A stretch of DNA of 64,000 nucleotides from NCBI GenBank assembly GCA_016933575.1, contig JAFGAR010000028.1, forward strand, positions 1 through 64,000. Reading direction: 5' to 3'. Under the pieces are notes generated by a model, which worked only from the letters and a program-made list of their open reading frames with translations, had not been told where the DNA came from and searched no databases. Position numbers and translations under genes: made by a program. The DNA comes from Candidatus Thorarchaeota archaeon. Lineage in GTDB: Archaea > Asgardarchaeota > Thorarchaeia > Thorarchaeales > Thorarchaeaceae. Shown one piece after another: positions 1 through 64,000 of this stretch. The first letter of the stretch is position 1, and every line of letters starts with the position of its first letter.

Positions 1-228
1 GGCTTCCTCGTCCTGCTCGCGGTCGTCGTCGGCTTCGCGGACCTGGACCCGTGGCTGATCATCCTCGTGATGGCTCTCGGGTGGCTCCTCGTCTCGCTGA
101 TCGAGTACTTCGCGTGGCGACAGGCACAGGCTGTTGCGCTCGCGCGCTACGACGCTCCGCCCCCGCCGAGCGTCGAGGAGGTTGCGCCGCCGCCGCCCCC
201 GCCACCGCCACGACGATCGCCGCCATAA
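1..228 (+). other. Foreign high-GC ORF fragment (membrane protein with Pro-rich tail), probable chimeric contig end
   Basis: Frame +1 reads GFLVLLAVVVGFADLDPWLIILVMALGWLLVSLIEYFAWRQ...APPPP with mostly G/C third positions, unlike the rest of the window; merges into the CCG/CCA repeat of the ssb tail. Confidence 0.6.
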
Positions 229-701
229 CCGCCACCGCCGCCACCATAGCCGCCGCCACCGCTTCTTCCGCCGTAGCCTCCGCCACCTCTGCCACCGCCA
301 CCATATGAGCGTCGTGGGCGAGTGTCTTCGTGCTCTTCTGCACTCATGTCGTTATCCATGTTGACCTCTTCAATAGCCTCTTCAGCTTGAGAGAGTTCAC
401 CATATTTTCCAACATTAAGACGAAGATTGCCTCGGAATAAACCAGTGTAACCATTTTTCAGAGTGTATGTAGTACCAGGTGCTGCATTGTCAATTGCATC
501 GTCCCAGAGTGGAACTTGAACACTTCCAGTCGAGTCTGCTACAGTAACATCAGCTACTCTGTGTGTTTCTCCATCATTTCGAGAAGTAACCTCTCGAACT
601 TCGCCTGCTTCAATCACTTTGAAAGTGATAGTAACATTCTTCATTCGTGGCTTAAGCTCAGCCACAGTAGCCACAATTGGCTCTCTTTCTTCGTAACTCA
701 T
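147..701 (-). CDS. ssb: Single OB-fold ssDNA-binding protein with Gly/Arg/Tyr-rich C-terminal tail (true 3' end uncertain)
   Basis: LKP-x-MKNVTITFKV, VADSTGSV, LW, NGYTGLFRGNLRLNVGKYG motifs of crenarchaeal-type SSB; GGGY/RGG tail. Confidence 0.85.
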   Translation of the reverse strand: MSYEEREPIVATVAELKPRMKNVTITFKVIEAGEVREVTSRNDGETHRVADVTVADSTGSVQVPLWDDAIDNAAPGTTYTLKNGYTGLFRGNLRLNVGKYGELSQAEEAIEEVNMDNDMSAEEHEDTRPRRSYGGGGRGGGGYGGRSGGGGYGGGGGGYGGDRRGGGGGGGGATSSTLGGGGAS

Positions 702-862
702 TTTGGTTCTCTCACCTATGAGATATGCAAGTCATTCAAAACTAGCGTGTTCTTCGCTGGATGTACGATGCGGAAAAAACAACCCTCGACAATTCCTATG
801 TAAGAAAGCGCATCTCGCTTGGTAGTACCTGCAGATGTTTCCTGAGTATGTTCCCTTAAGAA
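702..862 (-). promoter_or_regulatory. Conserved ssb promoter and long 5' leader, copy 1
   Basis: Plus-strand blocks GTCATTCAAAACTAG (731-745), TGGATGTAC, CCTCGACAA, CCTGCA, CTTAAG occur in the same order upstream of the other ssb copies. Confidence 0.55.
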
Positions 863-914
863 CTTGTGCACAGTGGCGTTTTTCGAGTAACTCGAACTTT
901 TCCTAGCAATTAGA

Positions 915-1616
915 TTAATCCTGTTCACTGCCTTCGGAATCTGGCATCTTCAACATTGTAGTATTGAAGGAGAGAAGGCCAACAAAAGCTAGAGAGCCAA
1001 ATACGGTATACCACTCGACAAGTGGACCTCCAAGAAAAATCTCCAGAGGGAAACTAAGTATGGTGAGTACCAGTCCATATAATCCAATAGCTTTGATAAA
1101 GTTCGTATGAAACAGAAGAACAATATTAATCACAATCAATACAAAGAAATTCGTCAAGAAGAATAATGATGAAGCGAGCAAATGGGGAACTCCTTGATCC
1201 TCTGAGAAAATACCAATCATAATCAATGCTATAGATGCGAATAGACCAAGCATCTGCCCAATCAGCAGTAGAATGTTCACAGATTTCTTAGAATCATACC
1301 AATTTCGAAGACCAATGAAGAAGGGAAATAATGCAATACCCGTGAGGATGCATCCTAAATTATAGAAGTATGCTCCCAATGGGCTGTAGTTAAAATTACC
1401 CAGTCTACTTAGATAGTGAGTCCAAGGAGTAAATGAGTAGGGATAGAGGAACCATGAAATCAATGTAAAGGAGCAATATAGAATGATTACAATGACACCA
1501 CTCTGTGTTGCAAGTGGGTATATATTGATACGAATTCTAGGATTCATGTTAAAATTCCCAATAGGTCTAATGTATCTCCTTGCTATATATCTAAGTACGC
1601 AGTTTGATACTTTCAC
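915..1616 (-). CDS. DUF998-like multi-pass membrane protein
   Basis: ~6 TM segments; YLSRLG, FYNLGCILTG, GIFSED..H, EW motifs; real start may be downstream. Confidence 0.65.
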   Translation of the reverse strand: MKVSNCVLRYIARRYIRPIGNFNMNPRIRINIYPLATQSGVIVIILYCSFTLISWFLYPYSFTPWTHYLSRLGNFNYSPLGAYFYNLGCILTGIALFPFFIGLRNWYDSKKSVNILLLIGQMLGLFASIALIMIGIFSEDQGVPHLLASSLFFLTNFFVLIVINIVLLFHTNFIKAIGLYGLVLTILSFPLEIFLGGPLVEWYTVFGSLAFVGLLSFNTTMLKMPDSEGSEQD

Positions 1617-1791
1617 TGTATAACACAGTTATTGAATATCAACTTGGCTCCATTTTTGTTGGAACCAATTTTCCGAAAGCAATACTCTCAAATTATTGAG
1701 CCATTACAGGGTCAGATCTAGCCAATTCTGCCACCAGAATATGATCAAGGAAACAGAATGAAAATAGCTAGAAAATAGGGAAAAAAAAGAA

Positions 1792-4065
1792 CTAAGTCTT
1801 GTGCTTGGGGTTAGATTCCAACAGACGAATCAAGAATCGTGTTCTCAAACGATTGGAGTCAATATCTTTCTGTTGTATTGAAAATGTTCCACCTAATCGC
1901 TCTATCATAATACGAGAAGCCATCAAACCAAGTGCACTGCCACTATAGCTCTCAGTATCTCTGTTATAGAACCGTACTTGATCACCTTGCTTAATCCAGC
2001 GACCAGGTATCTCAATAACGATATGCCACCAAGTTTGATTTGATTGTTTGATTGGCATAATATCAACAGTAACAATCTTCTTTTCTTCATTATATTCCAG
2101 AGCACTATAAAAGATATTCAGAAATATAGACTGAAGGAGCTCATTTCCCAAGACATATGCTGAATCAATATCAGGTTTGAATTCAATTGTGATGTTATCA
2201 GATCGAGATTGTTGTGTAAATGCATCAAGAGCTCTCACAATGGTAGATACAAGATTCATGGGTTCCAGATCATTTTGAGGAGACCCTTCAATTCCACTTA
2301 ACAGACGTACATTACTGATTAGCTGTTCAGAGAGTGAGATAGCTCTTGTCCCGTCCTGAGCTAGATGTACTCTACTCCTGTTATCAGATACACCAGATCC
2401 GAGGAGTTCGAGAGATGTCAATACCATTTGGTTGTAATTTGTCACATCATGCATTAATAAATCTGCATAGAGATTTGCTCTAGCGTGAGACTCTTCAGAC
2501 TCTTGCATCATTCGAATGTAAAACCAAGCAAGAATCGGAGGTCCTGCAAGGAGACCTGCAAAAAGGAGAAATTCTGACACCCACCACCCCGCGGTCCAGT
2601 AACCATAGTAGCTCTTCAATATGTTTGGAATAATCCACATTGCAAGAAAATAGGTGATATACAATTCAATAGGACTTATTCCTCTGGATATGTCAGCAAT
2701 CATGAAAATGAGAAATGCCAATTCAAGAATGACAATGAGATTTGTTCCAAGAAGAATTGCATTACCAATTGGATTATTATCCAATTCGGAGTATGTTGTA
2801 ATCGCATATTGGTTGATTAGCTCCCCAATCACAATGAGACATAAAACAATGGCAAATCCTCCAAGGAGGCGAGCATTTGAAAAGGACTCTAGCTTCTTCT
2901 CAGGCGGTTTTACTGTGAATCGGATTGCAAGGAATAGAAGTACGAGTGAAAGAATGCTTCCCACAATATATGTTACAAGTGGCTCATTAAAAGTCGGATA
3001 TGTAATTGAGAATATCTGCGTCAATGTGACAATAGACCAGAGCCCAAATAATATAATTAGTGGATAGTAATTCCTCTGAGGGTTTCGAATTGCGTAGATA
3101 TATAGGAGAATTGCCATCATTCCGGATAAAGATCCTGCACCTATGTGAATAATGAGGAATGCAAGAAGATTGAGCTCTTGGAAAATAATATTGAGAGATG
3201 CAGACTCGATTATTATTGTCACCAATAATGGAACATAAGCCATCATGAGAAGACCGAGAACAAGTCCATATGCTGCATATCGACTAAAACCTGTCTTTTT
3301 TAGTACAGGCACGCAGAGGGCAAGCCCAATTAGAAGAAAAGAAGCAATCTGCAACGATTCTGCCAGGACCCATGTGATTGATACATAGGACATGGATATG
3401 ATAAGTGTCACTGTAGAGCCAATAAGCAAGAATAGAGAGCTAAGAAAAAAACCGAGATCGATGGAAAGGATATCATCTTGAATTCTTGAAATAAAAATTA
3501 TGGCAGCAAAAAACGAAACTATTGCAATTACGCCAAATACCCAGGCAAATCCATTGAGTATTGCATCAGATATTCCAGAATAGATGGTTAATGAAACAAA
3601 CCCATAAATACCTGAAGGTAAGAATATTGCAAGAAGAATGAATGGACTAGCAATTCTAGCTTGCTCAACCAATCTAGGGCGTGTATAGCAAACACTGGCA
3701 AAAAAAATTAGAAGACCAATGATTGCCATTTCAAGCAAGTCCATGACTGTATTTGTCAATAAGAATTCAGTGGACTCCTGTGAAAGAATGAATAGATTAT
3801 TGGCTGCACTTCCGATATGAATGAGAATAGCAAAAGTAAATGCAGATGTAAGGAGAAGGTGGGCACGTAGAGGTCTCTTGATATATGCAATAATGCCAAT
3901 AGCAGCTGGGGCTGATATCCAATAAGCTAGTAGGGAATTTACACTAGCGCGTGTTTCAGGAGTATAAGAAATAATCCCACCAGGTCCGAGAACAAGAACT
4001 GCGCTAAGAATGGCTAAGGGAACAAGAATGAGTATCTTCAGAAGTACACGTCGTGTTCCTTGCAT
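1792..4065 (-). CDS. Polytopic membrane sensor histidine kinase with degenerate HATPase domain
   Basis: Many TM helices; H-box DLLMHDVTNYNQ; G2 GSALGL; N and G1 boxes degenerate. Confidence 0.75.
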   Translation of the reverse strand: MQGTRRVLLKILILVPLAILSAVLVLGPGGIISYTPETRASVNSLLAYWISAPAAIGIIAYIKRPLRAHLLLTSAFTFAILIHIGSAANNLFILSQESTEFLLTNTVMDLLEMAIIGLLIFFASVCYTRPRLVEQARIASPFILLAIFLPSGIYGFVSLTIYSGISDAILNGFAWVFGVIAIVSFFAAIIFISRIQDDILSIDLGFFLSSLFLLIGSTVTLIISMSYVSITWVLAESLQIASFLLIGLALCVPVLKKTGFSRYAAYGLVLGLLMMAYVPLLVTIIIESASLNIIFQELNLLAFLIIHIGAGSLSGMMAILLYIYAIRNPQRNYYPLIILFGLWSIVTLTQIFSITYPTFNEPLVTYIVGSILSLVLLFLAIRFTVKPPEKKLESFSNARLLGGFAIVLCLIVIGELINQYAITTYSELDNNPIGNAILLGTNLIVILELAFLIFMIADISRGISPIELYITYFLAMWIIPNILKSYYGYWTAGWWVSEFLLFAGLLAGPPILAWFYIRMMQESEESHARANLYADLLMHDVTNYNQMVLTSLELLGSGVSDNRSRVHLAQDGTRAISLSEQLISNVRLLSGIEGSPQNDLEPMNLVSTIVRALDAFTQQSRSDNITIEFKPDIDSAYVLGNELLQSIFLNIFYSALEYNEEKKIVTVDIMPIKQSNQTWWHIVIEIPGRWIKQGDQVRFYNRDTESYSGSALGLMASRIMIERLGGTFSIQQKDIDSNRLRTRFLIRLLESNPKHKT

Positions 4066-4189
4066 TTGAGTGGCCCCATTTTTACTGAAGTTATCTGTTT
4101 TTTTGTAGAGATTTACCCATCTCTCAAATATGTAGATATTATGGATGGCTATAAAACAAATCTTGGTATAACATACAAATCCCTTTGTT

Positions 4190-4240
4190 GTACAAAATAA
4201 AAGAAGAGGGGGAGGCTTGCAAAGGCAAGCACTCCAATTG
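4190..4240 (-). terminator. Hairpin plus pyrimidine tract after surface-protein gene
   Basis: Minus strand GGAGTGCTTGC-CTTT-GCAAGCCTCC followed by CCTCTTCTTTTATTTT. Confidence 0.55.
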
Positions 4241-4245
4241 AAATT

Positions 4246-6756
4246 CTATTTGGCTGGTCTCTTTTTCATAGCAACTACTAGAATGATGATTACTACTAAT
4301 GCCGCAGCTCCAACGATAAGCAAGAGAGTCGGATCAAGTGGTAATCCGCCACCTCCTGTTGTTGTTGTTGGTATTACTGCAGAAACAGTCACTGTAACCT
4401 CATCATACACCGAATAGCCTGAAAGATCAAATACAGTTAGTCTAAAGATGTAGGTTCCATTTGTCAAACCATCAACGTTGTAGTTGACAAGGCTACCACT
4501 CCAAGAATGCGAATACACGAGACTACCGTTTCGACGAATCTGATAGTATGAGGGCAGTTCACTCAGGGGAGTCCAAGTTATACTGTTTCCAGTTTCTCCC
4601 TCAGTATATTCGATATCGCTAGGATGGCTTATTGTAGGTTTCAACATATAGGCAATCTCGTTCAACCAGATCTCATATGCATCAACATATGTTGAGTCAT
4701 CAGTATCATCCAAATACTCTGAGATGGCAAACATATTACAAATCGCTCTGTTTTGAACACCAAGGATGATTGCTGACTGATTCTCGTTGTACGAAAGAGT
4801 AACACCAGCTATTCCTGTAGCATTGCTTAGAACTGTCACATTTGTAAAATCAGTGGATAGGATATTGGTTGATGCAGATATGTTGGCAGCATTGTAATCA
4901 ACAGGGATGTTAAACAGAGAATGAGCTGGCTCCCAGAGATACACCGAAGGCGGTCCGGCAGTTATTCTATCATCAAGTCCACTAAAACCAAGGTAGTTCC
5001 ATGTGTTGTCATATGAAGGATATCTGAACATGAAATCTCGCCAAATTACTTTCCCTCCTGATTCTAGATGTTCGATAATCAAAGGATGAGAAGTTGCTGG
5101 AGCATTACTGTTAGCATCTATGATGACCAATTCCCAAGAATAGAGCTTCAGACTCTCATTGAAGTAGTCTCTTTCATTTGACATGTAATAGTTCACACCA
5201 AGTTCGTTGAGAGCCAGAGTAAGAGGTGCTCTATAATAGTTCCAATCAGATCCAAAGGAAGCAACTCCATCCATGTACACAAGGATGTCAGCACCACCAG
5301 AACAGAGCCAGTTGGCAATATTCAGACCAAAATGAGCATTGTCATCATAGAGGATGTAGTTGCCCAAGAAGTTAATGTCAGAGGCGAGGAAGATTCTACC
5401 AGCTCCTACTTCTTGAATCGCAGCGACTTCTCCATAGTCATCACGCCATATTGATACAGCAGATCCAGTCGTGTTGACATAACAACCTCCTTGAAATGTC
5501 AGTGTTGTAACAAGTTCATTTATTGGATGAAACGTCTTGTTGTCAGCAATGAATTGATTTGTATGGTAATTAATGCCTGAGATACTTAGGTCATATCCAT
5601 CAAGAATATCATTGATTCTTGCATTACGCGTAATGAATCCTGAACTATCACCCAGAATTAAAAGACCGCCTCCTGAAGCAATCCAATTCTGGATAGCTGT
5701 AATTTCAGATGCAGTATAGTTCTCATCCGGAGTGTTGATGAACAACATGTCATACTTGGATAAAATGCTTGAAGTCAATTCGGTAGTATCTTCACTATAG
5801 AGCTTATCCACTGTAAATGTGTGATTGACCCATAAATTCCTAAGTTGAGCATAACGACCTTGTGCAGTATACCCAGTTGGATCTCCTGCATCAACCCCAT
5901 AATATGGAAAGTTTGTGTAGTCGATCAGAATTCGACCTTTTGGACGAGGAGTCAACCAGTCAATAGCATCCCGGAGAAGATTGGTTGGAGGTAATTTACT
6001 TTGATCACCAAATAACTGCACAACCTTACCACCTTGATCCTTTGGATCACGAGCTACAGTACTGACCCATGCAGTATTTCCTTGAATATGAGAGATGAAG
6101 GTATATTCATCACCAGTTGAACTACCAGTCAGAGCAGCACGATTGTAAAGAGCCCAATCGAACTCAAGAGTGATTATCTCATCTATTTGGTAAGCCTGTG
6201 ATACTGGATGCCGAGTTTCAACAGTTTGATTTTCTGACCAGATGTAATCCCAATCAACACCATAGTTGTTAGTACCTTCAAAATCAGGGCACATTATACC
6301 AAAGTAGTTGATGTAGTTTATAGCACCATCAATACTTAGTATTGAGCCTCCACCGAGCCAGTATTCTTTTACCAACCATGTGATATTCTCTCGAGGCGAT
6401 GTATCAAATATCACAAACACATCATAGTCTGCGCTCTTCAGTTTATGGGCTGAGATGTCTTGAACATCTAAAGCTGTTACTTGATAACCTACAGATTCTA
6501 ATGTGGTCATTAGTACACTGATGTTTGTGCTTACCATTCCGCCATAATCGTAATCCGGATGAGTGCTATTTTGTTCATCATAGACAGCCACACGAATGTT
6601 TCGAGGGATATAGCTAGATGGATAACTCTCATCTACGATTTGATTTATAGGCGTGGAGTCTATTCCAGCCATTGCACTATCAGAAAGCATTGGAACAAGG
6701 AATAAACTAGATATGAAAAGCATAACCAAAACAGTATTTTTCATTTTGTTTAGCAA
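4246..6756 (-). CDS. Secreted, C-terminally anchored protein with repeated DUF4350/GldG (GATase-like) domains and an Ig-like domain
   Basis: Signal peptide; YDMLFINTP..YTASEITAIQNWIASGGGLLILGD; Thr/Gly linker, TM, KKR tail. Confidence 0.7.
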   Translation of the reverse strand: MLNKMKNTVLVMLFISSLFLVPMLSDSAMAGIDSTPINQIVDESYPSSYIPRNIRVAVYDEQNSTHPDYDYGGMVSTNISVLMTTLESVGYQVTALDVQDISAHKLKSADYDVFVIFDTSPRENITWLVKEYWLGGGSILSIDGAINYINYFGIMCPDFEGTNNYGVDWDYIWSENQTVETRHPVSQAYQIDEIITLEFDWALYNRAALTGSSTGDEYTFISHIQGNTAWVSTVARDPKDQGGKVVQLFGDQSKLPPTNLLRDAIDWLTPRPKGRILIDYTNFPYYGVDAGDPTGYTAQGRYAQLRNLWVNHTFTVDKLYSEDTTELTSSILSKYDMLFINTPDENYTASEITAIQNWIASGGGLLILGDSSGFITRNARINDILDGYDLSISGINYHTNQFIADNKTFHPINELVTTLTFQGGCYVNTTGSAVSIWRDDYGEVAAIQEVGAGRIFLASDINFLGNYILYDDNAHFGLNIANWLCSGGADILVYMDGVASFGSDWNYYRAPLTLALNELGVNYYMSNERDYFNESLKLYSWELVIIDANSNAPATSHPLIIEHLESGGKVIWRDFMFRYPSYDNTWNYLGFSGLDDRITAGPPSVYLWEPAHSLFNIPVDYNAANISASTNILSTDFTNVTVLSNATGIAGVTLSYNENQSAIILGVQNRAICNMFAISEYLDDTDDSTYVDAYEIWLNEIAYMLKPTISHPSDIEYTEGETGNSITWTPLSELPSYYQIRRNGSLVYSHSWSGSLVNYNVDGLTNGTYIFRLTVFDLSGYSVYDEVTVTVSAVIPTTTTGGGGLPLDPTLLLIVGAAALVVIIILVVAMKKRPAK

Positions 6757-6911
6757 TTAACATTCTCTCCACAGTATTCATGACAAGAAAACGACTAATT
6801 AAGTAGCAAGCGTGCTTGTCAATCTAGGTTCAGGTTAAATCGGTACATATGAATGCATATAATGATTATGACAAATCAGCCACTATTTTTTCAAATCGTC
6901 GATTAGTGACA

Positions 6912-7592
6912 TTACTCCTTTCTAAACACCAGCGCATATCTCAGACAATTTCCAATTTGCTGTGTGCGTGTCAATCCCGCTTGTTTCGCCCAATTCATCA
7001 TTGTTCGCCGGAGAGGGAAATCAGGATCTAAGATCAATTCAGCATCTGCGTAGACTGCATTATCTTTCATCAATCGTTTGATCTCAAATAGTACTGCAGT
7101 TGGATTAGGAATCTCTGGAAGAACAGCAACAGAGAAGACTGCATCAGCAATGCCATCCTCAAGTGGAATCCTTCCCCCCGCATCAGCCAGTATCGGTTTT
7201 ATGTTGGTAACAATCTCGTGCTCCATTCTCTTCTGGAGTTTGTCTAGCATTCCCTGTTGTATATCCACAGCAAACACATGACCATCGGGTTGAATTGCCT
7301 TAGCCACCTCAACTATGAAAAGACCTGAACCACAACCAATCTCGACAACAATCATTCCAGGTCGCGCATTTATGGCATCAACTATCATTTTTGGAGGTTG
7401 GATGCGATTTCGATAAGCTCCTGCGGCAATCACATTTCCCATTCTTGCAGGCATTGGAAATTTCCAAAAATATCTGATAGACCGGACACAAACACAAACC
7501 CACAGAATAACGAATATAATAACGAAAAGAAGCACTTCTACCATCCAATTCATATCTTGGATGAAGAATCCATTTGGCTCAAAACAATTCAT
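6912..7592 (-). CDS. Class I SAM-dependent methyltransferase with N-terminal TM (start probably ~7553)
   Basis: VVEIGCGSG, VFAVDIQQGML, ADAVFS motifs. Confidence 0.85.
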   Translation of the reverse strand: MNCFEPNGFFIQDMNWMVEVLLFVIIFVILWVCVCVRSIRYFWKFPMPARMGNVIAAGAYRNRIQPPKMIVDAINARPGMIVVEIGCGSGLFIVEVAKAIQPDGHVFAVDIQQGMLDKLQKRMEHEIVTNIKPILADAGGRIPLEDGIADAVFSVAVLPEIPNPTAVLFEIKRLMKDNAVYADAELILDPDFPLRRTMMNWAKQAGLTRTQQIGNCLRYALVFRKE

Positions 7593-7622
7593 CTGTAGTC
7601 ACCAACCAAATGAGATATATGA

Positions 7623-7638
7623 ACTAACGTTCGTTAGT
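7623..7638. promoter_or_regulatory. Probable TetR operator
   Basis: Perfect inverted repeat ACTAACG-TT-CGTTAGT between divergent methyltransferase and TetR genes. Confidence 0.65.
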
Positions 7639-7674
7639 ACTCAGGATTGGATTCAATATATAGGTTGCGATGAA

Positions 7675-8256
7675 ATGGAGTCGGAAGCATCAACAAAGAA
7701 ACGTATTCTAATAGCAGCATACCAGACATTCGTTGAGAGAGGATTTCAGGGTAGCTCAATGAGGGATATTGCTGGAGCGGCTGGAATTAAGGCAAGTTCA
7801 CTCTACAATCATTTTGAGCGGAAAGAAGATATCTTTGAGGCTGTGTTCATAGAGAAACATCCAATGTTTAGAATTCTCGAGATATTAGATGATGTTAAAG
7901 GAATGACTGCAGAGGAGCTTCTTACAAATGCTGTCAATCAACTTCACAAGGAATTGCAGCGAGAACCAAACCTACTCAATCTCTTCTTTGTCGAATTGGT
8001 TGAGATGGGGGGAAAGCACATTCCAACTGCAATCAAGACAAACTTTCCCACGGATTCACAATTCATGAAAAAAATCTTTAGTATGAAATCCGATCTACGT
8101 GATATTAGAGAACCAGTTCTAGTAAGAGCCATCATTGGAACAATTTTTGCGAATATTATGTTTAACTGGTTCATTGGAGAAGTTAATACAAAGAGATGGG
8201 GTTCTACATCTGAAATGACAGATGTTCTTCTACGAGGGATTCTAAAATCAAGATAG
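7675..8256 (+). CDS. TetR/AcrR family regulator
   Basis: TKKRILIAA..F.ERGFQGSSMRDIA.AAGI..SSLYNHF..KEDIF; start moved to MESEAST. Confidence 0.9.
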   Translation: MESEASTKKRILIAAYQTFVERGFQGSSMRDIAGAAGIKASSLYNHFERKEDIFEAVFIEKHPMFRILEILDDVKGMTAEELLTNAVNQLHKELQREPNLLNLFFVELVEMGGKHIPTAIKTNFPTDSQFMKKIFSMKSDLRDIREPVLVRAIIGTIFANIMFNWFIGEVNTKRWGSTSEMTDVLLRGILKSR

Positions 8257-8291
8257 TACCAACTATCATTGATTTACTAACTACTCCCTAT

Positions 8292-8723
8292 TCAATCCAT
8301 CCTCATTATTGAGACCATAGCTTCTCCATCAAGGACTGCCTTTCCATCCTGATTGAAGCAAGAAGTTCTAAGACTCACACGTTCCTTCGAATCATCCAGT
8401 CCAATGATTTCAACGATAGTTTTGATGGTATCTCCTATTCGAACAGGTCCCAGAAAACGCATACTCTGACTCATGTAGATAGTACCAGGTCCAGGGAGGT
8501 GCATTCCAATTGCAGTGCTGATGAATGATGCAGTAAGAAGACCATGTGCAATTCGACTTCCAAACATCGTCCGCTTCGCCCATTGTTCATCAAAATGTAG
8601 AGGATTATAATCACCAGAGAGGTCACCAAATCTCTGAATATCATCCTCAGTTAGTATGTGGAGTATCTCAGCCCTTTGACCGAGCTTGAGATCCTTGTAC
8701 TTTATCCCGCTCAGCTTCATCAC
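8292..8723 (-). CDS. MaoC family (R)-enoyl-CoA hydratase/dehydratase
   Basis: FGDLSGDYNPLHFD..A..T.FG.RIAHG motif. Confidence 0.9.
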   Translation of the reverse strand: MMKLSGIKYKDLKLGQRAEILHILTEDDIQRFGDLSGDYNPLHFDEQWAKRTMFGSRIAHGLLTASFISTAIGMHLPGPGTIYMSQSMRFLGPVRIGDTIKTIVEIIGLDDSKERVSLRTSCFNQDGKAVLDGEAMVSIMRMD

Positions 8724-8817
8724 AACCTATTATTCCATGAATCGTGTGCAATTTGTAAGTTTACGTTGAAACCATGGACTAGTTATTTTTGATATTAATC
8801 ATCCTAGTCAAAGACCT

Positions 8818-8852
8818 GTAGAGAGGATGAGGAGTCAAATGACTCCTCTGTC
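8818..8852 (-). terminator. Hairpin plus pyrimidine tract
   Basis: Minus strand GAGGAGTCA-TT-TGACTCCTC-ATCCTCTCT immediately after stop. Confidence 0.55.
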
Positions 8853-8856
8853 TGAA

Positions 8857-11277
8857 CTAAGTACCTTTCCTCTTGTACAGAACTGTGAGGACGATTAGAA
8901 GTATTATAGCACCTCCACCTCCGACAGCAAGAATCATTCCAACAGGAAGTTCACCAGGAGGAGCTTCTACTTCAATCACAACGGTGATGGATGCAGTATT
9001 ACCATAAATGTCTGATACTGAGATAATGATTGCATACTCACCAATCGCTAGAGGAGCAGTATTGGTCAGCAGTCCTGTCGAACTTATGGCAAAATGAGCA
9101 GTATCGTTGACAATCCATTCATCTATGCCAGAAGGATCAGTTGCAGTATATTGGTTGGAAACATTCTCACCATCGACTAGAGTGATACTAACAGCTCCAG
9201 AGATTGTTGGAGGTGTGAGGTCCTCAACACTTGCAGAACTAGTATTACCCATCGAGTGACCAGAGATGTGGTAGACAACTAATTCGATTGTATGTGCACC
9301 ATGAGAGAGCTGTTCAACGATTAGCTCAATATCATCGCCATCCCAAGACTCAACGCCTTCGCTTTCACCATCGATGAAGAGTTCATAGTGGGATGGATTG
9401 AGTGCATATGCTTCCCACACCATGATATTTCCAAGTTCTAAGATCTCAAACTCAATTGGGCTGGGCCGTGTCAAATCCAAGCTTCTAGATGGATAGAGAT
9501 CTTGATTGTCAATACCAGTGTCTGTTGTGATGTTGTAATATCCAGTGTAGTTATAGTTATGCCAGTGATTACCAATGTGTGTGACATCATTGTACCACTT
9601 AAGAGGACCATCTGAGAACGTGTCTTGTTCCCAGGCATTCATAGTATTCCAGCCAATATCGTTCCCATAAATAGAACAATTACCACTAGCATCCATAATA
9701 ATCCCATATTCGTTATCGTAGATTATGTTACCAGTGACATTTGACCCAATATTCATGATGTCTAACCCACCCAGACATAGATAGATGACATTGTCGGAGA
9801 AGGTATTGTTATAGCATTCGTAGGACCCAATGCCGGTTTCGCAGTTATAGATCTCATTCCCGATGACCTCGTTCCAATCACCCCAGAATTCGATTCCATG
9901 GTCAACATGACCAGATATTTGATTATCGACAATACTACAATTGGAATAACCCTCAAGATAGATTCCGTAGTCGCCATTGTAATGGATTTGATTCTCAGAG
10001 ATAATGAGATTATTATAGACCACCGAAGGCGCTGATACAGGAATTTCGCTACTGCCAAACACCGAAGGCGCAGATGCAATGATTACAATACTGCCCATGT
10101 TATATGTTGCGTAGATTCCGACATCAGTATTGTTGAAGATATGATTGTTAGATATCTGAACTCTTTCAGAGTCTTCAATTGAAATTCCTGCAGGTGTGTT
10201 GTTCCAAAGTGAGTTATCAGAGATCACCCAATCCATCGCGAATCCTAGATAAATTCCGCAGATTGCATTTACAATGACTGGTTCCCAACCATTATCATAG
10301 ATATCATTTTGCAGGATGGTTCCATTGTGGGAATACATCACATCAATTCCATGATCTGCGCTACCATAGATTTCATTATCAAAGATGTAGACCCAATCCG
10401 ATAGCTCAACATAGATACCATTCCGAGTATTATCATAAATCTCGTTTCCTACGATTGAGGCGTATGGAGAACCATAAAGATGGATGCCACACATTGGACC
10501 AATGTAGAAGAAATTATTATGGATGATATTATCTTCAACTGTAAGATGGGGAGAGCTAACTGACCAGATTCCACTATTGGCACATTCTGATATATTATTA
10601 TGACTAATTGTTACAAAATGAGAATTATAGAGGTATACACCAGAGCCATAGTCTAAGAATGTCATGTTACAATTCGTTATCACTGTATTATTTGCCTCAT
10701 GGAGACCAATGCCTGTACCATAGCTATTATAGACAGTGCAGTCGTCGATTATTGACCCATCACAGTGAATAACATAGATACCCTCGTCCTCAATATCCGT
10801 AAGTGTACAACCCGTAACTGAGAGAGAGTCGATATCTTCTAGCTCCATGCCCAGATGTTTTGATTCAATTACAGTATCAACAATGGACGCCTGAGGGGCA
10901 TCGATGATACCAATCCCAAAGGATGTCCAGGCAGTGAGATCAGCTATATAGCATCCCCGTATTTCAAAGCATACAGTGACATGTTGTATCATGATACCAA
11001 TTACATCAGATGTGATATTATACCCCTCGATAATATATGGTGAACCTGGTGATCCATCTCCAGCCCAATCCTCATTGGTAGCCATTTGATCAAATGCTGT
11101 ATCGTTTAATATCCAGATTGGACCATGAGTTTCATAAGAAGGGATACTCACCTTCTTAGGATTATCAATTTGCAGAACCTTTGCTTCATTGTTAAATATT
11201 GGATTAACAGTTCCTAAGAGAAGCAAGGGTGTTACAAGTAGAATAAAAAGAATGAATGCTTTAGTGGTAGCCTTCAA
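8857..11277 (-). CDS. Surface protein with right-handed parallel beta-helix (NosD/PbH1) repeats, Ig/cadherin-like domains and C-terminal TM
   Basis: GDGS..SPYIIEGYNI start motif, GI.L..S.N..I.NN.I..N repeats, GN.W, anchor ending KRKGT. Confidence 0.85.
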   Translation of the reverse strand: MKATTKAFILFILLVTPLLLLGTVNPIFNNEAKVLQIDNPKKVSIPSYETHGPIWILNDTAFDQMATNEDWAGDGSPGSPYIIEGYNITSDVIGIMIQHVTVCFEIRGCYIADLTAWTSFGIGIIDAPQASIVDTVIESKHLGMELEDIDSLSVTGCTLTDIEDEGIYVIHCDGSIIDDCTVYNSYGTGIGLHEANNTVITNCNMTFLDYGSGVYLYNSHFVTISHNNISECANSGIWSVSSPHLTVEDNIIHNNFFYIGPMCGIHLYGSPYASIVGNEIYDNTRNGIYVELSDWVYIFDNEIYGSADHGIDVMYSHNGTILQNDIYDNGWEPVIVNAICGIYLGFAMDWVISDNSLWNNTPAGISIEDSERVQISNNHIFNNTDVGIYATYNMGSIVIIASAPSVFGSSEIPVSAPSVVYNNLIISENQIHYNGDYGIYLEGYSNCSIVDNQISGHVDHGIEFWGDWNEVIGNEIYNCETGIGSYECYNNTFSDNVIYLCLGGLDIMNIGSNVTGNIIYDNEYGIIMDASGNCSIYGNDIGWNTMNAWEQDTFSDGPLKWYNDVTHIGNHWHNYNYTGYYNITTDTGIDNQDLYPSRSLDLTRPSPIEFEILELGNIMVWEAYALNPSHYELFIDGESEGVESWDGDDIELIVEQLSHGAHTIELVVYHISGHSMGNTSSASVEDLTPPTISGAVSITLVDGENVSNQYTATDPSGIDEWIVNDTAHFAISSTGLLTNTAPLAIGEYAIIISVSDIYGNTASITVVIEVEAPPGELPVGMILAVGGGGAIILLIVLTVLYKRKGT

Positions 11278-11383
11278 AAGTTGTTCCTCCTAATCAGAGA
11301 ATATTTTGTATATTGAAACAGAAGCTTATTAGTTATCCTTTTTTCAGGGATGTTCCCCAAAGGGATAATAAACTTCAACCGTG

Positions 11384-12010
11384 TTAATTGGTACCCTTTC
11401 TCTTTCTGACGAATCGGCTAATTGCGGTGAAATAGGCTAGTACAAGCATTATCAGAAATAGAACGACAATGAAGGGATTAGTGAAGTTAGCTCCAATTAG
11501 GAAACCATGGACAAATGCAAAGGTTAGAACCACATACATTGAGCCATGGAAATATCTCCAATACTTTGGAAGTTTGGTTCGAAGAAGACTTACCAAAACA
11601 GCGGTGTATGCGAGATACAATGCGGGTCTGCCAGCTAGGCTCCAGAAAGCATACCACGATGAAAAGTCTGGTACAAAGACAAGTAGACTTGCAGCATAGA
11701 TGGAGAATACAACAGGATGAATAGTTATCGAAACCATTCCAATTGCTGCAAAATAGTGATGTATCTTCAAAAAAGGTCTGTTGAAAATCTTTCTAACATC
11801 TCGGATGTAGTTAGAAAGAATTGTGGCAAAGAACATTGAAATGTACCCGTATAATGCTCCAAAACGAACGATTGTGAGGTATGGATTAGGTTCACCAATC
11901 GATAATATGATTACTCCAACCACGATATAGACAAGCATTATTACAAGACCAATTAGATACCTTACATACTCAGAGCTTTTTGTCATTCGTTTCAACACTG
12001 ACCACAACAA
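11384..12010 (-). CDS. Ferric reductase-like transmembrane (haem b) protein
   Basis: 6 TMs with His pattern LKIHH..IHP..WRYFH..FVHG. Confidence 0.75.
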   Translation of the reverse strand: MLWSVLKRMTKSSEYVRYLIGLVIMLVYIVVGVIILSIGEPNPYLTIVRFGALYGYISMFFATILSNYIRDVRKIFNRPFLKIHHYFAAIGMVSITIHPVVFSIYAASLLVFVPDFSSWYAFWSLAGRPALYLAYTAVLVSLLRTKLPKYWRYFHGSMYVVLTFAFVHGFLIGANFTNPFIVVLFLIMLVLAYFTAISRFVRKRKGTN

Positions 12011-12150
12011 ATGATAGTATGAATATATTTCATTTGGCTGGACAATACTTGATTACAACCAAGGCTAGAATTCTGTGCTTTAAGCATAGTATTCTTTGAT
12101 AAGCTGGTCTGTGGTTCTAAGTTCCTCTGCACCGAGTTATAGTCGCTCCA

Positions 12151-13398
12151 TCATTTCTTGATTCTTTTTGTTAATGTAGATACATCCAGGAATACATCAT
12201 CTATACTTAATTCCTGAACGTTTGCAGTATTTAATGGAGGCCCTTGATCAAGATCAACTCCAGATTTATAATCAAAGACTTCACTCAGTCGAGAGTTCAG
12301 TAGTGTGAATAGCTTAGTCAACGGAAGTTCCATTGGACAGGCATCCTGACACTGACCACAATTGACACACGAATCTCCAACATGTGCTAGTCTAGTTAAT
12401 GGGAAGAGTGAACTCGGAGGAATTACTCCAGCTTCAAGGAAATCTCTGTTTGCTTCTAATAGACATGTTTCGCAGTAGCAGATTGGACAGGCATCGCGAC
12501 AACCATAGCACTTGATGCATTTCTCAAACTCCTTCACCCAATATGCGAGTCTGTCAGAGTAACTCATCTCCATTATTGGATTGAAATCAATTGCCCTTTG
12601 CTCAGTAGCTCTATCTGTCCAAATTTTGTCCGTTTCATCACGAAGCAAAATACTCTCACGTGTGGGCTTTTCTACTTTGATGTACTTCTTTTCGATTGCT
12701 CGTTCAACAAGGATTTTGCCCTTCTCCGAACAAATTTCAATAAAAGTACTTGGTGTTTCCTCTGATTCTGTACCCCACTTTCCGCAGGCAATGTCTGCAA
12801 ATGTTGGTATTTTAATTTCACATCTCCTACAGTTGTCCCTTCGTCCAAGACCTTTCTTCTCTAACTTCAAGAGATTCAATGATTTCGACTTGCCATTTTT
12901 AAGATAGATTGTGAGTTTGTCACCATCGATATCTTCTCTCACAACATCATTTGAATCAACATTAAATTCATCTCGGAAGATTCTCCGGGCAATTGCTGGT
13001 TTAATAGTACCTGTACAATTTAGACCGATAAGATAGAGATTATCAATCTCAATTTGCTTCCGTTTCTGTAATTCAATGATAGACCGAATATCACAAGGTT
13101 TCCCGACCACTGCCAACTTTTGAGTAAAACCACCTGCCAGATATTCTTTCACAAATCGAGCAATGTTGGGTATTGAGCAATGAAGGGAACCTGTTGTTTC
13201 AAGCAAATCTTCAGGTTTTGTGATAAGAACAGGAATTCCTGAGAACCTATCACCGTTCTTCGATTTTATTGCTACAACACCATCTACTAATCCTGTTTCT
13301 AGAGCGCATTTGAGTATTGATGTCACGGCTCCACTGGATTCTACTCGTTGTGATATGGTCTCATCAAGAGATCGAACTATATACATAGTGTTACTCAT
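12151..13398 (-). CDS. fdhB: Formate dehydrogenase beta subunit (FrhB/FdhB family) with 4Fe-4S dicluster
   Basis: GAVTSIL, GKPCD, IGLNC, RRDNCRRC, CIKCYGCRDACP, CVNCGQCQDACP. Confidence 0.9.
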   Translation of the reverse strand: MSNTMYIVRSLDETISQRVESSGAVTSILKCALETGLVDGVVAIKSKNGDRFSGIPVLITKPEDLLETTGSLHCSIPNIARFVKEYLAGGFTQKLAVVGKPCDIRSIIELQKRKQIEIDNLYLIGLNCTGTIKPAIARRIFRDEFNVDSNDVVREDIDGDKLTIYLKNGKSKSLNLLKLEKKGLGRRDNCRRCEIKIPTFADIACGKWGTESEETPSTFIEICSEKGKILVERAIEKKYIKVEKPTRESILLRDETDKIWTDRATEQRAIDFNPIMEMSYSDRLAYWVKEFEKCIKCYGCRDACPICYCETCLLEANRDFLEAGVIPPSSLFPLTRLAHVGDSCVNCGQCQDACPMELPLTKLFTLLNSRLSEVFDYKSGVDLDQGPPLNTANVQELSIDDVFLDVSTLTKRIKK

Positions 13399-15428
13399 TT
13401 GGAAACCTCCATCTTAACTGCACAGACTTTATACTCTGGCATTCCACAGTTTGGATCCAATACAGGATTGGTGATCTTATTTGCACAAGACTCGCTGAAA
13501 TGAAAAGGTAGAAAGACAAAACCTTCTGGAACATTATCAGTGACACGAGCCTCAGCTTCAATTCGACCACGTCTGGTAGTCAATAAAACTGTTGATCCTT
13601 CTCGAATACTCTGTAGAGCTGCGTCTTTAGGATTAATCTCGACATAAGCATCGGATACTTCAGCATCCAATTTTGGAGTCCTACGACTCATTGTTCCTGT
13701 ATGATAATGGAAAATGCTGCGTCCGGTTGAGAGTATGTAAGGATAGTCTTTGTCGGGTAACTCAGCAGGTGGAATATAATTTACGACCTGAAGATGTCCC
13801 AAACCATCTGGGGTGTTAAATTTCTCAGTGAAGAATGTACTTGTCCCAGGATGGTCCTCACTTGGACAAGGCCATTGAATACCTCCAAGAGTCTTATCTA
13901 ATCGTTCATAGGTTATACCTCTGTAGGATGGTACAACTCGTCGTATCTCCTCGAAAATCTCTTGTGGAGATGAGAAATCAAATTTCTCCTTGAAACCCAT
14001 ACGTTCGGCTACCTGAACGACAATCCACCAATCAGGTTTTGCTGTGCCAGGAGCCTCAATGAGCTGGTCAATCTTCTGGACTCTTCTGTCTACATAGGCA
14101 TGAGTGCCTTCTCTTTCAACCCAAGCACTGGCAGGTAATAGAACATCAGCCAATTGAGCTGTTTCAGTAGGAAATATATCTTGGACAATTAGCAGTTCCT
14201 TCTCCTGCAGAGACTTCTTTACATTATCAATGTCAGGGATAGCCATCATCGGATTTGTTCCGACAATCCATAGGTATTTTGTCTGTTGGATTAATTTTGT
14301 GTAGGGCAAACCAGGTTGGTCAGGAAGAGTCTGAACGCCCCAGAGTTCTGCAAACTTCTTATGAGGTTCGGCAGGTGTCCCCACTTTTTGGAATCCGGGA
14401 TAAAATACATTAAGGCATCCCATATCACCACTGCCTTCTCCATTTACCTGACCGCGTGTCGGACTCAAGCCAGTACCTGGACGACCATATTGACCAGTAA
14501 TAAGAGCCAATGTCGATAAAGCCCTAATCCCATCAGTCCCGCTAATGTGTTGATTCAACCCCTGATTGTACAAAACAGAACCTATTTTGGCTTTTGCAAA
14601 AATCTCTGCTGCGCGTTTCAACTTAGTGAGGGGAATTCCACATATCTTAGATAACTCATCTAAGTCTAATGAAGCAAGATGTGTTCGTAATTCCTCAATA
14701 CCGACTGTTCGGGTTTCAATAAATTCCTTGTTCTCAAGACCTTCATCAAGGATGATTTTCATTAGAGCATTGATAACAACAACATCGGTCCCTGATTTTA
14801 ATTGAAGGTGGACATCTGCAAGTTCTCTGGCTGTTACTGTTTTCCTCGGGTCCATCACTATTACTTTAGCTCCAGCAGCCTTTGCTCTCAGAGCTCTCTT
14901 GTACATCAGAGGAAAGGTCTCTTTCAGATTTATGCCTACAAGAAAGATACAGTCAACCTTCTCTAGATCAAGCTGAGAGATTGGCATCACTCCAGAGCCA
15001 ACAGTTGGACCAAGACCTGCTGCCGTAGAAGAATGGCAGATTCGACCACAATACTCGATGTTATTAGTTCCCATGACGACACGTGTGAACTTCTGTATGA
15101 CATAGGCATCCTCATTTGTGTTTTTCCCAGAAGCAAGCATTCCGAATTCATTGGGTCCTGCTTTTTTCAAATAGTCTGCAATGTAATCTAGAGCCTCGTT
15201 CCAACTGACTTCAACTAATCTACCGGATTTCCGTATCATGGGTGTCGTTAATCGGTCTTCAGCATAGAGAAACTGGTATGCGTTACGACCCTTAGGGCAA
15301 TTTCCCCCTTCATTGACAGGGTGATCTGATTGTGGCTCTTGATTGATGATCTTCCCATCTTCAATCACCAGATAGATCCCACATCCACAGCTACAATATG
15401 GACAGATTGCTTTTTCATACTGGATCAT
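13395..15428 (-). CDS. fdhA: Formate dehydrogenase alpha subunit (Mo/W-bisPGD; Cys-ligand form)
   Basis: CPYCSCGCG..CPKG, active-site RICHSS, molybdopterin C-terminal PEYKVCAV. Confidence 0.9.
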   Translation of the reverse strand: MIQYEKAICPYCSCGCGIYLVIEDGKIINQEPQSDHPVNEGGNCPKGRNAYQFLYAEDRLTTPMIRKSGRLVEVSWNEALDYIADYLKKAGPNEFGMLASGKNTNEDAYVIQKFTRVVMGTNNIEYCGRICHSSTAAGLGPTVGSGVMPISQLDLEKVDCIFLVGINLKETFPLMYKRALRAKAAGAKVIVMDPRKTVTARELADVHLQLKSGTDVVVINALMKIILDEGLENKEFIETRTVGIEELRTHLASLDLDELSKICGIPLTKLKRAAEIFAKAKIGSVLYNQGLNQHISGTDGIRALSTLALITGQYGRPGTGLSPTRGQVNGEGSGDMGCLNVFYPGFQKVGTPAEPHKKFAELWGVQTLPDQPGLPYTKLIQQTKYLWIVGTNPMMAIPDIDNVKKSLQEKELLIVQDIFPTETAQLADVLLPASAWVEREGTHAYVDRRVQKIDQLIEAPGTAKPDWWIVVQVAERMGFKEKFDFSSPQEIFEEIRRVVPSYRGITYERLDKTLGGIQWPCPSEDHPGTSTFFTEKFNTPDGLGHLQVVNYIPPAELPDKDYPYILSTGRSIFHYHTGTMSRRTPKLDAEVSDAYVEINPKDAALQSIREGSTVLLTTRRGRIEAEARVTDNVPEGFVFLPFHFSESCANKITNPVLDPNCGMPEYKVCAVKMEVSK

Positions 15429-15875
15429 TTAATCTCCTCCAATTGTGTTTGGTCCAAGTTCCCGTACCCTCTTTGAAAAGTCGTTGACAACAGCGGCAAA
15501 TTTCCCTCCCTCAGATGCGGATACCCATTCTAAGCGAAGTCGATCAGGTTCAATCCCAATCGTTTCAAGAAGAGTCTTCAACATCATATACCTGCGTCGT
15601 GTGTAGAGATTTCCTGTCTTGTAATGACAGTCTCCAGGATGACAACCGGCAATAAGTACACCATCAGCACCCATCAGCAATGTCTTGATCACAACAGCTG
15701 GATTAATCCTGCTTGAGCAATTCACCCGAATTGCATGTACATCAGGAGAGTATTGAAGTCTACTCGTTCCTGCCAAGTCAGCTCCTGCATAGCTACACCA
15801 ATTGCATAGAAACGCTATTATTCGAGGTTTAAAAGGCTCTTCGTGGGTTATCGTTGTTATGTCTGCTTGCTCCAT
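15429..15875 (-). CDS. mvhD: MvhD/FlpD 2Fe-2S subunit
   Basis: FLCNWCSYAGAD, RVNCS, GCHPGDCHY, WVSASEG. Confidence 0.95.
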   Translation of the reverse strand: MEQADITTITHEEPFKPRIIAFLCNWCSYAGADLAGTSRLQYSPDVHAIRVNCSSRINPAVVIKTLLMGADGVLIAGCHPGDCHYKTGNLYTRRRYMMLKTLLETIGIEPDRLRLEWVSASEGGKFAAVVNDFSKRVRELGPNTIGGD

Positions 15876-16169
15876 TGCTGCTCACTTCTCTTTTTGTTAT
15901 CAATTTTTGTTCAGAAGGATATAATGAATCAGTATTCGGTACCTGAAAATTGTCATATATTAATACATCTACTACGGAAAACGAAACAACATTAATAGTT
16001 ACATTTTGAAACTAGATTCTCCGTGCATTGATTTAAGCCCACAAGTCCAGCTAATCATATGTTCTCAAAGAAATTGCGTATTCAGAAATAGAATCCTGTC
16101 TATATGAAGGAAATTGCCCAATCGCGTAAATCTAATAGATAATTGGATATGGAAATATATCGGGATTAT

Positions 16170-17396
16170 CTAGAAAAATGATGGACCAGATTCGTATTGG
16201 TGTTTTGGAGGCTCGATATCTGCAGTATCTCTTGCTGATAAGACTTCGATAAGTCTATACTTTGATGAACCCATACCTCTAACCTCACCAAATTGTGTAA
16301 CTTTGTATGGATCTTTGTAGGGACCATGAATTAGTTGGAATGGATGCAATTTGGCTCTTAGATTTGGGTTCACTCGCATATACCGTTCTGGAATCTTCTT
16401 GAGTACAGACTCGTTGAGACCCTGTTTAGAAATTAGATCTAAAGATGCAGTATCCACAGCAACTATGTCTCTGCTTCCAACAATCCCAATATCATCAATT
16501 ACTGCAGGCATCGCCATTCCCATGCAATCGCAGAAAGGTGTGATGTCAAGTAGGAAGTTGAGATGGAAGATTTTAGATTCATCAAAACTATCAAGGATAA
16601 TCTTTGCTGCAGCTGCCATCAACTCTTGAAATGAATCAAAATTACCCTCTTGAATGGTCCATCCAGTAACACCACCATCAGCCTCAATACAGAGTTGTTT
16701 TCCACCATGACATTGATCACATTCATAGAATTCAAGTGATGCCTTCCCAGTACTATCATTCCAAGCAGGAGCCTTTCTTGGGCATGCTGTTCTAAGCTTC
16801 TCTAGATGATCCTTGGTCATTTTTGTTTCATCAAAGTACTTGTCACGTTGAACGACACCATGAATGGTCTGCCATCTAGTAGGTCCACTGTATCCTCCTA
16901 AAGCGATGTTCTTGAAAGCACCTCCATAGCCACAACTACCATGACCTTTGGAGTGTGTGAGATTGACAAGGACATCAGCATCCAATAGAGCTCCAGCAGC
17001 ATAGAGACTCTTCACTCCTTCAATGTCAACCTTTTTCTTCTGAACATAGCCATCATGCACACCTGCAACAGGGATAATTGGACATCCGCAGGTCTCTTGC
17101 GTATAACCTCGCTCAGCAGCATTATACACCGCAGTGGGATTATCACACACAAATGGAAATGCTCCCTGTTTCTTAACAGCTTCAACAACTCTTCGCACAA
17201 AAAATACTGGGACTGTCTGATATCCATCATTGAAACCTAGGTGCATCTTGACCGCAACCTTATCCCTCTTCTTAATCGTACTCAAGTCAAGAAGCTCTAG
17301 TATCTTGTCGAGTTTTTCACTCATATTGGCAAAACGGGATGTGACTCCAGATATGGTGGATCCAAAGTAGACTTCTGGTTCCGATGTCATTTCCAT
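16170..17396 (-). CDS. DUF362 Fe-S protein, copy 1
   Basis: VAVKMHLG, HSKGH..GYGGAFKN..LG, DITPFCDC, D.VAVD.AS. Confidence 0.85.
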   Translation of the reverse strand: MEMTSEPEVYFGSTISGVTSRFANMSEKLDKILELLDLSTIKKRDKVAVKMHLGFNDGYQTVPVFFVRRVVEAVKKQGAFPFVCDNPTAVYNAAERGYTQETCGCPIIPVAGVHDGYVQKKKVDIEGVKSLYAAGALLDADVLVNLTHSKGHGSCGYGGAFKNIALGGYSGPTRWQTIHGVVQRDKYFDETKMTKDHLEKLRTACPRKAPAWNDSTGKASLEFYECDQCHGGKQLCIEADGGVTGWTIQEGNFDSFQELMAAAAKIILDSFDESKIFHLNFLLDITPFCDCMGMAMPAVIDDIGIVGSRDIVAVDTASLDLISKQGLNESVLKKIPERYMRVNPNLRAKLHPFQLIHGPYKDPYKVTQFGEVRGMGSSKYRLIEVLSARDTADIEPPKHQYESGPSFF

Positions 17397-17557
17397 TCCT
17401 CTTCAGTTCATGTAACAAAATATGTTACCTGCAATGGTTTGTTGATTGAACCATATAAGTATGACTGTCTGCATAATTGCCAAGAAACATCGTGAATCTT
17501 CCATAGAGATAGCATTTGCGTTCTACATTCAACTAATAACTCAGTTCGGAAAATGGA

Positions 17558-18082
17558 TTGGTTATGGACGCACTGGAAGCAATTTACACAAGACGAAGTA
17601 TACGCAAGTTCGTTATGAAGGAAATTCCTGATGATGATGTAACTAAAATTTTGAAGGCAGGCATGTCGGCTCCAACAGCTGGCAATCAGAAACCATGGCA
17701 ATTTATCGTACTCAGAGAGAGAACTGCATTTGAACAGGTCATTGAAGCCAATCCATATTCAAAGCAGATGCTACCTGACGTCCCTGTAGCGATAATGGTC
17801 TGTTTTGACAAGAATCGAGAGAAATACGAGAATCGATGGCAGATGGACTGCGCAAATGCAACATTGAGTATGTTACTTGCTACTCATGGTTTAGGGTATG
17901 GGGGACTTTGGCTTGAGATATACCCGGTTCAAGAGCGTATCAAGATGATACAGAAATCATTTGGAATTCCCGAGTCAGTGATTCCGTTTGCATTGGTCGC
18001 AGTTGGTCACGCAGCTGAGATGAAGTCATATGTTGAGAAGTACGATGAGAGTATTATCCATTATAATAGATGGAAAGAGTGA
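17558..18082 (+). CDS. Nitroreductase family protein
   Basis: IYTRRSIRKF, APTAGNQKPWQF, LA.HGLGYG..W. Confidence 0.9.
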   Translation: MVMDALEAIYTRRSIRKFVMKEIPDDDVTKILKAGMSAPTAGNQKPWQFIVLRERTAFEQVIEANPYSKQMLPDVPVAIMVCFDKNREKYENRWQMDCANATLSMLLATHGLGYGGLWLEIYPVQERIKMIQKSFGIPESVIPFALVAVGHAAEMKSYVEKYDESIIHYNRWKE

Positions 18083-18118
18083 ATTTGGATAACAAGCAAG
18101 AGAGCCTTGAGAAGACTT

Positions 18119-19009
18119 TCATGATTTGTATTCTTTGACATATTTGTCAGCACATTCATTCGAGCAGAATGACTGAGTCTTCTTCTCGACCTCACGGAAG
18201 ATCATAGAACTAGGTAGGATTGGATCCCCACAATATGAACAGACACTGTTCATATCAGGAGTGGGTCCACAACAGGGAGTGAGAACAATCCCTTTGATCT
18301 CACGTTGTATTATAATGAACTCTTCATTATCTGAGAGGAAAATATACGAGAGACCCTGTAGGAAATCACTTAGAGCTGTTGATTCGACATCTACTTCTTT
18401 GAGATGCATTGCTAGATACTCCATAGCTTCATCGACCATCTCAATCTGTCGTATCATTAGATCTTCAAGATGATGCCAGTTCTTGTCACTGAGTTCAATC
18501 TCAAGACCCTCTCGGAAGATCTTGAGATATGTATCAACAACATCTCCACTCATCTTCGAATCAACTACGACAAACACTTTCGCCGTCCGTCTATAATAGA
18601 CACCACGCTTGCTTTTACTATCACCTTCATCTCTAGTTGCGAATTCTTCCACTAGACCCTGTTCTACGAGTTTTGGTAAATGGTAATAGCAATTATACTT
18701 TGAGACTTCAATCTCTGGTAGGTATTGCTCAACATTAGCAACAATCTCGGGGACTGTCAACCAGAAGCGTTGTGTCTTCTTCTCTTCGACAACAGTTGTT
18801 CTGACCTTCGTACCATCAGGTCGAGTCGTCTCTTCAGAGGTCGTATTCTCTTCAATGACCTCTTTTCCATATCTCAAAGCAACAAGAATGGCACGTCGTA
18901 TTGGATCAATAAAAGACTCAACAAGTTCGGGGTCAGTAACGGGAACATAACTACGCACCTTTGTGTCAGGTAGCTCGGATAGCGATTCATAAGACAAGGA
19001 AACCACCAT
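18119..19009 (-). CDS. Winged-HTH (ArsR-like) regulator with C-terminal TRASH/YHS-type metal-binding domain
   Basis: DPIRRAIL, YYHL.KL.E.GLV, YYRRTAKVF; C-terminal CSYCG..FCSNEC. Confidence 0.7.
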   Translation of the reverse strand: MVVSLSYESLSELPDTKVRSYVPVTDPELVESFIDPIRRAILVALRYGKEVIEENTTSEETTRPDGTKVRTTVVEEKKTQRFWLTVPEIVANVEQYLPEIEVSKYNCYYHLPKLVEQGLVEEFATRDEGDSKSKRGVYYRRTAKVFVVVDSKMSGDVVDTYLKIFREGLEIELSDKNWHHLEDLMIRQIEMVDEAMEYLAMHLKEVDVESTALSDFLQGLSYIFLSDNEEFIIIQREIKGIVLTPCCGPTPDMNSVCSYCGDPILPSSMIFREVEKKTQSFCSNECADKYVKEYKS

Positions 19010-19080
19010 TTGTGTATCATGTGCACTTGATAATGTCTATTGTTTGTTTTGTGAACTTATATTACTTTCTCTCGATGTTA

Positions 19081-19138
19081 TGTATAATATTTACACCTAT
19101 AATCCATAAGTTTATATGCTAGTGTAATATTTACACTA
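19081..19138. promoter_or_regulatory. TATA box flanked by operator palindromes
   Basis: TTTATATG at 19111-19118; perfect TAGTGTAA-TAT-TTACACTA at 19120-19138; partial copy at 19081-19096. Confidence 0.7.
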
Positions 19139-19147
19139 ATAGATGCA

Positions 19148-19525
19148 ATGGTTTGCATAAAGTAAACTAATTGCAAAGAGGCGATAGATATGGCGCTTAC
19201 AATTAGAAAAAGAAATACAAAGAACGATTGGAGATTTGAAGAGAGAAACAACTCTATCGATATGGCTTATGTCTACGCCCGTGGCGTAAACGGAGTCACA
19301 AGGTAGATTTCATGTATCTCTATCTCCCGCGGTAACATGAAACTACTGGATGGCACACACTCAGATCTCTCTGGGTGGGTGTCATTCGTAATCTCTTTTT
19401 AATCTCAAGACTTTTGTCAAAGGCATTCTATTCTTGTAACAATGTCTTTTTCCAAGTAGTTCCAGTATTAGTATATGCACAGATTCAAGCATCGTATTAA
19501 CAACATGGAGAGACTCAATCGATTA
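19148..19525 (+). repeat. Duplicated small-ORF/hairpin element, copy 1
   Basis: Near-identical to 22548-22922 in two blocks. Confidence 0.85.
19190..19306 (+). CDS. Putative 38-aa peptide MALTIRKRNTKNDWRFEERNNSIDMAYVYARGVNGVTR
   Basis: ATG after RBS-like GAGGCG, downstream of TATA/operator, followed by hairpins and T-tract; frame also open in copy 2. Confidence 0.45.
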   Translation: MALTIRKRNTKNDWRFEERNNSIDMAYVYARGVNGVTR

Positions 19526-19540
19526 GTTTGAGGTTGACCT

Positions 19541-19725
19541 GCAAATTCAGGTCATCAAAACTTGAATAGTCATCAATTGGACTGCATGAAGGTCGTAAGT
19601 CCTCAATAAAACCAGTCAGAGAAGGTTTGCATAGTTGCTATGCTTGTATGATAAATGCATGGGAATTTGCTTGATGCATTATGCATAGCTCAGTGTACAG
19701 CACTATCCATAACCTGCAGTAATCT
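19541..19725 (-). repeat. Orphan ssb promoter/leader (ssb CDS absent)
   Basis: CATGAAGGTCGTAAGTCCTCAATAAAACCAGTCAGAGAAGGTTTGCATAGTTGCTATGC identical to 30405-30463. Confidence 0.85.
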
Positions 19726-19735
19726 GAGCAGTAAT

Positions 19736-19850
19736 TATTAACAGCTTCACAAATCAACTTTTGAATTCTACGAGCACCTATCCTGGTTAACAGATGTACT
19801 GGATAGGATGATAAGATATCCATCGAATCACAGGAAAAAGATTCCTAGTC
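19736..19850 (-). pseudogene. 3' remnant of Lrp/AsnC regulator
   Basis: CDSMDILSSYPVHLLTRIGARRIQKLICEA vs CDSVDVLLSYPVRKFTRIGTLRIQEMICEA at 30559-30660. Confidence 0.75.
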
Positions 19851-20107
19851 CAGAATACCAGAACTAGCTCGCCTCTGTGATGTAGGAGATATCAGTTTCG
19901 TCACATACAGTCTACGTGACTCTAATTCTATGGAATAACGACTATCATGCCTACCAATAAGATAAGAACATAGTACCTAGTTGCTGTATCTCAACTATTC
20001 CCAATTTCAAGCATAATCCTTCTTTTGGTAACTTTGATTCATTCTAGTTGGATTGTGAGAATTTAACAATTTCAATGAATCCAGCCCCAAAACTGAGGAG
20101 ATTATAG

Positions 20108-20965
20108 ATGACTGTTAACAGCCATTACAGGGATATTGAAGTGAAGAAAGTTTCATCAAGAGTAGTAATAGCTCAATACAAGGACTACTATCAGCTAAAC
20201 GCTGCAGCAATTATTATGAACAATCAGATAGTTGTCATTGATACACTTTACTATCCATCGCAAGGGCTTTTCTTCAGAAAATTAGTTGAAGAAGAATTTG
20301 GACTACCAGTTAAGTTCCTCTTTCTCACACACTACCACTGTGACCATGTTTTCGGAATGAGTTCATTTAATGATACCACTGTGATTGGATCCAATGACCT
20401 CTTTGTGAATATCAAGCAACGTTTGAAGACTCGATGGACTAAAGAGTATTTTGAGAATTGGATGAAGAGCGAACCTCCCATTGCTGATGAGATCAGAAAG
20501 ATATCAATTCGTTGTCCAGACATTGCTTTTGAGGGAGAATATATTTTAAATGATGAAGATCTGATATTGAAATTCTTTCATTCCGGAGGGCATACATCAT
20601 GTTCTGCGTTTGCTTACTTTCCAGATGAAAGAGTTTTGTTTACAGGTGATGAAATCATTGCACATGCTTGGCCATTCATCTTTGATACAACACTAAATCC
20701 TGATAGGTACATTGATTCATTGAAATCAATGTTAAAACTCGATGTCGAATTTGTAGTTGCAGGACATGGACCTGTCGTTGGATTGAACCATGTTAAAGAG
20801 TATCTAGAGCATTTAATGAACTTGAAGAGATGCATAATTTCAGGGATATCAGAGGGTAAATCCCCAGATTCCATCGATGTGCCAAAGTTTTATACTCCCC
20901 ATACTGACTGGCAAATCTCAGAAGCCAAGAGAATAATGTACAGCTATTACTCGAATCATCATTGA
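20108..20965 (+). CDS. MBL-fold metallo-hydrolase
   Basis: THYHCDH, GGHT, LFTGD, VAGHG. Confidence 0.9.
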   Translation: MTVNSHYRDIEVKKVSSRVVIAQYKDYYQLNAAAIIMNNQIVVIDTLYYPSQGLFFRKLVEEEFGLPVKFLFLTHYHCDHVFGMSSFNDTTVIGSNDLFVNIKQRLKTRWTKEYFENWMKSEPPIADEIRKISIRCPDIAFEGEYILNDEDLILKFFHSGGHTSCSAFAYFPDERVLFTGDEIIAHAWPFIFDTTLNPDRYIDSLKSMLKLDVEFVVAGHGPVVGLNHVKEYLEHLMNLKRCIISGISEGKSPDSIDVPKFYTPHTDWQISEAKRIMYSYYSNHH

Positions 20966-21038
20966 GTTTTTGCTTTTTCATTAAGATACTGAAAATCGAA
21001 TGAATTCTTATTATGAAATTTTATCAACATCTCCTTTT

Positions 21039-22259
21039 CTAGAAGAATGTTGGCCCAGGTTCATATTGAATCTTTGGTTGTTCAGTTGTCGATGTTTCTT
21101 CTGGCGATAAGACTTCAACGAGTGTATATTTAGAGGATCCCAAGCCTCTTGCTTCGCCGAATCTCACAACTTTATACGGATCTTTAAGAGGACCATGAAT
21201 GATTTGCAATGGATGAAGATTCGCCTTCAGATCTGAGTTCACTCGCATATAACTTTCTGGGATTTTCCGAATAGCATTCTCATTAATGCCTTGAATAGCA
21301 ATCAGATCTAATGATGCCTTGTCAATAGCAACAATATCTTTACTTCCCAAAATACCGATATCATCAATTACTATAGGCATTGCAGTTCCCATACAGTCAC
21401 AAAAGGGAGTGATATCCAATAGAAAATTAAGATGAAATACTTTGGACTTATCAAAGCTATCAAGGATAATTTTTGCTGCGGCAGCCATCAATTCTTGAAA
21501 AGCGTCAAAATTCTCATGATGAATTGTCCAATTGGTCAATCCACCATCAGCTTCAACACAAAATTGCGTACCCCCATGACATTGATCGCATTCATAGAAT
21601 TGAAGCTCTGCCATGTTTTTTCTATCATTCCACATAGGAGCTTTCCTTGGGCAAGAATCACGAAGTTTCTGAAGATGCTCCTTAGTCATCTTTGTTTGAT
21701 CAAAGTATTTATCACGATATACAATGCCATGGATGGTTACCCATCTTGTTGGTCCACTATAGCCACCTAATGCTATATTCTTGAAGGCACCTCCATATCC
21801 ACAAGATCCATGTCCCTTTGAGTGAGTAAGGTTCACGAGAGCATCAGCATCAAGAAGAACTCCAGCAGCATCGAGGCTTGTTACGCCCTCAATATCAGTA
21901 CTCTTTGTTGTTACATAGCCATCTTTTATGCCTGCAATAGGAATGATGGGACATCCACATGTTTCCTGAGTATATCCACGATAGACAGCATTGTACACGG
22001 CGGTGGGATTATCGGTGATGAAGGGGTAAGCGCCATGCTTCTTGATAGCATCAACCACTCTCCGGACAAAGAATACCGGAACAGTCTGGTAACCATCAGA
22101 GAAACCGAGATGCATCTTAACAGCAACTTTCTCGCCTTTCTTAATAGAGCTAAAATCGAGATACTCTATAATTCTATCAAGTTTCTCGCTCATATTGGCA
22201 AAACGAGCAGTTGTACCGGGAATTGTGGAACCGTAATAAACCTCTGAGATTGATGACAT
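21039..22259 (-). CDS. DUF362 Fe-S protein, copy 2
   Basis: Collinear with 16170-17396; start set at MSSISEVYYG by alignment. Confidence 0.85.
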   Translation of the reverse strand: MSSISEVYYGSTIPGTTARFANMSEKLDRIIEYLDFSSIKKGEKVAVKMHLGFSDGYQTVPVFFVRRVVDAIKKHGAYPFITDNPTAVYNAVYRGYTQETCGCPIIPIAGIKDGYVTTKSTDIEGVTSLDAAGVLLDADALVNLTHSKGHGSCGYGGAFKNIALGGYSGPTRWVTIHGIVYRDKYFDQTKMTKEHLQKLRDSCPRKAPMWNDRKNMAELQFYECDQCHGGTQFCVEADGGLTNWTIHHENFDAFQELMAAAAKIILDSFDKSKVFHLNFLLDITPFCDCMGTAMPIVIDDIGILGSKDIVAIDKASLDLIAIQGINENAIRKIPESYMRVNSDLKANLHPLQIIHGPLKDPYKVVRFGEARGLGSSKYTLVEVLSPEETSTTEQPKIQYEPGPTFF

Positions 22260-22547
22260 TAATGAACCTCTTTGTTTAGAGTTAGTATATATTGAATAAG
22301 TGTGACTATCTCTAAGTGTGGACATAGAGAGTTCAAGTATGTAATCACTACTATTCATTCATTATCAATGGCGATGAAGAGGCAGAATGTGCTCGTTTCT
22401 TGTGTGAAGATTGAAAGAAATGGAAAGATAAGAAATCCTCACTCAACTGATATGCATAATCTGCAAAGATATAGGACCTTCCAAAGCCAAGAAAGATTAT
22501 AGATTATCTTCTGAAATCAGCTTCGCTAGTCTACACTATTGGAAGCG

Positions 22548-22922
22548 ATGGTTTGCATAGAGTGACCACTCGATAAAGAGGCGATAGATATAGCGCTTAC
22601 AATTAGAAGAAGAAATACAAAGAACGATTGGAGATTTGAAGAGAGAAACAACTCTCTCGATATGGCTTATGTCTACGCCCATGAAGTAGACAGAGTCACA
22701 AGGTAGATTTCATGTATCTCTATCTCCCGTCGTAACATGAAGCTACAGGATAGCACACACTCAAATCCTGTGGTGCGCGTCATTCGTAATCACTTTTTTA
22801 TTTCAGAGTTTTTAATGATTGGAAACCCATTCAACTAAGAAGGTGTTTCTGAAAATTCAATTATCAGTATATGCACAAATTCAAGCATCTTATTAACAAC
22901 TTGGAGAAACTTAAACGATTAT
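22548..22922 (+). repeat. Duplicated small-ORF/hairpin element, copy 2 (ATG replaced by ATA)
   Basis: Near-identical to 19148-19525; lacks the upstream TATA/operator. Confidence 0.85.
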
Positions 22923-22947
22923 CATTTCTACAGGTGGGCGACTACGT

Positions 22948-25623
22948 ATGAAGTTCCTAGATGTAGGAAGAAGAAAATACAAAGTGCATGCAGTAATTGG
23001 AATTGTCGTCATTTCAATACAATTACTTACCATCATTCAACCGACAGGCGAAATTTCTAGATTTAACCAGAGTATGAATGGAGAAGTGACAAACACTGAA
23101 ACTTACGATAATCATAGAGAAATGAGTGTACCGAGTCAATTAGAGAATGCTCAATGGATTAGCCTCGATTCTTCAGTAAATCCTGGTACTGTTTCTGGAT
23201 CCGAGGTCATTTCATCAGATGCATCAGGAATTACCATTAGATCACACTTCTATGGATTCTGGCAGACAAATGATACATTAAATGGCACTCACTATGATGT
23301 CATTGATATGCCCGGTGCATCCCTACAAATGACACCAAGCAATCCTTCAGTTCCTTGGTTGAATGAATTTGTTGAAATTCCGCATGGAATAAATGTAACT
23401 GTAGACATCACATATTTTGAAACTCATATTTTTGAAGGCTATTGGATTATACCGACGCAAATGCCTTTAGTTAGCTTACCAGAACCTACCATTCCAGTCT
23501 TTGTAAAAAACGATACATTGTATAATGAAGATAAGTTCTATCCAAATTATAATATTACTTGCATTGGAGATGATGCAGAATCACCAATCATTATTCGAGG
23601 CAGACGACTTCTTGAGATTGGTATCTCTCCAATTCAATTCAATCCTGATACTAGACAGCTGAGAGGCTATTCATTACTAGAAATACAAATATACTATACA
23701 GAACCTGCGCAAATAGTTCATGTTGATGCTTCACTCTATTCAGAAGCATTTGAATCAATATATCAAGATATTCTTCTAAATTATCAAGACTGGAGTTCGT
23801 TACCTAGTGGTACAGTGGCAAATAATAATTATCAAACAAACAGCGAATCAACAACCGCAGATTTCGCGTGGTATGATTCGGTCCAATATTTAATTATCAC
23901 ATACCCTGACTTCTATCCAGCTGCAAAGAAATTAGCTGATTGGAAGACACGAAAAGGGATTCCCGCAGAGGTAGTAACAACTGATGTAATATACTCGGAT
24001 TCGTCAGTAATTTTTGATAATCCGCCTTATGGGGTAGATATTGAAATTCCAAAAGGACAATTATTTGATAAAATTGAGGATATGAAGGAGTGGATCCTTA
24101 ACCAATTTACTGAACACAATGTAAAGCCATCATATGTTCTGTTATTAGGAGATAGTAACCACATCCCTTGTGATTATAATATCTCGCATAAAGCTAACTT
24201 CTATCAAAATGATCAATTCCTGCCAGTTCATGGTCCAATCTATGCAAACAAAATTGCTACGGATGTAACCTACTTCTGCGTTATGGGTAAGGATTACTTC
24301 CCAGATATGATACATGGAAGAATATCAGTAGAAGACATAGATGAGGCAAATTCGGTTATAGAGAAGATATTAGCCTATGAACAACAACCCATAGAAAATG
24401 ATCCATTCTATGCGAATGTTCTTACTACAGGATATTTTCAAGATTGGTATGATACATCATATTCTGGGAATCCTGATGGAAGAGAAGATGAAGAATTCAT
24501 TCAAACTGCTGAGAATATTTCGAACTATATCAGAACACTCCCGTATTTGGTGCCATACACAGTTCACATTAATTACACAACAGATACTGGGGTGACTCCA
24601 AGCTATCTCTATGATGGTATAACGCCTGTCAATCCGAATATCGACTGGACTGCAAGCACGTCAGATGTGGTTGATAATATCAACGAAGGACGTTTTATTG
24701 TATTTCACATAGACCATGGCACTTCACGGAATTTCTATTGGTGGTACAGAAATGACTGGCCGAACACATTCATAGGGAGATTTGATGGATGGGCTGCACC
24801 ATATTTCACTACTGATTATATTAATCAACTCAATAATGAAAATCGATTACCATTATTGTTATGTATGGAATGCAACACTGGATGGTTTGATGGAGAGACT
24901 GATGGATTAATCGATGAAGGATTCCTTAACCAGTACCAATTAGATTGCTTTGCAGAAGAAATAGCCAAACTACCAACCACTGGTGCCATAGCAGCCATTG
25001 CTTCAACACGTTCGAGCTTTAATTCTCCAGCAGCTGATCTTTCAATTGGTATCACCAACTCATTCTGGCCGGGTATCATAGAAAGACCATACTTCTTCAT
25101 TCTACCATTTACAGCAATAAACAACTTAGGAGTAGCTCTTTATCGAGCGAAAGCCTATGTTTCTAAATTGTACAATGGAATTACTGACACCCAAAATCAG
25201 GGAAACATTACTCAACTTGTTTATCATCTGCTTGGCGATCCAGATACTCCTCTATGGACTCAAAATCCTAAGAAATTCATAGTTGAGTACCCATATTGTT
25301 TGGAACAAGGAACAACTCATAGTGTTGTGGTTCGAGTCATGCATGAGAGTACAGCTGTCCGAAGAGCTATGGTTTGCTTGCAGAAAGATACCGAAGTCTA
25401 TCTAGTAGGATATACTAATAATTTGGGAGAAGTGACTTTCGAAATTGACCCAATGACACTTGGTGTGATGAATATTACTGTGACAAAACAGAACTTTATC
25501 CCAATCATAAAACAGATTTCCGTCAGTGTTGTTTGCCCAATTCTGCTTGCAGTGATAGGTGGGATTGCATTGGTTGTCATTGTTGTCATTATCATATACC
25601 GAAAGAGAATCGGGGCATCGTGA
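22948..25623 (+). CDS. Gingipain-like peptidase family C25 with propeptide and C-terminal TM anchor
   Basis: YLIIT..F..AAKKLADWK..KG, YVLLLGD, D..Y....G.D..PD...GRI, catalytic HG and C-N-TG, LLGDP. Confidence 0.9.
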   Translation: MKFLDVGRRKYKVHAVIGIVVISIQLLTIIQPTGEISRFNQSMNGEVTNTETYDNHREMSVPSQLENAQWISLDSSVNPGTVSGSEVISSDASGITIRSHFYGFWQTNDTLNGTHYDVIDMPGASLQMTPSNPSVPWLNEFVEIPHGINVTVDITYFETHIFEGYWIIPTQMPLVSLPEPTIPVFVKNDTLYNEDKFYPNYNITCIGDDAESPIIIRGRRLLEIGISPIQFNPDTRQLRGYSLLEIQIYYTEPAQIVHVDASLYSEAFESIYQDILLNYQDWSSLPSGTVANNNYQTNSESTTADFAWYDSVQYLIITYPDFYPAAKKLADWKTRKGIPAEVVTTDVIYSDSSVIFDNPPYGVDIEIPKGQLFDKIEDMKEWILNQFTEHNVKPSYVLLLGDSNHIPCDYNISHKANFYQNDQFLPVHGPIYANKIATDVTYFCVMGKDYFPDMIHGRISVEDIDEANSVIEKILAYEQQPIENDPFYANVLTTGYFQDWYDTSYSGNPDGREDEEFIQTAENISNYIRTLPYLVPYTVHINYTTDTGVTPSYLYDGITPVNPNIDWTASTSDVVDNINEGRFIVFHIDHGTSRNFYWWYRNDWPNTFIGRFDGWAAPYFTTDYINQLNNENRLPLLLCMECNTGWFDGETDGLIDEGFLNQYQLDCFAEEIAKLPTTGAIAAIASTRSSFNSPAADLSIGITNSFWPGIIERPYFFILPFTAINNLGVALYRAKAYVSKLYNGITDTQNQGNITQLVYHLLGDPDTPLWTQNPKKFIVEYPYCLEQGTTHSVVVRVMHESTAVRRAMVCLQKDTEVYLVGYTNNLGEVTFEIDPMTLGVMNITVTKQNFIPIIKQISVSVVCPILLAVIGGIALVVIVVIIIYRKRIGAS

Positions 25624-25739
25624 CAGTTTACTAAAGAAAGATGTATTCGATTCTATTAATGTGTATTTGCACAAAATGATTATCCTTTTAATTAACATCT
25701 ACAGAATAAATTAGATTCCTAGATTAGGAGGAATTATCG

Positions 25740-26159
25740 ATGTGCACTGAAAAAGAAGAGAATGCATATGCTGAAATCTTTAGCCATTTGTTTCAAAATG
25801 ATGGATTGCGTCAAGCATTAATCCAGACACTAATACCACAGCAGGATGGCGTAGTTTTACAGGGAGTCGTTGCTATCAATTCTGCTGTAGGAGGAGCTAT
25901 GAATATTCATGGCTTTTGGTATTTGACTCATAGAACATGTCAAGCTGAAGCAGTTCGAATGATTGCAGAATGGCTCTGGAGTTTTGGACAAGGGCAAGCT
26001 GGAACTGATGCATACATGTCGCTTACAGATCCAAAAGAATTTAGAACCCATTACACTGATTGGCTAAAAACGAAAGCCAAATGGTGGGAGAAGGGTTTTG
26101 GGAGTATTGTAGTCAATGGAATAGGTCCTTGGCCAAAGACTGGCACTGGTGGCGATTAA
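25740..26159 (+). CDS. Hypothetical protein (139 aa)
   Basis: Strong RBS AGGAGG before ATG; no recognisable motif. Confidence 0.6.
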   Translation: MCTEKEENAYAEIFSHLFQNDGLRQALIQTLIPQQDGVVLQGVVAINSAVGGAMNIHGFWYLTHRTCQAEAVRMIAEWLWSFGQGQAGTDAYMSLTDPKEFRTHYTDWLKTKAKWWEKGFGSIVVNGIGPWPKTGTGGD

Positions 26160-26189
26160 TCAATAAGACAAGTTCAAATGAATATATTG

Positions 26190-27674
26190 TCAGATTCGAT
26201 GCATAAGATTCTCAACAAACCGTGAAAGGAAATCTAGTCCAGGTTCTTTTGCCAGATCATCCAATTTCTGCAATAAAACACGTAGCATTGCATCATCATT
26301 TTGAATTAATGCCAACTCTGATCTTAAAATCAGTGCTTGCCCCAAGACACCTGGTAGATCATTAGATATTGCACGTTCCTCAAGAATTGTAAGATATGGA
26401 AAAATCTCAGTATTATCAGCTGCTGTTGAGACTTCAATCATAGCGAGATAGTAAAGAGGCATCATTTTATATCTCAATGTTCCTTCGTGAGCTTCGAATA
26501 TCTTCAAAGATTCCTCAAGACTACTTGTTGCTGCAAGCACATCGCCTTTAGCATATTCAAGTAAACCAGTGACGAAGTGAAGCCAGCCAAAATGGCTTTC
26601 ACGACCAGATTTCAGAATTGATTCGTGTACTGCTTCAAAGAGAAGTTCTGCTTCAGACAGTCTGTTTAGGAGAATAAGAGACCAGATTTGGCACAAAACA
26701 GCACGAGATTGCAGGAATGATCTATTCAAGAATTGATCTTCAGCCATTTTCCCCCATTCCAAACCTGATTCGTATTCTCCTATAGAATTATAAAGGGAGG
26801 ACAACATCAGAGCAGTGAGACCTGTTTCTGAATCCATACTCTCTCTAATCGATACAACGTGGAGGAAATTTTCAATTGCTTTTGAGAATTCGCCACGAAT
26901 CATTTCAATTGTACTGAGCTGTTCTAATACATCAGCATAGCCAGCAACAGAACCGAGTCTATCCATAATCTCAAGAGCTTCAAGTAGATAGCTACGAGCA
27001 ACATCTCGATTGTTAGAAGAGATACGCGCCTGTTCAATAAGACAGTATGCTAATCGAATTTGGTCATCATGTTTCCTAGCGTTGTCAATTGCTAGTTGAT
27101 TATATCGACTCCATTCTGTGTTGTTTCCATCAATATCAGCAATTCTCGCAAGATTATTATACAAAACAGTTTTGTAAAACTCGAAACGAGAATCACTATC
27201 GATGAGTACATAAATTTCATCCAAATTACTTGAATCGTGAATAATATTCGGATAATTATAAGTTTCAGCTTCAAATTTCATGAAACGCATTTCAAGAGTT
27301 AACCAATCATCAGTATGTGTGCGGATTACTTTATCGGCTGCTTGTATGATTCTATTGAGATCATTCGACTTCCCTTGATAATGACTAGCAAAAAAGATGT
27401 TAGGTTTTAGAATAGGAATATTTCCATATCTTTCTGCTATTGTATCAATTCGCTTTAAATCAAGGAGTTGAGCCGAGTGGTGAATGGCAAAGTATACAAG
27501 GAAATCAGAAGCGTTCTCGTCAAGTACTATCTGAGTTAGTGACATTACAAAATCGTTGTAATCCTTTGCATTTACCATTGTGGTTTCGAGAACATCTTTG
27601 ATATCAGAATCAATCAAAGGAAAATAAACTGAAATCGAACCCAGAGAATCCATATTTTCACACCTCTTATTCAT
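26190..27674 (-). CDS. Tetratricopeptide-repeat protein
   Basis: Helical repeats, e.g. GEFSKAIENF, GEYESGLEW, GDVLAATSSLEESL. Confidence 0.75.
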   Translation of the reverse strand: MNKRCENMDSLGSISVYFPLIDSDIKDVLETTMVNAKDYNDFVMSLTQIVLDENASDFLVYFAIHHSAQLLDLKRIDTIAERYGNIPILKPNIFFASHYQGKSNDLNRIIQAADKVIRTHTDDWLTLEMRFMKFEAETYNYPNIIHDSSNLDEIYVLIDSDSRFEFYKTVLYNNLARIADIDGNNTEWSRYNQLAIDNARKHDDQIRLAYCLIEQARISSNNRDVARSYLLEALEIMDRLGSVAGYADVLEQLSTIEMIRGEFSKAIENFLHVVSIRESMDSETGLTALMLSSLYNSIGEYESGLEWGKMAEDQFLNRSFLQSRAVLCQIWSLILLNRLSEAELLFEAVHESILKSGRESHFGWLHFVTGLLEYAKGDVLAATSSLEESLKIFEAHEGTLRYKMMPLYYLAMIEVSTAADNTEIFPYLTILEERAISNDLPGVLGQALILRSELALIQNDDAMLRVLLQKLDDLAKEPGLDFLSRFVENLMHRI

Positions 27675-27865
27675 GCCTTCAGTATCTTTTTTTAAATTTT
27701 CAAATATTGAATGTTAGAATAACTTGAAGAAAAATCTTTTTGACAAAAGTAGTTGAATGAGATACAGGAAGACATTTTCAATCATTTCAATTAAGAGCCA
27801 AGGTCAACTATGACTGACCAAAGCTTTACTATTGAACAACATAGACAGGGAATATGTGATGTATC

Positions 27866-28681
27866 TTGACAGCTACTGAAGTTAGACCCCTCAAGAGTGA
27901 TGATATTCCACAACTGATGGAGATAGATAAGGAAATTTTTCCTGATGATCCCTTGGAAGAGGATTGGCTAAAGAAGCGCATGGAGCGAGATGGTTGCTTC
28001 GTCCTCTGTCAAAATGAACAGATCCTTGGAAATCTCATTGTAGCTCCATACGGGAAAGATGAGGGTCATCTAGGTAGGATTGGTGTTGCCAAGAATGAAC
28101 AGGGGAAAGGTTATGGATCTATACTTATGGAGTACGCAATCGATTGGTTTCGTAGTAAAGGAAACATCAAATCAGTTCACCTCTATACACAGGACTTCAA
28201 TGAGACAGCTCAGAACTTATACAAGAAATTCGGATTTGAGAGGTCTGGGACTACATGGCATTATTTTGTACCATATGAAACTCTGAGAGCTAAAAAGCAA
28301 CTCACTGTTCAGACAATTAAGGATGATGAGATAGATTCAGTCGGAGAAAGATATGCGTCTCTTCCACCAGAACAGATTAGGAAATTGCTAACTTACGAAG
28401 AATTTCTTGTTCTGACATTGAAGGACAGAATAGGCAATGTTGTGGGAGTCTGTAGATTCACACCCTCATTTCCAGGATGTTTTCCATTTGAAATCACTCG
28501 CGTTGAATACTTTGATGATTTCATCGATGGTGTAGTTCGATTTGGTCTGCCTGAGTATGATTACGTGAGAGTTACTTTTACAGATATACCTGAACTAGCT
28601 CAACTCTGTGATGATAGAAGATATCGCCTTCATCATAGACTCCTCAAAATGACGCTACTACTCCAGCTCAAACAAAGTTGA
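27866..28681 (+). CDS. GNAT N-acetyltransferase
   Basis: IGVAKNEQGKGYGS, N..A.NLYKKFGF. Confidence 0.9.
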   Translation: MTATEVRPLKSDDIPQLMEIDKEIFPDDPLEEDWLKKRMERDGCFVLCQNEQILGNLIVAPYGKDEGHLGRIGVAKNEQGKGYGSILMEYAIDWFRSKGNIKSVHLYTQDFNETAQNLYKKFGFERSGTTWHYFVPYETLRAKKQLTVQTIKDDEIDSVGERYASLPPEQIRKLLTYEEFLVLTLKDRIGNVVGVCRFTPSFPGCFPFEITRVEYFDDFIDGVVRFGLPEYDYVRVTFTDIPELAQLCDDRRYRLHHRLLKMTLLLQLKQS

Positions 28682-28769
28682 AACCCTATCAGAAAAAAAA
28701 GACTCCCACTCTCATTTAACCGGTATCAAAAAACCTAGTAGACCCAACATCTTCGAAAGCAAAGAGCGG

Positions 28770-29693
28770 TTACAGATTGGCCTCAGAGATCATCTTTTCC
28801 AGTCTTATCCTGCCCAAGCGTGGGAATTTTTTAACTGGGAATGAGAGGAGTATGTCAATAGATTTTGTAAAACACTCGTTCTTAATCCTGCTTGATATTA
28901 GCTCTGCATCTCTGAAATGCTTAGTAACAAATTTTGCAAATAGAATAGGTTCCATTGCTGAAAAATAAGAATACCAATACTCGCCAGCAAACTCTGCCCT
29001 GAGGAACCCATCGATTTCATCCCTGTTGCATTCTTGTTCATTGTAAATGATTTTGAGATAAAACTCAGCGTTTTCGCCCTGGCTGAGATTCCATCTTGCG
29101 GCAAACCAGAATGCATGACTTTCTAGAAGCTCCTGAATAATCCTACTTACGCGCCTTGCTGTAAGACCAGTTCGTTCAGATATCTCGGTTACTTGCATTC
29201 GTGCGTCTTTAAGGAGTTGTTTTAGAACTCGTAGGTGCAGATTTTTGATCTCGAAGGTCTCTCCTTTTAATAACACTATAGTATGTAATTCAACATCTTT
29301 GACGGATGCTAATGTTCTCAGAAATGTACTAAGATTCTTGAGACCCTCAGCACCAATATATTCACAGTGTACTAGATAGGTTCTTCCAATACTCGTCACA
29401 ATCTGACCAACTTGGATGATATTGGGATTAGAACCAGAAATTTGAATGAATTCCTCTTCATCCTCAGAACCATCTGTGTGTATCAATGCGACAAGATAGT
29501 CTGAATTCATCATTGCAGGTTTAAAAGCAACTGTGAACTCCTCAATCACACCTGTATCAATCAAACGTTCTACACGCTTTCTCACAGCATTTGCAGTCAT
29601 TCCAAGACTCTCTGCAATTGCTTGATAAGATAATCTGCAATTGGAGTCGAGTGCGAGTAGGATGTTCTTATCCACAGAATCCAAAATATTCAC
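28770..29693 (-). CDS. Tandem-domain Lrp/AsnC regulator
   Basis: LDSVDKNIL..L..NCRLSYQ.IA..LG....AVRKR; second HTH L..DARM..TEIS...G; GTG start assumed. Confidence 0.85.
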   Translation of the reverse strand: MNILDSVDKNILLALDSNCRLSYQAIAESLGMTANAVRKRVERLIDTGVIEEFTVAFKPAMMNSDYLVALIHTDGSEDEEEFIQISGSNPNIIQVGQIVTSIGRTYLVHCEYIGAEGLKNLSTFLRTLASVKDVELHTIVLLKGETFEIKNLHLRVLKQLLKDARMQVTEISERTGLTARRVSRIIQELLESHAFWFAARWNLSQGENAEFYLKIIYNEQECNRDEIDGFLRAEFAGEYWYSYFSAMEPILFAKFVTKHFRDAELISSRIKNECFTKSIDILLSFPVKKFPRLGRIRLEKMISEANL

Positions 29694-29876
29694 CCTTAGG
29701 CAGTCTATTTGTAAAATTCGGATTTTCATAGACACGATTTTGGTTATGATGTAGGTCCTTCAGTAATGTAAGAAGAGCTCTAAATAAAATATCTATAAAT
29801 GGGATTATCAAAAAAAGGGGATATTCATTTTGAAAGTCTATGAGATCCTCGCTTTTTCAGTAGTGTATAAACTATT

Positions 29877-29895
29877 AAAAAAAGGATGGAAAAAG
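29877..29895 (-). repeat. Inter-gene motif, degenerate copy H
   Basis: Plus AAAAAAAGGATGGAAAAAG after ssb copy 2. Confidence 0.35.
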
Positions 29896-29956
29896 TAAGG
29901 ATATAGCTAGTTCCATCCAATACCATCAAATGTCAATATGGATTCTAAAGAGTTCT

Positions 29957-30340
29957 TTATTGTCCACTGTGTTTTTCTGCAGACATGTCCATTTGCTGAT
30001 TAACATCAGTTATTGGTTCCTCAGCTGAAACAATAGAACCGAACTTGCCAACATGAAGTCTTAGACTACCTTTGAAGAGACTTGCATATCCATTTGTAAG
30101 AAGGTAAGATTCACCTTCCTTCACACTATCAATGGTTTCGTTCCATAGGGGCATTAGGACAGTTCCTGTAGAATCGCCAACCATGGCATCTAATACACGA
30201 TAGGTCTCTTCATCTCTACGTGACTCAACTGATCTTTCTTCGCTAGTGCTCATGACCTTGAAGGTAATGTTGACACTTTTCATTCCGGGCTTAAGCTCGG
30301 CAATTGTAGCCTCAATTGGCTCTCTCTTATTTTCACTCAT
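29957..30340 (-). CDS. ssb: SSB OB-fold paralogue 2 (no Gly tail)
   Basis: Collinear with 147-701, ends at MSAEKH. Confidence 0.85.
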   Translation of the reverse strand: MSENKREPIEATIAELKPGMKSVNITFKVMSTSEERSVESRRDEETYRVLDAMVGDSTGTVLMPLWNETIDSVKEGESYLLTNGYASLFKGSLRLHVGKFGSIVSAEEPITDVNQQMDMSAEKHSGQ

Positions 30341-30500
30341 TGTTTATCACTCGCTATTGCGAATTCAGGTCATTCAAAACTAGGATAGTCCTCACGTGGA
30401 AGTACATGAAGGTCGTAAGTCCTCAATAAAACCAGTCAGAGAAGGTTTGCATAGTTGCTATGCCTGTATATTAAAAGTGCGGGAGTTTGCTTAAGGCATT
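30341..30500 (-). promoter_or_regulatory. Conserved ssb promoter/leader, copy 2
   Basis: Shared blocks with 702-862, 37001-37160 and 19541-19725. Confidence 0.7.
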
Positions 30501-30558
30501 ATGCATAGTGCTGGAAACAACGCTATCTATAACCTTCTGTAATCCTAGAGAGAACCAA

Positions 30559-31472
30559 CTATAGACCAGCTTCGCATATCATCTCTTGAATTCTGAGAGT
30601 ACCTATTCTAGTGAACTTGCGTACTGGATATGATAGTAAAACATCCACAGAATCACAGAAAGAAGTTCCCTTTACTTTTCTAGTAATAGGTCCAGCATCT
30701 CGAAAGTGTTCGGTTACAAACTTTGCAAATAGGACTGGTTCCATAGCTGAATAGAATGAGAACCAGTACTCTGAAGGATAGCTATCCCTAAGCCAAGCAT
30801 CAGCATCTTCCTTGGATGATGTCTTTTCGTTATAATGTATCTTAAGATAGAATTCTGTATTATTGCCCAAACTTAGATTCCATCTTACAGAAAACCAAAA
30901 GGCGTTACTCTCTTGCATCTCTTGGAGTGCTCTATTAACTCTTCTTGAAGTTATGCCAAGTTGTTCAGCAATCTTATTTACCGGCATTCGTGCATCTTCG
31001 AGGAGTTGTTTCAGGACGAGTAAATGAATACGTTTCACAGTAAACTTCTCCCCGCGTTGAATAGGAATTGTATGAAGTTCTAGATGAGTAACATGTTTAT
31101 TTGAGCGAAAGAAAGTAGCTAGCTCTTTTAGATCATGAGCGCTTTCATACTCAACATTCACAAAATACAGACGGTTTGAGCTGGTCACAATTTGGCCAGC
31201 TTGGACAAGGCCAAGAATCGTACCAAAATAATCAATCATCGCTTCTTCGTCTTCTTTTCCATCAGTTTGTACTAAGGCAACAAGATAACTGCAGCCTGTC
31301 ATTTCAGGTCGTAGAAGAACTATGAATTCTTCAATTATGCCACTCTAACCAGATTATTCAATCTCTTTCTAACAGCATTGGGTGATATTCCTAGGTCCAT
31401 CGACATAGCTTGATAGGGCTTTCTACAATTTCTATCCAAAGCAAGGATAATTCCTTTATCAATTGAATCCAC
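30559..31472 (-). pseudogene. Tandem-domain Lrp/AsnC regulator with 1-nt frameshift near 31346
   Basis: N-terminal VDSIDKGIILALDRNCRKPYQ..AVRKRLNNLV continues as SGIIEEFIVLLRPEMTG only after a frame change; paralogue reads RLIDTGVIEEF. Confidence 0.75.
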
Positions 31473-31579
31473 TGCACTCACCTGTGAGGTTCATTTAGGA
31501 AGAGCGAGGCACTAAATAAATTGTCTTCTGTAATCTAGAAGAGGGTAGGAGAATAGAATGTAATCTCGCACATGATAAC

Positions 31580-31628
31580 AAAGAGAGAGAGAGGGATGGA
31601 AGGAGTTCTACTGGCACACTCTTTCAGT
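31580..31628 (-). repeat. Inter-gene motif copy G
   Basis: Plus AAGAGAGAGAGAGGGATGGAAGGAGTTCTACTGGCACACTCTTT. Confidence 0.65.
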
Positions 31629-31738
31629 ATGCACAGCTTTGAACAAAATATCCAATGATACGGTCTCTAACGGGGTTTCGAAGTGAAACCCGTGATTTAT
31701 CCTTGACTGATTATGAAGAATGAACCACTCTCTGCAGA

Positions 31739-32197
31739 TTACCAAAAGCTTGGCATAGGTATTGGAATAATGTAAGGCCAGAGATAGAGAATCAGGAAGA
31801 CGATAATGAATATCGTAATCATTCCAGCAAGAGTCTTTGAGTATCCCTTTGGAATGAGCATATCTTCATAATCTATTTTGCGAACAAGAGGGAAGAGACC
31901 CACATAGAATGTTGCAATAGAGATAATCATTGCAAGTAAAACCCATGGATAAAGATCTGGAGAACCAAAGATAACAATAACTGTAAGCATTGAAAGGAAG
32001 AAGATTTTCGTACCAGCAACCCAGTTAATCAAGTACTTTGCAAAGTCGTTTATTTCGGGATGTGATTTTGACTGTTCCCATGCTTTGAAAGCTCCAATCC
32101 CATTGGCTCTTGTAGAGTCCTTTTTGAAATAGAGCATGAGAACGCTACTTAATTCTAGCATCATGAATACAGCGATTGCAACAACAATGAGACTCAT
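31739..32197 (-). CDS. Hypothetical 4-TM membrane protein
   Basis: Hydrophobic segments; hairpin ACGGGGTTTC-GAAGT-GAAACCCGT at ~31670-31693 downstream. Confidence 0.7.
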   Translation of the reverse strand: MSLIVVAIAVFMMLELSSVLMLYFKKDSTRANGIGAFKAWEQSKSHPEINDFAKYLINWVAGTKIFFLSMLTVIVIFGSPDLYPWVLLAMIISIATFYVGLFPLVRKIDYEDMLIPKGYSKTLAGMITIFIIVFLILYLWPYIIPIPMPSFW

Positions 32198-32424
32198 TCC
32201 TTATCTGTAGATAGTGGCACCATAAATATCTAGTCGTATTATTTGGTATGGATCTATCAAACTATAGTTATTTTTTTTTTGCCTCATCGCAAATTTAAAT
32301 ACCAATGAGCTCTCGTATATTCTAAATTTAGCTAGAGAGATTTCCCCGAAAATAGGGATTGAAGAGATGTATGCTGTTCAAAACATTATACAAGTTCAGA
32401 TTTGTGGGTTGAGAGATTCATTGG

Positions 32425-33378
32425 GTGATTGAGTTGAGTAAGCAGAAGTATATACGTCAGTATAGATGGTCCAACGTCTTGGCAATGATGCAAGGTGGAG
32501 CAAAAGAGCTAAAAGAGTGTACTGATGATTTTAAAGGACGATTAGTTGTTATTACAGGAGCAACATCAGGAATAGGGTATGCAGCCGCAAGAGAGTATGC
32601 TTCACATGGCGCGAATCTTCTTCTCATTAATCGAAGCGAAGAAAAATCAATTGCTCTATGTGACGAGATACGTCAAGAATTTCAAGTAGAATGCGATTAT
32701 AAGATTGCAGATTTTTCGCGATTGACTGAAGTACGTAAAGTGGGAAAGGAAATTCTATACTCAGACCTAGACATCGATGTTCTTATCCATAATGCTGGAA
32801 TTTATTCAACAAAAAAGATAATCACTGAAGATGGTAATGAACTGGTCTTTCAAATAGACTATCTTGGTTCTTTCGTGTTGAACTACATGCTTAAGGACAA
32901 ATTGAAAGCACAAGGAAAAGCGCGTATCATCTTCGTAAACTCAGAAGGTCATCGCTTTGCTGTTTTTGGCATTGGTCTACATGATCCCACCTATGAAAAA
33001 CGTCGACATTCCGGTCTAGGAAGTTATGGTGTTGCGAAAGCAGCCCAACTTCTTTCAATGATAAAATTTGTTGAATATTTTGAGGGTAGCGGAGTTACTA
33101 TTAATGCCATTCATCCAGGAAATGTCAAGACTAATAGTGGTTCACAAAATGGTCGAATATATCGCTGGTATAAGAGAAACTTGATTGATCGTTCAGCGAA
33201 AGACCCACAAATATCTGCAACTGCATTGTATTATCTTGGCGTTTCAAAAGAGATTGAAGGCGTAAGTGGCAAGTTCTTCAATCTCACAAAGGAGGAAGAA
33301 CCTGCGCCTCCATCCTTGGACAGGGAGGTAGCAGAGGAGCTTTGGCATAAATCAATTGAGATGGCGGGATTAGAATGA
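32425..33378 (+). CDS. Short-chain dehydrogenase/reductase (retinol dehydrogenase-like)
   Basis: TGATSGIG, HNAG, YGVAK, HPGNVKT. Confidence 0.9.
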   Translation: MIELSKQKYIRQYRWSNVLAMMQGGAKELKECTDDFKGRLVVITGATSGIGYAAAREYASHGANLLLINRSEEKSIALCDEIRQEFQVECDYKIADFSRLTEVRKVGKEILYSDLDIDVLIHNAGIYSTKKIITEDGNELVFQIDYLGSFVLNYMLKDKLKAQGKARIIFVNSEGHRFAVFGIGLHDPTYEKRRHSGLGSYGVAKAAQLLSMIKFVEYFEGSGVTINAIHPGNVKTNSGSQNGRIYRWYKRNLIDRSAKDPQISATALYYLGVSKEIEGVSGKFFNLTKEEEPAPPSLDREVAEELWHKSIEMAGLE

Positions 33379-34970
33379 GTAAAGACAACCATAGAACAAT
33401 TATTGTCGGCGGCGGAATGTCTGGAATAACCGCTGCAGTTTACTTAGCAAGAGCGGGTCATGATGTTCTCCTACTAGAGAAAAACAAGGAATGCGGCGGA
33501 CTCCTCAATTCATTTCAACGCGAAGGATTCACCTTTGATGCAGGAGCGCGATCAATTCTTAATGCTGGAATAATCCATCCAATGCTTAGAGAACTTGATA
33601 TTGAACTTGAATTTCTTGAAAGTCCAGTATCGATAGGAATCGAGAATGATATTATCAACCTTACGCCTGAGAATGCTGTAGATGAATATCGAAAATTGCT
33701 GGAAAGACTGTATCCAGAGAGTGCAGAGGACATCAAAGTGGTAATCTCAAAAATTGAGAGCATCATGAAAGACATGCAGACGATGTATAAAATTGATAAT
33801 CCAAACTTTCGGGAACAAAAAGATGGAGCCTATCTAAAACAGCTTCTAGGTTGGCTACCTGGATTCATCAGGGTCTTAGGTCGAATGGGCAAACAGAGCG
33901 AACCCGTTGAATCATATTTAGCAAAATTGACTTCAAATCAATCCCTAATTGATATTATAGCCCAGCATTTCTTCAAGAAGACTCCAACCTCGTTTGCCTT
34001 GGGTTACTTCTACTCCTATACTGACTACATCTATCCAAGAGGAGGCACAGGTGAGCTACCAAAAGCCTTGGTGCAGAAAATCATCGAGTTTGGTGGAAAA
34101 ATACAAACTGAAACAGAAATAACTGGAGTCAATCCTTCTGAGAAAGAAGTCAGAGACAAAAATGGTAACACGTATTCGTATGATACACTCATATGGAGTG
34201 CAGATTTAAAGACACTATACAGAATATTAGAATTAAATAATTTTGAAGAAAAGGATTCTCAAGAAATCCTGGAACAAAAGGAACTTCTTCTTTCAAAAAG
34301 AGGCTGTGATTCTGTATATTCATTATTTGTAGGTGTAGATGCACCTCTAGAGGAATTCAGCTCCAAATCAAACGGACATTTCTTCTATACACCATCGAAA
34401 CAAGGTCTTGGCGAAACGCACTGGTCTGAACTTGACTCTTTGATTGAGAATTTTGAAACGAAATCAAAGGATGATATTCTTCAATGGCTGGACAAGTACT
34501 GTCAATTAACAACATACGAAATTTCAATCCCTGCATTTAGAGATCCCACATTGGCTCCTAATGGCAAGACTGGTGTAGAGATAAGCATGCTATTCGAATA
34601 CGATTTGTTGAAGAAGGTTAAAGATGCAAATTGGTATGAAGAATTCCAATCTGAGGTAGAAAACCGTATGTTGGATGTTCTTTCCAATTCCATATATCCA
34701 AGTCTGAGAGATAAAGTACTCTTTCAATCATCATCAACACCACTCAGTATTGCTAAAATTGTAGGGACTTCAGAAGGAGCGATTGTGGGTTGGTCTTATT
34801 TATCACCTGTTCCTGTTGTAGACAATCTCAGAAAAATTCCTAGCTCCGTACTGACACCTATTCCTAATGTGTACCAAACAGGACAATGGGCCTATAGCCC
34901 AGCAGGTTTGCCTACAGCAATTATCACTGGTTGGAATGCTGCTCAGAAGATAATCAAGAAGAAAAAATGA
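33375..34970 (+). CDS. Phytoene desaturase-family FAD-dependent oxidoreductase
   Basis: GGGMSG..AA.YL...G..V.LLEK...GG...SF.REGF.FDAG, YPRGG, STP......GAI.GW, GQW..P.G.P.A..TG. Confidence 0.85.
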   Translation: MSKDNHRTIIVGGGMSGITAAVYLARAGHDVLLLEKNKECGGLLNSFQREGFTFDAGARSILNAGIIHPMLRELDIELEFLESPVSIGIENDIINLTPENAVDEYRKLLERLYPESAEDIKVVISKIESIMKDMQTMYKIDNPNFREQKDGAYLKQLLGWLPGFIRVLGRMGKQSEPVESYLAKLTSNQSLIDIIAQHFFKKTPTSFALGYFYSYTDYIYPRGGTGELPKALVQKIIEFGGKIQTETEITGVNPSEKEVRDKNGNTYSYDTLIWSADLKTLYRILELNNFEEKDSQEILEQKELLLSKRGCDSVYSLFVGVDAPLEEFSSKSNGHFFYTPSKQGLGETHWSELDSLIENFETKSKDDILQWLDKYCQLTTYEISIPAFRDPTLAPNGKTGVEISMLFEYDLLKKVKDANWYEEFQSEVENRMLDVLSNSIYPSLRDKVLFQSSSTPLSIAKIVGTSEGAIVGWSYLSPVPVVDNLRKIPSSVLTPIPNVYQTGQWAYSPAGLPTAIITGWNAAQKIIKKKK

Positions 34971-34991
34971 ACTGAAAATGGAGAGATATTC

Positions 34992-35411
34992 ATGTCTGAA
35001 GTTGACAAACTAAAAAAAGGCGTTGGAAAACGTTTGATTCCTTGGGGAATCCTTAGTATCATAGTTGGACTCATAATGTATTTTGGTCTGCCAAATACAA
35101 TTCTGGGTGGTATTGGTCTTCAGGCACTGATCTGGGGATCAATTGATGTAATCATTGCATTATCCATTATCTATAAACAGAAGGAACAATCAGTCACGAA
35201 AATAGCCAAGACCGTATCAGGTAGTATAAAGGTGGATATTCTCGTTCAGATCATTGGACTTGTCATCATCGTGATATTCTTTCAAAATCCATTCTATATG
35301 GGTAACGGAATCGGAATCATCATTCAGGGATTCTTTCTCCTTCTTCTAGACAGTTCTTACCTGAAATCACTAAGGATTCTTGAAACAAAAATTGGAACTC
35401 AAGACACGTGA
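34992..35411 (+). CDS. Hypothetical 4-TM membrane protein
   Basis: WG..S, G.G.Q..IWG.ID, G.GIIIQG.FL..LD; co-oriented with SDR and desaturase. Confidence 0.7.
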   Translation: MSEVDKLKKGVGKRLIPWGILSIIVGLIMYFGLPNTILGGIGLQALIWGSIDVIIALSIIYKQKEQSVTKIAKTVSGSIKVDILVQIIGLVIIVIFFQNPFYMGNGIGIIIQGFFLLLLDSSYLKSLRILETKIGTQDT

Positions 35412-35425
35412 TTAGGAATTCAAAT

Positions 35426-35461
35426 GAAAAGAAAGAGAGAAGTCCTATATTTCACATAGGT
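35426..35461 (-). terminator. Hairpin plus pyrimidine tract (variant of inter-gene motif)
   Basis: Minus CCTAT-GTGAAAT-ATAGG-ACTTCTCTCTTTCTTTTC. Confidence 0.45.
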
Positions 35462-35472
35462 CAGCTGGTTTA

Positions 35473-35755
35473 TTATTTGCTAACCTTTTTTCGCTGAGCT
35501 GAGAGTCTTTTCATCAAGGCGATTGCATACGAAATTAGTAGCATTGCAAAGTATAACATCGTGATGATTGGGTTTGTGAAATTGGCTCCAATCAGGAAAC
35601 CGTGGACAAAAGCGAAGGTGAGTACAATATACATCAATCCGTGGACGACACGCCAGTACTTTTTCACTCTGTTTCGCAATAACCCAGCGAGTATGGCAAT
35701 ATATACCAAATAGAGTGCAGGTCTTCCAGCTAGGCTCCAGAAGGTATACCATGAC
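35473..35755 (-). pseudogene. 3' half of ferric reductase-like TM gene fused to truncated HEPN
   Basis: SWYTFWSLAGRPALY..KYWR..HG.MY.VLTFAFVHGFLIGANFTNP matches C-half of 11384-12010. Confidence 0.8.
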
Positions 35756-36060
35756 ATTCCTAAGTTTAACAAGCTCGACAAGATTACTACCGAGATTCTT
35801 GTCAGTTACACCATGGTTGGTAATGATTTCAATCGTATCTCTGTAAGTTTCAGGTGTACCCCAATGATGATGTGCTATAAGATGTGTGGCAATATCAATG
35901 ATAGATTGTGTGGCAATCTGAAAACTTCGTTCAATAGCAAGTTGCTAATCCTATTCTTTAGGAAATCTTCCTCTTCTATTGCAGCACCTGTTTTGAGAAG
36001 TTCAATCGAAGTCAGTATCTTGTCAAGCTTCATCTTTACTGATTGCTGGTCAAATGTCAA
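35750..36060 (-). pseudogene. HEPN (HepT-like) toxin pseudogene, frameshifted (~35945) and truncated within the R-x4-H motif
   Basis: IERSFQIATQSIIDIATHLIAHHHWGTPETY..VKLRNVMV aligns to 40125-40541. Confidence 0.8.
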
Positions 36061-36066
36061 AAGTTC

Positions 36067-36468
36067 TCACACTCCAATCGATTGCTTGAGGTAATTGTCG
36101 ATGTAAATATTCCAATCAGGATATCTTATCAAAACGTATTCTACATAAGTTTGCCAAACTTCCGTATCATGCGCATAAAGGACTCTTCCATAATGTAAAA
36201 CTCTAAATTGAAGGGTGAATGAAGCCATGTTCAATAATGTCACATCAATGTGGGGCTCTTCAGATGAGTCAAAAAGTGAAAGGACTTCACCGAATATAGC
36301 AGGATATTGATCTTCACTTTATGATACCCTAAAACCAATATCAATATCGCTTTGTGGATGAGTGGTTCCAGTTGCAGTAGAACCAAAAAGGACAATGAAT
36401 TCCAGATCATCACATAATACTTTTTTAATTCTAGCAACAATCCTTTTGAGCTTCCTGTCCGAACTCAT
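36067..36468 (-). pseudogene. MNT antitoxin pseudogene (in-frame TAA at 36319-36321)
   Basis: FIVLFGSTATGTTHPQSDIDIG..*..IDVTLLN..RYPDW..Y..NYLKQSIG, collinear with 40547-40957. Confidence 0.85.
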
Positions 36469-36546
36469 GCATCTCTTTCTCCCAAAGATTTGTCATTTAA
36501 ACAACATAGAATGTTAACATATAAAGTCGAAGGTAATTCAATCTTC

Positions 36547-36592
36547 AAAAGAAAAAGGGATGGAAAGAGGTGCGATTAACGCATTCTCCTTC
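36547..36592 (-). repeat. Inter-gene motif copy F
   Basis: Plus AAAAGAAAAAGGGATGGAAAGAGGTGCGATTAACGCATTCTCC. Confidence 0.7.
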
Positions 36593-36616
36593 AAATCCAT
36601 GAACATAGTTGTTCGA

Positions 36617-37000
36617 TTATCTGCGATTGTGTTCTTCAGCAGACATATCAATTGTAGAATTTATCTCAACAATTGGGGTTCCAGCTTTTTCAATTGTGCC
36701 AAACTTACCAGATTGAAGTCTTATATTTCCCTTGAAGAGACCTACATATCCATTAGTTAGAGTGTAGGTTTCGCCTTCTTTCAGAGTATCAATAGTTTCA
36801 TTCCAGAATGGCATTTGAATTGTACCTGTAGAATCGCCAACTCTAGCATCCAAGACACGGTGTTTTTGACTGTCACTACGGGATTCGACTGTTCTTTCTT
36901 CACCAGTGCTCATGACCTTGAAGGTTATGTTTACACTTTTCATTCCGGGCTTCAGCTCGGCTATTGTAGCCTCGATGGCTTCGATCTTAAAATCTGTCAT
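36617..37000 (-). CDS. ssb: SSB OB-fold paralogue 3 (no Gly tail)
   Basis: Collinear with 29957-30340. Confidence 0.85.
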   Translation of the reverse strand: MTDFKIEAIEATIAELKPGMKSVNITFKVMSTGEERTVESRSDSQKHRVLDARVGDSTGTIQMPFWNETIDTLKEGETYTLTNGYVGLFKGNIRLQSGKFGTIEKAGTPIVEINSTIDMSAEEHNRR

Positions 37001-37160
37001 AATGTATCACTCGCTCTTGCGAATTCAGGTCATTGAAAACTAGGGTAACTTCATGTGGAAGTACAAGAAGGTCGTTAATCCTCGATAAAACCAGTGTTAA
37101 AAGTTTGCATAGTTATTATGCCTGTACTACCGAGCTGCAGAAGTTTGCTTATAGTGTTAT
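37001..37160 (-). promoter_or_regulatory. Conserved ssb promoter/leader, copy 3
   Basis: Shared blocks; minus-strand TATAAG at ~37147-37152. Confidence 0.7.
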
Positions 37161-37174
37161 GTATCTTGCAGTAG

Positions 37175-37198
37175 GAAAAGAAAGAGGAATGGAAGGAG
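37175..37198 (-). repeat. Inter-gene motif half-copy E
   Basis: AAAAGAAAGAGGAATGGAAGGAG, 23 nt identical to 40077-40099. Confidence 0.75.
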
Positions 37199-37296
37199 AA
37201 AGGAATCAAATCCCACTTGTAAAACTTCTATTATTGAAAACTAAAAACGCCGATTAATTAAAATAAGTAAACAGGTATAGAAAAAGGAGGAGGAGT

Positions 37297-39477
37297 GTGA
37301 TTTTGAAACAGCAAAATACTGTACTCAAGCTATTACTTGTATGCCTATTTCTCAGCTTTTTGTGGTCAAATATTCCAAGTTCAATTCAATTTGGTATATC
37401 GAGTCACATTAACAATCATGAAGATGACGTAAATGAATTCATAGGTTTTGATGGTGCTCTAATCTCAGCTGAAACTGAAGAAATCAAGATATCAAATCCT
37501 ATTTGGCTTAGGACATATGGTCCAAATTGGGCTACCAATAACATCGAAGATATTATCGAATGCGCTGATAGTGGATTTTGTATGTTAGGAACGCTAGGCA
37601 ATCCAAACGATGTAGGTTATTTTCCAGATGCAATTTTGTTGAAAACAGATTCGAATGGAAATCAGCTCTGGAATCGAACATATGGACGAGATGATATGGC
37701 CTACGAGTCGGTTCACAACGTTATCGAATGCTCAAATGGGGATTTCGCTTTTGTGGGATCACAGTATGTGTTGGGTACAGACGAATTTCACAGTGGATGG
37801 TTGGTTCGTGTTAATTCAAGCGGTTTTTTGACTTATAATATTACATATCCAGCTGCGCGCGAGTTAGTAGGAATTTCTGAACTTTCAGATGGAAACTTCT
37901 TCATATGTGGGATAACACCGGGAAGAGATGTTTTCATAATGAGAACAGATGAGAACGGGACCATTAAATGGAGCCTTCCATGGGAGCTATTTCTTGATGA
38001 TGAAGTCACAGATATGATTGAATACAGTCCCGGTGAGTTCATTATAGCAGGATATTCATATGATTCCAGTATGATGGTATGGATACCATTTCTATTCAAG
38101 ATCGACCAAGATTCTATGTTTTCTTGGATTAAATTCTATACACTCCTCGGAAGAGTGTATTGTAACTCAATTCTAAAGCTAGATTCAGGTGGAATCCTGA
38201 TGACAGGAATGGCAGTAACTAGCTCTATCGATTTATGGTTTTGCGAAATTGATGAGAATGGTAATTTCATCCGCGAGGCACGACTGCCTAATGAAATTAA
38301 TTATCCACCTAATGATATCATTCAATTAGAAGAAGGCGGTTTTGCAGTTCTTACTAGTTCTAATAGCATTAATCTTGTTAATGCGCAGTATGAACCAATC
38401 GGTAATATTCGATTCGATTCTATTACAGGTAATTCATTCATTCAGTCTGAAAATAAAGAGTTTGTAATTGGAGGTTCAATGAGAATCGAAAATAACTACA
38501 CTCTGACTATAATCAGAGAACCTTTCCTCTGGTGGAATCATTCTGTTATCAACATCCAAGCAGAATATTTGCAGTCGATTTCCCGTGACTTCAATGCTAC
38601 ATGCAGTCAGGGTATTGATAAGTGGACAGTGAATGCGACTGAGTTCTTTGATATCGATTCAAATGGAGTTCTTGGAAATAATTCAATTTTGAATGTTGGA
38701 ACATATCCTATCAAGATAATTGTGAATGATACTTTAGAAAACACTCTAATACAAGAATTTCTAGTAACAGTAGAAGACACGACTTCACCTGAGTGGGTGC
38801 AAGCTCCAGAAGACCAAATTTTAGAACTTGGTACAGATTTAAACTACTCTCTCTATGCTTTTGATCCATCAGGTATAGGAAGTTGGTCTATCAATGCATC
38901 AGGTCTATTTAGCATTAGTTCTGAGGGAAAAATTAACAATGTTAAGCCATTAGAAATTGGAACCTACGGATTAATGGTTACTGTTGAAGATATCTATGGA
39001 AACGATGTTAACGCTGAATTCACGCTTACAGTTACTGATTCAACTGCTCCGATATGGCTCATCTCTCCAAGCAATATTATAAAGAATGAGGATGAATCTA
39101 TACAGTTTTATTTTGTTGCGAGTGACCTTTCTGGGATAGATGCATGGATTTGTAATGACACTACTAATTTCCAAATTACTGATGAGTCATCGCATGATGC
39201 AAGTTCATGTCTATTTACAAATGCGACCATATTGAATGCTGGGTCCTATGGTCTCAACCTAACTGTAACTGATTTATGGGGTAATAAGATCTCATCAATT
39301 TTCAGAGTTACAATAATTGAGATTCCAGAAATATCTGTATCTACAACGACTACTTCTACATCAACCACATCACAGACATCGGATGAATTTCTTCAACCAG
39401 TTGTACTTCTTGCAGCTGGTTCTGGTTGGATTGCTACAATCTTTGTAATCATCATCATGATGAAACGACGAACCTGA
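37297..39477 (+). CDS. Secreted surface protein: beta-propeller-like repeats, Ig/cadherin-like repeats, C-terminal TM
   Basis: LLKTD.NGN.LW.RTYG repeats, VTVEDTT.P.W repeats, Thr/Ser linker, TM, KRRT. Confidence 0.8.
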   Translation: MILKQQNTVLKLLLVCLFLSFLWSNIPSSIQFGISSHINNHEDDVNEFIGFDGALISAETEEIKISNPIWLRTYGPNWATNNIEDIIECADSGFCMLGTLGNPNDVGYFPDAILLKTDSNGNQLWNRTYGRDDMAYESVHNVIECSNGDFAFVGSQYVLGTDEFHSGWLVRVNSSGFLTYNITYPAARELVGISELSDGNFFICGITPGRDVFIMRTDENGTIKWSLPWELFLDDEVTDMIEYSPGEFIIAGYSYDSSMMVWIPFLFKIDQDSMFSWIKFYTLLGRVYCNSILKLDSGGILMTGMAVTSSIDLWFCEIDENGNFIREARLPNEINYPPNDIIQLEEGGFAVLTSSNSINLVNAQYEPIGNIRFDSITGNSFIQSENKEFVIGGSMRIENNYTLTIIREPFLWWNHSVINIQAEYLQSISRDFNATCSQGIDKWTVNATEFFDIDSNGVLGNNSILNVGTYPIKIIVNDTLENTLIQEFLVTVEDTTSPEWVQAPEDQILELGTDLNYSLYAFDPSGIGSWSINASGLFSISSEGKINNVKPLEIGTYGLMVTVEDIYGNDVNAEFTLTVTDSTAPIWLISPSNIIKNEDESIQFYFVASDLSGIDAWICNDTTNFQITDESSHDASSCLFTNATILNAGSYGLNLTVTDLWGNKISSIFRVTIIEIPEISVSTTTTSTSTTSQTSDEFLQPVVLLAAGSGWIATIFVIIIMMKRRT

Positions 39478-39505
39478 AGATGAAATGAAAATTAGATAAA
39501 AGCAA

Positions 39506-39550
39506 GAGAAGAAAGGGGGATGGAAGGAGTGTGACAATTGCACTCCTTTG
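39506..39550 (-). repeat. Inter-gene motif copy D
   Basis: Plus GAGAAGAAAGGGGGATGGAAGGAGTGTGACAATTGCACTCCTTT; hairpin AAGGAGTG..CACTCCTT. Confidence 0.75.
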
Positions 39551-39555
39551 AAGTA

Positions 39556-39990
39556 TCAAAAAGTCTGTGTAGAGTAAGGACCTCTATACTCCATAAAAAA
39601 GACAATGCCTGCCAAGATTGCCACGACTCCAGCTATGATTGCTGGAGAAGTTGCTATGACTCCTAATGATCCCTCAAGTTGCCCTGCGAACATGAATGCT
39701 ACGAGTATTGTAATGATTCCAAAACACACGCCAAAACAAGGAGTTCCCTGGATTCGTTGGCCTGTGTCTTGTCGAATTTCTACATCACCATAGGAACCTA
39801 CTGTTCTGAAGACTGCCATCATACTCCCACTACGAGCAAACAATGCTCCGATGATCATTACAAAAGCAAAGACTCCGGAAGCCATAGCAGCTATTCCATC
39901 TCCAAATCCCACAATGCTAATTATGAGTTGGATAGTGCAGAGGAAGAATGCAACCACAAAGAGCAATGCACTTTTCATTGAACCAGCCAT
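39556..39990 (-). CDS. Hypothetical 4-TM membrane protein
   Basis: Four hydrophobic helices; RBS GGTGG. Confidence 0.7.
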   Translation of the reverse strand: MAGSMKSALLFVVAFFLCTIQLIISIVGFGDGIAAMASGVFAFVMIIGALFARSGSMMAVFRTVGSYGDVEIRQDTGQRIQGTPCFGVCFGIITILVAFMFAGQLEGSLGVIATSPAIIAGVVAILAGIVFFMEYRGPYSTQTF

Positions 39991-40076
39991 TCAAAAGACC
40001 ACCAATCGTTTTGTACTAAAAAAGAAAAGCTTCCACTCTAATGAATATATTCCTACAAATATATCCCATATAATCT

Positions 40077-40120
40077 AAAAGAAAGAGGAATGGAAGGAGT
40101 GCGACAGGCTCACCTGAGCA
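40077..40120 (-). repeat. Inter-gene motif copy C
   Basis: Plus AAAAGAAAGAGGAATGGAAGGAGTGCGACAGGCTCACCTGAGCA. Confidence 0.75.
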
Positions 40121-40124
40121 GATT

Positions 40125-40541
40125 TCAGATGAACTTCAGAATTGCATCAGCAAACAATTTTGCATCAATGATAATTGCTATTGCACTTTGATATACTATG
40201 GTGGGGTCTACGGCTATATATAGATGAATAAGTATGTTCCTCAGTTTAACAAAATCAATCAATCGGTCTGCGAGGAGAGAATCAATAATCTTGTGATTGG
40301 CAATTATCTTTACAGCATCACTATATGATTTTGGAGACCCCCAATGATTATGTGCTACTAGATGAGTACAGATATCGATAATTGCTTGAGCGATAATCTG
40401 AAGATTCCTCTCTATTGCACCTTGGAGTAGCTCATCTTTCAAATATTGCTCTTGAGTCATAGTTTCAATGTGTTTGATACGAGTGACTCGTTCGAGAATG
40501 ATATCTAATCGTGCTTTCACAACTAAGGGATCTACAGCCAT
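40125..40541 (-). CDS. hepT: HEPN RNase toxin (DUF86/HepT-like, type VII TA)
   Basis: AIERNLQII.QA.IDI..H, intact RNILIHLY (R-x4-H-x-Y); start set at MAVDP. Confidence 0.85.
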   Translation of the reverse strand: MAVDPLVVKARLDIILERVTRIKHIETMTQEQYLKDELLQGAIERNLQIIAQAIIDICTHLVAHNHWGSPKSYSDAVKIIANHKIIDSLLADRLIDFVKLRNILIHLYIAVDPTIVYQSAIAIIIDAKLFADAILKFI

Positions 40542-40546
40542 TGAAA

Positions 40547-40957
40547 TCACGCCCCTAGAGATTGTTTCAAGTAGTTCTGTATGTAGTACTCCCAATCTGG
40601 ATACCTCACAAGAACGTATTCTTGAAAACAGGGCCAAACTTTGTCATTCTTCGTGTATAGAAGTTTACCATCACGAACCACTCTGTACTGAAGTGTGAGA
40701 TCTGCAAGATTAAGAAGAGTAACGTCAATCTTCGGAGAATTCTCCTTATCTACGTAATCAAAGAGGGAGAGCAGATCACCAAAGATTGTCTGCAATTCCT
40801 TCTTCGGATTGCTTACTTGAACGCCAATATCAATATCACTCTGTGGATGGGTATTTCCTGTAGACATAGAACCAAAGAGAACTATGAAGTCAACTTGTTC
40901 ATCAAGTTCATTTCTTATCTGTGTGACGATATCATCTAATAGCTCGTCTTGATTCAA
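40547..40957 (-). CDS. mntA: Minimal nucleotidyltransferase antitoxin (MNT)
   Basis: LFGS.STG..HPQSDIDIG, IDVTLLN; directly upstream of HEPN. Confidence 0.85.
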   Translation of the reverse strand: MNQDELLDDIVTQIRNELDEQVDFIVLFGSMSTGNTHPQSDIDIGVQVSNPKKELQTIFGDLLSLFDYVDKENSPKIDVTLLNLADLTLQYRVVRDGKLLYTKNDKVWPCFQEYVLVRYPDWEYYIQNYLKQSLGA

Positions 40958-41039
40958 AGAGTCACGTTCCTTAGCATTTCATATACAGTAATTGAAATAT
41001 TCTCGCTGCATATAAACTCGAAGGTAATTTGCTTGCTGA

Positions 41040-41083
41040 GAAAAGAAAAGGGAGGGAAGGAGAGTGACAAGCACACCCGAGCA
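41040..41083 (-). repeat. Inter-gene motif copy B
   Basis: Plus AAAAGAAAAGGGAGGGAAGGAGAGTGACAAGCACACCCGAGCA. Confidence 0.75.
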
Positions 41084-41089
41084 ATGTTG

Positions 41090-41659
41090 TCAGACCCGGT
41101 CTATCAATTTCTTTGACTCAGAATCTTTCAGAAATTGCTCAAGTTTATCGAGAATACCTAGCATTTCACATGTGGAGCGTATATACTCAAAATCGAAACT
41201 TTCTGAATTTCTATTTAAAATGCCAAGAGCATCTCTAAGATCTTGCTCTCCTTGAAATAGGATTTTATTAACATAAGTGTCTTCAATAGAACCAATCCTA
41301 ATAGATGTGCCAAATAGATTGACATCGATAGCTCTTTCAAGTGTCATCTTATCAAAAGCTGAATTTACACCTTGTATGTCAAGTCTAAGTAACGTATCCT
41401 TGAAGAAAATAGTACTATGAGATTTCTCTGCGAAAGCTGCTCTGATATCGGTTGCAGAGGATGAAAACCCTCTTGAATTCAGAAATTGTGTGAATGTTGA
41501 AATTTGTTCATCTTCTATTTGCAATATAATGTCAATATCTACGGTAGTTCGAGGGACACCATGGTACATTACTGCTACTCCACCAACGATAACATACTCT
41601 ATCTTATTCTTATTGAGAAATTCACATACTAATTTGAGAATCTCTGGAAATTCTTCCAT
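41090..41659 (-). CDS. Nucleotidyltransferase (AbiEii/DUF6036-like), putative TA component
   Basis: YVIVGGVAV.YHG.PR.T.DID, ED...K....QD..D. Confidence 0.75.
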   Translation of the reverse strand: MEEFPEILKLVCEFLNKNKIEYVIVGGVAVMYHGVPRTTVDIDIILQIEDEQISTFTQFLNSRGFSSSATDIRAAFAEKSHSTIFFKDTLLRLDIQGVNSAFDKMTLERAIDVNLFGTSIRIGSIEDTYVNKILFQGEQDLRDALGILNRNSESFDFEYIRSTCEMLGILDKLEQFLKDSESKKLIDRV

Positions 41660-41812
41660 CTATCTATCACCTGCTATTCGTAGAGCTAACGCAGACAATT
41701 TCAGGCCCATAATTAGTGTTTCAAGACCGGTATATTTTCTAGCTTCGATTGCTGTTCTTATCTGATCGAGGTCTCTCCTGTGCTTCACTTGATCTGCAAT
41801 CGAGCTAGCCAT
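41660..41812 (-). CDS. 50-aa protein abutting the nucleotidyltransferase gene (putative TA partner); missed by ORF track
   Basis: MASSIADQVKHRRDLDQIRTAIEARKYTGLETLIMGLKLSALALRIAGDR*; TAG directly precedes the next ATG. Confidence 0.65.
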   Translation of the reverse strand: MASSIADQVKHRRDLDQIRTAIEARKYTGLETLIMGLKLSALALRIAGDR

Positions 41813-41870
41813 ATCATTCCCACACACCACTAGTAACTACTCTACTCATATATTCTACTATTCATAATTT

Positions 41871-41909
41871 GAAAAGAAAAGGGAGAGAAGGAGTGCGACC
41901 AGCGCACCC
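41871..41909 (-). terminator. vhuU terminator / inter-gene motif copy A
   Basis: Minus GTGCG-CTGGT-CGCAC-TCCTTCTCTCCCTTTTCTTTTC. Confidence 0.7.
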
Positions 41910-41910
41910 T

Positions 41911-41965
41911 TGCGGGGTGTGTCAAGCCCGGCTCAGTTCTTTACGCCGGACCTTCATCCGCCGCC
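41911..41965 (-). promoter_or_regulatory. Eukaryote-type SECIS element overlapping vhuU stop codon
   Basis: RNA GGCGGCGG-AUGA-AGGUCCGGC-GUAAAGAACUGA-GCCGGGCUU-GA-CACACCCCGC: AUGA/GA core, 9-bp helix II, AAA 11 nt after core. Confidence 0.85.
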
Positions 41966-42106
41966 AGTCACGAGCTCCTTCCGGACTATCTCGCGGCCAT
42001 CCTCATCGACAACGACAAGGTGTGCGCCGCATGATAGTCAGCAGTCATAGCACCGAACCACCATTTCCAGGAGGTTCAGTAACCCTTCAGGGATTTCTTC
42101 TGACAT
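41954..42106 (-). CDS. vhuU: Selenoprotein VhuU, split C-terminal Ni-binding peptide of group 3c [NiFeSe] hydrogenase (Sec23 at TGA 42038-42040); missed by ORF track
   Basis: MSEEIPEGLLNLLEMVVRCYDCULSCGAHLVVVDEDGREIVRKELVTGGG*; supplies the L2 motif missing from upstream mvhA; SECIS follows. Confidence 0.92.
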
Positions 42107-42130
42107 TGTAGTTCACGTTTCCTTTTTGTT

Positions 42131-42138
42131 CTTTATAA
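42131..42138 (-). promoter_or_regulatory. TATA box of internal vhuU promoter
   Basis: Minus TTATAAAG ending 24 nt before the vhuU ATG. Confidence 0.6.
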
Positions 42139-42158
42139 CTCTGAGGTATGGTTGTTTT

Positions 42159-43475
42159 CTATGTCTTGACCATAGGGTCGGGGAGTTTCAGGCTCTCATG
42201 GGCCTTGTCCTCGAAGATCTGCTTCGCTGCTACCATCAGGCTCTTCTCAATACCAGCGATGTTATTATTTGTCGCCACAATGAGATTTGCCTTCACTAGC
42301 ATTCCCTTATCATCGCTGACGTAGTTGTGCAAGAGAGTCCCTCGTGGAGCCTCTACAACGCCAACGCCTTCGCCAGCCTTGGTTTCGACATCAGCAAGTT
42401 TTACATCGGTGCTTACAATTTCTGGATCTTCAAGAAGAGTCTTGATCCACTCTGCAGCCTGTACCATCTCGACAACCCTAGCATAATGATAAGCAAACAC
42501 ATGATGAGATGGACGACCAATCAGATCACGCATTTCTTTTAGTGCGTCATTTGCAAGTGGAGTAGCCATCTTATCTACTACATTGCATCGAGCAAGAGTG
42601 TTGGTTCTCCAGATACCCTCAGGATATCCTGCGGGTTTGTAGTAGATGTGAGTTGCATAGCTATGCTTCGGGACATGTTCTCCATAATACTCCGTGTAGT
42701 CCTTTGGCTCGAAATCAGCGACAATCTTTCCATCAGGGTCCATAACGCGTATCTTGCCATCATAGATGTCGAGAGCACCTTTGTTATGTAGTCCAATGTA
42801 GTAAGTAGGTGTTACTCCAACTTTTGTTATTACATCAAGATATGCATTAACGACAGTCTTCGCAAGATCCACTGTCTTGTTGATATTCTCCATCAACTCA
42901 GGTACACGACCAAGCCAGTGGTCACGATCTTCCTCGGTCATGGGAGTGAGCTGCCCACCGGGAATTGCTGTGGTTGGATGGATTGCCTTTGCACCGACAG
43001 TCTTGATAATCTCTTGACCAAACTCCATGAGTTTGATAGCCTGCACGGCAACATCTGGAAGATGTTTCAGGACCGCAGCCACATTCCTGACTGCAGGATT
43101 GGCAAATGGGCCAAACACAAAGTCAGGAGCAGCAAGAGCATAGAAGTGGATAGCATGACTTGAGAGCTGCTTTGCCTCAATCATGAGTCTTCTTATCTTT
43201 ACTGCTGCTGGTGGAGGAGTAATATCCCAAGCAGCTTCAACAGCCTTTACTGAGGCAAGATGGTGAGGAATTGGACAGATTCCACAGATTCTCGGAGCGA
43301 TTCGAATAGCCTCCTCCATTGGGCGGCCCTCCAGGAACTTCTCAAAGAATCGAGTAGAGTTTACATTGAATTGTACATCCTTGACCTTTCCATCCTTTCC
43401 TAGTTTCAGCGTGAGTGAACCATGTCCTTCAAGCCTTGTCACTGGGTCGATTCTAATTGTCTTCTCGTCAGTCAT
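42159..43475 (-). CDS. mvhA: F420-non-reducing hydrogenase large subunit lacking the L2 motif (VhuA type)
   Basis: PVTRLEGH, RICGICPIPHH, EAPRGTL.H.Y, N.IVAT..N; no DPCxxC. Confidence 0.95.
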   Translation of the reverse strand: MTDEKTIRIDPVTRLEGHGSLTLKLGKDGKVKDVQFNVNSTRFFEKFLEGRPMEEAIRIAPRICGICPIPHHLASVKAVEAAWDITPPPAAVKIRRLMIEAKQLSSHAIHFYALAAPDFVFGPFANPAVRNVAAVLKHLPDVAVQAIKLMEFGQEIIKTVGAKAIHPTTAIPGGQLTPMTEEDRDHWLGRVPELMENINKTVDLAKTVVNAYLDVITKVGVTPTYYIGLHNKGALDIYDGKIRVMDPDGKIVADFEPKDYTEYYGEHVPKHSYATHIYYKPAGYPEGIWRTNTLARCNVVDKMATPLANDALKEMRDLIGRPSHHVFAYHYARVVEMVQAAEWIKTLLEDPEIVSTDVKLADVETKAGEGVGVVEAPRGTLLHNYVSDDKGMLVKANLIVATNNNIAGIEKSLMVAAKQIFEDKAHESLKLPDPMVKT

Positions 43476-44395
43476 TTCTTCTTGACCTCCTCACGCTTGA
43501 TTCTAATGGAACCGAGGTGGCTAGTTGCATATGTGAACCTGTTGAAGAGACCTAAGGGATCTTTCACTTGTTCTTTAATCTCTTCAGGAGGAATCGGAGC
43601 ATAGGTACCTAACATAGACATAGCATTCGCTCCGAAATCTTGCATAATCGGCGGTGGAGGACCAAAGCATCCACGACAGGTCGCGCCTTTGTTCACACAT
43701 TGACCCTCACAGAGACCCCAGGTAGCTGAACCAAGACAGATGTAACCCTGTTCGAGCAGACACCGGTCCTTGTCAGCGATACCTTGGTATGGCCTGAGTA
43801 TCTTGTCAATGGGTGTGTCCTTCTTCTCTCGCGCACAGTAATGACAGACAGTATGCGGCTCGAGCTCGATTGGCTCGCCTTTTAACAGAGCTGTCACAGC
43901 TGTGAGTATGAGCTTGGATGTCGGGGGACAACCAGGGAGAAAGATCTCAAAGTCGACATAGTCAGTATTGGGTTTGACAACTGGAGCAATTGCAGGTAAG
44001 TTCTCTGATGGAACTTCACCACCTGACACGGTCTTGTTTTCTCGGAACTTGACATCAAGACATTCTTCAATATCTGAGAAGTTGGCTAATCCTGGTATTC
44101 CACCGAAGCATGAACAAGAACCAAATGCAATAAGGGTCTGACACTTCTCACGCATGACCTTGAGCAGATGGATATCCTCCTCTGTCCTAGCCATGCCTTC
44201 GTAGAGACCCACTGCTATGGACTTGTCCGGGTAATTCTCTAGGTCGTGAAGCTTGTAGTCAACAACGCACTGCCAGTACTTGATATCAAGTTGTGGCAGA
44301 ACGGTTGCCAGATTCATGTGAATATCAACAAGGCTCTGGAAACAGCCCCAACAAGAACTACCCTGACCCATTGCTATTGAAACAGGATCTGCCAG
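43472..44395 (-). CDS. mvhG: Hydrogenase small subunit MvhG/VhuG; probable CTG start at 44395
   Basis: CWGC, FGSCSCFGGIPGL, LPGCPP, VC..C.R, CLL.QG.IC.G, C..C....CRGCFG. Confidence 0.92.
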   Translation of the reverse strand: MADPVSIAMGQGSSCWGCFQSLVDIHMNLATVLPQLDIKYWQCVVDYKLHDLENYPDKSIAVGLYEGMARTEEDIHLLKVMREKCQTLIAFGSCSCFGGIPGLANFSDIEECLDVKFRENKTVSGGEVPSENLPAIAPVVKPNTDYVDFEIFLPGCPPTSKLILTAVTALLKGEPIELEPHTVCHYCAREKKDTPIDKILRPYQGIADKDRCLLEQGYICLGSATWGLCEGQCVNKGATCRGCFGPPPPIMQDFGANAMSMLGTYAPIPPEEIKEQVKDPLGLFNRFTYATSHLGSIRIKREEVKKK

Positions 44396-44398
44396 CCT

Positions 44399-44635
44399 TT
44401 AGACCTCCTTCAGTACATAGGTCAGTTCTTCGCCCTCTTCGCTCGCAACCTCAACAACTCCCCAGCGGAGCATACCCATGAGATTCCAGACCACGAGACT
44501 CTTGTCGAATCCAGTGCCCTCTGCAATCTTAGATACCGTTGAGGGACCAGCCTTCAAGATGTCTTCAATTGCCTTGCGTTGCTTTCGGACGTCTCCACGC
44601 TTCTGACTGAAGAAGGTTGTAAACATCTTACTCAT
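44399..44635 (-). CDS. Small winged-helix protein within the hdr-mvh operon
   Basis: I..ILK.GP.TVSKIAE.TG......WNL..M...G.V; ATGA overlap with mvhD stop. Confidence 0.7.
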   Translation of the reverse strand: MSKMFTTFFSQKRGDVRKQRKAIEDILKAGPSTVSKIAEGTGFDKSLVVWNLMGMLRWGVVEVASEEGEELTYVLKEV

Positions 44636-45078
44636 TTCCATTCACTCCTTATTGGACCTAGTTTTCTTACTTGTTCTGTGATTGTCCTTACGCCATCAGC
44701 GAAGATTTGTGCCTCAGAGGCTGAAGCCCATTGTAGGCGCACCCTTCGAGGGTCAACGCCTGCTTGCTCAATCGCTGTCTCCATTAATGCCCATCGCGCG
44801 CGAGCCTTGAGGTTTCCGGAAGTATAATGACAGTCTCCGGGATGACATCCTGACACAAGAACGCCGTCAGCGCCCATGTCAAGAGCAGCGAGGACAAACT
44901 CAGGGGTGAGTCGTCCGGTGCAATTCACTCGCAGGATTCTCGCGTTTGGTGGGTACTGTATTCGACTTGTACCAGCCAAGTCCGCCCCGGCATAACTGCA
45001 CCAATTACAGCAGTAAGCTACGATACGGGGCTCCCACTCTTCGTTAGTCTTGGTAGTCTCGGTCATTGCAGCTGTCAT
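44632..45078 (-). CDS. mvhD: MvhD 2Fe-2S subunit
   Basis: CCNWCSYAGAD, RVNCTG, GCHPGDCHY. Confidence 0.95.
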   Translation of the reverse strand: MTAAMTETTKTNEEWEPRIVAYCCNWCSYAGADLAGTSRIQYPPNARILRVNCTGRLTPEFVLAALDMGADGVLVSGCHPGDCHYTSGNLKARARWALMETAIEQAGVDPRRVRLQWASASEAQIFADGVRTITEQVRKLGPIRSEWK

Positions 45079-46832
45079 ACTGGACCACCTCCATCAGACT
45101 GGGGTGCAGGGCATAGATATGCCTCGACCATGGATAGAATCTGATCGTCTGTACTGTGATACATGATTATTGCACTGCTCGGGCATGCAGCAGCACAGGT
45201 CCCACAGCCCTTACATTTGGCTTCCGTGACAAAGGCTATGGGTGGATCCTGTTCCTCATCCATGGCAATTGCACCATAGGGACACGCAGTGACACAGGTG
45301 TGACAAGACGAACAGAGTTCAGGTATCACATGAGAGACCGTTGACTCAATCTCCACTTCACCTCGTGCCATCAGACCAACAGCCTTTGCAGCAGCGCCAC
45401 TGGCATCAATGACCGCTTCAGACGCATTCTTTGCAGCTTGAGCGGCGCCAGCAATCATCACACCAGCGGTGTGTGTTGTCAACGGAGCAAGTTTGATGTG
45501 CTCAGGATTGAAGAATCCATCACCACTCCTAGTGAGACTGAACATCTTGGCGGTCTCGGCAATATCCTCAGGAGGAATCATAGCTGATGCCAAGACGAGA
45601 AGATCTGGATGGAACTCGAGTTCTGTTGCACCCAAGACATCGAACCATCTGATTCGTATGTCTCCATCTTTTGAAACCTCAACATTGGGATGTGCATCTG
45701 TTGGGAATTTACTATAGATGACATGCTTCTGCCTAGCAAGGCGTTGGAACTCCTCATGGCCCTTTCCATAGGTTCTGATGTCCTGATAGAGAATGAGAGC
45801 TTCATCAACTCGGTCACGAAGGTCTGCTGCAGCTTTTGCTGTGGCAGAACAACAGTGGCGAGAACAATGCTCATGTCCTATCTTTCCAGGTTCTCGGGAA
45901 CCAACGCAACCAATGAAGACAATCTTCTTCACAGGCGAACCATCACTGGGTTTCTTCAACATCTCAGAGGGAGCCATCTCCTGGAGTTCGGCAAGAGTGA
46001 TGATATTCGGAGAGTTCTCGTAGTTATAGTACCCCACAGGTTTGAATGCCTCAAAACCAGTGGCGACTATAACTGTACCAATATCATGCTTGTATTCTTT
46101 TCCTGAGGCCAAGTTTTTGATTGTCACTTCGAAATTGCCAATATATCCATCGAACTCGGATACCTTGCATCCAGTGTAAATCTTGATACGTTTGTGTTTG
46201 CGTACTGCATCTATTAGTGGACCAATGACTTGACCACCTGATTCATCTGAGGGGAAGAGATGTGTCCACTTGGCAACATTTCCACCCAGCTGGGTGTCTT
46301 TCTCTATGAGGACTACCTCGAAACCACGTTCTGCAATATCCAGAGATGCGCGAAGTCCAGCGATACCTCCACCAACGACCATGGTCCGTGGAATGACTTT
46401 CACCGACTTGATTGGTAGACTCTCCAACTTCGCAGCACGAGCCACAGACATCCGAACAAGGTCCTTTGCCTTTTCAGTAGCCTTCACAGGTTCGCGAGTA
46501 TGACACCAACTCACATGTTCTCGCAGGTTCACCTGGTCGAACAGGTATCTGTTGACATTAGCCTCCTCGACTACTCGTCGGAAGGTAGGTTCATGCATAC
46601 GAGGAGAACAACTAGCAACAACGACTCTGTTGAGATTGAACTCCTTGATCTTCTCTTTGATGAGGGTCTGTCCTGCATCAGAACACATGAACATCTCGTC
46701 TGTGGAAAAGACTACATGTGGTAAGCTCTTTGCCATCTTTGCTACTGCTACCACATCAACTGCACCAGCAATATTGTGTCCACAGTGGCAGACAAATACG
46801 CCGATGCGTGGTTCTTCTTTTGTATCTGACAT
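45075..46832 (-). CDS. hdrA: HdrA variant with N-terminal domain, FAD domain and C-terminal ferredoxin, lacking the inserted ferredoxin
   Basis: RIGVFVCHCG.NIAG, ASCSPRMHEPTF, GGGIAG, CVGSR..CSRHCC, CSSCHTCVTACP, CKGCGTCAAACP. Confidence 0.9.
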   Translation of the reverse strand: MSDTKEEPRIGVFVCHCGHNIAGAVDVVAVAKMAKSLPHVVFSTDEMFMCSDAGQTLIKEKIKEFNLNRVVVASCSPRMHEPTFRRVVEEANVNRYLFDQVNLREHVSWCHTREPVKATEKAKDLVRMSVARAAKLESLPIKSVKVIPRTMVVGGGIAGLRASLDIAERGFEVVLIEKDTQLGGNVAKWTHLFPSDESGGQVIGPLIDAVRKHKRIKIYTGCKVSEFDGYIGNFEVTIKNLASGKEYKHDIGTVIVATGFEAFKPVGYYNYENSPNIITLAELQEMAPSEMLKKPSDGSPVKKIVFIGCVGSREPGKIGHEHCSRHCCSATAKAAADLRDRVDEALILYQDIRTYGKGHEEFQRLARQKHVIYSKFPTDAHPNVEVSKDGDIRIRWFDVLGATELEFHPDLLVLASAMIPPEDIAETAKMFSLTRSGDGFFNPEHIKLAPLTTHTAGVMIAGAAQAAKNASEAVIDASGAAAKAVGLMARGEVEIESTVSHVIPELCSSCHTCVTACPYGAIAMDEEQDPPIAFVTEAKCKGCGTCAAACPSSAIIMYHSTDDQILSMVEAYLCPAPQSDGGGPV

Positions 46833-46835
46833 TAT

Positions 46836-48137
46836 CTAAGATTCTCCTTTGCTAAGGACAATGGTAGCCTTCATTGCAGCCGCACTCCCTGCACTTACAG
46901 AATCAGGAATGTCTTTGGGACCATCTGCACAACCACACACGAATACACCGGGTGTCTTTGTCACAGTAGGACCAAAGAATGAGTGGTCTATCTTGATGTA
47001 ACCATCGTCAGTCTGTTCGATTCCCATCTTTGTAGCCATGGTGTCCATTCCTTGAGATGGAATCACACCAGGACTGATTACAATAAGATCGTGTTCGATT
47101 AGACGGACTTTTGTACTTTCAGTATCCTCGACCTTGATTACGAGGTTACCAGTATTCTTGCCCTCCATCACTTCAGCAACACGACCTCTGATGAACTTCA
47201 CGCCAAATCGTCTCTTGGCCATTTCATAAAATTCTTCGAAGCCTTTACCAAATGCACGAATGTCTGCATAATAGACCCAGACATCAGATTTTGGATCATG
47301 TTCGAGTGCCATGACAGCATTCTTGATCGAGTACATACAACATACTCGACTACAATATGGAACTCCTTTTTGGACATCACGAGCGCCAACACATTGTATG
47401 AATCCAATGCTCTTTGGTTTCTTGCCATCACTCAGTCGTACAAGGTGACCATGAGTAGGGCCAGCAGCATTGATTAGCCGCTCGAACTCCATTGCATGGA
47501 TCACATTCTGATAATGACCATATCCTAATCGTGGATATTGACTCACGTCAAAGAGTTCGAATCCTGTAGCAACTATAATCGCACCAACATGGATATTGAT
47601 TGTCTTATCTTTCATATCCATATCGATAGCCTTGCGTTCACATACCTTTACACATCTTCCACAGTCAATACAGTTCTCCTTATCGACCGTGAAAACATTA
47701 GGAGTAGCCTGTGGAAAACCCACGTAGATCGCCTTTCTGAAACCGATATTCATGTCAAACTCATTGGGAACTTCGACTGGGCATTCTGCTGCACAATCAC
47801 CGCACCCAGAACAGAGGTCTTCTCGGACATATCGAGCCTTTCTTCTTATGCGAACATGAAAATCACCAGCAACGCCAGTAACGCTACCAACCTCCGAATA
47901 GGTCAGAAGCTCTATGTGCGGGTGATGCGAGACCTCACTAAGTTTTGGCGTCAGTATACAAGCACTGCAATCCAGTGTTGGAAAGGTCTTATCTATCTGA
48001 GCCATCCGGCCTCCGATTGAAGGGGTTCTTTCTACTAGATATACTTTGAATCCCTGGTTAGCAATATCTAAGGCGGCCTGCATTCCTGCAACTCCTCCGC
48101 CAATGACCAATGCTGCATTGGGCTTCTTTTCTGTCAT
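46836..48137 (-). CDS. hdrA: HdrA variant with FAD domain and inserted ferredoxin, lacking N-terminal and C-terminal ferredoxin domains
   Basis: GGGVAG, DKTFPTLDCSACIL, CSGCGDCAAECP, CVGARD..CSRVCCMY, GPKDIPDSV. Confidence 0.9.
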   Translation of the reverse strand: MTEKKPNAALVIGGGVAGMQAALDIANQGFKVYLVERTPSIGGRMAQIDKTFPTLDCSACILTPKLSEVSHHPHIELLTYSEVGSVTGVAGDFHVRIRRKARYVREDLCSGCGDCAAECPVEVPNEFDMNIGFRKAIYVGFPQATPNVFTVDKENCIDCGRCVKVCERKAIDMDMKDKTINIHVGAIIVATGFELFDVSQYPRLGYGHYQNVIHAMEFERLINAAGPTHGHLVRLSDGKKPKSIGFIQCVGARDVQKGVPYCSRVCCMYSIKNAVMALEHDPKSDVWVYYADIRAFGKGFEEFYEMAKRRFGVKFIRGRVAEVMEGKNTGNLVIKVEDTESTKVRLIEHDLIVISPGVIPSQGMDTMATKMGIEQTDDGYIKIDHSFFGPTVTKTPGVFVCGCADGPKDIPDSVSAGSAAAMKATIVLSKGES

Positions 48138-48147
48138 TTCAATTCGC

Positions 48148-49017
48148 CTATACTTTTTGTAGAATCACCTGTGGATCGATTTTATTGAGGTGTATGCCTA
48201 GTTTCTCAAAGTCGATTCCTAGTGCGGGTCCCAAGAATTGTGGTAATGGGATGACTGGAATCTTAGGTGCATCACCTGCAAGATCATCAAATTGTATCGA
48301 AGTCAATTGGATATCACAGAACTCACATGCTGTGATGATTCCATCGACATTCTCTGCACGTATATTAGCTATCTTATCAAGACCAATTCTGGTAGCAACA
48401 TCTTGGTCCATCGCAAGCATAGGACCGCCGCAACACCGAGTCTTCCCAGTGTAATCAACCGCTGTTGCTCCAGTCAATTCGATAATACTATCGATAATCG
48501 TTGGATTCTCAGCATCATCAACCTTTACAATCTCAGGCGGTCGTGTGACATGGCAACCATAGTGAGCTGCAAGTCTGAGATCACTACTGTAAGGTTTGAC
48601 TATTGCTGATTTGATTGCTTCATATCCAATATCTTCTCGAAATATCTGAAGAAGATGTTTCACCTCAGAGGTACCAGTATATTTCAATCCCTCTTCTTCA
48701 AGTAATTTGTTGACTTCATCACGAAGTTTAGAATTATTGTCAAGATCATGCTTTACAGTCTTCAGAGACCCTGAACAAGCACCACATATTGCTAGGATGT
48801 CAAGATTCATACTCTCAGCCAATGCAAGAATACGACCACTCATGGCTGCAAAAGCAGTATGACTGAGTGATTCAACATACTGAGCACCACAGCAGTTGGC
48901 ATCCTTCATGAGAGTGAGTTTTATCCCTAATTTATCCAGGACAACCATAATGGATGCTTCATATGCTGGAAGTCGAACTGGTGTTGTGCAACCAGTGTAT
49001 AATGCAAATTCTTTCAC
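48148..49017 (-). CDS. hdrB: Heterodisulfide reductase subunit B
   Basis: Two CCG domains: GC..CCG..CGAC; HYGCH..CCGG..CEFC. Confidence 0.92.
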   Translation of the reverse strand: MKEFALYTGCTTPVRLPAYEASIMVVLDKLGIKLTLMKDANCCGAQYVESLSHTAFAAMSGRILALAESMNLDILAICGACSGSLKTVKHDLDNNSKLRDEVNKLLEEEGLKYTGTSEVKHLLQIFREDIGYEAIKSAIVKPYSSDLRLAAHYGCHVTRPPEIVKVDDAENPTIIDSIIELTGATAVDYTGKTRCCGGPMLAMDQDVATRIGLDKIANIRAENVDGIITACEFCDIQLTSIQFDDLAGDAPKIPVIPLPQFLGPALGIDFEKLGIHLNKIDPQVILQKV

Positions 49018-49547
49018 TTCTTATTACCTCCGTCAATGTAGCGCTTCTTGATCTTCTTCACAAACTCATTATTCCAGTCTAGATCAATATCAAGACCTAA
49101 GTCAGATCTATCATCTTCAATGAAGTCTGTATAAGCATCGTTCAGGAGCCAGCCATCCTCAAGGACTTTGTTTACTGTGTTTTGGAATACTTTGGGAATA
49201 TGACCCTCTCTTGTTGCAATCTCACGAACAGCATGGAAAATCTCAGAGAGATTGACATCTTCCTGACAGCGTTCTTCGCAGAGTCTACAAGTCATGCAAA
49301 GCCATGGCAAGTCGCTGGTAAGCACTTCTTCGCGTTTACCAAGTAGGATTTTCTGTATAAGCTGGCGGGGTCGATACTTGTCAGTCATGTTCGCTACCAT
49401 GCACGATGCAGTGCACATTCCACATTGGATACACTTCACAATTCCTTCTCCACCGAACTCCTGCTCGACTTCCTTTGCAAAGTCTGAACTTGGGGCATGG
49501 TTGATGTGTGAAGGTTCCTTGGTCACATCTTTTGCCATAGATTTCAT
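49014..49547 (-). CDS. hdrC: Heterodisulfide reductase subunit C
   Basis: CIQCGMCTASC, WLCMTCRLCEERC. Confidence 0.92.
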   Translation of the reverse strand: MKSMAKDVTKEPSHINHAPSSDFAKEVEQEFGGEGIVKCIQCGMCTASCMVANMTDKYRPRQLIQKILLGKREEVLTSDLPWLCMTCRLCEERCQEDVNLSEIFHAVREIATREGHIPKVFQNTVNKVLEDGWLLNDAYTDFIEDDRSDLGLDIDLDWNNEFVKKIKKRYIDGGNKK

Positions 49548-52297
49548 TCCTCCTCCCTATCGACCTTGGATAGAATGATGGTCGCTCGCATAGCTGCTGC
49601 ACTTCCAGCTGAAACCGAGTCAGGGATATCTTTTGGTCCATCCGCACATCCTGCAACAAAGACACCTGGCACATCCGTATCAACAGGTGTTAGGACAGCA
49701 TCATGAATTGATACGTATCCTTCATCGCTAAGATCCATATTCAGCTCTACTGCAAGATCTTCGAGACCCTCTGGTGGTTGTACTCCTGGACTGATAATCA
49801 CAAGGTCATGAACGACATCACGTAACTCTCCAGATTCTGTATCCTCGAATCGGACAATGCATTTGTCATTCTCCCTATCATGCATGACCTCTGCCACACG
49901 ACCTCTCACAAAGTTCACCTTGAACCGTGTTCGAGCCATTTCAAAGAACTCTTCGAACCCTTTACCGAAGGCTCGTATGTCAGCATAGTAAACTGTGACT
50001 TCAGAATCGGGATGATGTTCTTTAGACATCACAGACAACTTCACGCCATACATGCAACAGACACGGCTGCAGAATGGTACGCCCTTCTGAACATCACGAG
50101 CGCCAACGCATTGAATGAATCCAATACTGTGGGGAATCTTACCGTCACTGAGCCGGACAAGATGTCCATGTGTAGGACCAGCAGCGTTCATGAGCCGCTC
50201 ATATTCCATTGCTGTGATGACATTGGGTATCTTACCATAACCATACTGAGGATATTGTGTAACATCAAAGAGTCTGTACCCAGTGGCTAGAATTATTGCA
50301 CCTACATGAAGGTCGACAATCTCATCATGCATCGAATGGTCAATAGCCTCTCGTGTGCATGCTTCGACACAACGTTCGCATTCACAGCACACCGCACATC
50401 CTAAACATCGTTCTGCCTCGGTTATGGCAGTGGGCTCATTGAAACCAAGTTCAACCTCAGAGAACGCACGCTTTCGACTTGCAAGAGATTGCTTTGGCAT
50501 GGCACTCCGACCCTCTACAGGGATCAGGGACTTATCGACCTCGTACGATTGAACTCTATGGCGCTCCTTAGCACGACCTTCCATCAAGTCAATGCCTTGG
50601 ATATATCTATCAATTGACTCAGCTGCATGCTTACCATGACCAACTGCTTTTACAACAGTCGAGGGCCCGATGAATACATCTCCACCTGCAAATACACCAG
50701 GTACATTTGTGGCAAGAGTCACTGGATCAGCTTTTACAGTAGCCCACTCTGTGCAATCAAGTTCGTTTTGTACACCTCTGGGATCAGCAGACTGACCGAC
50801 TGCTACAATGAGCTCATCAACAGCCATTGTAAACTCGGAGTTCATGATTGGGACTGGTCGGCGTCGTCCTGAGTGATCTGGTTCTCCGAGCCGCATCTTA
50901 ACACAGCGAATGCCAGTGATATGACCCTTGGATGTGAGTATCTCTACTGGATTCGTCAGTAGCATGAATTTAATGCCTTCTTCTTGAGCATCATCAACTT
51001 CACTTGGGATAGCAGGAATTTCTACATGAGAGCGTCTATAGACGACTGTAACCTCTTTTGCACCAAGTCGCATAGCTACACGAGCTGAGTCGATAGCGGC
51101 ATCACCACCACCTACAACTACTACACGCTCGCCTACTGAGACTTTCTGGCTATTATTTACTTCCTCAAGGAATCTAATCGCGTGAACAACACCTTCAGAG
51201 TCTTCGCCATTGATACCGAGTTTATTGCTCTCCCAGGCTCCTGTCGCTACAAATACTGCTTTGAAACCTTTCTCTAGCAGTTCGTGAATCGATTTTACAG
51301 TAGTGCCAGTCTTAATTTTAACACCCATATCAATAACTCGTTGAATTTCTTCATCAAGGATTTCACGAGGAAGTCGATATTCTGGAATTGAATATCTTAG
51401 CATGCCGCCGGCTTTCTCTTGCTTCTCGAAGATTGTGACGGGATATCCCCTTCGAGCAAGATGATACGCACAACTTATTCCACCGGGGCCAGCACCAATA
51501 ACAGCGACTCGCTCCTTCTTATCGATCTTAGCCTCAACAGGTGGCGCACCATGGCTTCTTTCATAATCAGCTAGAAATCTATGGAGATTCCTGATACTGA
51601 TACTCTCATCAAGCATGCCTCGTTCGCACTCTGCCTCACAGAAGCTGATACATACCCGGCCTAAGACTCCAGGGAAGGGAATGGACCTCCGGACAATCTC
51701 TAAGGCTTCATCGAATTTACCATGACGCATCATAGTCACGAAACCTTGAGCATTGACCTCAGCAGGACAGGTTGCTCGACACGCTGGTTCACCCTTCTTG
51801 TCTACAGTCACCACGTTAGGAGTGGCTTGTGGGAAAGGTGTGTAGATAGCTTTTCTAAATCCAATATTGCTATCGAACATATTTGGAACTTCAACAGGGC
51901 ACACAGAGATACAATCTCCACAGCCGCTACACTTGCTCTCGTCCACATAGCGTGCATGTCTGTGCACACGAACTCTGAAGTCACCAGTCTCACCTGATAC
52001 TGACTTTATCTCGGAATATGTGAGTAAATCGATATTCGGGTGACGAGCTACTTCACTCAGTTTTGGAGTTAGAATACAAGCACTACAGTCAAGTGTAGGG
52101 AAGGTCTTGTCAATCTGTGCCATTACACCGCCTATTGAGGGGGATTTCTCGAGAAGGGTTACTTTATAGCCCTGGTTCGCGATGTCAATTGCAGCAGTCA
52201 TTCCTGCTACGCCGCCACCGACAACGAGCGCTTCGTTTGACCTAATCTCGGTACCGCCTCCACTAGGGTTGGATTTGGGATGTCTCTCAGTAGTCAT
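49544..52297 (-). CDS. HdrL-like protein: HdrA core with inserted GltD/NfnB-type NAD(P)H oxidoreductase module
   Basis: HdrA motifs flank ACRATCP..GRVC..FCE.EC.R, GAGPGG, GGML.Y.IPEYRLP, GGGDAAID, YRRS, VFAGGD, EAERCL.C; start moved to MTTERH after GGAGG. Confidence 0.88.
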   Translation of the reverse strand: MTTERHPKSNPSGGGTEIRSNEALVVGGGVAGMTAAIDIANQGYKVTLLEKSPSIGGVMAQIDKTFPTLDCSACILTPKLSEVARHPNIDLLTYSEIKSVSGETGDFRVRVHRHARYVDESKCSGCGDCISVCPVEVPNMFDSNIGFRKAIYTPFPQATPNVVTVDKKGEPACRATCPAEVNAQGFVTMMRHGKFDEALEIVRRSIPFPGVLGRVCISFCEAECERGMLDESISIRNLHRFLADYERSHGAPPVEAKIDKKERVAVIGAGPGGISCAYHLARRGYPVTIFEKQEKAGGMLRYSIPEYRLPREILDEEIQRVIDMGVKIKTGTTVKSIHELLEKGFKAVFVATGAWESNKLGINGEDSEGVVHAIRFLEEVNNSQKVSVGERVVVVGGGDAAIDSARVAMRLGAKEVTVVYRRSHVEIPAIPSEVDDAQEEGIKFMLLTNPVEILTSKGHITGIRCVKMRLGEPDHSGRRRPVPIMNSEFTMAVDELIVAVGQSADPRGVQNELDCTEWATVKADPVTLATNVPGVFAGGDVFIGPSTVVKAVGHGKHAAESIDRYIQGIDLMEGRAKERHRVQSYEVDKSLIPVEGRSAMPKQSLASRKRAFSEVELGFNEPTAITEAERCLGCAVCCECERCVEACTREAIDHSMHDEIVDLHVGAIILATGYRLFDVTQYPQYGYGKIPNVITAMEYERLMNAAGPTHGHLVRLSDGKIPHSIGFIQCVGARDVQKGVPFCSRVCCMYGVKLSVMSKEHHPDSEVTVYYADIRAFGKGFEEFFEMARTRFKVNFVRGRVAEVMHDRENDKCIVRFEDTESGELRDVVHDLVIISPGVQPPEGLEDLAVELNMDLSDEGYVSIHDAVLTPVDTDVPGVFVAGCADGPKDIPDSVSAGSAAAMRATIILSKVDREEE

Positions 52298-52621
52298 AAA
52301 GCCGACCTCCATATACTCTTATCATATTGTGATAATAATATGTGATGAGGAAAAAACCGGTCCATATGCCTCTGAATAGACATGATTTGGATTCCCATCA
52401 GTAGGGAGAATTCAAATGTTTGGTTAGTTTTGGCTTCGTTCAAAGGCATCAAATCTGGACCTAAGTTCTGTTTTCGTACAAGAAAAATGATAATATTCTT
52501 GTCGAGTCTGAGAACGTCTAGCTCCGCAATATTCACCTATTTATCTCTTACACATTTGTATTCAGAATGCTCGAAACCATACATTTTGTAACAGAACTGT
52601 GATTAAGTGTATTTGGAGCAT

Positions 52622-52638
52622 AATTAACGACGTTAATT
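52622..52638. promoter_or_regulatory. Perfect palindrome between pckG and the hdr operon
   Basis: AATTAACG-A-CGTTAATT. Confidence 0.35.
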
Positions 52639-52652
52639 TGAGTTCATCTGCT

Positions 52653-54533
52653 TCAGGTACTAGTGAATTTGTTAGGTGCAATACATTCGCCATGAATTTT
52701 TTCAACTTCAATCAGACGAACCCTCTGTTCAGAGAGAGCATCAGATAATTCCAAAGGAGCATCAGGAACTGTCTCATGGTATATCTTCTCAATGCGATCT
52801 ATTTTCTCTAGAAGTTCAGGAACACGAATTGAGAACTGCTCGATATAGTCACTCTCAGCGTATGTCTTATTGAGAATCTCTCTGAAGAGCATTTTAAGAT
52901 CCTCATATCTTGGAATGTAACCAATGGGAGTCTTGATTGCCTCAACCTCGCCATGGATTCTCCGGTCCATCCAATTTAGCCAGACTCGTTTTGCGTCCTT
53001 GCCGGTGATGTACTGACCTTCAGCATTCTGTTGGAAGTAATTGACTGCAAAGATGCGTGGAGGATTCTGTGCACTTTTTCCAAATTTTAGATGGTTTTTG
53101 ATATACTGGCCTAACGGAATTGATATGAAATCGAGGTTTGAGAAGGGTTGAAACATACGCACTCCGCTAGGACCAAGTGTGGCTGCGGTTGTCTTACTCT
53201 CAAGACAAGCACCCATAGTAAGGACGCCATGGTCCCAATTAAAGGACTCCTGAACTGGAACCCATGTATCTGAATCCCTACCACCGTAGATGATTCCACC
53301 GATCTTTACTCCTTGCGGATCCTCAAGAGCAGAGTCAAGATTAGGAAGTCCTTTCAGGCTTATTGTATACCGAGCATTCTTATGTGCCATTGGTATCTCT
53401 TCGCCTTTTTCATCTACTTTGCCAATCCACCATGGGCCTGAATGATTTACGCCACGGGGCGGAATAGGGCGCCCATCATCAAGCCAATGAGGGTATCCCT
53501 CTTCAGTGATCAGTACATTGGAATATATTGCAGGTTGGCAGGAATTTAGGACTTCCCAAATGACAGGATCATCTTCCTGACTTACGGAGCGTATAATACC
53601 AAAGATGCCTTGCTCAACATTGACTCCGCGAACATGACCATTTATGATTCTAAGGTAAGTTAAATCATCACCAACGATTGTTGCACCTTTCACCATTGAC
53701 GTACTAGTCTTACCACAGGCAGAAGGATACGCTCCAGTGAGGTATGTCTTCCTCCCTTCGGGTCCATGAATTGCCATGAGAAACATATGCTCTGCAAGCC
53801 AATCTTCTCTGTTTGCCTTTCGAATAGCAAGCCGGAGAGCTAGCTTCTTGAGACCTATGGTATTTCCAGCATACTGGGTATTGTAGCTGTAGACCGTATT
53901 CTCGAGATAGTCTATGGCTACGCCTCTTTGTTGCCAACCAATGCTAACAGATTGCACAAGTTTTCCGGATGAGTGCAGCATCCAAAATATCTCCTTATTG
54001 TCCGGAAGCCTCTTGAAATACTCATAACCAGTACGGTAGAGAAGATCTTCACTATGTGCTACATAAAATGAATCAGTAATTTGAACACACGGAATTGAGA
54101 AATCTGAATCAAGGGGGCCTAGACAGAAAAAGCGAATCACCATTTTCTTGTTGTGCATACAGCCTTTCATGCGTTCTTCGACTTCTTTGAGACCAATATC
54201 CCTGTCAATTTGCTCCACTTGCTCTCCGAGAGATTCACCCTTCGGTACCAGGTATTGCGTATGACCTTTGTCACGAGCTTGGTCAAAGAAACCATCAAAA
54301 TGAACGGTCTGGGTGTTTATAGCGAGTTCAGTTTCTTCGCCTCGAGCAATTGCTGTTCGGCGAATATAGTCAATATCCTCTTGTGCATCAGTACATACAA
54401 AGACCTTCATTGGTTCACAGAGATCTACTGCTTTCGCTACAAACCGATGTACATCTCTATTTGGGATTGCTAGTAATTTTGCCAGACCTACAGGAGTCAG
54501 GTAATGCTCAAGTGTTGAGATAACGTCTTTCAT
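52653..54533 (-). CDS. pckG: Phosphoenolpyruvate carboxykinase [GTP]
   Basis: YAGNTIGLKK.ALR, WLAEHM, GAYPSACGKTS, VGDD, AHKNARY, IYGGRD. Confidence 0.95.
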   Translation of the reverse strand: MKDVISTLEHYLTPVGLAKLLAIPNRDVHRFVAKAVDLCEPMKVFVCTDAQEDIDYIRRTAIARGEETELAINTQTVHFDGFFDQARDKGHTQYLVPKGESLGEQVEQIDRDIGLKEVEERMKGCMHNKKMVIRFFCLGPLDSDFSIPCVQITDSFYVAHSEDLLYRTGYEYFKRLPDNKEIFWMLHSSGKLVQSVSIGWQQRGVAIDYLENTVYSYNTQYAGNTIGLKKLALRLAIRKANREDWLAEHMFLMAIHGPEGRKTYLTGAYPSACGKTSTSMVKGATIVGDDLTYLRIINGHVRGVNVEQGIFGIIRSVSQEDDPVIWEVLNSCQPAIYSNVLITEEGYPHWLDDGRPIPPRGVNHSGPWWIGKVDEKGEEIPMAHKNARYTISLKGLPNLDSALEDPQGVKIGGIIYGGRDSDTWVPVQESFNWDHGVLTMGACLESKTTAATLGPSGVRMFQPFSNLDFISIPLGQYIKNHLKFGKSAQNPPRIFAVNYFQQNAEGQYITGKDAKRVWLNWMDRRIHGEVEAIKTPIGYIPRYEDLKMLFREILNKTYAESDYIEQFSIRVPELLEKIDRIEKIYHETVPDAPLELSDALSEQRVRLIEVEKIHGECIAPNKFTST

Positions 54534-54725
54534 TCATTAGCCTCAGAGACCACGGGGATGGTTTTGCAGCGTACAGTTTCTTAATATAATTTCGTCGCCA
54601 GAGGCAAAGATTGAGGGCTCAAATGCACGATTGTGCATGTCGGCTAAGGCAAGACTCAAATGTAAGACCAGTCCGGATGCAATACCAGTTCAGTTGCTTT
54701 GTAGCATGATGGAAGGTGAACATTC

Positions 54726-56912
54726 TTGGTGCTTAAGGAATTCACATACACAGTTCCTAAGATTGACAAGGGATATGCAAATCAGACCCTCTATATCAAT
54801 CTCTCAGATAATATAATTAAGATAAAACCAGTAGACCAGAAGATGAAGGAGACCTTTACCGGTGGAAAAGGATTCGACCTCTGGCTCATGTGGAATGGGC
54901 TTCCCAAAGATAGGATTGTAAAATGGGATGATCCCGAGAATGAGATCTGTATTGCCACAGGACCTCTAGGAGGCGTGACACAATATCCTGGTGCAGGAAA
55001 GAGTATTGTCACTTCCATATCTCCAATGACAGGAATCCCAATTGATTCCAATGTTGGGGGCTATGCAGGACCAAACCTGAAGTTCTCCGGATTTGATGCC
55101 ATGGAGATTCAAGGCAAGGCGAAGAAAGACGTTTACATTTTCATCGATGGTGATAATGGACTTATTGAGATTCATGATGCTAGTGACCTCCCAGATACAG
55201 CATACGAGATAACACGCGTTTTAACAGACCGTCACACTCAAACTGAAGGCAAGGACATGGCTGTAGTGACTTCTGGTCCAGCTGCTGAGCATGCATGGAT
55301 GGGATGTCTCAATTTCTCTTGGTGGGACATGCGACGAAATGTTCCTCGATACAAGCAGGCAGGACGCGGGGGCATAGGTACTGTCTTCAGAAATAAGAGG
55401 ATCAAAGCTATTGCTATCAAATTCGAGAAAATAACTCTAGAACTGAACAATCCAGCTGACCCAGATGAGGTCAAGAAAGTCGGTCGCGACCACTCGGGTG
55501 AGATTCTCCAACTTGATCCTAAACAGAACAGAATGCGGGTTATTGGAACTGGTCACCTTCCCTCAATCATGGATGAGTTTGACCTTCTACCAACTCGTAA
55601 CTTTCGAGCTGGTAGCGACCCAGAGGCAGTCAATTTGTTTGGAAATGTCTGGGAGACCATCTACACGGATGCAGGAAAAGGATGGGATGGATGCTGGCGT
55701 CCATGTGCTATCAACTGCTCTCACTGTATTGAAGGATTCGTACCCAAGACGGGTCCTTTCAAAGGGAAGAATGTTGTCGTTGATGGTCCAGAATATGAGA
55801 CCATTGCAGGTTGCGGTTCAAACATAGGCATCTTCAATCCGCATTATGTTGCTGAATTGAATTTCTACTGCGATGCCTATGGTATCGATACTATCTCTTT
55901 TGGAACTACCATGGGATTTGTCATGGAACTCTTTGAAGGTGGCTATATCGACGAGAAGGCTACTGGAGGTCATAAACTCAATTGGGGTGCTGCTGAGGAA
56001 GCACTTGCAGTTCTTCACGAAATGGCAGAAGGTAAAGGATTTGGTGGACAGCACTTTGGTAAAGGTGTCCACTACCTCAAGGGGTACTTCGGTGACAAGT
56101 TCAACGTTGATTGTGACTTGATGCATGATATTGGAATGGAACATAAGGGTCTCGAGTACTCCGAGTATGTTACCAAGGAGAGCCTTGCTCAGCAAGGTGG
56201 TTACGGTCTCACACTTAAGGGACCACAGCACGATGAGGCGTGGCTTATCTTCCTCGACCAGGTTCATAACTACATGCCCAGCTTCGAGCAGAAAGCAGAA
56301 GCGCTTCATTACTTTCCGAACTGGCGAACTTGGTTTGGATTGAATGGATTATGTAAATTGCCTTGGAATGACGTCGTTCCTGCGGATAACGCTCAGACCA
56401 AAGAACCAGCAAAGGTGCCAGGTCATGTTGCCTTCTACGCGAGATTCTTCGAGGCAATGACAGGGAAACCCACAAAGGGCGATGACTTAGTCAAGATGTC
56501 AGAGAAGGTCTACAACTTCCAGCGTTTATTCAACATCAGACAGGGCAAGGGTCTCAGACTCCATGACTCCTTCATCCCATACAGAAGCGCAGGTCCAGTG
56601 ACTGATTGGGAGTACGAGTCCCGTCAGGAACGATATGATGAGCAGTTGAAGGAATCTGGCATTAATATCGATGGTATGTCAACGACTGAGAAGAACAAGA
56701 AACTCCGTGAGATTAGGGAAGAACGGTACAGGTTATTGACCGATGCAGCCTATAAACGCCGTGGCTGGACTCGAAACGGAGTGCCGACCATGGAGAAGGT
56801 CAAGAAGCTTGGTCTAGATTGGATCTCAGAGGTCGTCGATATCGTGAATAAGTACGAAGGAGCACAACCTCCCAAGGACACACTCCCATCTTCAGAAGAT
56901 GCGTGGAGATAG
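54726..56912 (+). CDS. aor: Tungsten-dependent aldehyde:ferredoxin oxidoreductase family protein
   Basis: GGKG, SISP.TG..DSNVGG, AGRGG.G.V, C..C.I.C, GPEYET, D.YG.DTIS, GLC. Confidence 0.9.
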   Translation: MVLKEFTYTVPKIDKGYANQTLYINLSDNIIKIKPVDQKMKETFTGGKGFDLWLMWNGLPKDRIVKWDDPENEICIATGPLGGVTQYPGAGKSIVTSISPMTGIPIDSNVGGYAGPNLKFSGFDAMEIQGKAKKDVYIFIDGDNGLIEIHDASDLPDTAYEITRVLTDRHTQTEGKDMAVVTSGPAAEHAWMGCLNFSWWDMRRNVPRYKQAGRGGIGTVFRNKRIKAIAIKFEKITLELNNPADPDEVKKVGRDHSGEILQLDPKQNRMRVIGTGHLPSIMDEFDLLPTRNFRAGSDPEAVNLFGNVWETIYTDAGKGWDGCWRPCAINCSHCIEGFVPKTGPFKGKNVVVDGPEYETIAGCGSNIGIFNPHYVAELNFYCDAYGIDTISFGTTMGFVMELFEGGYIDEKATGGHKLNWGAAEEALAVLHEMAEGKGFGGQHFGKGVHYLKGYFGDKFNVDCDLMHDIGMEHKGLEYSEYVTKESLAQQGGYGLTLKGPQHDEAWLIFLDQVHNYMPSFEQKAEALHYFPNWRTWFGLNGLCKLPWNDVVPADNAQTKEPAKVPGHVAFYARFFEAMTGKPTKGDDLVKMSEKVYNFQRLFNIRQGKGLRLHDSFIPYRSAGPVTDWEYESRQERYDEQLKESGINIDGMSTTEKNKKLREIREERYRLLTDAAYKRRGWTRNGVPTMEKVKKLGLDWISEVVDIVNKYEGAQPPKDTLPSSEDAWR

Positions 56913-56916
56913 AATG

Positions 56917-56962
56917 TGAAGGAGAGAAAACATTCTCTCCAGCTTCCCTTTTTCGTTTTTTC
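56917..56962 (+). terminator. Hairpin plus U-tract after aor
   Basis: GGAGAGAA-AACA-TTCTCTCC-AGCTTCCCTTTTTCGTTTTTT. Confidence 0.65.
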
Positions 56963-57030
56963 AAAGAAGTAAGGATATAGATATTAACCGCAACATTCTG
57001 GTTAATTGATACTTATGGAGACGAACAAGC

Positions 57031-58053
57031 ATGAATGACACGCTAACTCCTGAACGTAAGAAACGTCGAAAGTCGATCAAAGGTGCGTCACGAATTGAAT
57101 ATGCTGGACCCTTGACAAAAGAGATCATTGAAGATTTTGTGATTGCAGCTCCCAATGTTCAGATTCTCCATATTGAACTTTTGGATGATACGAGTTTCAA
57201 TCTTTCAGACCTACGAGAGTTGAAGGACTTACTTGTACTGAAGGTCAGCGAAGGATATGACCTAAAGCAGGTAAGTCTTGAAGGCATTCAAGAATTTAAT
57301 CTTCTGACTGGATTAGAGATCAATATCAATTCTGCAGATACTATTGAGGAGATTGATCTAGCACCGTTGAAAAATCACCCGGAACTTACTGTACTAACGA
57401 TTGCAGGTCAGGTAAGAACTCTAAAAGCAATCGATACACTAAATACAATTCCCAAATTGAACTCCATAGGTCTCTATTCTCTTGATATTTCTGAACTGGA
57501 CCTCTCCTCGCTCGGAGGATGCAGCAAACTAGAGAGTGTATATCTTGGAGACCTTGGTTCAGAGAAGCCAACGAAACCGTATAGAATAATACTCCCAAAG
57601 GAGGCTCCAATCAAGATTCTTGAAATATCAGAATGTTATAGTGATGACCTTGTTGTAGAGGTTGATTATTCATTTCTTAAAGGAAAGGTTGCTCTAGATA
57701 GTTTCAGTGTTGTCAACTGTAATCTCACATCATTTGATTTGGGCAATCTCGCATCCCTTAAGAGAATTGGCCATCTTGATTTGTCCCAGAATAAAATCAC
57801 GCATCTTGACATAACACCAATTTTGGATATACCGATGTTTACAGAGGAAGCATTGGGTGAATCACCATTTGCTACAGATCAAGATGTAATTATTCAAATC
57901 TCCAAGAACAAGGAGCAAGAGATAGATGAGATTCTAAAACGACCTGATAAAATCGTAGAAGATCATGATGGCTCATTTGCTATCAACTACGAGTTTGGTC
58001 ATCAGTGGTTGAGAAAACTCCTTGAATCATACACAATTGAATGGATTGAATAG
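57031..58053 (+). CDS. Leucine-rich repeat protein
   Basis: IDL.PL....L..L, LDLSSL..C.KL..V.L, LDLSQNKITHLDITP. Confidence 0.75.
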   Translation: MNDTLTPERKKRRKSIKGASRIEYAGPLTKEIIEDFVIAAPNVQILHIELLDDTSFNLSDLRELKDLLVLKVSEGYDLKQVSLEGIQEFNLLTGLEININSADTIEEIDLAPLKNHPELTVLTIAGQVRTLKAIDTLNTIPKLNSIGLYSLDISELDLSSLGGCSKLESVYLGDLGSEKPTKPYRIILPKEAPIKILEISECYSDDLVVEVDYSFLKGKVALDSFSVVNCNLTSFDLGNLASLKRIGHLDLSQNKITHLDITPILDIPMFTEEALGESPFATDQDVIIQISKNKEQEIDEILKRPDKIVEDHDGSFAINYEFGHQWLRKLLESYTIEWIE

Positions 58054-58096
58054 AATTATTAGCCGCCTTTTATTTGGAATAGTACGAGGCTTCTCG

Positions 58097-58735
58097 ATGG
58101 TTAAATGCACTGATTGTGGACGTTTTGCATGTTACTCAGGTGATCTCGATAATCTTCCTATGAAGGAATATTGCCCAATGGAGGTTCAAAAAGAAACTCT
58201 CACAGAGGCAAAGGAATTGTACAATGACCAAGCGAATAGGAAGGTTTCTCAGGAGTCCGCACGAGTAGAAGCTACAGGGTATTGCGAATGGACACGCGTG
58301 CAAGAAACCATGGAATTTGCAGAACGAATGGGAATCACAAGACTTGGAATTGCATACTGCATAGGACTGCGACGAGAAGCTAAAACACTTGCTCAAATCT
58401 ACACAGAAAACGGATTTGATGTCGTATCAGTCTGCTGTAAAACTGGTAGTATCCCGAAAGAAGAGATAGGTCTTCGTGATGACGAGAAGATTCGTCCGGG
58501 CAATTTTGAGGCTGTATGCAATCCAATTGGACAAGCATTGGTTATGAATGCAGAAGGCACAGGTCTCAATGTCATCGTGGGTTTGTGTGTCGGTCACGAT
58601 TCCCTCTTCATCAAGCATTCAAAGGCACTAGTAACATGCCTTGTTGCAAAAGATAGAGTGCTTGCGCACAATCCAGCAGGAGCTCTCTACACATCCCAAT
58701 CATATTACAAAAAGAAACTATATGGAAGGGGATAA
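58097..58735 (+). CDS. DUF1847 family metal-binding protein
   Basis: TRVQE..EFA..MG...LGIA.CIGL..EA, SVCCK.G..PK, CNPIGQA, GLCVGHDSLF, KDRVL.HNP. Confidence 0.85.
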   Translation: MVKCTDCGRFACYSGDLDNLPMKEYCPMEVQKETLTEAKELYNDQANRKVSQESARVEATGYCEWTRVQETMEFAERMGITRLGIAYCIGLRREAKTLAQIYTENGFDVVSVCCKTGSIPKEEIGLRDDEKIRPGNFEAVCNPIGQALVMNAEGTGLNVIVGLCVGHDSLFIKHSKALVTCLVAKDRVLAHNPAGALYTSQSYYKKKLYGRG

Positions 58736-58822
58736 TGTTTTTCTTCAAATTCTCAGTTGAGAGATTTAATCTGGAAACTACTTTCTTTTTGGAAGTAGAA
58801 CCAAAGCAGGAGGAATCAGCTT

Positions 58823-59140
58823 GTGCAGAATATCGGAGAGATATATTTAGCATTGACATCTATCGGATTAACAAGTCTAGTAGTCTCATTGATTTGCACA
58901 GTCATTCTACTAAACAAGCTAGGTGTATCAAAAACTGCTTGGGTCTACACCGCTTTAGCAGCAGTTGCGTTCCTCTTTGCTGGTAATGTTGCAGTTGCAT
59001 ATGCCACAACAGTGACAATTGTTGTTATTAGTTGGGCAACTCCATTGGGAATAATCGGTGGATACCTACTCATAGCTCTTGGTATAAATCAATACTTGAA
59101 AGATAGGAAGATAGTGGTGAAGTTGGGAGAGAATTCATAA
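58823..59140 (+). CDS. Small 3-TM membrane protein
   Basis: RBS AGGAGG, GTG start, hydrophobic helices. Confidence 0.6.
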   Translation: MQNIGEIYLALTSIGLTSLVVSLICTVILLNKLGVSKTAWVYTALAAVAFLFAGNVAVAYATTVTIVVISWATPLGIIGGYLLIALGINQYLKDRKIVVKLGENS

Positions 59141-59218
59141 TTTATGATAAAAGCTGGTTTTTTCGTGAAATTAACTATATCGAAGAATTCTTATTTGTCA
59201 ATGCGTTAAACCTTATGG

Positions 59219-59647
59219 ATGGTAATAATGACGACAGTAGGATATTTCGAGGGAACTGATCCATCCCTATTATCAAAAATAAGCGCAAATGGATTCTGCA
59301 CGGTTCCGCTAGCAAATGAATGGGATAGCCATGGAAAGATAGCTTCACACTTGGAACCAGGTGAGGTTCATCTAATAATTGGTTATCTACATAAGTTGAT
59401 GCCACCTAAGGGAACTCCTAAGACAACAATAGAGAAGACTATGCCAGTGTCAGCTGATGTCTATCGTGGACTAAGACCAATAGATCTCCTCTATCCCGCA
59501 AAAGTCTATGGTATACCTGTATTGGTAGTTATACCCAAAGAATTCCATAAGAAGGCTAAAGATGCTCTAGAAGAGGCAGCCGAGTTTGTTACAATCGTTG
59601 AACCTGAACATCTTGAGAAGAAAGTGAGAGAGATTCTAGGATTCTAA
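59219..59647 (+). CDS. Hypothetical alpha/beta protein
   Basis: Clean 142-aa ORF filling the intergenic space. Confidence 0.65.
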   Translation: MVIMTTVGYFEGTDPSLLSKISANGFCTVPLANEWDSHGKIASHLEPGEVHLIIGYLHKLMPPKGTPKTTIEKTMPVSADVYRGLRPIDLLYPAKVYGIPVLVVIPKEFHKKAKDALEEAAEFVTIVEPEHLEKKVREILGF

Positions 59648-59742
59648 TTACTTATGTAGATCTGGAAATATGTAAGCCAAAAGTCTTCAACCAAAAAATC
59701 CGATGTGCTTATAGGTTTCCAATTCCAGATTTACACAAGTGA

Positions 59743-60924
59743 GTGAGTAGATTGTTGGTGGGATTGATACAGTCAATATTACTACTTCAAGCCACATTTA
59801 GCATATTTGGCATCTTAGGTGCTTTATTCGTATTCTTGCTTCTGATCATAATAATACTTGCTGCATATGCTATTAGAGAGCAAATTCCAGATCCAATAGC
59901 AAAACCACCAGTACAGCAAGCATCAACAAAGAAGTCTATCCATGATGTGCTTGAAGACAGAAGCGTAGAACGAGTGAAACCGATTGATATTGTCGCGAGG
60001 AAACCTAGACCTAGTGATGTTCCATTTGCGAGTATGGCCAGATCAACTTCGACTGCACAACACCCAATTCCTGGAGTTTCGAGTGCATTATCATCAGTCA
60101 AGGAATCAGATAGTAGCCACGAGGGGCAGGTCAAAGCTCTCAGGGGAGGCGAATTCATTGGTTCAAGGATGCGTTACAAGGTTAAGGTTCTGAATGATTC
60201 ACCATTTACGATAACAGATGTAACTATCTACCTCCTTTCCTATCCCCATCAAGCACTTAAGCTGGTGGGTGATGATGACGAATTCTTTGCTAAGATTGAG
60301 CCAGGAGGTTTTAGAAGTCCGTGTTTTGATTTTATGCCAACACAGGACTGTGTGAGAGGAGATATTGTTGCAGGGATATCATTCATGGATTCGAGAGGAC
60401 GAGCGCATACGCTCACAACGAAACCATTCGTAATAAGGTCCGTTTGTGATCTCCTGATTCCAGAGCAGCTATCACCCGAAGATTTCACATTGAAATTAAA
60501 GAAACTTGAACATGGAGAGATTACACTCAAAGTTGAGGAATGGACACCTGAGGAGATGTATGAGAAGGCACTGAAAATAGTAGATGATTCGAATTTCTTC
60601 GAGATTGAAAGTAACATCGAGAATAGTGAAGGAGTCATCTTCGGTAGGATACAAGGTTCTGCCAAAGGAAAGTATACTGGTAAAAGTGTTGGAGTGGAGA
60701 TCACTATTACTGGACCGACTAGGAAGAAAGGAGCATCTTGCAACATCAAGGTCTCAGGAGAAGATGAAGCTATGATACTTCCAGCAATTGATGATCTTAG
60801 AGAGCGACTGAGTGCCTGGCTATGTCCAATGTGTGGTTCGCCTCTCACCTTGGCAAATGTTGAAGACCTCAAGAAAGGAAAGACAATTTGCTGTCCATTC
60901 TGTTCAGTAACAATTGGACGCTAG
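59743..60924 (+). CDS. Membrane-anchored protein: TM, disordered linker, adaptin/COP appendage-like domain, Zn ribbon (paralogue 1)
   Basis: KVKVLNDS.FTITDV..IEPGG..F.F.P..DC; DLLIPEQLSPEDF; CPMC..CPFC. Confidence 0.7.
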   Translation: MSRLLVGLIQSILLLQATFSIFGILGALFVFLLLIIIILAAYAIREQIPDPIAKPPVQQASTKKSIHDVLEDRSVERVKPIDIVARKPRPSDVPFASMARSTSTAQHPIPGVSSALSSVKESDSSHEGQVKALRGGEFIGSRMRYKVKVLNDSPFTITDVTIYLLSYPHQALKLVGDDDEFFAKIEPGGFRSPCFDFMPTQDCVRGDIVAGISFMDSRGRAHTLTTKPFVIRSVCDLLIPEQLSPEDFTLKLKKLEHGEITLKVEEWTPEEMYEKALKIVDDSNFFEIESNIENSEGVIFGRIQGSAKGKYTGKSVGVEITITGPTRKKGASCNIKVSGEDEAMILPAIDDLRERLSAWLCPMCGSPLTLANVEDLKKGKTICCPFCSVTIGR

Positions 60925-60998
60925 AATGACAACCTTTTTCCATTCATCAGCCTCAAACCTTATCTTTGTGGCCAGTTAGAAACAAATCATAATCATCA

Positions 60999-62045
60999 GT
61001 GGACGGAGGTAACCATTTGGATTCAATGCTTGCGCTTCAGATTATTTATACTATTGAACAACTAGTAGCTACTGGAGGAATCCTTGTCTTTCTTATTGCA
61101 ATCATTATTTGGGTGGCAATGAGCGCAAGGGATGCAGAAGAAATTGATTTCTTCAAAGATCGAAAAAACATGCAAGCTTCTAAAGCAACTACATTATCCG
61201 AATCATCTGCATCTGATAACGAGAAACCAAGTTCAGATATTAATGTAGTACGAGTACTGAGAGGTGGAGCATTCATTGGAAACAGAATACGCTTCAAGGT
61301 CAAGGTAGCTAACGAATCAGAGTATACAATTACAGACATTATGGTGCACTTGGTTTCCTATCCCAGAGATGCTTTGAGATTCGATGGAGATGATGATGCC
61401 ATTCACTTCTCTAAAATAGAACCGGGCGGATTCAGAAGTCCATCTTTTGAGTTTATACCGACCCAGGATTGTGTCAGGGGGGAAATTGTAGCTGGTGTTA
61501 CATATATTGATACCAGAGGAAAAGCGCACACTCAGACAACAAGACCCTATGAGATACGAGCTGTATGTGACCTTTTAATTCCAGAAGAGATTACGCCTGA
61601 GGATTTCCAACAGACTGTTCAAAGTCTACATAGTGGAGAACTTGTTGTAAGTGTTGATGATTGGACACCACAGGAGATGTATGAGAAAGCACTTGTCATC
61701 TTAGAGCAAGCAAACTTCAGTGGTGTTTCTGCGGGTGTCGACTCAGAGGAAGATGTCGTAACAGCAAAGATTGAAGGTTGGGCACGAGGTAAATATACAG
61801 ACAAAGGTGTTGGAGTTCAACTTCTCATCTCTGGTAGATCTGGTGAAAAGGGAGCATGTTGTACAATTAGAATATTAGGTGAAGACTCAGCACTTGTTCT
61901 TCCAGCTATAGAAGATCTGAGAAACCGTCTAACCACATGGTTATGTCCAAAATGCAGGAGTACGCTACAGGTTGAAAGTGTGAAACAACTCAGAAAGGGA
62001 GGCGTTGTCGAATGTCCCTATTGTGGAGTAACTATTGGGAGATAG
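60999..62045 (+). CDS. Membrane-anchored appendage-like/Zn-ribbon protein (paralogue 2)
   Basis: Collinear with paralogue 1 from LRGG onward; CPKC..CPYC. Confidence 0.7.
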   Translation: MDGGNHLDSMLALQIIYTIEQLVATGGILVFLIAIIIWVAMSARDAEEIDFFKDRKNMQASKATTLSESSASDNEKPSSDINVVRVLRGGAFIGNRIRFKVKVANESEYTITDIMVHLVSYPRDALRFDGDDDAIHFSKIEPGGFRSPSFEFIPTQDCVRGEIVAGVTYIDTRGKAHTQTTRPYEIRAVCDLLIPEEITPEDFQQTVQSLHSGELVVSVDDWTPQEMYEKALVILEQANFSGVSAGVDSEEDVVTAKIEGWARGKYTDKGVGVQLLISGRSGEKGACCTIRILGEDSALVLPAIEDLRNRLTTWLCPKCRSTLQVESVKQLRKGGVVECPYCGVTIGR

Positions 62046-62094
62046 TTTGCTAATATTCATAGCATTATTAGGGAGTAATGATTAGCTCTGAGCT

Positions 62095-63009
62095 ATGCAG
62101 GTGATTCTTGATGTATATGTTATTGGTATTCTATTTGCTCTAGCAGCTACCATGTTCTTTGGTATCACAAATATAATCTACAAAAAAATGAGTGATGACA
62201 TAAGCGTCATGGACATTACTTTTTCCCGTATCTGGGTCAGTCTACCGCTTGCATACATATTTGCTATAGCATCATCAGACTCGTTACAAATCGCGATTCC
62301 GTCGGAATCGATGTTCCCTCTGGCAATCTCAATGATACTTGGGATCTTACTTGGCGATACTATGTATTTCCTAAGCCAAGAGAGAATTGGTGTTAGTCGA
62401 GCTTTCCCAATTTCTATGAGTTATCCGTTGCTGGTATATTTGATAACCGCTTACTTCCTTGAAGAACCTGTAATCATCCAGAGGGTACTCGGGGCCATCA
62501 TTGTTGTCATGGGAGTGGGATTAATTGCTAGAGCGGAGTATAAAGAAAGAAGTGAAGATATCGGCAAATGGAGTCCCAAAGATAGAACGATTGGATTTGC
62601 TTTAGCATTCTTTACAATGGTTGCTTGGGCGCTCAGTGATTCCATCTTTCAATTTGGTTTGATAAATGTAGATCCAGCAGATGCTAATTTCTACCGTATA
62701 CTTGTAGCTTCAATAATCTTAGTACCTTTCTTCTTCCTATCATTCAAGGGGAAAAGACATCTACCAAATAGAAGGATTATTGCATTTGCTCTGATGACAG
62801 GACTTGTGGGAATAGGTCTTAGCTTAATTGCATATAGCTACGCTGTGAAATACATTGGAGCAACTATTACAGCTGTCATGATTGCATCAGCTCCTGTTCT
62901 AACTGCACCATTATCAGCTCTTTATTTAGGTGAAGATGTGAACAAGATTGTAGCTTTTGGAACAATACTGACTATACTAGGTGTGATTCTAGTCATCGCC
63001 ATCATATAG
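62095..63009 (+). CDS. EamA/DMT family transporter
   Basis: 10 TMs; IGVSRAFPI..SYP, PV.TA.LS..YLGE. Confidence 0.9.
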   Translation: MQVILDVYVIGILFALAATMFFGITNIIYKKMSDDISVMDITFSRIWVSLPLAYIFAIASSDSLQIAIPSESMFPLAISMILGILLGDTMYFLSQERIGVSRAFPISMSYPLLVYLITAYFLEEPVIIQRVLGAIIVVMGVGLIARAEYKERSEDIGKWSPKDRTIGFALAFFTMVAWALSDSIFQFGLINVDPADANFYRILVASIILVPFFFLSFKGKRHLPNRRIIAFALMTGLVGIGLSLIAYSYAVKYIGATITAVMIASAPVLTAPLSALYLGEDVNKIVAFGTILTILGVILVIAII

Positions 63010-63075
63010 AAATCAGGAAAACTCTATATCCCCTCCAGTCAACGGGGATGTGTGAAAGATTGACCAGTTGGTAGG

Positions 63076-64000
63076 ATGTTTCTTATGCTACAAGTTGATA
63101 TTTGGACTCTACCTGTCACTATTATCGCAATAATGTTGATCTGCGTCTGTTGTGGGATTGCAGTCAGTAAAGGGAGCCCAAAAGCTAAATTAGATGATGC
63201 ACGAACTCTCCCATATTATCTTCGAGAGCAGATGGAAAAGACTGCACCAATGAAGGAGCAGGCAGCATATTACACCCCTGCAACAATGAAACGTGAAAAA
63301 AGAGTTATTCCTGGAGTATCAAGATCGATTTCATCCGTTCCACCACATGAAAGAAGAGAAACGCGCAATGTGAAAGCACTACGAGGGGGCGAGTTCATTG
63401 GCAATCGAATGCGTTTCAAGGTCAAGGTCCTGAATGAGACTCTCTATACAATAACAGATGTGAGAGTCTTTCTCATATCTTACCCATCCAAAGCCCTTAA
63501 GATTGACAGTGAGGATGATGACGTCTTCTTTCCCAAGATCGAACCAAATGGATTCAGGAGCCCCGCTTTTGATTTCTTACCAACCCAAGATTGTGTGAAA
63601 GGTGAGATTATAGCAGGAGTATCCTATATCGATGAGAGGGGTATTGCTCACACCCTGACGACTAAACCATTCATCATTCGTTCTGTCTGCGACCTTCTCA
63701 TCCCAGACAAGATTTCTCCGGATGAATTCGAACTCAAACTAAAAAAACATGAATGTGGTGAGATTGTAGTAAAGGTTCAAGAATGGACTGCAGCAGAGAT
63801 GTTCGAAAAATCTCTTAGAATCATTGAAGATGCCAATTTCTATGAAGTTGAGAGTAATAGTGACGACCATGATGGAATATTTAGTGCTACAATATCAGGA
63901 CAGGCGAAGGGGAAGTATACTGGAAAGAGTATTGGAGTAAAGATTCTCATGTCAGGTCCAGTCAATCAGAAAGGAGCAAGCTGCACAATTCAAGTCACCG
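63076..64000 (+). CDS. Membrane-anchored appendage-like protein (paralogue 3; runs off window, absent from ORF track)
   Basis: MFLMLQVDIWTLPVTIIAIMLICVCCGIAV..VKALRGGEFIGNRMRFKVKVLNE..SVCDLLIPDKISPDEF. Confidence 0.8.
   Translation, partial: MFLMLQVDIWTLPVTIIAIMLICVCCGIAVSKGSPKAKLDDARTLPYYLREQMEKTAPMKEQAAYYTPATMKREKRVIPGVSRSISSVPPHERRETRNVKALRGGEFIGNRMRFKVKVLNETLYTITDVRVFLISYPSKALKIDSEDDDVFFPKIEPNGFRSPAFDFLPTQDCVKGEIIAGVSYIDERGIAHTLTTKPFIIRSVCDLLIPDKISPDEFELKLKKHECGEIVVKVQEWTAAEMFEKSLRIIEDANFYEVESNSDDHDGIFSATISGQAKGKYTGKSIGVKILMSGPVNQKGASCTIQVT

Follow-up and report, generated by a model that had tools for sequence, protein, structure and literature searches.

An integron-like gene-shuffling hotspot behind vhuU in Thorarchaeota, with modules bounded by copies of the vhuU 3′ end

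The sequence analyzed here (hereafter, the window) is a stretch of 64,000 nt from a Candidatus Thorarchaeota archaeon (GCA_016933575.1 JAFGAR010000028.1:1-64000), part of a 3.47-Mb MAG that is 85.5% complete, and the region under study spans positions 29,877-41,909; the genomes of the relatives used for comparison are incomplete MAGs as well. The locus is anchored by a conserved minus-strand gene for a vhuA-type [NiFeSe] hydrogenase large subunit without the C-terminal end (438 aa, 42159-43475; Pfam NiFeSe_Hases), homologues of which, 58-90% identical, were found in 79 Asgard loci, mostly from Thorarchaeota. On the same strand follows vhuU (50 codons, 41954-42106), which, translated with TGA as U, has an in-frame Sec codon (TGA, 42038-42040) and a TGA stop codon (41954-41956), in agreement with the published Asgard VhuU selenoproteins (PMC11227280).

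Within the vhuU coding sequence starts a repeat of about 175 nt, denoted R, that runs from the coding tail through a eukaryote-like SECIS element, the AUGA of which is the vhuU stop codon, into a C/T-rich tract. The native full-length copy, R1 (41862-42038, minus strand; nhmmer E 2.8e-50, positions m1-177 of the long R model), comprises the coding tail, the eSECIS-like element, the 3′ strand of the basal stem (CGCTGGTCGCACTCCTTC) and the C/T-rich tract; its fold has an energy of -49.4 kcal/mol (z -2.7; RNAfold), and compensatory changes are present in 13 of 23 pairs among 46 native copies (RNAalifold). R keeps 75-90% identity across a family of Thorarchaeota, contains the conserved boxes GGAAGGAGCT.GTGAC and GTCRCACTCCTTCC, and gave no match in Rfam. 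As a whole, R is an imperfect inverted repeat of considerable length in which the centre varies; both arms persist as a mini hairpin in several old copies. Asgard eSECIS elements are characterized by an AUGA_GA core, an upper stem of 7-15 bp, an A-rich apical loop, which is G[U/G]AAA in the frhA and vhuU genes of Thorarchaeia, and a location directly 3′ of a gene with an in-frame UGA (PMC11227280); among the copies in the window, only R1 has these features, and R2 to R8 lack the AUGA side. Thus, R1 is the eukaryote-like SECIS described for Asgard VhuU (PMC4989117, PMC11227280), with the AUGA overlapping the stop codon, a GUAAA apical loop and covariation in the upper stem, whereas the secondary copies in the window have lost the SECIS core. 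In the literature searched, we found no description of duplicated SECIS or 3′-end copies, or of an array, behind vhuU.

A preliminary description of this DNA had reported about eight same-orientation copies of a short motif, with copies decaying away from vhuU. The copies are real, but the motif covers no more than the distal ~45 nt of R, in which the 3′ strand of the SECIS basal stem is followed by the C/T-rich tract; an IUPAC search with the original consensus yields 3 matches versus 0 in 100 shuffles. An nhmmer profile built from the copies themselves (the short profile) matches the minus strand within R1 (41867-41917), within R2 (41035-41088) and at R3, R4, R6 and R7, with E from 8e-10 to 1e-7, and also detects the half copy R5. 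Seven co-oriented copies are significant, and the eighth, at 29877, is recognizable by position only. R2 (41032-41110, minus strand as are all the copies; m98-176) has an E of 5.6e-12 with the long model and, in a nearest-neighbour analysis, is of the sequence type found in native R of other lineages (L036, L039 and L002). R3 (40074-40125; m124-171) is a distal copy with an E of 7.9e-10 in the short and 9e-4 in the long model, and R4 (39503-39554; E 1.1e-8) is a distal copy with a hairpin of its own (AAGGAGTG...CACTCCTT; fold z -2.4). R5 (37173-37221; E 4.1e-4) retains the C/T-rich tract alone, and R6 (36543-36594; E 9.2e-8) is a mini hairpin (GAAGGAG..TGCG / CGCA..CTCTTTC; -17.9 kcal/mol, z -3.3) with a T-rich tract. 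R7 (31579-31631; m124-167; E 2.2e-9) lies, as originally noted, beyond a separate hairpin (31673-31691) that sits between it and a 152-aa gene. Finally, R8 (29877-29925) is a degenerate remnant, not significant by nhmmer, that aligns with R6 and is its positional homologue, being located behind a second Ssb paralogue as R6 is behind the first. The reported decay is borne out by the long-model scores, which drop from 171 to 46 and 19 bits, and then to about 10-15 bits.

Conceivably, the motif could be an ordinary terminator of this lineage that by chance stands behind several genes of the locus: it consists of a hairpin and then a pyrimidine- or T-rich tract, located 3′ of the stop codons of co-oriented genes. 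A genome-wide count with a motif model had been set beforehand as one part of the refuting test of the original reading, the other being gene order in relatives. In the whole 3.47-Mb genome, the short profile has significant matches to the seven copies of this locus and none elsewhere, the next best match having an E of 0.23; matches to the core 12-mer elsewhere come without the flanking features, and with the longer R model, partial copies were additionally detected on two small contigs (C93 and C22). Moreover, copies lie behind inverted genes as well, the gene order in relatives is not conserved, and the copies in relatives contain vhuU coding sequence and SECIS remnants, which makes them homologous duplicates rather than convergent signals. 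The genome-wide search and the vhuU-derived content of the copies refute the ordinary terminator, to which we attach hardly any probability. The terminator-like sequence of the preliminary description is not simply a terminator but a duplicated part of the vhuU 3′ end, including the SECIS domain. A bacterial-type terminator scan did not score the copies, and none of the RNA runs contains the locus.

The units between the copies hold the toxin-antitoxin pairs, ssb, regulators and membrane or surface genes originally listed, as identified with Pfam; all are on the minus strand except where indicated. Cassette 1 (41090-41830) consists of a 56-aa ORF and a DUF6036/AbiEii-like nucleotidyltransferase (189 aa; Pfam, PADLOC), a module that is R-flanked at array positions 1 to 5 in >25 loci, always with a conserved TATA-like box (ATAGTAGAATATATGAG) that follows R at a distance of about 10-15 nt. 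Cassette 2 (40125-40957) is an MNT (136 aa) and HepT (170 aa) toxin-antitoxin pair (Pfam Polbeta/NTP_transf_2 and HepT-like), also present in seven other loci (L003, L018, L019, L056, L103, L104 and L105). Cassette 3 (39556-39990) encodes a 144-aa protein with no Pfam or NCBIfam match; the gene is R-flanked in L096, and a metagenome contig (run X2) joins it directly to native R (joint 39990<->41882). Cassette 4 (37297-39477, plus strand), a 726-aa surface protein with a weak Big_13 match in Pfam, is inverted and, as previously observed, bracketed by R5 and R4; its relatives are R-flanked in L102, L104 and L106. Cassette 5 (36617-37169) combines a conserved leader of ~170 nt with an Ssb-like OB-fold gene (127 aa; Pfam Ssb-like_OB), the second commonest family in the arrays, and about 550 nt of it are duplicated at 29957-30511. 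Cassette 6 (35741-36468) is a second MNT/HepT pair, 53% and 38% identical to cassette 2 (tblastn), consisting of pseudogenes with reading frames broken by in-frame stop codons (translation). A block of DUF6992, amine oxidase and SDR genes (plus strand) and the 152-aa gene (minus strand) occupies 31739-35411 (Pfam) and follows arrays in eight other loci (L001, L021, L025, L030, L039, L043, L092 and L101). The distal unit (29957-31302; Pfam) comprises an HTH regulator (247 aa), followed by the leader and the second Ssb-like OB gene (127 aa); on a run X2 contig, the 152-aa gene, an R copy and the Ssb leader are present and the HTH gene is absent (joint 30620<->31727).

Extra copies of R are found in 20 of the 60 related loci that carry native R. 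All 34 are downstream of vhuU and co-oriented, and none was detected upstream (flanks of up to 10 kb, 60 loci); metagenome contigs contain up to seven copies. In several relatives, secondary copies hold the vhuU coding tail, stop codon, SECIS and tract (L002, 9854-10003 and 10431-10567; L043, 6167-6321; and L021, L025 and L063). The modules, mostly 0.5-1.2 kb, recur in varying order and position, among them the DUF6036/AbiEii-like nucleotidyltransferase, the MNT/HepT pair, the Ssb-like OB-fold protein and an S8 peptidase: the order is swapped between L021 and L025, module families occupy differing array positions across the window, L096, L101, L102, L104 and L105, and contigs from other samples join R to other modules. 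Among array ORFs, 48 of 71 are co-oriented, and about a third of the array genes are inverted. Because relatives carry the same modules in other orders, the accessory modules behind vhuU in Thorarchaeota are a genuine gene-shuffling hotspot that has the look of an integron and no integrase. The comparison of gene content downstream of vhuU thus bears out the original proposal of a recurrent recombination or insertion site that builds a cassette-like array, with a motif that is not genome-wide and a gene order that varies among relatives.

The copies of R are hybrids: their coding-tail portion follows the module upstream, and their distal portion the one downstream. Secondary copies often resemble the native R of other lineages, and in native copies the SECIS portion shows a mosaic pattern with respect to the coding tail. 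The two blocks in which crossovers fall are the best conserved ones, namely the coding tail with the stop codon (m51-88) and GTCRCACTCCTTCCATCC with the tract (m141-165). With CTCC as the reference point, vhuU-side homology ends 14-23 nt past it in 35 of 71 pairs, and in 13 of 21 pairs the module-side homology sets in 2-17 nt ahead of it. Most junctions are in the 40-nt distal core, others at the stop-codon block or the left end of R, and the left ends of secondary copies cluster somewhat around m20-25, m35-45 and m78-81. Between R5 and the R that precedes the Ssb cassette in L031, homology starts only 34 nt after CTCC, beyond the conserved C/T tract common to all copies. The metagenomic junctions come from assembled contigs; neither circular intermediates nor junction reads at population level nor transcript ends were seen. 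The apparent lack of a single fixed crossover nucleotide agrees with homologous recombination no less than with a site-specific enzyme, and the coincidence of conserved blocks with junction clusters, together with the negative recombinase searches described below, is consistent with a homologous-recombination hotspot.

Module exchange by homologous recombination between R copies is, in our assessment, the best reading and a fairly probable one. R would function as a portable stretch of homology, such that DNA carrying a copy recombines with a resident copy; each event would insert one module with its own promoter and leave a further partial R behind, so that the array grows downstream of vhuU. 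Recombination between copies within an array or between genomes could then delete, reorder or exchange modules, presumably through the homologous-recombination machinery of the cell, and circular intermediates or double crossovers might be involved. The SECIS would be needed only in the vhuU-adjacent copy, and the other copies could lose its top while keeping the basal hairpin and C/T-rich tract, the commonest crossover zone, which probably still terminates transcription between modules. For homologous recombination, many of the secondary copies are short, with a length of just 40-50 nt and a similarity of about 85%; even so, modules with such boundaries occur in differing orders.

No recombinase domain was found among the tested ORFs of positions 1-45 kb of the window or the tested array genes of relatives, and none of the arrays has a tyrosine, serine or Y1 recombinase within it or nearby. 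The search for Xer/IntI-type recombinases elsewhere, recommended in the preliminary description, gave the following: the own genome has one weak Xer-like match, on another contig of 1.4 kb, 11 of the 17 array-bearing genomes, all incomplete MAGs, have no PF00589 match at all, with none near an array in the others, and PF00239 and PF01797 are essentially absent from five genomes checked. These results weigh against a true integron analogue, in which an unrecognised site-specific recombinase encoded elsewhere would recognise the distal core of R (hairpin plus CTCCTTCCATCC), folded or as a duplex, as IntI does attC, and insert, excise and shuffle modules there. The size of the modules, their many orders and their bounding by a well-conserved 40-nt core would suit such an enzyme, as would the exact overlap of left-side and right-side homology on the distal core, the arms of R kept as a mini hairpin in old copies, and the richness of the modules in toxin-antitoxin and defence genes, as in chromosomal integrons. 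Furthermore, conservation of the distal core in secondary copies (0.85) exceeds that of the rest of R, also behind inverted genes, where termination of an upstream gene is impossible, and this would fit a protein recognition site too. However, the crossovers at the stop codon or R left end, the lack of an attC-type GTTRRRY box in R, the TATA-like box of the nucleotidyltransferase module and the inverted genes all argue against this explanation, in addition to the missing recombinase, and we regard it as possible but doubtful.

The array could also be the wreck of successive integrative elements, viruses or plasmids with an integrase, that used the vhuU 3′ end as an attachment site, as others use tRNA genes, and have since lost the integrases and most other genes. 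Sites of the attL/attR type at gene 3′ ends are recognizable as direct repeats of the end of the target gene in which the right boundary is fixed and the left one varies, as is the case here, and the decay of copies away from vhuU agrees with this scenario. Nevertheless, no integrase, replication or virion gene was detected in the profiles of 45 array proteins or in tests of further cluster representatives, and decay would not yield discrete small modules in new orders. Nor was any R-like sequence found in 2.9 million viral contigs, where the block-1 pattern has 0 matches; 9 matches of the block-2 19-mer were rejected as chance matches. We consider this origin unlikely.

Integrons and CALINs, which are attC clusters without an integrase, including archaeal integrons (PMC4889954, PMC9668308), are likewise one-directional arrays of small modules separated by a repeated hairpin-forming site and anchored at one fixed end; their modules, many of them toxin-antitoxin genes, differ in order and content between close relatives. 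The term integron-like, as originally proposed, applies to the architecture alone. The vhuU array lacks an IntI, and a tyrosine recombinase is absent from most of the genomes with arrays; its crossovers do not appear to be at one point, and its repeat originates from the 3′ end of an adjacent host gene. The attC site is an imperfect palindrome with R''/L''...L'/R' boxes and a GTTRRRY core, whereas R, although an imperfect inverted repeat as well, lacks these boxes and that core. Integron cassettes are mostly promoterless, co-oriented and served by a common promoter; here, some of the array genes are inverted, and the one cassette family examined has a TATA-like box. Staphylococcal SCC elements employ Ccr serine recombinases, have repeats of about 15-20 nt and units of kilobases to tens of kilobases, and some units lack a recombinase. 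Tandem SCC and pseudo-SCC composite islands at the rlmH (orfX) 3′ end (PMC6243372, PMC7029136) likewise accumulate in tandem 3′ of a single conserved gene, and the direct repeat that flanks each of them contains the 3′ end of this gene. Unlike SCC, the vhuU array shows no recombinase; its repeats can be as long as 150 nt, and most of its units measure about 1 kb. Archaeal and bacterial islands that integrate at tRNA or tmRNA 3′ ends also accrete in tandem, with their own integrase and at much larger size. Such islands, too, target a highly conserved, structured RNA-coding sequence, and the integrating DNA supplies a new 3′ end and pushes the former one aside, leaving partial copies with a constant 3′ boundary; however, the target at vhuU is the SECIS-bearing 3′ end of a protein-coding gene, and of the features of integrative elements, the direct repeats of the target 3′ end are present in vhuU arrays and an element-borne integrase was not found in any. 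The 'minimal mobile elements' of Neisseria are hotspots between conserved genes that are exchanged via flanking sequence with no dedicated recombinase. These elements build no arrays of internal repeats copied from the flanking gene, but, on the reading favoured here, they share with the vhuU arrays exchange through conserved flanks without a dedicated recombinase, and also the presence of different genes per strain at the same site.

The repeat that delimits the gene array behind vhuU, first noticed as a terminator-like motif of about 40 nt, proves on comparison with related loci to be the distal part of a ~175-nt element, here called R, that is the 3' end of vhuU. In the window, which covers the initial 64 kb of a 296-kb contig (genome of 3.47 Mb in 215 contigs, 42% GC), the gene for the [NiFeSe] hydrogenase large subunit, vhuA (42159-43475, minus strand), is followed by vhuU (41954-42106, minus strand), which has 50 codons, an in-frame TGA at 42038-42040 and a TGA stop codon at 41954-41956. 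Homologues of the large subunit, 58-90% identical, come from 79 loci, almost all in Thorarchaeota MAGs, with the more distant ones in other Asgard lineages. The relatives have the same repeat sequence 210-250 nt past the end of vhuA, immediately behind vhuU, and their further downstream copies are far longer than those of the window; when aligned side by side, the copies of the relatives take in the last ~60 nt of the vhuU frame, the stop codon and the whole stretch that follows, as far as the T-rich tract. The model built for R has 177 positions (m1-m177) and starts directly after the Sec codon. The view of the repeat as a mere terminator is wrong, since the copies in relatives hold the vhuU coding tail, stop codon and SECIS. 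A scan with models of bacterial-type terminators and promoters left the copies unscored and gave site counts equal to those of shuffled sequence, and is uninformative for an archaeal host.

The middle of R is the published eukaryote-like SECIS of Asgard archaea, and the native copy behind vhuU, R1, belongs to that class. The SECIS of Thorarchaeia is described as having the apical loop G[U/G]AAA (PMC11227280); that of R has the same loop, an AUGA overlapping the stop codon and an upper stem of ~10 bp. Rfam, searched at the gathering threshold and at E<=1, gave no match for R, the native SECIS included. Native R is predicted to fold as a single long hairpin, both by RNAalifold from 46 native copies and by RNAfold from the copy of the window, with the coding tail GGAAGGAGCTnGTGACnGGCG pairing with CGCTGGTCGCACTCCTTCC and compensatory changes in 13 of 23 pairs of the 46-copy alignment, so that the 40-nt motif is the 3' strand of the SECIS basal stem together with the C/T-rich tract. 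This motif and the coding tail with its stop codon are the two best-conserved blocks of R. Conservation of the basal stem in all secondary copies was considered and dropped, as CTCCTTCC pairs at 4.2 of 10 bases compared with 4.0 for shuffled upstream sequence; the structure claimed for secondary copies is confined to the small GTGYG/CRCAC hairpin plus a number of clear mini hairpins. A likeness of CACCTCCTT to the 3' end of 16S rRNA was abandoned, since the native sequence types do not all have the extra C. The notion that the SECIS copies serve downstream selenoprotein genes was rejected, given that the modules consist of toxin-antitoxin, Ssb and regulator genes and that the copies of the window lack the AUGA side.

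The copies reported in the preliminary description are present: a profile built from them recovers seven, all on the minus strand (E 8e-10 to 4e-4), and beyond these the best match of the motif anywhere in the genome has E 0.23. The consensus as originally written has 3 matches, compared with none in shuffled sequences, and matches of the 12-nt core elsewhere in the genome come without the flanking purine tract and hairpin. The eighth proposed copy, at 29877, stands as a positional remnant and as nothing beyond that: it lies behind the second Ssb paralogue and aligns with the copy R6 (36543-36594), which holds the same place behind the first. The units of the array comprise a 56-aa ORF with a DUF6036/AbiEii-like nucleotidyltransferase, the toxin-antitoxin pair MNT/HepT, a 144-aa protein without a family match, an inverted gene for a 726-aa surface protein, an Ssb-like OB-fold gene preceded by a conserved leader, a second MNT/HepT pair behind R6 (35741-36468, minus strand), a DUF6992/amine oxidase/SDR block, and HTH regulators with the second Ssb gene. 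The second MNT/HepT pair contains several in-frame stop codons and is a toxin-antitoxin module decaying within the array. The ~170-nt leaders upstream of the two Ssb-like genes (30341-30511 and 37001-37169, minus strand) are 82-89% identical, as compared with 72-84% for the coding sequences; the same leader follows R in a related locus (L031) and in metagenome contigs, and could act as a regulatory RNA or form a long 5' UTR. The Ssb-like OB gene has about seven close paralogues in the genome. A perfect 8-bp palindromic hairpin, GGGTTTCG AAG TGAAACCC (31673-31691), lies between a 152-aa gene and the copy R7 (31579-31631), apart from the repeat.

Of the 60 loci in which a native R is present, 20 show one or more additional copies in the stretch examined downstream of it. 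All 34 secondary copies lie downstream of vhuU and are co-oriented with it, and the upstream flanks of the 60 loci (up to 10 kb) contain no R copy. When 81 genomes of the family were surveyed by BLAST, the outcome was likewise a full copy accompanied by partial ones on its contig and strand, with clear examples from at least three genera. Fifteen metagenome contigs, selected with a pattern search, carry up to seven co-oriented copies each. The spacing from copy to copy ranges from 482 to 9334 nt (median ~1.1 kb), and 48 of 71 array ORFs are co-oriented with vhuU. Secondary copies share a common right end (~m170) and vary in their starts, from m20 to m136. Outside the window, the genome has two more partial copies (L081/L082), both on small contigs and away from vhuU: an orphan flanked by an LRR-protein gene and a 101-aa ORF (C22:12641-12742), and one behind a nucleotidyltransferase-family gene on a 2-kb contig (C93:1570-1699), which may represent a strain variant or part of another array. 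The genome also encodes a second vhuA-type gene, 70% identical to the first (C57:234506-235813); in this assembly neither vhuU nor R lies behind it, leaving no second array for comparison, and its equivalents in relatives (e.g., L045 and L046) have both. In another related locus, a degenerate R fragment (L001:8356-8415) lies 26 nt past native R with no gene in between; it has the appearance of an "empty" unit, a product not expected from simple deletion between repeats.

The proposal that the array was built by recombination behind vhuU is borne out by the relatives, in which the modules recur in other orders and positions. Gene content downstream of vhuU differs widely among them, with a limited set of module families recurring: DUF6036/AbiEii-like nucleotidyltransferases account for 11 of 45 array proteins and Ssb-like OB folds for 5, the others including MNT/HepT, HTH regulators, S8 peptidases, alpha/beta hydrolases and a Hachiman-like helicase pair. 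The latter, with a strong HamB helicase match and its partner, forms one array unit (L045:11687-15599); arrays thus carry defense systems besides toxin-antitoxin pairs. Two close relatives have swapped orders, R-hydrolase-R-806aa-R-peptidase in L021 and R-806aa-R-hydrolase-R-peptidase in L025, and the nucleotidyltransferase module occupies positions 1 to 5 among arrays, always 10-15 nt past an R tract and followed by another R. In contigs from other samples either the 144-aa gene or the Ssb leader directly adjoins native R, and one such contig lacks the HTH gene (247 aa) that separates R7 from the Ssb leader in the window. One locus has two MNT/HepT modules in head-to-head arrangement around a nearly full R copy (m8-175; L103:10019-12100); one of them is inverted, so entry is possible in either orientation. 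Secondary copies are often of a sequence type native to other lineages, as are R2 of the window (41032-41110) and the second copy in L002, and native copies are mosaic in their SECIS part relative to the coding tail, L021 and L031 being unlike L025, L013 and L027. Taken together, module movement and foreign-type copies point to transfer of modules between lineages in company with R.

Every R in L021 and L025 is a hybrid, in which the coding-tail part accompanies the upstream module, and the remainder, which begins at the stop codon or at CTCCTTCC, accompanies the downstream one. Measured from the C of CTCC, homology between loci that share vhuU and differ in the first module ends 14-23 nt after this C in 35 of 71 non-independent pairs, and homology between loci that share a module in different contexts begins 2-17 nt before it in 13 of 21 pairs, in three others at the left end of R and in another three directly after R. 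Non-native pairs, whose output was too noisy, were excluded from the left-sharing analysis. The zone where both kinds of homology overlap is the 40-nt motif, and further junctions fall in the block of the coding tail and stop codon. Two joints in assembled contigs ("goes back 822" and "41101->41951") were considered as circles and rejected, the copies in relatives being of another type or more complete.

With respect to the enzyme, the suggested search for Xer/IntI-type recombinases yielded one weak Xer-like gene on a separate 1.4-kb contig and none in the array. No recombinase or transposase domain was detected in the ORFs tested between 1 and 45 kb of the window, every long one included, or in the array genes tested from relatives. 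Among the 17 array-bearing genomes of the family survey, a PF00589 match is absent from 11 and adjoins the array in none; the five genomes checked have practically no serine recombinases or Y1 transposases. In a search of 2.9 million viral contigs no R copy and no match to the block-1 pattern was found; nine viral matches of the block-2 19-mer are due to chance, all falling in a single GC-rich phage ORF that shows nothing else of R. Given these negative results, we favor exchange of modules by homologous recombination between R copies. An R-bearing fragment or circle would integrate via one crossover or, alternatively, enter by two crossovers, one in each conserved block, and the resulting direct repeats would thereafter allow deletion and reinsertion of modules. 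Action of a site-specific enzyme on R is less likely but is kept under consideration by three points, namely the shortness of many boundary copies, the good conservation of the distal core even behind inverted genes, and the incompleteness of the genomes. We consider it rather unlikely that Thorarchaeota possess an integron-like gene-capture platform of their own, in which the folded SECIS/terminator domain of vhuU would serve as attC/attI and a recombinase of a novel kind, or a hairpin-specific activity of a housekeeping enzyme, would move promoter-bearing modules into and out of the array at the 40-nt core. Across the family, a Phage_integrase-type tyrosine recombinase is found in only 29 of 81 genomes, and the set without it includes several that are >95% complete; this family may lack a XerA-type enzyme or have one that is very divergent.

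At this locus, toxin-antitoxin, defense, surface and regulatory modules are gathered and reordered at one fixed chromosomal site, common to at least three genera and to dozens of genomes and metagenome contigs, without a recognizable mobile-element enzyme. A recoding signal here shows a side effect of a new kind: the constraint imposed by the SECIS holds ~150 nt nearly constant across the family, and this constancy appears to let DNA of other lineages recombine in. R copies offer a simple marker for finding such arrays and indicate where an insertion would likely be tolerated if these organisms become genetically tractable. Neither duplication of vhuU 3' ends nor an array behind the gene is described in the literature that we searched.

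The likeness to integrons suggested in the preliminary description holds for the array architecture, which is similar to that of integrons and CALINs and also to that of tandem islands at tRNA genes or at staphylococcal rlmH. In contrast to what defines these families, there is here no integrase, no attC box and apparently no single crossover core, and the modules are small, none with a recombinase gene. The integron analogy is unproven. The locus is a variation on the known themes of hotspots and cassette arrays, distinguished by having no dedicated enzyme that we could find, by its SECIS-bearing anchor and by its spread across Thorarchaeota.

Follow-up and report, generated by a model that had tools for sequence, protein, structure and literature searches.

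How can one short mRNA carry two UGA codons, of which the first is read as selenocysteine (Sec) and the second as stop, when the second is itself a structural part of the signal that would recode the first? The question is raised by a small gene, vhuU, on a contig of a Candidatus Thorarchaeota archaeon (JAFGAR010000028.1, positions 1 to 64,000; this whole stretch of 64,000 nucleotides is referred to as the window). An hdr-mvh gene cluster lies on the minus strand of the window, and vhuA is the last gene of the series before vhuU. The cluster is composed of the following features:

46836-48137, minus strand: HdrA-like gene 1
45075-46832, minus strand: HdrA-like gene 2
44632-45078, minus strand: mvhD (Pfam FlpD)
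44399-44641, minus strand: 80-aa ORF of no known family
43472-44371, minus strand: mvhG
42159-43475, minus strand: vhuA (mvhA), large subunit of a group 3c [NiFe(Se)] hydrogenase, 438 aa (Pfam NiFeSe_Hases, translation, PDB alignments)
42107-42158, minus strand: spacer of 52 nt that separates the vhuA stop TAG (42161-42159) from ATG 42106 of vhuU (read from the sequence)
41954-42106, minus strand: vhuU, 50 sense codons and a UGA stop (translation with TGA as U)
42038-42040, minus strand: Sec codon UGA, codon 23 of vhuU, at the first Cys position of DPCxxCxxH (translation, PDB alignment, orthologues)

The large subunit encoded by vhuA is split. Its translation contains the N-terminal Ni motif (RICGICPIPHH) and ends in LKLPDPMVKT, without DPCxxCxxH; the first-pass annotation had claimed that the gene ends before its Ni-ligating L2 motif and that a small ORF follows after 52 nt, and both statements are exact. 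In PDB comparisons, VhuA aligned to residues 4-411 of the 473-aa MvhA chain 5odc_F and covered residues 4-417 of the 418-aa split VhuA chain 9sfi_g (E 1e-130). The 9sfi/9t1s entry also contains a separate 27-aa chain named “F420 non-reducing hydrogenase subunit,” and the architecture in the window is that of this solved methanococcal-type structure with its 418-aa and 27-aa chains, as the earlier mention of a known VhuA/VhuU split had implied. The closest relatives of VhuA come from MAGs labelled Candidatus Thorarchaeota (85-90% identity). Among public reads, the DNA run containing the stretch yielded only a diverged contig, and coverage by sediment metatranscriptome contigs was limited to part of vhuA (42531-43500), from a relative about 92% identical, with no read contig over vhuU or the SECIS.

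Translated from ATG 42106, the vhuU frame runs MSEEIPEGLLNLLEMVVRCYDC-TGA-LSCGAHLVVVDEDGREIVRKELVTGGG-TGA, and with the first TGA as U the protein reads MSEEIPEGLLNLLEMVVRCYDC-U-LSCGAH-LVVVDEDGREIVRKELVTGGG-stop. It supplies the ..RCYDC-U-LSCGAH motif that is missing from VhuA and continues for 21 aa after the motif His. The gene was overlooked by gene callers because of its in-frame UGA; the proposed unannotated ORF is there, with 50 sense codons and a TGA (42040-42038) at the Ni-ligand position. When this TGA is taken as C, several MvhA chains match residues 4-31 with their C-terminal ..EMVIRAYDPCLSCATH.., and the 27-aa VhuU chain 9sfi_M matches residues 5-30 with its residues 2-27; the alignments to 5odc_F and 9sw2_F cover residues 425-453 and 423-450 of these chains. 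The position of the TGA corresponds in these alignments to the first Cys of ..RAYDPCLSCATH... The locus therefore shows both marks of a split VhuU: a neighbouring large subunit without DPCxxCxxH, and a small ORF that corresponds to the missing C-terminus and has Sec at the first Cys. It shares the split point and the Sec position with VhuA/VhuU of Methanococcales (9sfi/9t1s), whereas the motif is D-P-C/U in Methanococcales and D-C-U here. By homology with these proteins, the product of vhuU is probably the C-terminal part of a [NiFeSe] large subunit, detached from the rest, which would ligate Ni via Se and assemble with VhuA. The preferred reading, to which a probability of about 0.9 is given, is that vhuU is such a [NiFeSe] segment and that its UGA-23 is read as Sec via an Asgard-type kink-turn SECIS at the end of the ORF.

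The gene is widespread and its two UGA codons are strongly conserved. A six-frame search found vhuU in 247 of 301 genomes of the phylum; among the 150 matches listed, nearly all had one in-frame TGA and 2 had none. A set of 94 orthologous loci was drawn from two collections. Here the Sec codon is TGA in 94/94 loci and never TGC or TGT, and the 27 codons after it are kept in frame across several Asgard classes. The stop codon is TGA in 93/94; together with the base before it, it reads ATGA in 88/94, TTGA in 3, CTGA in 1 and GTGA in 1. The three TTGA loci belong to MAGs labelled Freyarchaeia or Jordarchaeia, and one Loki-type locus has a TAG stop one codon ahead of GAUGA. The distance between the two UGA codons is 84 nt in the window, which replaces the approximately correct figure of about 80 nt given earlier for core to Sec codon; among the 94 loci, 82 have this spacing of 84 nt, 11 have 96 nt and 1 has 81 nt.

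The genome also contains the machinery for Sec insertion, which had been named as a check. The genome surveyed is a Thorarchaeota-type MAG of 3.47 Mb (215 contigs, 85.5% complete). A tRNA-Sec is present (61 bits vs Rfam RF01852; called tRNA-SeC with anticodon TCA, that is UCA, by ARAGORN), as are SepSecS (444 bits), a PSTK-like gene and an EFSec/SelB-type factor, all four clustered within 4.3 kb (C57:220550-224791). SelD is found on another contig, C64 (403 bits), so that every component looked for was recovered. In-frame stops were absent from the MvhD and HdrA paralogues of this genome, and from SelD within its matched part. Among archaea, only methanogens have been demonstrated to contain Sec (Peiter and Rother, 2022). 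For vhuU, insertion of Sec at codon 23 is what the machinery and the conserved TGA point to.

These data bear on the view that the first UGA is a true stop and vhuU a decayed remnant, so that the large subunit would be a pseudogene or work without its C-terminal ligands. Standard gene calling does end at this TGA, a second vhuA paralogue (C57:234506-235813) is followed by no vhuU in this assembly, and truncated vhuU 3′ remnants exist on contigs C93 and C184. Set against this are the invariance of the TGA and the 27 in-frame codons behind it in 94 loci, the fact that the protein can be aligned to solved MvhA and VhuU chains before as well as after the TGA, and the retention of a complete Sec machinery; a true stop is accordingly considered extremely unlikely. 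Sec at UGA-23 remains the preferred reading, and it calls for a recoding signal.

A candidate signal surrounds the stop codon. It had been described as AUGA, a 9-bp helix, a loop with AAA and a closing GA, with the stop UGA inside the core, and coordinates and RNAfold agree with this description. In the RNA, AUGA (41957-41954) is followed by AGGUCCGGC, the loop GUAAAGAACUGA, GCCGGGCUU and GA (41923-41922). RNAfold places this 9-bp upper hairpin within a larger fold (-49.4 kcal/mol, z = -2.7), in which two further helices connect the last vhuU codons with the 3′UTR and a small second hairpin follows the GA. From 5′ to 3′ on the mRNA, the parts are as follows:

41975-41982, minus strand: 5′ arm of the outer helix P0, GGAAGGAG, within codons R-K-E; pairs with 41886-41893
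41962-41971, minus strand: 5′ arm of the lower helix P1, GUGACUGGCG, within codons V-T-G-G; pairs with 41895-41904
41957-41959, minus strand: GGA, the last sense codon, whose first G is paired to the C following the 3′ GA and whose A is the A of AUGA
41954-41956, minus strand: terminating UGA of vhuU; U is the third bulge nucleotide (L3), GA the 5′ half of the putative tandem G.A/A.G core
41945-41953, minus strand: 5′ arm of the upper helix (RNAfold, RNAalifold, pair counts)
41933-41944, minus strand: apical loop, 12 nt, with AAA at loop positions 3-5 (RNAfold, alignment)
41924-41932, minus strand: 3′ arm of the upper helix (RNAfold, RNAalifold, pair counts)
41921-41923, minus strand: 3′ core GA and invariant C (GAC in 66/69 sequences, AAC in 3/69)
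41905-41919, minus strand: hairpin 2 (CACCC-CGCAA-GGGUG), directly 3′ of the core (RNAfold, RNAalifold, pair counts)
41895-41904, minus strand: 3′ arm of P1, CGCUGGUCGC (RNAfold, RNAalifold, pair counts)
41886-41893, minus strand: 3′ arm of P0, CUCCUUCU (RNAfold, pair counts)
41871-41885, minus strand: pyrimidine/U-rich tract, CUCCCUUUUCUUUUC (read from the sequence)

Because oligo-U termination signals are used in archaea, the tract CUCCCUUUUCUUUUC is likely a termination signal of this kind. In a kink-turn, a Watson-Crick pair is followed by a 3-base bulge that ends in A-U, as in box C (RUGA), and then by G.A and A.G pairs; a k-junction is defined by a third helix that leaves the non-bulged strand, and the box C/D kink-turn, RUGAUGA...CUGA, is bound by L7Ae. 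In its sequence pattern, the vhuU element resembles the k-turn and the k-junction by a G:C pair, a bulge ending in A-U and a putative tandem G.A/A.G. It further resembles the k-junction in that a third helix would leave the non-bulged strand right after the first pair of the C-helix, and the box C/D kink-turn in that its 3′ strand is often CUGA. A kink-turn geometry is thus suggested for the element by its pattern of bases.

The fold was evaluated with a structure alignment of 69 distinct sequences covering -48 to +100 around the stop. The RNAalifold consensus contains three helices. Pairs were counted on an explicit five-helix structure, with controls in which the 3′ partners were slid by 1-3 columns and with 500 shuffles. 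The proposed pairs are formed in 87.9% of cells across the 69 orthologues, vs 38-48% in the slid controls, and 222 cells are changed on both sides, vs 30-73 in the slid controls; none of the 500 shuffles reached the observed pair values. Compensatory changes occur at all nine pairs of the upper helix, so the hairpin whose conservation had been proposed as a check is kept. All ten pairs of P1 show changes on both sides, as do five of the eight pairs of P0 (87.5% of cells paired). Hairpin 2 (consensus ACCC-CGCAA-GGGU) is paired in 95% of cells, and its closing pair varies among AU, GC and CG.

Individual positions follow the same pattern. The G:C pair between the first G of the last codon and the C after the 3′ GA is invariant in 69/69, and the last vhuU codon is of the form GNA (GGA in 54, GAA in 6, GCA in 2, GTA in 1). 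Bases 1 and 3 of this codon are fixed while the amino acid varies, the mark of coding sequence under constraint from RNA. In the apical loop, two A's are invariant in 59-69 sequences, and the base directly after AUGA forms a non-standard pair with its partner in 43/69, as expected beside tandem G.A pairs.

The 3′ arm of P1 is nearly palindromic, and a local hairpin formed by GUGCG-CUGGU-CGCAC was considered as the only fold at this place. It was rejected because the 3′ arm of a second subfamily, with the protein tail ..LVLGGG, cannot pair with itself and keeps the long-range helix, and because one position in the loop of the local hairpin covaries with the third base of a codon. In the LVLGGG subfamily the 10-bp P1 is formed by other sequences (GUGCUGGGCGG / CCGCCCGCAC), and one genome with two Gly-to-Ser codon changes has corresponding changes in its 3′ arm. 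Judged from these comparisons, P1 is a real helix and not an artefact of the near-palindrome, and the vhuU element is predicted to fold as a conserved three-helix junction with its lower helices in the last codons of the gene.

A covariance model of the core (R1) gave 3 matches at E<1e-3 in the 3.47-Mb genome, where 105-150 first-look candidates were scored, and 11 matches in 61 genomes at 105-150 first-look candidates per genome. Every match is the 3′ end of vhuU or a vhuU remnant; with this model, which was trained on vhuU only, no SECIS was seen beside other genes among those 105-150 first-look candidates per genome, and further Sec genes, for instance a Prx-like one, may be present. Conservation, covariation and the specificity of R1 leave practically no room for chance, for a pseudogene or for an error of sequencing at the TGA.

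A second alternative accepts read-through of the UGA and assigns it to a near-cognate tRNA (Cys or Trp) or to code ambiguity, with the hairpin acting as a terminator or mRNA-stability element. The U-rich tract after the hairpins would fit a terminator, as would the recurrence of the distal 40 nt of the element behind other genes of the array described below. A terminator, however, needs no invariant AUGA...GAC core, no invariant loop adenines and no G-N-A last codon, and the downstream repeat copies are without the 5′ half of the element; moreover, tRNA-Sec and EFSec are present. We regard this alternative as very unlikely, and the element is treated in what follows as the candidate SECIS of vhuU.

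How does the element compare with known SECIS elements? The Loki VhuU is a protein of about 50 aa with one Sec, and the lokiSECIS consists of AUGA, a 9-bp stem, an 11-nt A-rich loop and GA (AA in VhuU); in Loki VhuU.1 the AUGA doubles as stop codon (Mariotti et al., 2016; PMC4989117). The gene in the window resembles Loki VhuU.1 in its VhuU of about 50 aa, single Sec, 9-bp stem and overlap of the ORF end with an AUGA stop. The following features of type I (lokiSECIS) elements are found here: AUGA (NNGAN) lies directly 5′ of the upper stem and GA (GA/AA) directly 3′ of it; the upper stem, of conserved structure, has 9 bp (range 7-15, and 9 in Loki); the loop has 12 nt (range 8-20) with unpaired 5′-side adenines; and the element sits at the 3′ end of a UGA-containing gene aligned to Cys/Sec in a genome with Sec machinery. 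The 3′ core of Loki VhuU is AA, whereas GA prevails here (the three AAC rows include two of the three Loki-type loci), and the Loki loop has 11 nt starting AAAAA, in contrast to 12 nt starting GUAAA in the window.

The clade itself has been described since. In the main text passages of a survey of 1439 Asgard selenoprotein genes, UGA stops are reported to overlap AUGA often, and the frhA family of Thorarchaeia is given a loop G[U/G]AAA and a lower stem [U/C]GG_C[C/U][A/G] (Huang et al., 2024; PMC11227280); a 2026 review repeats these Thorarchaeia SECIS features. As far as those passages describe it, the type I eSECIS-like element of Thorarchaeia frhA/mvhA/vhuU agrees with the present one in clade, gene family, G[U/G]AAA loop and a lower-stem signature equal to P1. 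Hairpin 2, the invariant G:C and the P0 helix were not found in these main text passages, in which “k-junction” occurs only within a cited title, and no priority is claimed for these details. An Asgard VhuU with a SECIS and a stop codon overlapping the core was therefore already published in 2016 and 2024, and the finding at vhuU is a correct rediscovery in one more MAG: the observation is confirmed and its interpretation supported.

Other SECIS types fit less well. Methanococcal Sec genes use, according to the literature, the archaeal SECIS with a GAA_A bulge; the two stems, GAA_A bulge and G/C-only upper stem of 3-6 bp of this methanogen type are not seen at vhuU, where the 9-bp helix is uninterrupted. 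The element shares with the eukaryotic SECIS (RF00031) the AUGA...GA core, adenines about 11 nt up the helix, the 3′ location and a lower helix. It differs from it in its shorter upper helix, its overlap with coding sequence and the extra hairpin inserted into the 3′ strand, and an SBP2 is not known from Asgard archaea. The first-pass annotation had called the SECIS eukaryote-type; the resemblance of motifs stands, but a cmscan of 41600-42300 on both strands at E<=10 gave no match to Rfam SECIS_1 (RF00031), the only hit being a chance mir-200, so the term holds as motif resemblance only. The null result is in line with published accounts in which Asgard genes escape the standard SECIS tools. 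With its type I features, the vhuU element is predicted to direct Sec insertion.

Both UGA codons could then be decoded as follows. The element would present, from 5′ to 3′, a G, a 3-nt bulge N-A-U, sheared G.A/A.G pairs, a 9-bp helix and an A-rich loop, with the stop UGA providing the bulge U and the GA of the core. While a ribosome stands on UGA-23, the first base of P0 would lie 58 nt downstream, and the whole element would be outside the ribosome and free to fold. The folded element would recruit EFSec with Sec-tRNA-Sec, either via an L7Ae-type protein or through EFSec directly; one of these two may be the protein that reads the kink-turn. The Sec at codon 23 would become the terminal Ni ligand. 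As the last nine codons are translated, P0 and P1 would be opened by the ribosome, and on its arrival at the second UGA its mRNA channel would contain the 5′ arm of the upper helix. With this UGA in the A site the SECIS signal would be gone, and a release factor would terminate translation. This termination by ribosome unfolding is proposed on physical grounds.

In [NiFe] hydrogenase large subunits, a C-terminal tail is removed on maturation. The 21-aa tail of VhuU carries the helix arms and sets the distance, and would thus also act as a spacer and supply one half of the RNA structure. The claim that one mRNA uses UGA with two meanings, the terminating one inside the SECIS, is supported by the Sec machinery, by TGA in 94/94 and by AUGA in 88/94. 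The same distance argument has been made for the two UGAs in Loki, and SBP2 is not known in Asgard archaea (Mariotti et al., 2016; PMC4989117).

The 3′ end of vhuU raises a further question, since its last 40-65 nt of 3′UTR recur downstream in the same orientation and decay with distance. By sequence comparison, the copies are:

41040-41078, same orientation as vhuU: copy of the vhuU 3′UTR
40077-40115, same orientation as vhuU: copy of the vhuU 3′UTR
39507-39545, same orientation as vhuU: copy of the vhuU 3′UTR
37176-37214, same orientation as vhuU: copy of the vhuU 3′UTR
36549-36569, same orientation as vhuU: copy of the vhuU 3′UTR
31583-31621, same orientation as vhuU: copy of the vhuU 3′UTR
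29875, same orientation as vhuU: weak copy of the vhuU 3′UTR

Between the copies lie small gene units encoding a DUF6036 nucleotidyltransferase, an MNT/HepT toxin-antitoxin pair, SSB-like proteins, HTH regulators and unknown ORFs. The copy at 41040 is long enough to include some of the 3′ arm of the upper SECIS helix and is closer to the vhuU 3′UTR of other genomes than to that of its own genome. Extra copies are found in 9 of 14 relatives (up to 12 kb examined), for a total of 2 to 5 copies including vhuU's own, and 2 of the 14 have the vhuU copy only. The repeated CUCCUUCC... motif has 14 matches in 3.47 Mb, 6 of them within this array; a role of this motif as genome-wide terminator was rejected, as 6 of the 14 genome matches fall in one array. 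No integrase or recombinase was seen in the array region (26-42 kb of the window).

Elsewhere in the genome, a fragment of the vhuU 3′ end with its SECIS lies on the 2-kb contig C93 behind an in-frame TAA, and another on C184, 30 nt after cysS.

In the simplest reading of the array, cassettes would have been inserted again and again at the vhuU 3′ end, and every insertion would have restored the 3′ part of the SECIS; integron-like cassette clusters have been reported as enriched in Asgard MAGs. The conservation of the 3′ half could then reflect a DNA recombination (attachment) site for cassettes, besides an RNA role. The decaying copies in one orientation delimit cassettes in the window and in 9/14 relatives, and some distal copies begin within the 3′ arm of the upper helix. 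Such a site is compatible with a SECIS role and explains extra constraint, not the element itself; the coding 5′ arms covary with the 3′ arms, an RNA-level signature, and the 26-42 kb region lacks an integrase. As the explanation of the conserved 3′ half, it is judged improbable. A joint reading, in which the vhuU SECIS is a three-way k-junction with its two lower helices built from the last nine codons and at the same time the anchor of a variable cassette array, is put forward tentatively, as possible but rather doubtful. If it were true, the protein tail R-K-E-L-V-T-G-G-G would be fixed by the needs of the RNA, the 3′ half of the SECIS would be renewed by every insertion while an older copy stayed behind downstream, and a recoding signal would double as an attachment site, like the ends of tRNA genes.

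The Sec reading of vhuU means for hydrogenase annotation that the Hdr-Mvh enzyme of this MAG is complete, not truncated. What the present analysis adds to the published descriptions is the coding-embedded three-helix junction and the decaying vhuU 3′UTR copies that mark a variable cassette array, and in this architecture overlapping the coding sequence, together with the array, lies the remaining value of the locus. The vhuU mRNA is a clean and strongly conserved case of a single transcript that uses one codon first for Sec and then for stop, and whose recoding signal incorporates that stop. It thus offers a test object for distance and ribosome-driven unfolding as deciders of the meaning of UGA, and for the kink-turn reader in organisms without SBP2; the latter question touches on how the eukaryotic Sec system arose.

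At the nickel-binding site, VhuU differs from the solved MvhA chains (RAYDPC) in having Cys where Ala and Pro are usual. The D-C-U core of this motif is conserved in all vhuU orthologues examined (94/94), and R-C-Y is conserved in those of the Thorarchaeota type. The vhuU frame also meets a further UGA beyond its stop codon, within the apical loop of the SECIS; read-through of the stop would append merely U-R-S-G-V-K-N, and this in-frame UGA is not conserved among vhuU orthologues.

Window 42020-42055, minus strand: Ni-binding motif R-C-Y-D-C-U-L-S-C
Window 41933-41935, minus strand: extra UGA in the apical loop, in the vhuU frame, seven codons past the stop

The vhuU 3'UTR recurs downstream of the gene as an array of degenerate copies, each corresponding to its final 40-65 nt (consensus GGGUGYG..GUCRCA-CUCCUUCC-U-rich) and becoming progressively more degenerate. 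One copy (41040-41100) also includes part of the 3' arm of the upper SECIS helix. Between the copies lie small accessory gene units encoding DUF6036 NTase, MNT/HepT pair and SSB-like proteins and HTH regulators, and relatives carry between 1 and 5 copies. The array looks as though cassettes had been inserted repeatedly at the 3' end of vhuU; no integrase was seen in the array region (window 26-42 kb). A motif just past the U-rich tract is shared, in the equivalent position, by at least five further genomes (L021, L031, L034, L037 and L042); it could be a promoter or mark the border of the first cassette common to these genomes.

Window 29875-41909, minus strand: six to eight degenerate vhuU 3'UTR copies, all in the same orientation
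Window 41848-41863, minus strand: motif GAATAGTAGAATATAT, ~10 nt past the U-rich tract

Two orphan fragments elsewhere in the genome (G000) consist of the last vhuU codons, the SECIS and hairpin 2, without the vhuU 5' part. The fragment on contig C93 is preceded by an in-frame TAA, and that on C184 lies 30 nt past the cysS stop. No vhuU was found in this assembly downstream of a second vhuA/mvhA paralogue, where the sequence directly past the stop is unrelated; the missing gene may be represented by the C93 remnant, or the assembly may break at this point.

C93:1613-1698 (L129:1501-1586): orphan vhuU 3' fragment, tail ..DEEGREIARKELVLGGG*
C184:18740-18800 (L131:1489-1549): orphan vhuU 3' fragment, tail ..TSSE*
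C57:234506-235813: second vhuA/mvhA paralogue, 70% identical, DPCxxCxxH absent here too

Within the window, mvhD and mvhG flank a small ORF that has no Pfam match and whose sequence (..AIEDILKAGPSTVSKIAEGTGFDKSLVVWNLMGMLRWG..), judged by eye, resembles that of a small protein of the winged-helix type. Four of the Sec machinery genes form a single tight cluster, separated by ~10 kb from the second mvhD-mvhA set. Because all MvhD and HdrA paralogues in this genome are Cys forms, VhuU is the only selenoprotein that could be shown there.

Window 44399-44641, minus strand: 80-aa ORF
C57:220550-224791: EFSec, SepSecS, tRNA-Sec and a PSTK-like gene
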